From: Podarcis gaigeae
Taxonomy: Eukaryota
Assembly: GCA_964106915.2 (NCBI GenBank)
Contig: OZ066914.1
Strand: one strand, 5' to 3'
Length of the DNA: 64,000 bases
Positions 1-64,000 of this stretch are shown piece by piece (position 1 is the stretch's first letter; each line of letters starts with the position of its first letter). The notes beneath the pieces are model-generated. The model made no database searches. It had not been told where the DNA came from and saw nothing but the letters and a program-made list of their open reading frames with translations. Both the position numbers and the translations under genes were made by a program.

Positions 1-44
1 CAATTCTTGATGGCACAGACATCCTAGCATTTGTAAGCCAACTA

Positions 45-335
45 ATACATATAATGTGCTAAAAATCCTTTGGCTTGGTTCAATCCACAAGTGATTGCAT
101 TGAAATTCTTGATCTATTGTAATTCAGCAAGTCTCCCTTTGAACTTCATTTGTTCCGTGGCTACATAGAGACTGGCCTGTTTGTCCTATGTTGAATGCCC
201 AAGGGCATCACTGGCTGGTGATGCAGTAAATCACATTGGAAGATGAGCATGTGAATGAACCCTGCATGTTGTGGCTGGCATTATTAGGTCCTGTAATAGT
301 GTTGACAAAGTTATTATGAGGACAAAGTTTGCATA
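45..335 (-). mobile_element. Degenerate Penelope-like retroelement fragment (GIY-YIG endonuclease region)
   Basis: Minus strand translates CKLCPHNNFVNTITGPNN...GSFTCSSSNVIYCITSQ*CPWAFNIGQTGQSL, then after a deletion AELQ*IKNFNAITCGLNQAKGFLAHY. This matches the CxxC...C.S.NVIY.I.C..C...YIGQTG...GLN signature of PLE endonucleases; in-frame stops present. Confidence 0.8.
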
Positions 336-667
336 TAAGTCTGTCACAGCAGACTTATTTCCAAGGACTTATTTCCTCTTTCCAAGGAAATGAAGGTGAA
401 AAATCCACTACTGTCAGCATATTGCAGACTATTGTGAGAGATCAACAGAATTTAGTTTTAGGGGGTTTAAAAGAAAAAGGATTTTTAGCAATTTCCATCA
501 TCCCTGGCCATGCTTGCTAGGGCCGATGAGAATTCTAGTTCAGCAACAGCTGGAGGGTCAAAGGTTACCACTTCTGCTGCAGAGCAAGGCTGAAATTAAT
601 GTTTTTAAATATGTGGTTTACTCAAGAGTATGGACTACAAGTCTGAGCCCTAATCTTGATCAGATTC

Positions 668-918
668 CAGTCGTACCTCGGAAGTCGAACGGAATCTGTT
701 CCCAAAATCCGTTCAACTTCTGAAACATTCAACTTCCAAAGCGCGGCTTCCGAATGGTTGCAGGAAGCTCCTGCAGCCAATCGGAAGTCGCAGAAGCTCT
801 GTTGGATGTTCAGCTTCTGAAAGAACATTAGAAAACTGGAACACTCACTTCTGGTTTTTGATTGTTCGGGAGCTGAAACATTCGACTCCCAAGGTGTTCG
901 GGAGCTGAGGTACGACTG
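668..918. mobile_element. Tc1/mariner(pogo)-type MITE
   Basis: TIRs CAGTCGTACCTC / GAGGTACGACTG, followed by TA on the right; left TA mutated (TC). Confidence 0.75.
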
Positions 919-1842
919 TAATGAGGTATTTTAATGAGATCTAAACAGAGAGATACCTTAATGGGGGCCACTAGCCTTTGTCTGAGTCAGTTATCTGGAG
1001 TCTGAGTTATTATCTGTTGTTTTTCTGGAAGAGATGGCGCAACATAAACCAAGTGTGGTGACTTTAAAGGCTGCTGCACAAGTTACATTTTAGGTGACAG
1101 TGATATGCATTTAGGATTACATCCTACTGCGTTCAATAGAGCTTGTTTCAGAGTAATCAAGTTTAGGGCTACATGACTGAAGTTGTATTTTTCTATTCTG
1201 AAAACGTAGCATCTATGTTCCAAAATGTGTAATACCTATAACATACTGCAGGGAAGTTCCAGTTGCCATCGATGTTCAGCAGCTTGTTTTCCTGATAGAA
1301 TGTGTGTGCAAAGTCTTTTCGCTTATCACCATGTAACCAACCAATGGTTCTCACCCATATGTGATTAGGAAAAAAATGTTCAGGGTTTAAGCTCCAGATA
1401 GAAATTATTTCTGGCAAGTTTCATTTTAGAAACTGAGACTCTATGTGGGCAGTAGCCTTCTTCCACCTAACAAAACAATAGTAATAAATCCAAACCTATA
1501 CCCTCTGCAATAATGAAAGTTATAGATTGTTAAGGCTAGCATAAACAGAAAGTAGACTGGAAAAGGAAAATGTTCCCATGTATGTAATGCAAAACCTTGT
1601 CTCAAATGTTGAGTCATAGCTAAACTGGTTTAAGGGAGGTGGAGAACGCAGCTCCACTTTTCAAGGATCCCAAAGGGCTGTAAAAGGTAGGAACTGAAAA
1701 TTGGAGGTGGAGTGTTAAAATGAGAGAAGAGGAAGAGAAAAAGGGTTGTTTAAAAACAAAACAAAAAACCCGGAACCAAATTAGGGGATGAGGGAAAGGA
1801 GAAACTTGGCAATAAGAACATGTCTTTTACTGCATCAATAAG

Positions 1843-1991
1843 CAGTGCTTTTTTCCTGGGGGGTATGCAGGGGTACACATACCCCTAAATATTTTGTGAA
1901 TCCAAGTTTGGCCTCATTGAGGGGCAGTATTTCAAAATGAGTAAGAAAATAAGAGTACCCCTAAACATTTTTTTTTAGAAAAAAAACACTG
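1843..1991. mobile_element. hAT-type MITE
   Basis: TIRs CAGTGcTTTTTT / AAAAAAaCACTG; perfect 8-bp TSD TCAATAAG at 1835-1842 and 1992-1999. Confidence 0.85.
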
Positions 1992-2279
1992 TCAATAAGG
2001 CATCTTTTTAAGCATAGGAAGACACCATGGCCTTCAGAAAGGGTGAGTGGGGAAGGGCTGTAGCTCAGCGATAGAGCACATGGAAAAGATGAAGGCGAGG
2101 GAAGATCCCAGCTGGACACCTCAGAGAGCTGCTGCCAGTCTGTGTAAACAGCACTGGGGTAGAAAGGCTAATGGCCTGGGTTGGTACAAGGCAGATTCCT
2201 ATTTAAGACTTCTGGTTTCTCTTCAGACAAACATCTCAGTGCTCTGTTCCTGGAAGCCAACAAACTGGCTGTTTGTGCC

Positions 2280-4260
2280 CAAGGGCGAAGTGGGGCAGCA
2301 GAAAAGGTGAGTCGGCTGTTCCAAGAGCGCAGCGCCAGCAGCCTCGTGAAGGAGTTTCCTCACGGCAGTGCCGAGCCCAGCAAACCACTAAAAAGCAATC
2401 TGGGAAGGAGGACGCCCGGGTGAATCACTGCTTTCTCCTCTTTTGGCAGAGAAAGAGCCCCACAGTCCTTCGACAGGCTTTGCGAGGGCGACTGTGTGTT
2501 CCCTTATTGCCCCATGGCAGAAAACCCTCCGCCTCGATATCCCCGGAGCCTCCTCGGTGCCTGCTTGTTGCTTCAGCCTGAGCTGTGCTCAGCGGCTTAA
2601 AAGGAAAGAGGAGCGACAGGGCCTGCACACCGCACTGGTTGGAATCCCTGCTCGCGTGAGGGCTGCGCCAGAGTCACGCACTCTCCACATGTGCAGAGGC
2701 GCTCCCACTATCCCTCGCCTGTCCCGACTGAAACCCGGCTCCTTCGGAAGCTGAGCCCCGGCTGCGGTTATGCGAATATCACCACCCCATTCCCCCACCC
2801 CGCCGCTTTAAATGTGGCCAGCTCAGCCTCTCCTGTTGCTGCTGGGCAGGGCCTCCCTTCATCCCCACGACGACAGCGGGATAATTGGATCAGAAGCTCC
2901 CTCCCTCTCGGCCCGAGGCAGGAGGGTGGAGGGAGCCTCCTTTTTCTTGCCCAGCGAGCTCGCGCTCCTCGCTCGCTCGCTCGCTCGCCCGCAGCCCAGG
3001 CCTCTTTGCGCGGGAGTCGCGCCGCGCTCCCCTTCGGAGGTCTCCGGGGGGCTGCGTGGGTCCGCCTACCGCCCGGGAGGCGGGCCGGCCTCCCCCCTCC
3101 CCAAACGCTTCGCTGTCCGTCGGACCGCTTGAAATAGGGGGAGGGGCGACGGAGCGAACGAGAGCGAGAGTTTGCGCCGCAGGAGAGGAGCGAGAGGCGG
3201 ATTGATCCGGGCAGGGTGGGCTTGGCGAGGAACGTGCCCAGCCTTTCCCCCCTCGGACGCTTCGCTGGTTGATCCCGGCAAGCCTCAAGGCTCCTCTCCG
3301 AGCGGGAGTCTCCGGAGTAGCAACTTGGAGAGGTAAGTCTCCTAGTAACCTCCTTCTCTCCCTGCGGGCTCTGGACTACTCGCAGCGTCGCCCATTCTTC
3401 TTCTAGCAGGGAAAAGAAAGGGAGATTCTTTTTTGGGTCCCGTGTCCCCCCCCCCCCGTTTTGGGAGGGTGGGACCGAGGAGGTAAGTTCCTTTCTTGGA
3501 GCTGTTCCCGAGCAAGGAGCCACAGGATCCCTGTTCCCTTTTTTGCTGCGCTCGACCTCCTGCTCTGCGTCGTGGAAAAGGCGCTCCGAGCCCTTTCGCC
3601 TCACCAGACAGAGAGCGATTGTCCTCGAGGCAGCAGCTGCGGCAGCTTCGAGAAGGTAACGCAGCAGCGACTCTCGAGGGAGGGGGGGGGAGGATAACTG
3701 AGTCGTCTTTATTTTCCTCTCAGGACGGCTGGCGGGCGCCCGGGGCTGCTCTCGCCCTCTTTCCACCGTCGTCGTCCTCGCTCCCCTCCTCCTCCTCCTC
3801 CCCAGTCAGGGCTGCTGCGCGTGCGGAGGCGGCGGGGCGCGAGCGCGCTTCGGGTCTCCCACGTTGCTCTCTGCGGACATTCTTTCCGCTGGATTGCGCG
3901 GGGGCAGGTAGGTCGTAGCCTCTGTCCGGGGCGAAACTGCCGCCGCCGCACCCACTTCCAAGATCTCTCCGGTGAAGGAGAGTGGGAATGGGGGGCGGGG
4001 AGGCATGGGTTTCTTATAACGGGAGGGAGGGACAGACGCGCTCGCCAACTTCTTCAGTTTTAAACATTAGGAACTGAGGATTTGGCAGCGTTCTGAACAG
4101 GTTTGTTTCATACTTGTGCTCCTCTCCCTCCTCCTCCCCCCTTTCCTGTCATCGCTAAGGCCGATAACTTTCGGGTGGGAACCCCTCTGCTAGGGAGCAC
4201 CCTCGTCCGATTGGTGCGGAACCGGGCTCGGGCGCGGGAGATAAGATGACAGAGTTCCTT
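2280..4260 (+). promoter_or_regulatory. PACSIN3: CpG island / PACSIN3 promoter with candidate non-coding first exon(s)
   Basis: Dense CpG and high GC; splice donors GAG|GTAAGT at 3333 and 3483, AAG|GTAACG at 3656, CAG|GTAGGT at 3908. It is the only CpG island upstream of the PACSIN3 ATG exon in this window. Confidence 0.75.
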
Positions 4261-7200
4261 TGTGAAGGAGGATCTGGTGCGAGCTGCTTCCCACAATGAA
4301 ACTGGAAGCCACGGGCCTTGCAGGGGAGTTTAGCAAGAGGGGCTGCCAAAGAGAGTAAAAGCCACTAGGATCCCTCCCTCCACACTTATCATCCCCCCCC
4401 CATCTACAACTTGATGTTTGAAGGTCTGGGTAAAAACGCTTCTGCTTAGCCACCAAAATGAAATTTCCTCCAGCAGGAGATGGCTGAATATTACAGTTCT
4501 GGGCCGACCGATTCGATTTGTTTAAAAGGTGGGGTGCCAAATAAGAGTATAACACACAATTGGTGATATCAAATTAAGTCATACTCTGAGTAGAGCCATT
4601 TACTGTAGTCTAAAATTTAGTTGTTTGTAATATATAGATTGGATTTTTAAATTAATTTTGTATTTAAAGCTTTGGGAATTTCGACTGGAAAGAAGGGGTG
4701 GGACAGTTTCAAGATGTATAGCTTGTACACTACAGAATTAAAATGGAAGTAGCAAGCCTTGCCAGCAGAAGGTGAGATGCAAACAGCTGCAGTATTACTG
4801 CAGTTTCGTGCTGGGAGGAAAAAGTGGAAGGTCCTTTTGTAGATGCTGAGGATATTATCTCTGTTCGGTTGAGTGGCATTTTGTTGACAACTGAGGTATG
4901 GACATGCAGACACCAGGGGTTGCTCTCTGAACCTGTGTGATCTTGTTACCTGGCTCCACAGATATTTTTATTTTTATTTTGGGTAACTCTGTCCACGAAG
5001 GAAAGAAGCTAATATGCTGTGCTGATATTCTTGTACAGGGAACTTAATACTGGATTTCTGTTGTAGCAAGAGAGAAAAGACCATCTGTGGTTTGTCCTTT
5101 CTTGGTCATGGAAGAGGTCAGAAGCTCCTCAAAGGAAATGTCAGAGGAGCTTTGCAAGCTGTACAAACCGTGAACCAGTATAACAGCTTTCTGTGCCAGC
5201 TAAATTTTCCCTACTTGTTGCACTTAACACGATCTATTTATTTGAAGGGCTGGTCAAAAGGAGGAGGGAGAAAGCCACATGCAGCTTCAAATTTGCCCTT
5301 CTGGATTTCTCATACAGCAGATGGCTTCCAAAAATCACAAATACCAGGGACAGTAAAGTCAGCCATGATCCTATTTGCATGGAAATGTGTGAGGTTTTTA
5401 CCGATGGATAATATACTGTAACTCTCAAATGCCTCCCATAGTATTAGAGTTAAAACCTTGCTTTAAAAGGCATATGTTCATTCCACTAAACTTTACCTTG
5501 AATAATATTAAGAGGATTTGCAATTATGAAGCAGAGCGTTAAGCAAATGCTGGATAGAACTGACTGTTTCTAGGTGTGAGCCAATTGCTAGGTGGAGCAA
5601 GAATGGAATTTCTGCTACTGCATTACAGAGTTAGATGCATTGTGGCTCAGGGGAGCTTTGTTTTGCCTCTGGGTCTTCTGACAGTTCTGGCTGTTGAAGA
5701 AACTTAAGGGCTGCTTAAGTTGACACACATGGTTGCCAGTTAGGAAGTAGAAATGTGTGAAATGCACCATAACTGTCTGTTCTGCCATCAGTTTTGGCTA
5801 TTTTATTTTTTGAAATAGTCTTCTTCATACAAAATAATCCCTTCAGCATGCCAAACACAAGTGAGCGTTGCTGCTTCTCAAACCACTTTGATGTCTGCTA
5901 GGTGTAGGACCCCAGGTGCTGTGAGGTATAAGATTGCTCCTCTGTTTCCACCAGCCTGACTTTTACTCTCTGCAGAACCATGTTGCTGTTTGCCCTAAAC
6001 CAGTGTATGGGAGAAACTAGAATAGGCGCACAAACTTTGTGGATTGCAGGACGCTTGCAAAGTTAACTAGTAGTTTGTCTCAGTTCCTTACACCTTAACT
6101 GCAATACTTGTTCAATATAAATTGATGTAATAAACTCACCCTGGAAACAACTGGAATAAGGGAAAATGAGACAAATATACTAAGCTATTTCCAGAGGTAC
6201 AAGGTAGCTTTTGGCACGATAAACTGTGATATTCAGTTCTAGGTCAGTCTTTGATGCTTCTTTGCACTGTTAGCATATGTAATCAAGTAACTGAGATCTT
6301 AAAACTTTGCATGTTTGGGGCCTCGTGCTCAAACAGAAACCAACCACTGGTTTTATCACTTAGCATCACCCCAGGAGATCTGTAAATCTTTAAAGCAGGC
6401 TGAATACACTATTCTAAAGCAGATCTTTCCTCTTACCCTCCTGTCAGGGGACCTAACATTTTAGGCCCATTTACCAGGTTTAATTGAAATAAGGGTTGAA
6501 TTCCATTATCTTCATATGCCAACCTGAAACATAGTTTGATTAGCTGAAGAAAAACATCCTGGCGGAGGGCACGTTTCACTGCCTTGTATAGCAAATGGGT
6601 CAGTTCCTGACCTGGGAGACCATGGAAGCCCTAGAAGCTCAAAAAGAAGTCATAACATGTATAGCGGCATTTAGGAATGGAGCATGTATGTGTAGTGATG
6701 AGTTTACAAGGTTTAAGATAAAGAGGCATTATCTTTTGCAAGTTACTATGCATGTATTTGTTTATTATTTGTGCTCTGCTCTTCACTGAATGGTCCCAGG
6801 GTGAGTTACAAAAATAACGCAATTAAAACAGGGACAAATATATATTAAAACCAGAAAATAAAACAACTAGCCAATGACAAAATGAACAAAACATCACAGA
6901 ATAATAATGCAGGAGGAGGAAAAACACCTACCCAAAAACACCCTATTTACAGAGGGGTGACCCTCCAACAAGTTGCTTCTTGATGCTGCAATATGCCCCT
7001 TGTGGGGGGTTGTCATCCCACAACCCGGACATCTTCTGGACCAAAGCTGCCATATTGTGCATTTGTGGGCATTTCATAACTTATGCTGTGCACATACTTT
7101 GTGCACTGGGTATCCCAAGTACGAAAGTAATCAATTGCTTGATCTGTGTGTCAATAGTGAGAAACGTACGTGTGGCCTGTACTGATTAATATATTTGAAG

Positions 7201-8067
7201 GAAACGGTGACTAATCTATCCTGTTTTAGTACAGTATTGTAAATCTGTTCTGCTTTAGCATTGTAAATGTGTATCCTTATGCCATTCCTCCTCTCTCTAC
7301 TGAACTCCTTTCCTAAAATACTTTTTCTTGCTGGAAAAGATAAGCCTCCCTTATCCATTCCTGCTGAATGGAATGCTCTATTGCCCATTTGGAATGGTGG
7401 CTTTTGGCTTCAGTGAGTGAGGAGGGAAAATGGGCAAGGGAAGCTGGTCAGGGAAGCTGTTGGAATGCTAGTGATAGGAGGGTGGTTCTCTGCCTTACTG
7501 CCACCCAATTATTTTATATGATTTGCGCTGTATTTGTGATGCTCTATTGTTTTATTTTGTTTGTGTTATTTATCATTTGTAAGCCCCTTTGCAATTCATT
7601 TGAATGAAATGTGGCATAGAAAAATAATAAATCAAATCAATCAAATCCTGGCCACTACCGCCTACAAAAAAAATCACACACATTCAGCATGGTAGGGAGA
7701 TGACACTGGACTATTCTACAGGGACACATTTGGCAAGCTAGCGTAGCCCATGCTCTCTCAGCCATATTTCCACATTATTATATATGTATAATAAATATAC
7801 TCTTGTGGGATCACTTTTCTTTGGCATGAAGTAAGAGTTGAAAGATCATGAACTCTTGTCTTTATTGCTACATTTTTGTTTTTAGTAGACATATTAGTGC
7901 CTGTTCACAGCCACACAAAAATCCTGGATGATAATAATGTGGGACAGCAATCAGTTCTCCACCAGGAAAGACCAAAAAAGGGCTTAATTAAAATTGAATC
8001 AGGAAGTTCCTTCTCCATACTTCTCTTTGTTGAACTGAGTAGCTCTGCTTCTTTGAATATCAGTCAT

Positions 8068-8303
8068 TGTTATAGTGGTTAAGAGTGGTAAGATTCGTAA
8101 TCTGGGGAACCGGGTTCGTGTCTCCGCTCCTCCACATGCAGCTGCTGGGTGACCTTGGGCTAGTCACACTTCTTTGAAGTCTCTCAGCCCCACTCACCTC
8201 ACAGAGTGTTTGTTGTGGGGGGGGGGGAGGAAAGGAGAGTGTTAGCCGCTTTGAGACTCCTTCGGGTAGTGATAAAGTGGGATATCAAAGCCAAACTCTT
8301 CTT
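8068..8303 (+). mobile_element. tRNA-derived Squam3/POMU-type SINE
   Basis: A-box-like TAGTGGTTAAG, B-box-like GGTTCG, CORE-like gggtgaccttgggctagtcac, and a CTCTTCTT tail. Confidence 0.75.
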
Positions 8304-9411
8304 GCAAACACTGAAATGTGGGAGCAAACCTGTTTCTGACTAAAGAAGTGCTTTATTTTTTAACAGGGTAGCTGGGGATTATGGTCCATTTGTGGGGTGC
8401 TGCTTCGCTTGTGAATTGTACCTCAGATGCTCCAGGCTAAACATGTAGTGTTAGATGAGCCAAGGCTAGCCTCATTCTGCAAATCTGCTGTGATTTTTCC
8501 CCCCGTTAAAAAAAACCTTTTGGGTGCTTTAAATAAAACTGAACTGATCGGTGCTGCTTGTCATTAAAACAACATTCTTCTACACTTGAACTAAACATGC
8601 CCAAGGCACTAATTGCATTACTTCCAACTTCCTGATGAATTCTAGAGGTAGCCTGTCTAGTATTCTCCATGCTGGGTTTGTTCATACAACACCTGGAGAC
8701 ATATTCTTCCTGCATAACAAAAACATTTCTGCATTTAGACAGAGATGGATGTTGGAAGGCAAGAAAACTCAAGCTCTTTCTGGCCAGGATCTGGCATTAA
8801 TATGCTAGCAACATAATATGATAGTACAGTATTAGTGTATGTCTTCTGTTGAGATGGATATGTATCAGTTGGGTAAAAGCTGAAGTACAAAGTCAGCTAT
8901 TGGGAACCATACAAAACAGCAAAGATGTCTTAGGGCAGCAGCTACTACTTTGTTTACAAAGCTTTATAGAGGCTTCAGTAAAATCCACCTTAAAGGTGAA
9001 GGCCTTGCTATAACTATATATGGGAAAGCTAAAAACAGTGGTCTGTCCTATGGAACTCAGTTGAATTGCTCATACTGATGTTCTTATTGCCTGCTGCTAA
9101 CCTTTAATGTTTGAAAATCTGTACACAACTTTCTGTAGGTATATTTACAATGGTATAAATAACTAGACATGGTAGCTGCTTCATTCAAGAGCAAAATGTT
9201 GAGTTGAATGAGGTGACTAGTGAAGCTATACAGGATTTTCATTCTTCTGTTTGATTCTTAAACTGCATTCTCAGTTATACGTTGTATAACTTAAACTTAA
9301 ACCAAACTTAAAACCATGGAGAGACCTGGTCTGAACAAAGACCTTGGATTCTTATCTCATTATACATGACAAAGCCATTTTTCACCTTCTCACCCCTTGC
9401 TTTTTCCTGTA

Positions 9412-9645
9412 AGACCTATTGCAGTCGTTAAGAGTCGTCAACAGGCTCATCACAGCTATCTGCCAATCACCCATTCCCACCACCCTTCTGAGTAATACCC
9501 CTCCCCACCTTCTCACTATATAGAAGGGTCTGGAAACTTCTGTTTCAGTGTATCTGAAGAAGTGTGCATGCACACGAAAGCTCATACCAAGAACTAACTT
9601 AGTTGGTCTTTAAGGTGCTACTGGAAGGAATTTTTTTTGTTTTGA
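9412..9645 (+). mobile_element. Penelope-like element terminal (pLTR/3') fragment
   Basis: Characteristic ctgaagaagtgtgcatgcacacgaaagctcat...ttagttggtctttaaggtgctac end motif of reptile PLEs; boundaries approximate. Confidence 0.7.
9550..9587 (+). ncRNA. Minimal type-I hammerhead ribozyme motif (PLE-type)
   Basis: GTAT-CTGAAGA-a-GTGTGCATGCACAC-GAAA-GC-TC^ATAC: core CUGANGA/GAAA/UH, stem I GTAT:ATAC, palindromic stem II, palindromic AGCT stem III. Confidence 0.6.
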
Positions 9646-10277
9646 CGTTGTATGGGTTGAGCTTCGTAGATTATCAGTTAAAAAACCTATTCTGTTTTCT
9701 AAAGAAAGGTATTATTGAGATGCTGTATTGCGGGATTCCAGATCCTGAGACTGGATATTCTGTGAAATACTTTTTCTTTTTGGGGGACAGAAAATAAAAA
9801 AATTCAAATTTAGACTGAACTGGAACAGATATGCTTGTTGCTTATACGGTTGAGAAGTTTTCTTCTCAAGTGGCTGTGCTTCCTTTAAAACCAAGATGAG
9901 CACTCTCTGGTCCTCCTGATGATATTGGACTCCATCCCCCAACATGCCTGACCATGGGCCATGCTGGCTGGTGGGAGCTGTGGGGCCACAGGTTCCCCAT
10001 CACTGCTGTAAAACAAGGATGGCCAACTGGTGACCTGTGAGTGACCTCCAGTCCTGAAATTAACTTTTTTTCAGGCCCCTATTAAATTTCAATCATGATA
10101 ATAGTAACATATTTTCTAAAGTTTTCCTTTTGAAAAGGAAACAGTTTTCAAAAGTTGCAAGATGTCATACTGCTATAAATACAAAAGCTAAAGAGAGATG
10201 CAGTTCTCGGCCACGTGCGCTATGACTTTGGAGCCCTTACTGTTAGACGATGCCAACTATGTTGCAGGACCTGAATG

Positions 10278-10523
10278 CAGTGGTACCTCTGGATGCGAGC
10301 AGGATCCGTTCTGGAGCCCTGTTCGCATCCAGAAGCGAATGTAACCTGCGCCTGCGCAGGTCGCGATTTGCTGCTTCTGCGCATGCGCGTGATGTCATTT
10401 TGACCGTCTGCGCATTCGCGAGCGGTGAAACCTGGAAGTAACACGCTCCGTTACTTCCGGGTCGCCGCAGCGCACAACCTGAAAATACTTATCCCGAAGC
10501 TGCTTCAACCCGAGGTATGACTG
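10278..10523. mobile_element. Tc1/mariner(pogo)-type MITE, CpG-rich subfamily
   Basis: TIRs CAGTGGTACCTC / GAGGTATGACTG; TA TSDs degraded. Confidence 0.65.
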
Positions 10524-11173
10524 TCCTGATAAAATGTTCAGACTAACCTGCCAAATAAATTTCGGGCTCCAGCCCACCATCTGGAGAGTATAGTGACTCC
10601 TGAGACTATAGAAGTTGGCCTTCCCTTCTCTAACCTTTACACTGACATTACATGGGTATGGATTGCTATATGTGGTGTAAAGAAGGCAGAGGTCAGAATA
10701 CTGGCAAGCTGCCCACATCTCTCTCTAGTCATCTGTGTCAGCACTTGCCTCGCATAATCCACAGCCTTCAAAAGAGGTAGCTGAACACAGTATTGACCAC
10801 ACAATGCCTCCTACACAGTAGTTTCTAGTCAATTACAGGGCCAGTTTCTGCTTGCTAGTACTGAGCTGTCATATCAGTAGACTAGCATAGGGTAGGTTTA
10901 AATCACTGACATCAGAACTATACTAGAAAATATATGGGATTGACTTAAAAAGTGTTTTTCTTTTTATTTACAATGTTGTAGTGTTCACTGTTGCTGTAAC
11001 GTGCCTTGATGATGCAAATGAACTGCTCTGATCGGTTGGTAACCTTTTACGTAACTAACTTTATCACAAGTTAAGACAAGTTCTGTGTTCTACAAGGTCT
11101 GAAAAAGCCATTCTGGGAATAGGCTTGGTAAATATCTTAAGGTCACACAAAAATGAGAATGTAAGAAAGGTTG

Positions 11174-11200
11174 TCTATCATCTATCTATCTATCTATATC
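11174..11200. repeat. (TCTA)n microsatellite
   Basis: tctatcatctatctatctatctatatc. Confidence 0.6.
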
Positions 11201-11241
11201 TACTGTTTTCAGATGCCCTCTAGCAGATAATAAGCCTAGGG

Positions 11242-11481
11242 CAGTGGTCAGCAAACATTTTCAGCAGGGGGCTGGTCCACTGTCCCTCAGACCTTGTGGG
11301 GGGCTGGACTATATTTTGGAGAAAAAAAATGAACGAATTTCTATGCCCCACAAATAAACCAGAGATGCATTTTAAATAAAAGCACACAGTCTACTCATGT
11401 AAAAACACGCTGATCCGCGGGCCAGATTTAGAAGGCGATTGGGCCGGATTCGGCCCCTGGGCCTTAGTTTGCCTACCCATG
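11242..11481. mobile_element. hAT-type MITE (same family as 46730-46980, opposite orientation)
   Basis: Ends CAGTGGTCAGCAAAC / GTTTGCCTACCCATG; perfect 8-bp TSD GCCTAGGG at 11234-11241 and 11482-11489. Confidence 0.85.
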
Positions 11482-14346
11482 GCCTAGGGTTAAACTCCTT
11501 AACTGATTTGTTGTGTATCACCTAGGGCTGTAGAGATTGATGGGATTTGCTACTTTTCAGGCCATTTAGTGTTTGTCCCATCCAGTAGTTTACCTTGGTA
11601 ATCCTCAAAATAAACCTGGCAGGCCAGTATTACTCTGCTCCCATATTAGAAATGGGTGAGAAAGATGAAGCTGAGAGAGAAGCTCTTACTAAGGCCAAGC
11701 AGTGAATTAATAGTGGGGCTGAGCATTGGACTAGAGATCAAGCTCATTGCGTATGCTCTTAACCTTGCGCAGTGTAAAAGTGTGTGCCTCAGCATGTCTG
11801 ATACTGGTTCTAAGGCATGTCTGCACACTCATTGGTTCTCTGGTTTCAGAGCATCTCTTCCTTAGTTCCTGATGTGTTTGGATTTTCCCTAAGCTTGACT
11901 TGAATAATCAATCATATGGTTAATGTTAGATTTTTGAGAAGGTCCACTGTCATAACAAGTCACTTATATAGCTGTTTATAGCAGGAGAGCCTGACATATC
12001 AGACCCCCAATATTGTATATCTAAAGTCCATAGTGGAAAATGTTTTGTTTAATCACAAGTGTTTATAGCCCAATGGTAGCAGCTTTTTCTTTAACCATTG
12101 CATCAAACAGCCTTTTGCCAATGCCCACTCCTTCCTCTCTCCACTCCCCGGTAAGATTGAATGAAAACCGAGGGACATAAAGATGGTGTTTCGAAGTGGT
12201 TTCGTCAGCTTTGATGTGCATTGTAGCCACCATGACCTATTTCAAAATTAAGCATTGATTGATCCTGGTTTAAACAGGTTTTGCTTCAGGTTTAAGTGTA
12301 CTTGTTTGGCTACAATTGGAATCCTACAAAAAATAAAGTTTTATTGGTGAATCTTAACAGTTGAATTACCAGCTCTAGAGGAATGCATAGTATGCAGTTT
12401 GTCTAGTCTCCTCTCATCCTGATCAACTTTTTAAAGTGGTTAACTATCAAGTGGACTTTGCTCAAAGTCTAGACTAATTTCTTCTATGATGCTCCTGCCC
12501 ATTTTGTTGCACACACTTCTTGTGAGCTTGTCTTTTTACTGCCTGTGCTTGGGAGTAGGGACTGCGAAACAACAGTGCAACCCAACATTGGCATTGTTGA
12601 GCTTAGAGGAGGAGTTCTTTCTATGTACCTTGATAAAGAGTAGGAAGTAATCTGCAGTACAAGGTGGCATGGCAAACATCTAAGGGAAAGCATACACCTG
12701 TGTTTTCAAGTTGTTTCTGTTTTTGTCCCCAGCCTTTTCCCCTTTATCAGTGTGTGTTCTCTTCTTTGCTGCTCAGGATTTCTTCAAATGACTAGTTTTT
12801 CTAGGCTGAAGTCCTTGGCAGATGTCTACACCTGGATAAGGCAATTGCTGAAGGCTATGGGTGGTTCTACTAAATCACATGACCTGCTGTGTATAACTTT
12901 ATACAGAAATTGCTCTCTGTATAGTTGCTGTGTGCTTTTGCCAGCATCTAAATGGAGGTAGTTGTGGTGGAGAACAGACTTAGTGATCCCAAACTGGAAG
13001 CATCTTGATAAGTCTCGCCTGTGCTTACAATATGTCTGACAGAGGGCTGCAGAGATAGTATCTGAAACAGAAAACCTGGGATTAAAAGACTCTAATTTTA
13101 CAGAATGCATACTAGGGCTCTTCTTCTGGAGTGAGATCATGATTCTCCAAGTAGAAATGGGCAGGGTGTGCGAGGGTGTATGGAGAGAAACAATTTGCCA
13201 GCAATACTAGCTGGGTGAAGAAACATTCTGAGGAATGTGCCTATAGGGTGGTAATTACATTCTCAGAAACCAGCTATCAGTCTAAAGGGTTTGGGTTGTA
13301 AACCCAGCTAATGCTAGCAACATCCTTCCACTTGAGCCCATGAGCTCAGCGCTTTTCAGAAAGTGTCAATACAGAGATGACAATTTAATGCATATAGTGG
13401 AAACTTTGTTTTGCAGTTCTAGAATATTGTGACAGAAGCTGCATGGCCAAGAAGGGAGTATACTTCCCACACCAAGATTCTATTTTTCGTATAACACTAT
13501 CTTCTGTTACAAATCAATGTAAATATTTGTAATAAAACAAAGTAATGAGGAGGAAGCATTACGCAGGCACAATTACTACTGGAACCAAGTGGAAATCAGC
13601 GGTGGACCAGTTTTAAGAATTGCCAGCTAACTTCCTTTTTTCCAACAGGGATGTACCACAGTTAGCTCCTCATGCCCATTGTTTAGAAAGGGACGTTGGA
13701 ACAGTGTCTTGTTGCGGGGAAATAACACAGTTGCATCCTGCATTCCTAAACATTAAAGCTTTGGCAATGTGGCGAGGAACATAATTGTGCTATAATGTCA
13801 TCTTGTTTCTGTGAGCTGTTGTATGGCTTCAAACAGTCTTTTTTCAATATGTGAAAAAGATAAATTGGCGCGTCTGGAAAAAAACTGTCTAGCTTAACTT
13901 TCTCAGATGGTCACTTTTAAGTTGGTTTTCTTTTTGTTTTAAATGGGGGAAGAGCCAGGCAAGCACATCCCACATGCAGCTGGAAGTGGTCCAGAACCCC
14001 TTGGTTCTGCTGATCGGCATGAGAGGGTAAATAGATAACGTTATTAGATCAGACTCTGGTTTTATGATGTGCCAAACCTTTAAAGTAGCTGTGGTTGATG
14101 GGAGTTGGAGAGCGCCAAACATTTGGAAGGTACCAAGTCAGCAAAGGCTGTTCTAAAGCAAAATTCCCATGTGAAGCATGGGCTAAGCAGATCTGGTTGG
14201 TGGCATCTCACTCTAGCCCAGGACAGATCATAAGGAAGAAAGTGGCATCATATATGGTTAGAGGCATAGACTGCAGAGGAGTGAAAAGCTGTTACTGGCA
14301 ACTTCTCATCAATCAGTAGGAAGATCCAGATATAAAACATACAGAG

Positions 14347-14500
14347 ATAATAATAATAATAATTTATTATTTATACCCCGCCCATCTGGCTGAGTTTCCC
14401 CAGCCACTCTGGGCGGCTTCCAATCGAGTGTTAAAAATAATACAGCATTAAATATTAAAAACTTCCTTAAACAGGGCTGCCTTCAGATGTCTTTTAAAGA
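14347..14500 (-). mobile_element. L2 LINE 3' end
   Basis: Short (TAA)n tail followed by tttataccccgcccatctggctg...gggcggct, the squamate L2 3' terminus in reverse. Confidence 0.6.
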
Positions 14501-15026
14501 TGTCCATGTTGCACAGCTGGAAAGTTAAAAGCTTTAAGACCTAATTGGGGGAAAGTACAGTGAGTTGGAAGGGCACCTCCAGAGGCTCACAGAGGCTACG
14601 CTTTGAAAGAGAGCCGTCACTATACTTTTTAGAATGTATCTCTAAGTACTGTACTTGGGATTTTCTGAGTAGTTACTTCCATTCCACTGGCACTAACCAT
14701 CCTTCAAATGGTGTTTCTGTTTGAGGACTAAATGGTACATTTTGTTTAATGTTGAGAGAGCTGATAAATCAGTTAAATCTGGGCTCCTTTCCATGCTGAG
14801 GGAAATGTCGTCATCAAGTTTTTTTTTCCATAATTTACCATTTATTAAGGAAAATAATAAAACACAGAAAATTAGTAACTATTTGTTATGAATCATGCCA
14901 ATTTTTGTAAATCAACAGTCATGAAAAAAATCATGGTAACATGTCTGAGCACATCTAAATGCATAGGTTTTTAACTCCATTCTGTACTTTCACTTTCAGC
15001 AAATTTGAATCAATATCTTAACATCT

Positions 15027-15625
15027 TTTTAAAAAATATTTTTATTAAAGTTTTCTTGGTTTACAAAGGTATGTGCAATGTCTGTTTTTTCAAGTTACAT
15101 TTTCCATAGGTCATTTTCATTTGTTGAGACATTAGGGTTACATTAGGAAGAAAAGGGGGGGGAGAGGTGGAGGGGGGAAAGGTGAGTGGGGGTGGGGTCA
15201 GGAGGTGATGTTTCTAATTTGTTTAATGTATGTGTGGGGTTTTGTGTCAGCGTCGCTTGTGCAGGTTCTCTTTGCTATTCGCTTGTGTTCCTTTGGTGGT
15301 GAGAGAAGTTGGGGTTGGCCTAAGGTGCGGTTGCTTGTTTGTGATTGGCTGTGTTGAACTTTGTTTTCATGTGTGAGTGGGGTGTGTGTGTGTTTTTGAA
15401 TCAGGTTAGCTGTATTGATTCGTATGCTGTTGGTGGATTCTTGTCGTTGTCTTGTTGGGCTGTGTATGTGATAAAGGGGAGTCATGCCGGGGTAAAGGTA
15501 TCTTCTTCTATTTGTCCCCTTGTCAGTTTCAGGTTTTTCATGGATGGTGGGCCCTCCCGACTCAGCTCTTCCATCTGCTGTTCCCAGGCATGTTTCTCCC
15601 CGCACTCCTTTTCCCCTCCCCAACC
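15027..15625 (-). mobile_element. L1/Tx1-like LINE 3' fragment
   Basis: Minus-strand AATAAA and A-rich end; remnant translation ...NLKLTRGQIEEDTFTPA*LPFITY... resembles an L1 ORF2 C-terminus (W.PF..Y). Confidence 0.45.
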
Positions 15626-16008
15626 AAAGAGGCCTCTGAATTCTGCAGAATAGGCTGTGTACAGCTGTTGGTCTCTAGGGTTCTACTTCTGGATGGCTCT
15701 GAACTTTGCCTTTCATGTTGTTTTGGATTTTCTTCTTGGAGGAAGTAATTGAGTAAACTAGTTAATAGCAGCAGAAGTGTGAACAATGAATCTCTCTATC
15801 ATCAAAGCAGAGGAACTGATTACAATGAGTAACAGAAAAATGGAGTTAGAGTAAATACCCCCCTTTCCTTTCCTTTTGCTCCATTTTGTAATAGCTACAC
15901 AGCCCTTCATATTAATGAATCCCAATAAATGTATCTTTGTCTTCACAAAGTTTTTTTTAAAGAGTTTTGTTCTGATATAATAGCTTAGAAGTCCCCCCCT
16001 CCAAAATA

Positions 16009-16234
16009 CAGTGGTACCTCAGGTTACAGACGCTTCAGGTTACAGACTCCGCTAGCCCAGAAATATTATCTCGGGTTAAGAACTTTGCTTCAGGATGAGA
16101 ACAGACATTGTGCTCTGGCGGTGCAGCGGCAGCGGGAGGCCCCATTAGCTAAAGTGGTGCTTCAGGTTAAGAACAGTTTCAGGTTAAGAACAGACCTCTG
16201 GAACGAATTAAGTACTTAACCCGAGGTACCACTG
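16009..16234 (+). mobile_element. Tc1/mariner-type MITE, young family copy 1
   Basis: TA-CAGTGGTACCTC...GAGGTACCACTG-TA; highly similar to copies at 35203, 36047 and 48356. Confidence 0.9.
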
Positions 16235-19200
16235 TATAGGGATTATTATATCAGGCAGTGTTCACCTGGCTGGTGCTTTGAAGTGCTGGAACACATTCAG
16301 TTGTTCCCTGAGTACATCGGGCACAACTAAAAGGTAAAAATGTATGTTCTGTATGTTAGTAATAATAAACAGAGTTGTCTGGTAGTCTGACCGGGAAACT
16401 TGCTTGGGTACATGACTGAAGCAAATATTGACTGCAGCTAAACCTAGAGCAATTTCTACATTACAGAAATAGGTAAAAAAAAAAATCCTCTGTACTGAAA
16501 AGAACCACGAATCTTCACAGTGAAACAAGTCATCAAACTCTCCAAACTGTAAATAGGACTTGGTGGCCAATATTTTCTTCTTTTTGCAGTGATTCCTAAT
16601 GTAAATAAAACACATTAAATATAGTCCCACAAACTATTTTAAGTCTGTAAATATGTTTTTAAAAATGAAATATCCATGTGCAATGGGTTGAAAATTATAA
16701 TTTTTGCCCCATGGTTTGGTGTTTTGTTTTTTGGTTAATGCACAATTTTTCTGCTCTACTTGGCTCCTCTTGTTCCTTGGCTAGGGCACAGTACACAGAT
16801 TGTGTCATCATTGTTCATAAAAGCACTTGTAATCAATGAGAATGCCATGGCAAATAACAGGAATTCTAAGGGAAACATGAGGAATGCATGCAGTTTTTGC
16901 TACTGATCCAGTTATGTCTTTGGTTCAGTTGTTTTAGGAAGAGGTTGAAGAATGTATGAATCATTTGCAATTTATCAATTAGAGAAAAGCCTCACTGTGT
17001 TTGTGTTTGTTGTGCTACAGTAGCTTTCCCCCAACCCAGTGCCCTGTAGTCAAAAATATCTGGAAAGCACTAGATTGGGGGAGGCTGCATTATAACAAGA
17101 AAGGTTGGTTTAAATATTAGGGAAACTATCTGACTCTGATGTAAGCTGCCAAATAGGAAAGCAGGACAGCCAAGCTTTTTGAGGCTTGTCTAGAAGTGAA
17201 TGGATCCTGTCCTCTGAGGGATGGTTTGGGAATGAACTCACTCCTACAACATAGAGACGGGAGGGAGCAGATTGGTTAAATTTATTGAGCTGGAAGTGAT
17301 CTGGCTTTCATAAGTAAGTTGACATTGAGGTTAGAAATGTACATGACACAAATGGCAAAATGCTTTGAAAGTACTGCAGAACTGTAACACAGCTGATTCA
17401 TCTGGAGATGAGTCAGGAGAAGTGATACCATTACATATTAAAGTTAAAAATACCCCACCTTCAGCTGATGAGGGTGGTAACAAGCAAATATTTAGCTGTG
17501 AGCACATATGCTATAAAATGGTACTATTTAGGTGCTTGGAGAAAGCTGAGGATTTATTCTCTCACCTATTTCTGCATTAATGAATTAATGGTGTCTTTTC
17601 CTTTAGATGTGGCACATTTGTTCACTTTCAGAGATAATGAAAGAAAGGTGGAAGCTGGAGAGCTCTAATTTCTCAATTGAGCAATATCTATCTTGTTCCC
17701 CACTTGGATTGAAGGCAAAATAAAATGTATGGTTGTCTGTAGAACTGCTGTGGACTGCATTCTGAATAAATTGGTGTCTGTTGGCAATACGAATTACAGT
17801 ATCCTGAAACTAAGAAAATTATATGCTTAATGTTAGAGAAACATCTACGAAGTCATAGCTTTGGAGACGGGCTGGCTAAGCATATAAAGTCTAGTACAGA
17901 TTTTTGAGGTACATAAATATATTGGGCCCATATTACTGACTATCAGGAGCACAGAGGAGTGTTGAGTCTTTGATCTGGCAAGCTGGTCTGTTTAGATTGG
18001 AGACATCCAATATGGTTCCATTTGCAGTTATTAACTGCTTGGAGATTTAAGAAGCTGAGTGTCCTGAAATCCCTTAAGTTGACTCTTCTCTGGCTTGCTG
18101 TTTTGCCAAGGTTTCTGATGTGGAAATGTCATCTCCTGCTTGGAAGATGTGTCACTTGTGGGACTGGAACACTTACCGGTAGCTAAATCTTCTCTGAAAC
18201 TGGATCAGGCATTTGAAATAGGCATAGATTCCAAGGGAGAGGCCGGGAAATGCTCGTTCCTGGCTGCTTTCTCAACCAGGTGACTCTTCCTTAGGGAGTG
18301 CCCCCTGGACAAGGAAAAACACCCATTGCACAAGTGTGCATGCATAGGATTTACTTGCTGCTGTTCAGCACAAGAGCAACAGCTCCTTTGTTGAATACTA
18401 GCTTATCAAGCTCCTCTTCAAAAAGAATACTGTGTTTGAAAGCTTTACTGTGCCATAGCTGCAGCCCACAAAGTGAACTTTGGGTCACTCCAAAAATGTG
18501 AGTACTAGTGTTTCTTTATGTGTCATCTTAAAGGCCCTATGGATTAACTACAGGTGGCAGCAATGCAAATCTTAAAATTTTATCTAAGCAGTACAGGTAT
18601 TTCCTGTTGCTTTGCTTGTTTCTTTACTGAATGATGACATGTTTCTTGCTTTTTGTTTTCTTTGTTATTGGTGTCTAATTTGTATTGCGTGCAATGTACT
18701 TTTGTTGGTTTGTTTGATTATATTATATTAAGTCTCAATAATACGTTGTAAAATCTAAACTAAGATTATTTATAATTGAAGTTGATACAGAACAGCCTCT
18801 GCTCCTCACCACAAAGTTTGCCATTAGCTCTTGGTGGCTGTTGCTCCGTCACTTGTGCTCACATCCTGGCTAGTATTGTCAGCAGGTCTTCTTGTGACAC
18901 AAGGTGGGCAGGGAAGATAGAGAACACAGCGGGGACCTGAAAAGGTTTCTTGTCTTGGAATCCACTTTCCCAGAGGTCTACTGAAAGCTGGCTTTATTCT
19001 TGTTTATTTGCAGAATAATTAATATTAATAGTATAATAATGACTGTGGGTAATGTGGTTTCAATGGAGTGATTGAGAAAATATTCCTGAAGTATGAAGAG
19101 AAAGTAAGTAATGAGTAGGTAGGGGTCCTGCAGGTCCTAAGTAGAACCATGTCAGGCTGGATCCCTTACTCCAGTTTGGAAACACTGGAACATGAGATTA

Positions 19201-22200
19201 TCCCAGTTGACAAACCTCATTGGACTTTGAACCCCAAGTCCCGTAAAGATTACCTCTATCTGATGTGTGCTGCACGTTTGGATGCAACATAGAGTAATAA
19301 AATTCATTAGCTTTTATCTGGTCACAATAGGTTGGATACCCAGTGGGCAGCTTGTCTGTTGGTGTGTGCTGCTGCCAACCACAGAGGCACCGAGTGGAAA
19401 AGCTTCAGGTGGTTGCACTTTTCTTAAACTTCCACTCAAGTGCCCAGGCACCACCTGGGTGTATTAAAGGGTGGTGCACAGGGAGAGGTTCTGTTTTCAG
19501 TAAACCTATACAGGTGGATAATTTATAGCCAGGCTTCCTGGAATGTGTGGGCATGTGACAACAGCAGTCCATATGTTTAAAAGCTATAGGTCAAATAATT
19601 CAAGTAATGAGGAATCCCCCCCCCCCTTAAATTCTGGCTTGTTCTGTGTTTGCCTCCCAACGCAAACATTCTCAGCTTTAACTCTAGAAACTGAAGAACT
19701 AGATGTTTTAATTTGTTTGATTTGGCATCTTAAAGTCATTTAAATAACCCCTGAGCGGCAGATTCGGGACTATGTTTTTTGTGAATTTGGTGTTACAGAA
19801 TGGTAGCTTGGACCTAGAGTTTGTATGTTCAAAAAACAAAAGAAACTCAGACAGGGAGAAAGTGCTTATAATTTGAGAGGGAGGAGGGTGTTGGAGGGGC
19901 ACAATTACTATAGTTAGAGAAACCCAATCCACTGTAGAGGAGTTAACCTTTCCCAAACAAGTATATTTAAGTTCTTAAAGCAAAAACAAAATGACTGGGC
20001 TACCCCATGGGTCACTGCTACAGCAACTTGACTTCTTAATTATTACACTCTGGGCTCTCCCTAGTTTAGCTCGCAAGGAATCAGCAGTTGTGTTGATATG
20101 TTTAATAACTTAAGTGGTCCCTGTATGAGCATCCCCACATGGTGCTGTGCATAAGTCAATATATATTCTGCCTGCAGAAGTTTGCAGCATTGCTTGGGGC
20201 CCAGTCAGAGCAAATCCAGCTGGGTAAACTTCATTTCCTAGCTTTTCAGATAGAAGAAATCACTTGTTGACTCAAATTATGTGGAAGCTGAATTTTGATT
20301 GTCCAAAGGATATTTATTGTTCAAGGAGTGTTGTTTTTATTTAAAAATGAGATGCATCTTTGAAAACCATAAATAAGCATCATTTTTATCTTGGCTGTAG
20401 GATGCCCAGAGGAGGAAGTCAGGCAGGTGGGAGAGCTGGGCTGTGGGCCAGTGCTGCCTGGACAGGAGATCCATGTTTGTGTTGGCTCCTTCCGGTTGGT
20501 GAGGAGCTGTTGCTTTGTACAGCTGTCCTGACCGGGCCTTTTCATACCACCCTGATACTTCTAAACTCTGGGGTAATATCTTTTTACACTAGGACTTGGC
20601 ATATTTCCAGTATATTTGCTAGAGATTGACACCTTGGATTGCAGGGGGTAGCTGCTCCTGTTTCTATATTTGAGGGTGCCCCTCCCTAGATTCTGCTGAA
20701 ACTGAGAAGTACACTCTGGGTGAGAGGGTTTTCTTAGTTGTCAGATGAAGTAGCTATATTTGAGTCAGACCAGTGAGAATTGGCTACAAAGCTGTGTTGG
20801 CTCCACTTTTTCCAGTGTACTAAGCAAGCCCTTTAAGAACCTAGAGACGTCCCTTCCATCCCTTGGTATCTGGCAGCCTTGTGTTTGGGTATGTAAATCT
20901 GTAATGAAACTGGGACTCTTAAAACGTGTGTGAGGGAATGTGAGCCTAGTTTGTTGGGACGGAGTCTTCAGGCTTGCTTGGTAGCTGATTTAACTTCCTT
21001 GGTGGTAAGGTGAGCTAGGGCTGTTAGGAGTTTTCAGTACCTAAACCAGGAGCGTGCATTTTAAAAACGCTTTCCCATGTAACAGGAGAGGGCCGATGTG
21101 GCAACATAGCAGTGGCTTAATCTCCTTCTGTTTGGGTGCCAGTTTTTCTCTGAAGGATCTCTCGGAGCATTCAGTATCATGGAAACTATTGCCACAAGCG
21201 TTTGAAGGGAGGATGAAACCCAGTCCTTTGTGCCATGGGAGCTCTGCCTTGCCATGGGAGCAAGCTGGATACCTTTCCAGGGTGTGGGGGAGCTTTTTAT
21301 AGCAAGGAATGTGCAAGAGGCAATGAGCAACAGTCAAGTATGTCCATCAGTCATTAACCATGAGCTAACCTTTATAATGAGCTATGATAATGGAATCCTC
21401 CTGTCACCAAAACAGGCTGTGGAGGGTGCCTGGGAACCTCTATTTTTGCTGTATACATTACATGCATGCCAGCTGAGACCACTGACACAGTCTTACTAGA
21501 ATTGTAGTGACTAAATAAGCATGTGTATATTGCCGAGTGAATATCTAGGAAAGTGAGACCGAGGAAGTGGTTTTAGGGTAGCATGACCAGTGCGCCAGAA
21601 CAATGCTATAGGACAGAGCACAAGAGGTAGGGGTGCCAGGTGCCACTAAAATTTGAGAGCCCAAAGTCTGCCACTGGAGGCTGCTAGGGTGGAAACTGAG
21701 CAAATGCATTACAGTGGAGCCACTCTTGTGGTGGTAAGATATAACTATGGTCTGCTTAAACCCAAGAGCTCAAGCGCTGACAATATTATTTTGTCCTGTT
21801 AAACAGCTTGGTAAGTTCTTTTCCTTCCAGAAAGGGAACAAACAAAAGTCTTTTGATAATACCGTAAGAATCAAGGCAGTCTGCAGAACCTTGGAGATTG
21901 ACTGATGACATTAGCTTTTTGTAGGCAATGTAGTAATTCTGAATATTACATAGGGGCTTGGATGTACTGAAACGACACATCTAGTCCCTTAAAAATCTAT
22001 ATACAGTGTTCCTCAGTGGATTCAGCTGTTGCAGGAGCAGCTTCCAGATTTCTCCCCTGGGATAGAGATCCCTTACCAGAGATGCCTCCCACACTCCTGA
22101 CTGTGAACTGAATTGGAAAAGTAGGCAGCTGGGGTGAATGTGCCTTTGTACGCTTGGGCATGTCCCAGTCTGGCCCTAACCCAACTCCTCCCAGCATCAC

Positions 22201-22475
22201 AGAAAAGACTTGTCCTGTAAGTACTTTGTGCTACTAGTGGTCTTGTATGTGAAGATTCCTCCACAAGGAACCAGAAGGCCTACCTCATTCTTGTCCCTGT
22301 AGATAGTGACCGACATTCCTATATAATGGGGCTAGCCTGTTTGGGTTTGGATGACACTCTACTTTTCTGTGTCTCATTGGAATTGCCATGCTCTGCTACA
22401 TATACAGTTATTTTGCTTTTCTTCCCAGCTGCTCCAAAATCTGCAAAAATTCTCTGCTGCAAGGAAACCAGAGTG

Positions 22476-31282
<8,807 letters not shown>

Positions 31283-31465
31283 TTGCTTCCTCCCTTCCCC
31301 CTTAAGGTGTGCACCCTGCAAGCATTTTCTCCAGAGGTCATCAAATCATTGGCCTCCAACTTGCATCAAAAACCATGAAAACAATCTGGAACTTTCTGAG
31401 GACACTCTTATTGTAACCAATGCTTCCTTTTAAACATCTAGAATTATGGTGATGATTTTTTTTCT

Positions 31466-31471
31466 AATAAA
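31466..31471 (+). terminator. Candidate proximal poly(A) signal of PACSIN3
   Basis: AATAAA ~185 nt after the stop; a further AATAAA at 32883-32888. Confidence 0.4.
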
Positions 31472-31610
31472 GGTATATAAAATTTTCTGAATCCTGTGCA
31501 TTATAATGGAATAGAAGGTGGAAAATGCCCCGTGAAGCGCAAAGCACCCAAACTCCTTTCCTCTTCTGTGCAGCGATTCCAACAAGCCTATTGTCTGCCA
31601 GCTGAATAAG

Positions 31611-31650
31611 TAGCAGTTGCTCTAAAAACGTAGCAGTTGCTCTAAAAACG
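31611..31650. repeat. Perfect 20-bp tandem duplication
   Basis: (TAGCAGTTGCTCTAAAAACG)x2. Confidence 0.85.
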
Positions 31651-32365
31651 AACATTAAAGGATAGTTAGAAGCCAACTGTGGAATGGCAACTCTCCGGCA
31701 GCTTATTCCTAGGCAAGGGTCAAACTAGCCATCTCAATTGCACCCCAACTACCTGTCTAGCAACTATATTACATAAGCTCCTATCCCAACTGCTGAATCT
31801 GTTGATAGTTTGCAGTACTGACTTCATATGGAAGCGAGGTATTGAAAACTATGCTGTTAAGTGCAACTAGGATCTGATATGACTGTTACAGGACAAACCA
31901 TAGTATCCTTCAGTATAGTCACACTGATTAGATGGAAAGCACTCAAACAGGCATTATGTTTGTGGTAACAGATGTACATCAACTATACATGTAGGGCTCC
32001 TGTGCTACATCAGGATAGTTGTGAGGAGGAGGTGCTAGTGGTGTTCAGAACCACCCAAGGACGGTTTGCACAGAATGAATAGCACAGCATTTCGGCCTAT
32101 AATTGACTGCTAAGAACTGCCTTCGCCTCACTTCTTCACATGCCCATGGAGCTATTTTTACAGAGCACCACTGTTAGGCAGTGGACCACTTTGGGTCGGG
32201 TCCTCAGCAATCTTGCAAGAAGTTGCAAAGATCACTTGCTGCAGTTGGTGTCTTTTATGTAGCAAACATGTTTTGCCTCGGGGTTGAAGTTTTGCAACAG
32301 GTGCAAGTCTGTTGAAATATGGAGTGCAGCTGTTGCAACAAGTAATCACTCTCATTCCTGTGCTG

Positions 32366-32371
32366 TTTATT
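32366..32371 (-). terminator. Candidate poly(A) signal of the THAP9-like gene
   Basis: TTTATT on + (AATAAA on -), ~630 nt downstream of the stop at 32999. Confidence 0.4.
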
Positions 32372-32689
32372 GACCTGGCCCAAGGCTTCAGCCACTTGGT
32401 GCTGGACTTTGCTTCTTGATAGCCAAAGGTCAAGAGTTATGTTCTAATCTGGGCTGCTGCCTCAGCTTTGCTTCTACAGACCAGAGGTGGGGTTGGTAGC
32501 AAAAGTGCTGGGCAAGGGGGAAGTCCCAATTTTGGGGACTAGTTGGAAAAAAGGCATATGGTTCTTAAAACTCCAGAACTGGGACTGCACAACAAAGGAA
32601 GCCATGATAAGTCCATAAGCGAAATTCCAATATCCACTCGGGAAACAACTTTATAAAGACCAGCTTTGCCAATGTAAATAGGATACCAA

Positions 32690-32758
32690 TATTCCTGCAA
32701 TGTGGGGGGCTGGACTAGATGATCCTTGGGGTCTCTTCCAATTCTACAATTCTGTGAT
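32690..32758 (+). mobile_element. Short CR1 LINE 3' end
   Basis: gggctggactagatgatcc...ttccaattctacaattctgtgat, a CR1 terminus with ATTCTRTG-like repeat. Confidence 0.7.
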
Positions 32759-32998
32759 CCCCATGCTGTAAGCCCTGCAAAAATGCTTCTCAAAGGCACA
32801 CACACATCACTTTCATGTGAAAAGTTAGAATGACCTTCCTGCATGTCAGTTCCGCGTGGCCCTCCCTGCCTGTGTCCGCTCCAATAAAAAACCCAAGTGC
32901 AAAGCAGCCTCGTAGTTTTCTACCAGCTTGCAGCATATCATAAGCTACCGCTTCTCTTACAAGGCCACGTAAACATAAGCATTCAGCTTCCCACACCA

Positions 32999-34943
32999 TC
33001 AAACAGGCATGTACCATTCCATGAGTCCACGCGTTTGCTGAGGCCAGTCCCTGCTGGGGCCATTTGCATTCCCTGTCTGCTGCTTACCATTAGCCACTTT
33101 CAAAGAGCTGCTACATTCATGAGTTGGTGGCATGGACAGCTGCCCTTGCGCTGCCTCAAGCCACAGTTCCAAGAAGGTTCGCACAAGCTCCTGCAGCAGA
33201 GTGACGTAATGGTTGGAAACCACAGCGTTGCTCTCAAAGAGGTGGTTGCCCAGGGATGAGAAAAGACTGCGCTCCTCACTCACATCTGCCAAGATGGCCA
33301 GCTGCCGCGCCAAGAATCCGCGGTGGCTGGAGTCTCCAAGGAACAAAGAAGGCAGGCCAACAACCTGCTTTGCTCTGCGGATCACCTTCCGTACGGACTC
33401 TGCCGGGAGGTACTTTCTTCCCTTGCTCTGCACGCACAGCAGGGCGCTGCCCGCGGGCACACCCTTACAAGGGCACAAGAGGGCAGCGCGGCATTCGGCG
33501 CAGGAGAGGAGAGGCAGCAGCTTCCCCAAAACAACGCAGGAAATGCAGGCGATGGCGTCTTCCTCCAACTCGTCCAGAAAGGCTGGGGCTATGCCCTGTG
33601 TCTCTCGTGGAGGCCCAGTGCCCCAAGGCAAGCGCCAGATCTGCCCGCGAGCCAGAGGCCAGGAAGCCTGCAACTGGAGGTTAGTTCTTCTGCGTAAGGA
33701 TATGTCAAGCAGGTTTGGTGGATCGAGGCCCAGACCAGAAAGAGCTCTGTTCAAGACAAGCCTGTACGCCCGCTGGAAGGTCCATGCGGGGCCAACACCT
33801 TTGTGCCCACGGGCTTGCTGTATGGCTCCCCTGCACCACTCCAGAGGGTCCAGGCTCCACCAACAGGACAGCAAAGAAGCGGTGGGCTCGTCTTCTGCCT
33901 GTAGGTGGGTCTGCGCCAGCCACTGAAAGCTGCGCAGGTTCACCAGGAAGCCAATGAAGCCCCATCGATGCCTGCTCAGCCCTACCAGCTCCCCGGTGGC
34001 CGTGCGGAGTTTGCGAAGCAGGTTCTCGTACTCGTTGCAGAGGTTGTTGAGGGCGCTGGCACTAGCGCGGGAGAGGGGTGCCTTGAAACCTTTCCCATAG
34101 TTGCTGCAGCTGCTGCATGCGTCAAAAATGGCACTCAGCAGCCCGATAAAGTGGGCAGTGGCTTCATGACCCTGAAATTGAGGCAGGCCGAGCCTTGCTG
34201 CAAAATGTAAGGCCTGAACCGTGCCCTCGCTGAACAACTGCGTGGCCCCATTTCCCCACACCTGCTGTTCCTGCGAGCTGATCGCTCTGGCCTGGCATGC
34301 CGCCTGGAGCACCACTTCTTCCTGCAGAGCCCCGAGATGCAGGAGGTAATCCCAGCAGACCGCCTTGCCGCTCACCTGGAGGCTGCCGGCGGCTTGCAGC
34401 AAGCGGTGGATCAGCGTCAACAAATGGCTGGGATCGAAGTAGTATGCTATTTCCAGCGTAGGAGTAGCTGGATGGAAAAATGTGGACTTGACAAAGAGGC
34501 CGTCCACCACCACTCCCAGCCGCCTGGCTGTCTCGATATTGGGAGCTGTGGCATCAGACGTCACAGAGACCACCTGCACGCCAATGTCGTACAGTTTGAG
34601 GATACAGTGGCATAGGAGCTGGGCTTGTATGTTACCTCTAAGGGTGGCAAGGAGGAAGTAGCCAACAGGCACTATCCACCGGCCTTGGAATCCAACAGCC
34701 ACAAGCAGGAGGGCTTCTCCGGCTGCCGAAACCTCATCCGCATCATATTTACCAGCACCAAAGTCCATCAAACCATGCAAACGCCCGGTGGAAGGGTCAT
34801 AGTGGCTTCTCCTTTCCAAAGGGATTGAGCCCATAAGGAGAGAGCACAACTTGAAGGTTTTCTCCCCTGCTTGAGATCTCTCTGCCAGAGCATCGAAGGC
34901 TTGTTGGCTGAATCCCGGCTCGTAATCCAGGTTTGAGAGCCAC
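32999..34943 (-). CDS. THAP9-like exon 6 (transposase core, GTP-binding insertion, C-terminal domain)
   Basis: ctcatag|[14 protein letters not shown]... runs in frame into the 616-aa ORF 32999..34849; aligns to THAP9 WLSKCQPSPGF...CSLL...MDFG...VTSDATA...ATQLFSE. Confidence 0.95.
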
Positions 34944-37900
34944 CTATGAGGGAAGAAGCATGGGAAAGAAAGCTAATCAGCTCCATGTTTGGTTCAAACA
35001 AAAATCTTTCTTCTACTGCCAAACCCCAGAGCCTGAGGATAGTATGTTTCTTTGCCCTCGTGCTTATGAGAAATCAAAGCGTGATGTTACTTTCATAAAC
35101 TATTTTAGGCCATGCTTGTGCTAGAGGGCCTGAGAATAGTTCCACGTGGGAAGGCAGAGCCTGCATCAGTTCTGCTTTGATACTCTGGTTCTCTTTGCAG
35201 TACAGTGGTACCTCGGGTTACATATGCTTCAGGTTACATACGCTTCAGGTTACACACTCCGCTAACCCTGAAATAGTGCTTCAGGTTAAGAACTTTGCTT
35301 CAGGATAAGAACAGAAATCAGGCTCCAGCAGTGCAGCAGCAGCAGGAGGCCCCATTAGCTAAAGTGGTGCTTCAGGTTAAGAACAGTTTCAGGTAAAGAA
35401 CGGACCTCCGGAATGAATTAAGTACTTAACACGAGGTACCACTGTATTTGAAATCAAGAAGAAGAAAAAATCTCCCATAAACCATCAGGTGAGCTCAAAA
35501 GCCTGTTTCCTTCCCAACACACCAAATCATCCATGTGGTTTCCTTTAGGCTAACAGTGCATTTGGCACAGTTTGTGTAGGTCACTCTTGGGTTGCTTCCC
35601 AATGGGCTCCTAGTGCTATCTAATTGTTGCCTTTCTGTAAACTACAAGAAGAATCACAATTGACTTTATATAGTACAGGGCACTTTGTGCTTTTCCCACG
35701 TGTACATCCCCACCACATTGTGTCCAACACTCTCTACCCCACTATTTTATGAGTTCATTTTTTAACACCTATATTTTAATTATCACTGGAAGATGTTTCT
35801 GGCTCTTGAAATTAAAGAGGCACATCATTATAGCACGGTACTTTGATTTTGTTCCTTCCAAGTGCCGGTTGTGTGGTTCTGTGATACACGCGCCTTTGCT
35901 ATGTCTGCTTTTCTTGATGTTTCCATAGTCGAAAGTTGTTTCCCCCATATCTGGGTGCTCACAGAATAGCAGAGTAGGTTTTCTAGTGACACATCTGTTT
36001 TTAGTGTTTTAACCGATTTTTACCATTTTGCATTATATCTCTTGTACAGTGGTACCTCGGGTTACAGACGCTTCAGGTTACAGACCCCGCTAACCCAGAA
36101 ATAGTACCTCGGGTTAAGAACTTTGCTTCAGGATGAGAACAGAAATCGTGTGGCGGCAGCGGGAGGCCCCATTAGCTAAAGTACCTCAGGTTAAGAACAG
36201 TTTGAGGTTAAGGATGGACCTCCAGAACGAATTAAGTTCTTAACCCGAGGTACCACTGTAAACCACATAGAGACTATTGTAGTTAAGTGGCACGTGCGTC
36301 TTATGATATTTTTTCTTTGGTGCCACTGAGTGTTTGGATGGATGGGAGAAGACCAACCAATTCAGACTATCTTTCTTAGGTTGCAATCCTATATGTACGT
36401 ATGTGGGACAGAGAGAGAGAGAGAGAGATCATACTTTTTTTGAGAGAGCAAGACATATTTCTGAGAAAACCTTTAGAGGCTTGCAGTGATGCTTATACCT
36501 CCAAAGTCTAGTTTTATCAACTAGCACAGCTGTTTCCTTTTCCTTGTGAATTGTCCATTCCTCTGCTTCCTCTTGCTAATCAATCTGATCTTACTTTAAC
36601 CTCCAATGGATGAAAAGCTTAACTTCTCTCTCTCTCTCACACACACCACACACACACGGGACACACTACATTCAAGTCTTTTTGTTCACCTTGGCTTTCC
36701 CCTGATCAGAGTTTTGGGCATCACTTACCTCTCTCAAATTGCTTCCATACAACAATGTGATGCCAAGCCAGTGCAGAGGTTGTACTGTCATGCTGTACTA
36801 AACAAGGGACAGCCCAGGTTTAAATTCTGACTCACTCCTGAAGCTCCCTGGATGACCTTGGGTCAGTCACCATCTCTTAGCTTAACTTGCTTCGCAGGGT
36901 TGTTGTGAGGATAAAATGGGGGTTGGACATAGAACCAAGTATGCTACCTTAGGTTCCTTGGAGGAATTTGGGATATAAACATAGGGCCCAATTCAACTAA
37001 CCAGTCTCACTTGTGGAAGCCTGTGCAAGGACTTCCGCTAGTGCAATGAAGGTTTATCCCTATCCTCCCACTGCATGCCCCCTCAGCTCTGAGGTGGTCA
37101 GGAGAACCCCTAGAAGAGCAAGCCTGAGCTGACAGTGTAATCTGTTTAGGGCTACACTGAATTCCTCCCACAATAACCCATGTAAAGTGATCAATCAGTT
37201 GGCTAGTACATTACTCAAATGTTTCAAGGTTCAATTCCAGTAACCATGAAAGATTAACCATTTCCCCCCAGCATGCCTTCAAGGCCAGAGGTTTCTTGAC
37301 CAATTGCATTTGGTGAAATAGCAGTGCAATCCTAGCCTTGTCTACAGAAGTCAGTCCTATTGAATTCCATGGGGCTTACTCAGAATAAACGGTGTTGGGC
37401 AGCAGCCTAAACTATTGTTTACAAAAGTCCATGCATCGATAGTCTTCATGGTGCCACAGGCATCCGTCTGCCCCTTGCAGGATGTCAAACTCATTTTTAT
37501 CTCAGTCATCCAGCCCTAAATCCTGGGTTACCAACAGTCATATCTTCATGGTTTGTCAATTTCCTCCTTTTGCCCAATATTGCATTTTTAATGAAAGCTT
37601 TTCCAGGGGATCTGCAAATGTCTCCTCTGAGGAACCTGATTTTCAGATTTGGCCTCTTCTTTTTGGAACAAAGGAATTTGCCCTACTTTCCTTGAGGGAT
37701 TGTTACATTTCCCTGGAATTTGGTTTCCGGCAACCTGAGTGAAGGCATCCTTGATACAGGGCCTCTGAGGGTGGAATTCCCTTCCCCTCCAGATAACATC
37801 TACGGCAGCTCTTAGAAGTTTTTGCAGCTTGTGAAAAACCTTTTTTTATCTGGACCTTTGGCTGAATTTCTCTCTCCTCTGCACCTCAAACTTCATATTT

Positions 37901-40900
37901 GCCCTTGTGGGTTGTTTGATGTGGAATTTACTTGTGTAGCATGAGAACAGAGGAAGCTGCTTTATACCAAGTCAGACCACTGCTTCATCTAGCTCCACAA
38001 TGTCTGCTCTGGCTGGCAGAAACCCTTTAGGATTTGGGGCAGGAGCCTTTTCCCAGCTCAGGGACTGAACCAGGGACCTTCTGCTTGCAAGTCAGATCCT
38101 CTGCCATTGTGGTCCTTCAGAAGATGGCCCAAGAGGTGTCATTCATGTCTGAGCAGTCAGTGGCAAATCTTACAAAGAAAGCTTGCAGACTACGTTCAGG
38201 AGCTCCTCTAGGTCTGTACGTGAGGTGTCCCGACACAACAAAGTAATGTGTTTTCAGGCATTCCCCACCCCTCTTTCTTTTCTCCCATCTTAAAAGTGTC
38301 ACACTGGAAAAAGTAGTTTCTTCAGCAAGCTAGAATGCATATATAGTGCCTATGTCTGTGCACTGTTGCTTTGCAACGTTTGCCCCTAGTTAACACAAAT
38401 AAGATACAAATAAGAAAGACATACGTGCGAAGGGTGGTGGCCTCTGGGAGCTGGAATGTCTTCTTCACGAATTCATAGGCCTTGGCTGAGAACAAATGCA
38501 GCGAGACGGCAAAGTTGCGGGTGGCAGCTGGGTAGTTCTCACACAGGGCTCCCTCACACTGCAAAGTGAGCTGCAGGTCTGCTGAAGTAAAGAGGGTTCC
38601 TCAAACAAGGGATGGACAGTGAGGTGAAGCTAATTTGGGGGGATGCTGCAGAGGAAGAGTCTTTAACATTGGCCTCAGCAGTGACTCTACTGCGTTCAGA
38701 CTGGGGGCTAGAAGAAGATTCAACATGCTCTATTTTCATGGGGAGGGAAACTGAGTCCAAAACCCAGGAGGATTGGGTGACCAAGAAAGCAGAGAAGGGT
38801 GTACTTAAAGTTATTAAGGGTTTGGGGAAGTGGGGGAGATTTGTAGCAATTGCATACCAAGCCAGTTGGAAATGCTGAAGAGGTAATCAAATGGGGTAGG
38901 GGAGCTGAAACAATGCCAATATATTCCACATCTGGCAACCAATGCGCTCCTTTGGTTTCAGATAGTACATGGGCAGATGAGTCTAAAAAGCCCAGGACAC
39001 AATTTTTTCATGGCCTTCTAGCAGCTACGGTGGTACATTTACCAGAAGTAATGTATTTAGTGTTAACTCTGGAAGTGTATACTTGATACTGACCAAACTA
39101 AGCCTCCTAAAGCAAAATATACATCAGGAGGCATAGTTTGGTTAGAATCAAGTATACACTTCCAGAGTTAACACTAAATACATTACTTCTGGTACGTGAG
39201 CCACTAAAGGGCTGTGAAAATTACCCCACTCATCTTAACCAAGCCTTGAAGCTGGTTTGTATCATGGCTCCCTCCTTGGAACCTTGACTGATTCTGAAAC
39301 TGCACTGGTCTTATTGTAAAGGCCCTCTGGCATGAAGAAGAGCCCCTTGGGCAAGGCGTACGGTGCTTACCGCTGAACTGGGAGCGCAGCATGTGTTCCA
39401 TGTCCTTCTGGAGGAGATGCTGCTCCCGCAGGCTCTCCAGCACACTCCACAGCTCCTGCTGATAATAGGAGAGGCGGCGTTGGGCTGCGTCCTGCTCCCG
39501 TTCAGTCCCCTGCACTGGGCCAGTGGGAATCAGAGACTTGGTTCTGCTGCCCATAGCTTCACTCAGGCTATACTGATGCTCCGCTTGGATGAGTTCCACC
39601 TACAGGAAGACAAAGAAGACCCGTTGCTCCATCTCTTTAATTCGCTCACCATAACTTCCATGTCCTCCCGGCACCCGATGTTTGTCCATGCAGATTTTCC
39701 ACAAAGGGCTGGATTTGGTTATTCCTGAAAGCTAAACTGACTTCACCTTTCTCCTTTGCCTTGATTTTCCTTTTAGCCTCTCACCACAGCCAGAGTAAAC
39801 CCTTCCCAGACTCCCTTCTCCCATCAGATTCACAATAGTTAGTGGATGTGGCCACTTTCCCTCTTTAAAGCTAACTTAGGATACCGTGATGGAAGTCAGG
39901 TTCTGCAGGTTCTCCAGGAGGAAAGAATGTAAAGTTCTACCTTTGTACAGTAGGCTGGTTTCTACTCACACTTACACACCACCTCCATCCAGGCCCACAG
40001 GAAGCATTATTTGAGGTCAAGGATAAATTCCAGCCAGGCACAAACACTCAAGGAGGACGCAATCTAACAACGAGGGATGTGGCCTTGGAAGAGTGGGTGT
40101 GGCCTGGGGAGTGTCCTGAGGGCCAGAGAGGGACCTGGAGGGCCACATTTCACCCATGGGCTTGAGGTTCCCCATCTCGGCTATAGGCTTTGTCCAAGTC
40201 CCTATGGTAATATAAGCTACATGCTACAGCATTTAGTGACACAAAGTTTTGTAATTTTAGATTCTGGACTTAACGGTCTCCTGGTGGGGAGGAGGGGCTC
40301 TTCATATGGTAATGTGCATTACTTTTTTCAGAATTTGGAGCCAGCTCTGCTGTGTTTAGTGTTCTCCTGCTCATTCTTCTGTGCAGGGCCCTTGACCTCT
40401 GCCCCAAAGTCCTTCCCAACAGTTGCATTGCTGGCATTGGAGAAGGCACCAGCTACCCTCGCTGGTATACGTACTGCTTTGGCTTGTGCAGGCGATGAGT
40501 CAGCTGCTGGAGTAGCTTCGCTGATACTAGCCACTGGCCAACTGATGCCCATGGTTTTGACAGACTTTGATGGATGTTTCCCTTTTGTTGGTTCCTGTAT
40601 TGAGAAAGAGTTCAAATGAATTAGACACAGCAATTCGACCAAAAAAAGAAAAAGGCCTGGTTTGATAATTTAATGCTGTAGTAGAAGGCAAAAGTGAACA
40701 AAAAATAATCCCCAACAACATTGCCATGGCATTACTGGAACTAATTAAGCATACTTCAAACATTAGAGGCTGGATCCAGGTTATGCCTTAGTCCCATACA
40801 ATTTACTCATGACTATCTTAAGTTTCATCAATTTAACTGGGTGAAAAGTTAACCACTGGGTTGCAATCCTAGATACACTTATCTCAAAGTCCCACTGAAG

Positions 40901-43900
40901 TCAGTGGGATTTACTTATGTGTAGACATGTGTAGATTGTGGCATTATGTTTGATCCAACCTACTCTCTACGTTATTTATTCATTGTCAGGCAAACCCAGA
41001 TTTATTTCAAATGAAGAAAAAAGGCATTTCTGAGACCAGAATACAGATGAGGGCTTACGTATTAGAATAGCCATCCACTGCAAACCTAATTCACTGCACA
41101 ATAAAGGTAACATTGTCAGAGACAGTTGTTCTCTTAGCCTCCTCCGTGGTGTGCTGGTTTTCCAGTGAAGTGTCTGACTTCAAACACAGAATTCCTCACC
41201 TGTGCTATGAAATAGTATAGTCTGAAGGTTAAGACACATCCCTTTTCCTCAACACCAGCTGTCAGGCATGGGAAGGGAATGAATTCTGGACTCTCGGAAC
41301 AGAGACACGCAATTCAGTGCTGCCTACACTGATTTGACAACAACTCTCCATGGTTCCAGGCAGGAGTCTTTAGCCAGCATAGAATCATAGAATTGGAAGA
41401 GACCACAAGGGCCGTCGAGTCCAACCCCCTGCCAAGCAGGAAACACCATCAAAGCACTCTTGACATATGGTTGTCAAGCCTCTGCTTAAAGACCTCCAAA
41501 GAAGGAGAGTCCACCACACTCCTTGGCAGCAAATTCCACTGTCGAACAGCTCTTACTGTCAGGAAGTTCTTCCTAATGTTTAGGTGGAATCTTCTTTCTT
41601 GTAGTTTGGATCCATTGCTCCATGTCCGCTTCTCTGGAGCAGCAGAAAATAACCTTTCTCCCTCCTCTATGTGACATCCTTTTATATATTTGAACATGGC
41701 TATCATATCACCCTTTAACCTCCTCCAGGCTAAATATGCCCAGCTCCCTTAGCCGTTCCTCATAAGGCAGCGTTTCTAGGCCTTTGACCATTTTGGTTGC
41801 CCTCCTCTGGACACATTCCAGTTTGTCAGTGTCCTTCTTGAACTGTGGTGCCCAGAACTGGACACAGTACTCCAGGTGAGGTCTGACCAGAGCAGAATAC
41901 AGTGGCACTATTACTTCCCTTGATCTAGATGCTATACTCCTATTGATGCAGCCCAGAATTGCATTGGCTTTTTTAGCTGCCGCGTCACACTGTGGGCTCA
42001 TGTCAAGTTTGTGGTCAACCAAGACTCCTAGATCCTTTTCATATGTACTGCTCTCAAGCACTACCTCGAGATGCCAGACATTGCACCGGGGGCCTTCTAC
42101 ATGCAATGCAAATATTCTGCCCCTGCATCACCTTGCTTCCCCATTATTATCAGTGGGATATGGAAGGAAAACTGGTTTTGGAAGTAAAGCTTTGCAGTCT
42201 TTTCAGACAGAGGCCTAATCTCAAGCATGCCAGTTCTTCAGGTGCAGATTATTGTGAACTGTTAGTCGTATATATCAAACTTCCTAAACCATTTCCGATG
42301 CTGTTGGGCTACAGGGTACACTAGAAAGGACTATAAAAATCTATGCACAATGACAGCTACAGAAAGTACACCAAAGGCAAAAGAAAAAGAAGAAAATTGC
42401 ACAGATGAATATGATTCTTAATAAAATGCTTCTTAATAAAAACTGCTTGGAACATTCCCCCACCCCACTGCAGCACACCTAAGCATATTCCCCCCGCCCC
42501 CACTTTGACGTAGTGGGGACCATATCCATCTCTGCAGCTGTCCCTTTTTTTGTTTTAGGACTATGGAAATCCTCTGCTGAGCCCACAAGCCGGTGGCAGA
42601 ACAGGAAAAGTGCTGGGAGACCTTGACCTTGATCAAAAGCTGCAATGCTAAATGCACTTACACAAAGAGGGGCACAACCAATAGGATACAATGACACTTA
42701 ACCTCTGACTAAATATGGATAGGACTGTTGGAAATGTTTGATAACAAAGTGTATAAGAAAGAAGGGAAACTCTGCAATGTGTCTTCCTCTGGGAGAGTTA
42801 TCAGCTGAAGTGGGGGATACAAATTTTCAAAATAAGATAAATCCTGTGTATGTGTGTGTGTGTGTGTGTATCTCAAAAACTACTGCTACTTAAAGTGTCC
42901 CTGAATTTGGTGCATTTGCCTGACCACCTTATTCCTGCTATTCCCTGACTCTTCTGTGTCTTGTCCCTCTGTTGAAGGACAAGGGTGCCAATATATTGAC
43001 TACTGTACAACACTTAACATACATTTAAGCACTTTAATAAATAGATTTCCCCACTGAATATTGCTCCCAGTACAGCAATCACTTCTTTGTTCCTGTCTTC
43101 CATTTCTACATACTATATTTCATGTCAGGCTATCATCTGGACACCCCTTCTATTGCCAACAAATGGTCTGTCCTAGCAGGTATCTGGATAAAGAAGTTCT
43201 TTTGTGGCTCCTTTTTCACTATATGACCCTTTGTCCGAGCAGCTGAATCAGAGACTCATAAAATGTGTTGGCACTTCTTCAGCTTTCCAGTTCCTGCTAT
43301 TACTGAGCAAAAAGCTGATGAACCACAGTTCTTCTCTTCCATTCCCTTTACACATACACCCCCAAGGCCCACTACCAATTCCCAAACTCTCGTCCTCCCT
43401 TACTGCATTATCCTTCCTTCAACCCAAGTTTGCAAGTTTAAGTAAATCCTCTCCCTATTCTGAATCCTGCTGCTTTTGTCAATGTGCCTTTTTCATCCCC
43501 ACATTCCCACTTTCAATTCACGCTCTTGCACCTATGTTCAGTGGATTACATACTAGGAAATGCGTCTATCTACTCAACTGTCTTCAAAAATAAACACAGT
43601 CACCTACAGCTTATTTTTCTTCATTTAACGGATGTTCTTAGAAGCCATTGCTTCCTGAGCAGCAGGGGTGAGGAAACGTGGGCGCAAGAGCTGCACTGCC
43701 CCATGGAGAACCTTACAAGGGCCATATGCAAGCCATGGAGGAGGCCAGGGCAAAATTGGGTGGAGCACCGGATGGGACTCTGATCTTAGTACCATAGGCT
43801 ACATCCTAGTCATGCAAAAGTCATAACAATCTGTACTCCCTGACACCCACATACACACTTCTTTCCATTCACACAAGCAAAAGGCATCATCACAGACATC

Positions 43901-46900
43901 TTCCAGCCAGGCAACAGTTCTCAAGGAGGGCACAGAACAGGGACAATGAAGGGTGTGGCCTAGTGAGAGTCATGAGGGCCTGAAAGAAAAGCCTAGAGAG
44001 CCACATTCACCCTCAAACCTGAGGTTTCCTAACACTGCTGAATGAGAAGGGAAAAGTACCATGGAAAGTGAGGCTGTATCAAATCTTATTCCTATGCAGA
44101 GAAGACCCACTGAAACTAACAGACATGACTAACTTGGGTTCATTAATTTTAATGGGCCTACACCAAGCAAAATTTAGTTGGAGTCAACCCTTAGAGGTTG
44201 CAGGTTTTAGACTGGACCAGAACTTGAGGTAGCACATATTTTAGGGACAAAGGAGATCTAGTAGGAGAGCCCTTGAGGTTAGTAAATGAGAACCAAGCTG
44301 CAGCTCAGAAATCCCTCAGTATGTCCCAAATTGCTGAGCAAGGCAGACAATTAAAAAGTCCAGCTAAGCTGCCAAGGTGAGCTGCACTACAGCTTTCCTG
44401 ACCAGGGAAGAGTCACTAGCAGGAAGCCTTTCCTGTCCTGTACAAGGAAGACAAACATCCCTAATGCCAGCAATTCTTACATTTCTGCTGCCTTCACAGA
44501 AAACCAGGGGATGGGATCGGAAGCATCCACCTCTGCAGCTCTGTATTGTCAGAGACTAGGAATGCTGACAGAAATTATGAGGCATTTGAGGGACCTGGGT
44601 AAGATTTAGGGATGAGAACCAGCCTTCTTGTTCCTGTACCACAACTCTTTCCCCTCTAGAACAGCATGACTCACACCAAGGAGGACAATAGTTAAACCCC
44701 TGGGAAGTTAGTTTGCTTCTGTGAGTTGTGCAATGTCATTTCCCCACCCCTTTGGCTATAAAAAATTCAAATGACTTTCCATTCAAATGAATTTATTTCA
44801 ACTTTTGGAAAGAGGCAAGGAGGGTGCACTCTCCCCAGGCGCTCATTTTTTGGACTGAGGTAGCAAATCCAGTTATTACACCAGGGCCTTCTCACAGGAT
44901 GTTGCGGTTACCTCACTAATCCAAACCAGATGTTGAGGATCCCAGAGACTATTGCTTTCTTCATGCAGCAACCCAGGCCTCTCCAAGATGTGAGCAAGAT
45001 ATCAAGGCTGAGAGAAACCCCCTCAGAAAGTCCTAACAGTACCAAATAAGGCGACTCCATTTAGAAAGCATTTTGCATCTGTCTAGTTCTTTAAGAGGCC
45101 TGTGATTGTTCTACAAAGGCCCCAAACTAAACTCAGTTCTCCTTCTGTGAGAAGGATTACAAAACAGGCCACTATGAAGGCTGAAGCCATGTACAGCCAG
45201 GTAGGCTGCATCTGGATAAAATCACTTCTTTTGGGATGCTTCCCACCTCCACCCCGGCCATCTTCTGTGTTTGTCATTTCCTTCTACCTTCTATGACCCA
45301 AGATGAAAGCTTTCAATTGCCATAGGTAGCGTAAGATCTTCTGCCTCAATCCACAAAGGAGATCTACCTAGCCCAGCATCTTGCTTCAAAGAGTAACAAG
45401 CCACATGCTGCTAGGGACTTGCTTCAAATCTTAATGTAACCCAGGATACCCTGCCCTCTTGGACATTTTGTTCCTGCTGTAGCATGACATTTAACAACAG
45501 CTGTACATACTGAAACTTTTCGTGGACAGTGCTTGCATTATTCAGGGACTGAAGACAAGGAGGCAGGGCACTCTCCTGAAACAAACACTTGGCAGTTAAG
45601 AGCAATGTGCCTATGTTGCAGCTTCAGAGGCACACAGATCACCCATTCTGAAAGAAAACAACAGGAAACACAGGACAGAGAGCCTCAGGGAGCTACGTTT
45701 TGGGCAGCCTATGCACTGATGAATACAACCAGCAATAAAAGGGGAGGGGGGGAAAGGCCCCACATTGCAGCCAAATCTGATGTTCCCTCTTGTGGCAAAA
45801 CCAAAACCTTATTCTGTGCAGAGATTCTTTTAGATTGGATCAGCAATACTTCCAGAAAAACACCTCCCTACACCATGGAAGCGTGGAAAAAAGATTAGAT
45901 ATGAAGCAAACACAAAGAATTATGAAGTGGATATAAACAGTGAAGGACACACAGTCTTTTTAAACGTCTTAGCAAGGACAGAAAACATGATGTTCCGATG
46001 TTGTACAGTACTAAGAAACTCTGCCAAAGCCCACCAATCAGGGACTCTAGGTGATGGTGCCCACAAATGGAGGGAGCCAGCGAACTCTTATTGACTCAAA
46101 CACACACACACACACACAAAGAGCAGATGCCCCTTCATCACAACATGAGAAACCAGCAGTAACTCTGCTGCTGGAAGCCCCAAAACATCCCAATAAGCAG
46201 GGGTTCAAGACTCCTTTTGCTGCTCTCAAACACAATTTTGTAGCCAAAACACGCAAAGGAAAGGAAGAAGATCCCACCCAACACAGCACTCATGTTGTTC
46301 CCATAGCACATAAAGAGCCGATCCCAAGTGGCGCCGGAAAGAGGCAAGTTGAGGGGCAGTTCAAGGTCCAGGCAAGAAGTGTTCCAGTCTGGTACTGAGG
46401 TCTTTGAGCTGGAGCTACCGGAACCACACCCAGGGGTCCAGCTGAGTTTCATGAGCTGTTGTCAAAGAAAGACTCCCAAGTCTGGTACTCCCATTTACGG
46501 ACAGGTTTCCATTTGCTGTTTAAAACATTGTTGCTCCTACAAGCTCAGGGTCCATCCAGCCTTAGCTTCTGAGGCCAAACTCTCCCACTGTGCCAACTGC
46601 CCCACAGCGGCCTTGTCCAAGAGTCCCAACTTACTCATCTCCCCAGATCTAGTCAGGTCTGGGGCTTTGCTAAGTACTGGGGGCTCCAGGTCATCCTCAG
46701 ATGAGGAATTCTCCAGCTAATACATAGCACAGGGGTAGGCAAACTAAGGCCCGGGGGACGGATGCAGCCCAATCGCCTTCTCAATCCGGCCCACGGACAG
46801 TCCGGGAATCAGCGTGTTTTTACATGAGTAGAATGTGTCCTTTTATTTAAAATGCATCTCTGGGTTATTTGTGGGGCACAGGAATTCATTCATCCCCCCC

Positions 46901-49900
46901 AAAAAAAATATAGTCCACCCCCCCACATGGTCTGAGGGACAGTGGACTGGCCCACGGCTGAAAAAGGTTGCTGACCCCTAACATAGCAGCAGTAGTGGGG
47001 GCTCTCCAGTCTGCAAGATTATTTAGGCCCACCAGGCTGCCCCATTTGGCCTGTGAAGGCATTTTGGTCAATCCAAGCCCATCTGTCCTACACCGGATGT
47101 CATATCAGGACGTCATCAGGTGTCAGGCAAACAAAGACAAAGCTGGGCCAAAAACGGTCTTGCTTGCAAAGCAGCTATTTGCAGGCACCTACAAAGTACT
47201 GTGCCCTTGGTTTGATTTCAAGCTGTGCAGGTCAAAGGAAGATGGGTCACCTGACATTACGGTGATGTTGGCTGACTGACAGGTGGGCAACCCCATCCAC
47301 CCATTAAAGTTGGCCCCTGGGTGGTGGGGAACATAAGGACCCTCAAATCTTCTGACCAGCCAATTCCCCACTCCAGAATAGGGCATGGAGCTGAGAAGCA
47401 ACCCATGCCCACTCAGCTAGTGTAACTGTAGTATTGAATTACAATGAAATTCTCTCCCACTGAATAATATTAATTATTATTATTATTACTTAAACCGCAT
47501 ACATCCAACTGGCTTGCCCCAGACACTCTGGGCATCTTTCAACATAATATAAAAACACAGTGAGACATCAAACATTAAAAACTTCCCAATACAGGGCTGT
47601 ATTTGGAAAGTTGTGTAATTGTTCATTCTTTGACATCTGATGTGGGGGCATTCAACAGGGCGAGTGCCACTACTGAGAAGGCTCTCTGCCTGGTTCCGTG
47701 TAACTTCACTTCTCACAATGAGGGAATCACCAGAAGGCCCTCAGAACTGGACCTCAGAAGAACTGTGGGCGAAGCTGCTCTTTTAGGTATACAGAGCCGA
47801 GGCCATGAAATCAGTGAGACCTGAAATTTCTTAAACTTGAATAGATTCTGCCTGAACTTGCAAGCAGAAATGGAAACACTGCAACCAGGGTGTGGCGCAA
47901 ACTCAGTGAAACGTTGCACAAAGTGGCCATTGTCTGCCGAGCAATCATGTGTGGGTTTGCATATTGCAGGGTTCCCCACAAAGCACTCCAGTGTTAAAAA
48001 AACAAAACCCCAACCTTCTAGATGTCCGTCCCCCCGTTATGTAAACCTAATAAGCAACCTGGAGGAAACTAAAATCTGGATCAAGTAGAGGAACTCAGGA
48101 ACTCTAAAAAAGAAATAGAAACATAGAGATACCCTGAAATACACATAAATTGGTCAGTCAACACGTTTTGAATTAATGCTCAAGGTGGTATAGAAAAGTT
48201 CAATACAATGGAAATAATAGCTAAATATAACATCCATTCTTCCTGTGTGCCAATATAATGTTACTGTTAAAACCTTCCTACCCTACAGCAATGAAATATG
48301 GAGTGACACTGTGACATAAAGAGGAAATGGGGGGGGGGGAGATGACATTTTATTACAGTGGTACCTTGGGTTACATACACTTCAGGTTACACACTCCGCT
48401 AACCCAGAAATAGTGCTTCAGGTTAAGAACTTTGCTTCAGGGTAAGAACAGAAATCGGGCTCTGGCGGCGCAGCGGCGGCAGGAGGCCCCATTAGCTAAA
48501 GTGGTGTTTCAGGTTAAGAACAGTTTCAGGTTAAGAACGGACCTCCAGAACGAATTAAGTACTTAACCTGAGGTACCACTGTACAAGCAAATCTTCCAGA
48601 AGCATAGAAATGAACAGCGCAACTAGATAATGTGCAGGGGTGGGGGAAGTGTATTTACAGAACAATCCTATTCTCGTGCTATGACAAAGAGGCAGCAGAT
48701 AAGTCACCACTTTGTTGGCTGAATAACTGCCACACCCAATGCAAGCTCAACCTGAAACAGTGTAAGCAGTATAAACACAACAGACACAAACTCACTGCCC
48801 CTAGAAACATCCTAAAGCCCACCAGTTAAGGACTATGCCTGGAATGAGAGCCAGTGTGGCGTAGTAGGGAGAGTACTGGACTAGGACCTGGAAGAATGGA
48901 GTTCAAATCCCCACTCGGATATGAACTGCACTGGGTGACTTTGCGCTAGTCACAATCTCTCAGCCTCACCTACTGTACAAGTGTGTTGCAACAGTGAAAT
49001 GGAGATGGGGACAACCATGTATACTACCTTGAACTCCCGGAGGAAAGGCAGGATATAAATGTAATAGTGAAGGATGCTCACCAATGGGGCATTTGGCCTC
49101 CCGCTCACCCCTCCTAGCCCCAACATCCAATTATAGGTGCTAGGAGCACAAGGGTTGCAGGAGAAGCCCTGGTTTGTTAGAAAAGTGCAGCAGGACTTCT
49201 GCTAAACCCTGCAGCCCCTCAACCAGCAGAGAGCAGGCCTTTTCTGTGGTAGTTCCTCATCTGTGGAATGCTCTCCCCAGAAAGGCTTACCTGCCACCAT
49301 CATTACATGTTTTTAGGCGCCAAGGAAAAACATTCCTCTTTACCCAGGCCTTCAGCCAATAAATAATCTAAGGCTTGTTAAATGTGTTTGTGGTAGGGAC
49401 TTGTTATTGTGAATATTTTATTAGCATGCATCTATAATTATGCTCTAGGGACGCAGGTGGCGCTGTGGGTTAAAGCCTCAGCGCCTAGGACTTGCCGATT
49501 GAAAGGTCGGCGGTTCGAATCCCTGCGACGGGGTGCGCTCCCGCTGCTCGGTCCCAGCGCCTGCCAACCTAGCAGTTCGAAAGCACCTCCGGGTGCAAGT
49601 AGATAAATAGGGACCGCTTACCAGCGGGAAGGTAAACGGCGTTTCCGTGTGCAGCTCTGGCTCGCCAGAGCAGTGATGTCACGCTGGGCACGTGACCCGG
49701 AAGTGTCTCCGGACAGCGCTGGCCCCTGGCCTCTTGAGTGAGATGGGCGCACAACCCCAGAGTCTGGCAAGACTGGCCCGTACGGGCAGGGGTACCTTTA
49801 CCTTTACCTTTATAATTATGCTCTGCATTATGCTTTTTATTATTATGCTCCGTGAAATATGTTCTTGATGTTGTACACCACCCTGGGATCTTCTGATAAA

Positions 49901-52107
49901 GGGTGGTATATAAACTGAATAAATAATAATAACAATAATAATCTTCACTGTAGGATTGTGCCCTTAAGTTTCTGGTATCTTCTTACTCCAAGCACCTGAC
50001 ATGTCCTCCACCACACAGCATATATTGTATAATAATATTACGGCTCCCTCCAATGGATCATGCTGTTGATGCACTGGGAGAGGGAATCAAACACTTCTCC
50101 AAACTTTGAGGCTACTTGTTGCTGGGAACAGAGCAAGGGCAACAACATGAATTGGTGTGAGATAATCTTCAAGTGTACCAACATAGTGTCAGCAGCACTT
50201 TTTTTTATTATGACTGCTTGCAGTCCTGTCTGCCTTGGTAAAAGAAACAGTTTTTACCCCATGAAATAAGGCAGCATGGCTTGGATCATGAGCAAGAACA
50301 TCAACACACACGAAAAGAAGAGTAGCAATTACTGACAAAAACACATGACCAGCATGTCAAAGTTTAGAGCCCTGCTGGATCATATCAAAGGGCTGTTTAG
50401 ACCAGTAGTGGCACACCTTTTTTCAGACCAGGCTCCCTATTTCCTTCTGAGCGCCACATGTCAGTGGTGGGTGGGGCAGCAGCAAAAGAAGGCAGAGCAA
50501 TCAATGCAAATTTAACCTTTCTATACACACACATACTCATACACCTCTCTTTATATTCTATCCAGACAAGCCAGTGGCGTAGCGTGGGGGGTGCAGGGGG
50601 GGCCGGCCGCACCGGGTGCAACATCTGGGGGTTAGGGTTAGGGGGCGCAAATCCACGGGTTAGGGGGTGCAAATTACTTGCCTTGCCCCGGGTACTGACA
50701 ACCCACGCTACGCCACTGAGACAAGCAAGCCACATCATTAGAATTCCAACTAGGCAACAATATTTAGGGTGTGAAGGGTATCACCTGGGAAGAGTTCCAA
50801 GTGCCAGTGAGAGAGGTTTGGAGAACTGTGTTTGGTCACCAGGCCTGAGGTTCTCCATCCCTGACTGAGACCAACATCTTGTTTCCCAGTTACCAACCAG
50901 ATGCCTCTGGGCAAAAACCGCCCCCCCCCCCCCAGTAAATGGCAATTCAGAGACAGTTGGAGCTGGCCTATGACCATCATGATTAGTTACAACTGATACT
51001 TTTAAAAGCAAAGTGGGAAATAAGATTATCTAAATCCTCATGTTAAAACTCGACTGTTAGCTGACTGTGCCTCTTCAGACTGTGGGTGGGTGATCAAATG
51101 TAGAAATGCTTTCTGATATTTTAGGTATACACTTGTCTGTGCAGAAAAATTATCAGTGGGAGGGAATGTGGACATTCATCCCTCACTTGTAGTCTTTAAG
51201 AATTTGGTGGAGCACATGGTTTCTATACAACTGGGCATCATAGGAGCCAACTCCTAGGGGCTGTGGGGGCTTTGGCCCCCACAATAAAATATTTAACCAC
51301 AATGTTGATGGGCATTTCTATTCAAATGGTGTGTGTGCACTGTGTCATGTGATTGATTATGTGGGGCGGGGTTTACCTGGGCCCCCACAATATTTTATTT
51401 AAATTGGCACCCCTGCTGGGCATTCAAAAGCATCACTGCCTCTGACAGCAGTGCAGACCCATGAATCCTCTTTTATAGGCACCTAAGCTGGTGGCCACCA
51501 CTGGGGGAGTGATCACAGATGGAGGCTAATATTCTGCCTTAAACCATGGTAGAGCATTGGCTACTTGGTGGCCCTGCCTGGCAGCACTCTCCTCCCTTCT
51601 CTGGCACTAGGATACCTTGAAGGAGAACACGGAGGGGATCACACCCGCCTTCAGCCTTTTCTGTCCTCCATACACCTCGAAATCATCCTGGAAGAAATGA
51701 TCTGAGCAGATGCAGGCGCCTGAGCCTGGGATCCACAGCTTCCTGGAGCCTGGCTCAATGCGATTCACAGCCAGCATCCACTTCTTCCTCAGTTCATGGG
51801 CTTTGGGGAAGCTGGAGGAGGAAGAAGAGATGGGAAACTATAAATCCCACTGACTTTCCCCACATGGCTGATGGTGCAGGTGACGACACCGACTGACACA
51901 AAGCCCCGCCCACAACCCACACCTGGCCCCGCCCCTTGTTAACCAAAGCCCCGCCCCCTCCGCTAATAGGCTTACAACCAGCCACGCTCTCCATGAGGAG
52001 GCCCCATTACGGTATTCAGATGCAGACCTGTGGAATGAGAGGCCCTTGGCCCGGTTCTCCCGCGTGTCCCGGTTGGGACAGTTAACGGCCGAGCAGGCTT
52101 TAGGCAT
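32999..52107 (-). CDS. THAP9-like P-element transposase-derived protein, ~907 aa; complement(join(52028..52107,51616..51811,40475..40594,39371..39599,38425..38578,32999..34943))
   Basis: Six GT-AG exons join in phase to 2724 nt with no stops. THAP C2CH zinc finger (CSAVNC...ICSDHF...GVIPSVF), EHQY HCF-1 motif plus coiled coil, HTH region, RNase H-like core (VTSDATA, FDPSH, ATQLFSE, DPLE) and C-terminal CAEC. Colinear with recalled human THAP9. Exon 3 boundaries are the least certain. Confidence 0.9.
35203..35444 (+). mobile_element. Tc1/mariner-type MITE, young family copy 2
   Basis: TA-CAGTGGTACCTC...GAGGTACCACTG-TA; internal tandem duplication of ggttacata(t/c)gcttca. Confidence 0.9.
36047..36258 (+). 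mobile_element. Tc1/mariner-type MITE, young family copy 3
   Basis: Same TIRs and TA TSD. Confidence 0.9.
36805..36985 (+). mobile_element. Old CORE/Squam3-like SINE fragment
   Basis: gatgaccttgggtcagtcac...cttcgcagggttgttgtgaggataaaatgggg; similar to 48847-49066. Confidence 0.55.
38425..38578 (-). CDS. THAP9-like exon 5 (HTH region)
   Basis: cagcag|[10 protein letters not shown]...[38 protein letters not shown]|gtatgt; aligns to THAP9 FACTLYLCSSKVYDYVRKILKLPHSSILRT. Tandem NAGNAG acceptor. Confidence 0.92.
39040..39194. repeat. Long inverted repeat / hairpin (69-bp arms, 17-nt loop)
   Basis: 39040-39108 is the reverse complement of 39126-39194 with 3 mismatches; the outer 48 bp are perfect. 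Confidence 0.92.
39371..39599 (-). CDS. THAP9-like exon 4 (HCF-1-binding motif and coiled coil)
   Basis: ctgtag|[12 protein letters not shown]...[24 protein letters not shown]|gtaagc; aligns to THAP9 EDHNYSL...LLRAQFSD. Confidence 0.9.
40475..40594 (-). CDS. THAP9-like exon 3 (low-complexity linker)
   Basis: caatacag|[10 protein letters not shown]...AQAKA|gtacgt; 120 nt, phase 0-0. No homology support, so predicted from splice signals and frame only. Confidence 0.6.
41378..42057 (-). mobile_element. CR1 LINE 5'-truncated 3' fragment
   Basis: ORF2 C-terminal peptides EKDLGVLVD...[20 protein letters not shown]...VQRRATKM and [12 protein letters not shown]; (ATTCTATG)n tail; frameshifted. Confidence 0.95.
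46730..46980. mobile_element. hAT-type MITE
   Basis: Ends CAGGGGTAGGCAAAC / GTTGCTGACCCCTA; perfect 8-bp TSD ACATAGCA at 46722-46729 and 46981-46988. Confidence 0.88.
47470..47830 (-). mobile_element. L2 LINE 3' fragment
   Basis: (TTA)n tail and gccactactgagaaggc, the reverse of the AFSVVA motif of L2 ORF2. Confidence 0.55.
48356..48581 (+). mobile_element. Tc1/mariner-type MITE, young family copy 4
   Basis: TA-CAGTGGTACC...GAGGTACCACTG-TA. Confidence 0.9.
48847..49066 (+). mobile_element. tRNA-derived CORE/Squam3-like SINE
   Basis: gagagccagtgtggcgtagt...gagttcaaatcc (A/B boxes), CORE gggtgactttg...agtcac, ggatataaat tail. Confidence 0.7.
49220..49935 (+). mobile_element. L2 LINE 3' end interrupted by a Sauria SINE
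   Basis: Encodes [14 protein letters not shown]...KTFLF; its tail (gggtggtatataaa...aataat) resumes after the SINE. Confidence 0.6.
49447..49810 (+). mobile_element. Full-length Sauria SINE
   Basis: gggacgcaggtggcgctgtgggtt head, B box GGTTCGAATCC, (ACCTTT)3 tail, 14-bp TSD TATAATTATGCTCT at 49433-49446 and 49811-49824. Confidence 0.92.
50572..50718. mobile_element. hAT-type MITE with internal TTAGGG units
   Basis: Perfect 17-bp TIR CAGTGGCGTAGCGTGGG; 8-bp TSD AGACAAGC at 50564-50571 and 50719-50726. Confidence 0.9.
51239..51415. mobile_element. hAT-type MITE
   Basis: Imperfect TIRs; perfect 8-bp TSD CTGGGCAT at 51231-51238 and 51416-51423. Confidence 0.75.
51616..51811 (-). CDS. THAP9-like exon 2 (THAP domain C-half)
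   Basis: ctccag|[66 protein letters not shown]|gtatcc; not in the ORF track. Confidence 0.95.
52028..52107 (-). CDS. THAP9-like exon 1 (THAP domain N-half)
   Basis: [28 protein letters not shown]|gtctgc; aligns to THAP9 MTRSCSAVGCSTRDTVLSRERGLSFH. Confidence 0.93.
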
Positions 52108-52309
52108 CGTCTCCGACTCCGCGGCGAAAAGCCCCAATCCCGGCTCCCGCCAAGCGCGCTTACTTTGCCTCGAGCGTCATGGCGGCAACGTCCGCGGCGC
52201 ACTCTGAACTGACCCCGGAGGCGACCCGTCGGAGGGAAACACCTCGCGCGCGGATTGGTCCCCGCGGCGACCTGTTGCCGGCCGCGGTGGGTGCTGGGAA
52301 AAAGAAAAC

Positions 52310-64000
<11,691 letters not shown>

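Follow-up and report, generated by a model that had tools for sequence, protein, structure and literature searches.

The described systems closest to the gene analysed here are the transposases of mobile P elements and canonical THAP9. In the zebrafish element Pdre2, the TIRs measure 13 bp and the TSD 8 bp (PMC10983969). As cited in the same paper, Hammer et al. (2005) placed THAP9 under one domestication common to chicken and human; this single-domestication picture would need revision if there were another copy of equal age that selection has maintained. Residues of the Drosophila P transposase (DmTNP) have been paired with those of human THAP9 (hTHAP9) as D252/D304, D303/D374, D339/D414, D444/D519 and E531/E613, and DmTNP D230 has no hTHAP9 partner (PMC8230255, Table 1). 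Human THAP9 mutants of D304, D374 and E613 lose excision and integration (PMC8230255).

We analysed a stretch of 64,000 nucleotides from the lizard Podarcis gaigeae (contig OZ066914.1), hereafter the window, which contains no N runs. It carries a THAP9-like gene with six coding exons on the minus strand, spanning 52107..32999 (Table 1). An exon-by-exon script check found GT...AG at all five introns, AG/GT exon borders, mutually compatible exon end phases (2,0,0,1,2) and no in-frame stop in any of the six exons. The introns measure 216, 11021, 875, 789 and 3481 nt. A first-pass annotation of the same DNA had described six canonical exons joined into an uninterrupted reading frame of about 907 aa, with introns of up to 11 kb. 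The exons, the open frame and the long intron were all recovered, and only the length needed correction; the CDS totals 2727 nt and encodes 908 aa plus the stop.

The exons were searched singly, with full-length proteins of close relatives serving as stand-ins for the whole protein. For exon 1, tblastn with protein P0001 matched residues 1-26 at 100% identity. The 120-nt exon 3 is also present in the corresponding genes of alligator, turtle and boa. Exon 5 has a tandem cag/cag acceptor, and a one-Ala difference at this exon separates isoforms X1 and X2 in related lizards. Hereafter, clade A denotes the group of the window gene and clade B denotes canonical THAP9.

Table 1. Coding exons of the window gene, insertions in its introns and flanking features (positions in the window).
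Feature	Positions	Strand	Content
FCH + SH3 (PACSIN-type) neighbour, coding exons	22915..31282	+	Pfam FCH 2.3e-15, SH3 4.8e-09
Exon 6, 1945 nt	32999..34943	-	RNase H-like N, GTP-binding insertion, diverged RNase H C part, THAP9 C-terminal domain with CxxC; includes stop at 32999-33001
Exon 5, 157 nt	38425..38581	-	P-element HTH (Pfam Tnp_P_element); end phase 2
Palindromic MITE-like insertion, intron 4	39030..39204		79-nt arms, 91% complementary (pair I1)
Exon 4, 229 nt	39371..39599	-	EHQY HCF-1-binding-type motif and leucine heptad region; end phase 1
Exon 3, 120 nt	40475..40594	-	Linker; phase 0 to 0
LINE-type ORF remnant, inside 11-kb intron 2	41449..42106	-	From ORFs
Exon 2, 196 nt	51616..51811	-	Second half of THAP (P29, W38, C62, H65, P86); Pfam THAP; end phase 0
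Exon 1, 80 nt	52028..52107	-	ATG at 52107; first half of THAP (C5, C10); end phase 2
CpG-rich region	52000..52600		Over and between the divergent start codons 52107 (-) and 52310 (+); from GC and CpG
ArfGap-domain neighbour, first two coding exons	52310..52905	+	Zinc-finger exon within 52786-52905; Pfam ArfGap 6.3e-20

Besides THAP on exon 2, Pfam matched the Tnp_P_element HTH on exon 5 (E = 2.9e-14) and TNP-like_RNaseH_N (E = 2.5e-39), TNP-like_GBD (E = 4.2e-28) and THAP9_C (E = 1.7e-11) on exon 6. The resulting order of HTH, RNase H N, GTP-binding insertion and THAP9 C-terminal domain is that of the P-element transposase/THAP9 superfamily. The RNase H C model PF21789 did not match the window protein at E<=0.01; weak precomputed matches to it exist for turtle and alligator. 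The zinc ligands of the THAP C2CH finger (C5, C10, C62 and H65) are kept, as are P29, W38 and P86, and C742-x2-C745 forms the C-terminal CxxC. Three residues of the EHQY motif, E139, H140 and Y142, do not vary among 11 clade-A proteins. Pfam and this residue check bore out the THAP finger, EHQY motif, HTH, RNase H-like core and C-terminal CxxC that had been read from the letters alone.

The relatives of the window gene fall into two groups. Exon 6 is 97% identical to the Podarcis raffonei protein named "DNA transposase THAP9", the NCBI label for clade-A genes of lizards and snakes, and differs by 20-28 residues from each lacertid protein in the collection. Among the matches listed, identity over exon 6 was 67-79% for other lizards and snakes, 63-64% for turtles and 59% for alligator. 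A word-index search of annotated proteins with exon 6 gave no bird or mammal clade-A protein among the matches listed. Further, when the alignment of 11 clade-A proteins was used as the query, the matches listed included no birds, no mammals and nothing new. When 1.84 billion representatives were searched exhaustively, the closest proteins outside clade A were the THAP9 of a gecko (Eublepharis) and that of a tinamou, at 35-36% identity. For clade B, the matches listed in a gecko-seeded search comprised mammals, about 80 birds, turtles, crocodilians and two squamates, a gecko and a cordylid; no canonical THAP9 protein from lacertids was among the matches listed (annotated proteins). P0019, a protein of the king cobra with an overall identity of 36%, was considered as a third lineage and set aside, as its model spans the PACSIN-type gene and is probably a chimera.

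The flanks of the window gene are not those of canonical THAP9. An ArfGap gene, which we take to be ARFGAP2-like rather than ARFGAP3, stands head-to-head with it, the two starts lying 202 bp apart, and an FCH/SH3 gene, presumably PACSIN3, stands tail-to-tail with it, the stops lying about 1.7 kb apart. Canonical THAP9 of the gecko instead adjoins a TCR-domain, LIN54-type gene, and the human canonical THAP9 neighbourhood is the LIN54/SEC31A side; at the turtle THAP9 locus (L008), no neighbour was found within 10 kb. The first-pass annotation had proposed a non-THAP9 locus from these flanks and had asked whether the gene order is conserved. Both points held: the order ArfGap-[clade A]-PACSIN-type recurs in Podarcis raffonei, Candoia (boa), Chelonia (sea turtle) and Alligator, where the head-to-head neighbour is a gene of about 540 aa and the tail-to-tail neighbour is an FCH/SH3 gene. 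Thus, the orthologous position is kept across species as distant as lizard, boa, turtle and alligator.

The head-to-head spacing is also kept, at about 165-200 bp in the four other species. Positions 52000-52399 of the window have a GC of 0.65-0.69 and a CpG observed/expected ratio of 1.07-1.11, and the CpG-rich region that covers both start codons is a probable shared bidirectional promoter of the window gene and the ArfGap gene.

The first-pass annotation had suggested a THAP9 paralogue and had proposed a tree that includes THAP9. In a tree of 58 proteins, among them 30 other P-like transposases, A and B formed separate sister clades with SH-aLRT supports of 100 for A, 100 for B and 99 for A+B. 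The window gene fell outside the clade of mammalian and avian THAP9, as sister to the whole THAP9 clade, and clade B, which holds mammals and sauropsids, was monophyletic. Amphibian relatives (Bombina and Pleurodeles) were placed as sister of A+B with a support of only 81. When A was forced together with sauropsid B, the likelihood was 48.3 lnL lower and the grouping was rejected (p-AU = 3.6e-5; 25 rows, LG+G4, the grouping having been named after the tree was seen), a result that is open to long-branch effects because both clades sit on long stems (0.9 for A, the longest branch in the tree, and 0.49 for B). Given the clade supports, the presence of both mammals and sauropsids in B and the AU rejection, it is most likely that A and B split before the amniote ancestor and that mammals and birds later lost A.

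The exon structures of the two clades were compared in a joint alignment. In clade A, the exons measure 80/196/120/229/157/1945 nt in the window, 80/196/120/229/154/1948 nt in alligator and 80/196/120/220/157/1960 nt in green turtle, all with phases 2,0,0,1,2. In clade B, they measure 80/196/310/151/1945 nt in gecko and 80/196/307/151/1963 nt in turtle, with phases 2,0,1,2. Four of the five clade-A introns share the column and phase of all four gecko and turtle THAP9 introns; a one-column offset at one of these corresponds to the extra Ala of the tandem acceptor. The fifth clade-A intron, after exon 3, has no counterpart in gecko or turtle THAP9. The first pass had held that the intron positions match those of THAP9 and had taken this as a sign of DNA-level duplication or insertion. 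The alignment agrees, and the four shared introns together with the sister relationship of A and B point to the copying of an intron-bearing ancestor as DNA, not to retroposition.

We therefore favour, with a probability of about 0.8, the reading that the window gene is an immobile host gene, present in one copy, that goes back to a P transposase and is an ancient paralogue of canonical THAP9. A and B would descend from one intron-bearing ancestor, of which a DNA-level copy arose before mammals and sauropsids separated. Copy A would have settled between the ArfGap and PACSIN-type genes, where it would share the CpG-island putative promoter region with the ArfGap gene. Lizards, snakes, turtles and crocodilians would have retained it, and birds and mammals would apparently have lost it. 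Judged from annotated proteins, lacertids seem to have A alone, which would explain why the pipelines name lacertid A THAP9.

Two insertions of one mobile, intron-bearing P-element family, each tamed separately, would also leave two related genes at unrelated loci. P elements can bear introns of their own, as the Drosophila P element does, which counts for such an origin, as do the long stems of both clades and the visible neighbours of the two loci, which are of different kinds with no block duplication seen. However, A and B are mutually closest among the 1.84 billion representatives, they share four intron positions and have first and second exons of equal length, the mobile relative that we examined (L009) is intronless, and no mobile element was placed between A and B in the 58-protein tree. 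We consider separate domestication unlikely. Within the favoured reading of a single intron-bearing ancestor, a transposition-type copy made while that ancestor was still mobile is a candidate route, as the flanking loci show no sign of a large block duplication.

A younger origin, in which A is a fast-evolving THAP9 duplicate specific to sauropsids that only appears to be older than amniotes, would fit the restriction of clade A to sauropsids among the matches listed and its long stem. The full support for a clade B that includes mammals and the cost of joining A with sauropsid B argue against it. Further, crown A evolves more slowly than B, with a lizard-turtle identity of about 65% within A vs 57% within B. 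We regard such a late duplication as very improbable.

The NCBI name and the lack of a lacertid canonical THAP9 among the matches listed would both be expected if a single gene, THAP9 itself, had moved. Species that carry both genes refute this: cluster look-ups found A together with B in Chelonia mydas, Chelydra serpentina and Crocodylus porosus, and turtles and crocodilians carry them on different chromosomes or contigs (in Chelonia mydas, A on a 134.4-Mb chromosome and THAP9 on a 142.3-Mb chromosome). Moreover, A and B are only about 36% identical, and the ArfGap/PACSIN-type site is common to lizard, boa, turtle and alligator. The first-pass annotation had held that the absence of THAP9 together with a reciprocal best match to THAP9 would mark a translocated orthologue. 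Lacertids do seem to show this pattern, but the verdict attached to it was not borne out, and the window gene is still a paralogue because turtles and crocodilians carry both genes.

Immobility and purifying selection, both proposed in the first pass, were then assessed directly. None of the 67 inverted repeats in the window brackets the gene as TIRs, although the same search detected the 53-nt TIRs around the mobile relative L009. A tblastn search found one copy within the window, and clade-A look-ups in relatives returned one contig per protein. For exon 6, the sequences of the window, P. raffonei, Candoia, Chelydra and Alligator form ten pairs, each of which had a dN/dS within 0.14-0.26 (NG86, Nei-Gojobori; 641-648 codons), the closest pair giving 0.26 at dS = 0.053. 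By these substitution rates, the RNase H-like, GTP-binding and C-terminal core is kept under purifying selection. An active or recently active P-like transposon would account for the intact reading frame and the several catalytic residues kept, but it can in practice be dismissed in view of the missing TIRs, the 11-kb intron and the repeat insertions in several introns, the single copy in the window, the synteny across reptile orders and a dN/dS well under 1.

The insertions reported in the first pass as having accumulated in the introns while the exons stayed open were recovered in part as the MITE-like palindrome and the LINE-type ORF remnant (Table 1). We take the latter, by motif, to be of CR1/L2 type; Pfam gave no match to the LINE-like ORFs of intron 2. 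Repeated short elements also occur in the introns of the gene.

To relate the window protein to a characterized active site, we aligned the profile of the family that contains clade A to DmTNP (6p5a). The alignment covered residues 103-560 (E = 4.3e-66), and its numbering reproduced DmTNP D230, D303 and E531. The window protein has G299, D391 and E629 at these positions, and E629 is kept where its SLDPLEW aligns with QDIVEHF of DmTNP. Thus, a complete Drosophila-type DDE triad is not present in the window protein. Gly occupies the first position in 19 of the 20 clade-A proteins, and the motif around the first Asp reads FDEM in DmTNP vs LMGS in the window protein. The five acidic positions of human THAP9 are all acidic in the window protein (D321, D391, D431, D535 and E629).

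A residue census across 145 proteins extended this comparison. At the D374 position, Asp was found in all 31 mammalian THAP9s and all 20 clade-A proteins, Gly in 78 of 80 birds and Ala in the 13 THAP9s of turtles and crocodilians. The D230 position holds Gly in clade A, Asp or Glu in turtle and crocodilian THAP9 and Lys in mammalian THAP9. Within clade A, the E629 position is Gln in both crocodilian proteins, and the D321 position is Asn in two squamate proteins. The census indicates that the reptile paralogues lost different members of the Drosophila triad. Clade A is closer to the active site of mammalian THAP9 than reptile THAP9 is. Because every acidic residue linked to activity by mutagenesis of human THAP9 is present, residual DNA cleavage by the window protein is possible but unproven.

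From its domains, the protein is predicted to act in the nucleus as a sequence-specific DNA-binding protein, the THAP C2CH finger contacting DNA. The EHQY motif could recruit HCF-1, and the leucine-heptad region and the transposase core may mediate self-assembly. Expression would start from the putative promoter region shared with the ArfGap gene.

A broader scenario joins these observations, and we offer it tentatively, as it is probably not correct in all its parts. Early amniotes may have possessed two tamed P-transposase genes that were then sorted reciprocally among lineages. Mammals and birds would have kept only THAP9, and turtles and crocodilians both genes; among squamates, geckos and cordylids would have kept THAP9, and lacertids, anguimorphs, iguanians and snakes only A. 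In reptiles, A may still cut DNA, because A, and not sauropsid THAP9, has the equivalents of D304, D374 and E613.

Our results support clade A as a second domesticated P-transposase gene of non-avian reptiles that is not THAP9 itself. The first-pass annotation had raised such a gene as a candidate, and the conserved locus, the coexistence with THAP9 and the low dN/dS all agree with it. Two tamed copies with complementary active-site losses form a natural comparison, and lineages in which one of them is missing offer a way to probe their respective roles. A literature search of incomplete coverage found no description of the second gene, which is absence of evidence only. The names in use are an annotation trap: the lizard and snake "THAP9" entries are paralogue A, and the green turtle (Chelonia mydas) clade-A record is "uncharacterized protein LOC102930032". 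The orthologues in a survey of THAP9, among them "6 lizards", came from NCBI, and the survey nowhere uses the word "paralog" (PMC10824691), which is also missing from a 2026 preprint about the RNase H-like domain. Since A bears the THAP9 name in NCBI, the reptile class-specific patterns in that survey may mix two genes.

Among mobile relatives, the metagenome element L009 has the same protein architecture as the window gene, as does zebrafish Pdre2. However, L009 is an intronless ORF of 904 aa between 53-nt TIRs, whereas the window gene is multi-exon and has neither bracketing TIRs nor a TSD. From the P element of Drosophila it differs as a multi-exon host gene that lacks TIRs and a TSD and shows no mobile behaviour. 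At the protein level, D303, E531, D339-x2-H and D444 of the Drosophila transposase (6p5a) have conserved counterparts (PMC8230255), but D230 is replaced by Gly.

The likeness to canonical THAP9 is broader. Both proteins combine THAP, the HBM, a leucine-rich region, the HTH, an RNase H-like core with a GTP-binding insertion and a C-terminal CxxC. Both genes have a first exon of 80 nt and a second exon of 196 nt, share four intron positions and phases, appear to be single-copy, lack TIRs and face a head-to-head neighbour. The window gene differs in its identity of about 36%, its separate clade, its locus and one extra intron. It keeps the equivalents of hTHAP9 D304, D374, D414, D519 and E613, and the two genes of reptiles show complementary losses at the active site: sauropsid THAP9 has Ala or Gly at the D374 position, where the clade of the window gene has Asp, and some sauropsid THAP9s have Asp or Glu at the D230 position, where clade A has Gly.

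The active-site losses of the two sauropsid paralogues are complementary between clade A (the window gene and its reptile orthologues, located between the ArfGap gene and the PACSIN-type gene) and its sister clade, canonical THAP9. When the proteins were aligned, the Asp corresponding to D374 of human THAP9 and D303 of DmTNP, the transposase of the Drosophila P element, was retained in all 20 of the 20 clade A proteins, and this position was Gly in canonical THAP9 of birds and Ala in that of turtles, crocodilians and the gecko. In contrast, the position of DmTNP D230, another residue of the catalytic triad, was Gly in clade A but Asp or Glu in THAP9 of turtles and crocodilians. Further, there are additional lineage-specific losses within clade A: the catalytic Glu was replaced by Gln (LDPLQW) in both of the two crocodilian proteins (P0016 and P0316), and the position of window D321, which is equivalent to D304 of human THAP9, was Asn in Candoia (P0005) and one other squamate.

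The distribution of the two paralogues was scored from annotated squamate proteomes. Among the matches listed, clade A was represented by lacertids, Rhineura, Varanus, Elgaria, Anolis, Phrynocephalus and snakes; Eublepharis (gecko) and Hemicordylus (cordylid) were the sole representatives of canonical THAP9; and no squamate possessed both. The distribution in these proteomes, among the matches listed, is complementary as well.

The coordinates of the features discussed below are listed in the table.

Features of the clade A loci, the window and a mobile relative
Feature	Sequence	Position	Remark
Exon 5 acceptor	window	38575-38584	tandem cag/cag
Annotated exon 5, Candoia aspera	L004	21245-21479	235 nt
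Copies of ~25-nt motif (TACAGTGGTACCTCGGGTTA...)	window	35190-36271 (intron 5); 48353-48587 (intron 2)	both orientations
Second GC-rich block	window	2001-4000	GC 0.62
Annotated model "THAP domain-containing protein 9, partial", Ophiophagus hannah	L005	10001-57718	
Complete P-like transposon	L009 (ENA metagenome scaffold)	51-3506	

If the second AG of the tandem acceptor serves as the splice site of exon 5, one Ala is lost, and in Podarcis and Zootoca the presence or absence of this Ala (SQFS[A]DLQL) is all that distinguishes the isoforms annotated as X1 and X2. Exon 5 is 154-157 nt in other clade A genes, whereas the 235 nt annotated in Candoia aspera result in a 26-residue insert that is absent from every other species compared; its donor was probably mis-called. 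The 47-kb Ophiophagus hannah model, which encloses the PACSIN-type gene on the opposite strand, is probably a chimera derived from a fragmented assembly.

At least eight copies of the ~25-nt motif were present across the two introns of the window gene, and these resemble the termini of a MITE or short interspersed family. The first coding exon seen of the PACSIN-type gene lies ~19 kb downstream of the GC-rich block, which may represent the promoter and first exon of that gene or of another.

In amphibians, the genes of "THAP9" type extend over 35 and 90 kb (Bombina P0042, Pleurodeles P0031) and are therefore multi-exon. Their proteins were placed outside the two sister clades with weak support (81); both possess Asn at the D304 position and lack Asp at the D374 position. 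The complete P-like transposon contains a single uninterrupted 904-aa ORF, in which six of the six Pfam domains, including RNaseH_C, are present; the terminal inverted repeats on either side of this ORF are 53 nt long and 89% complementary.
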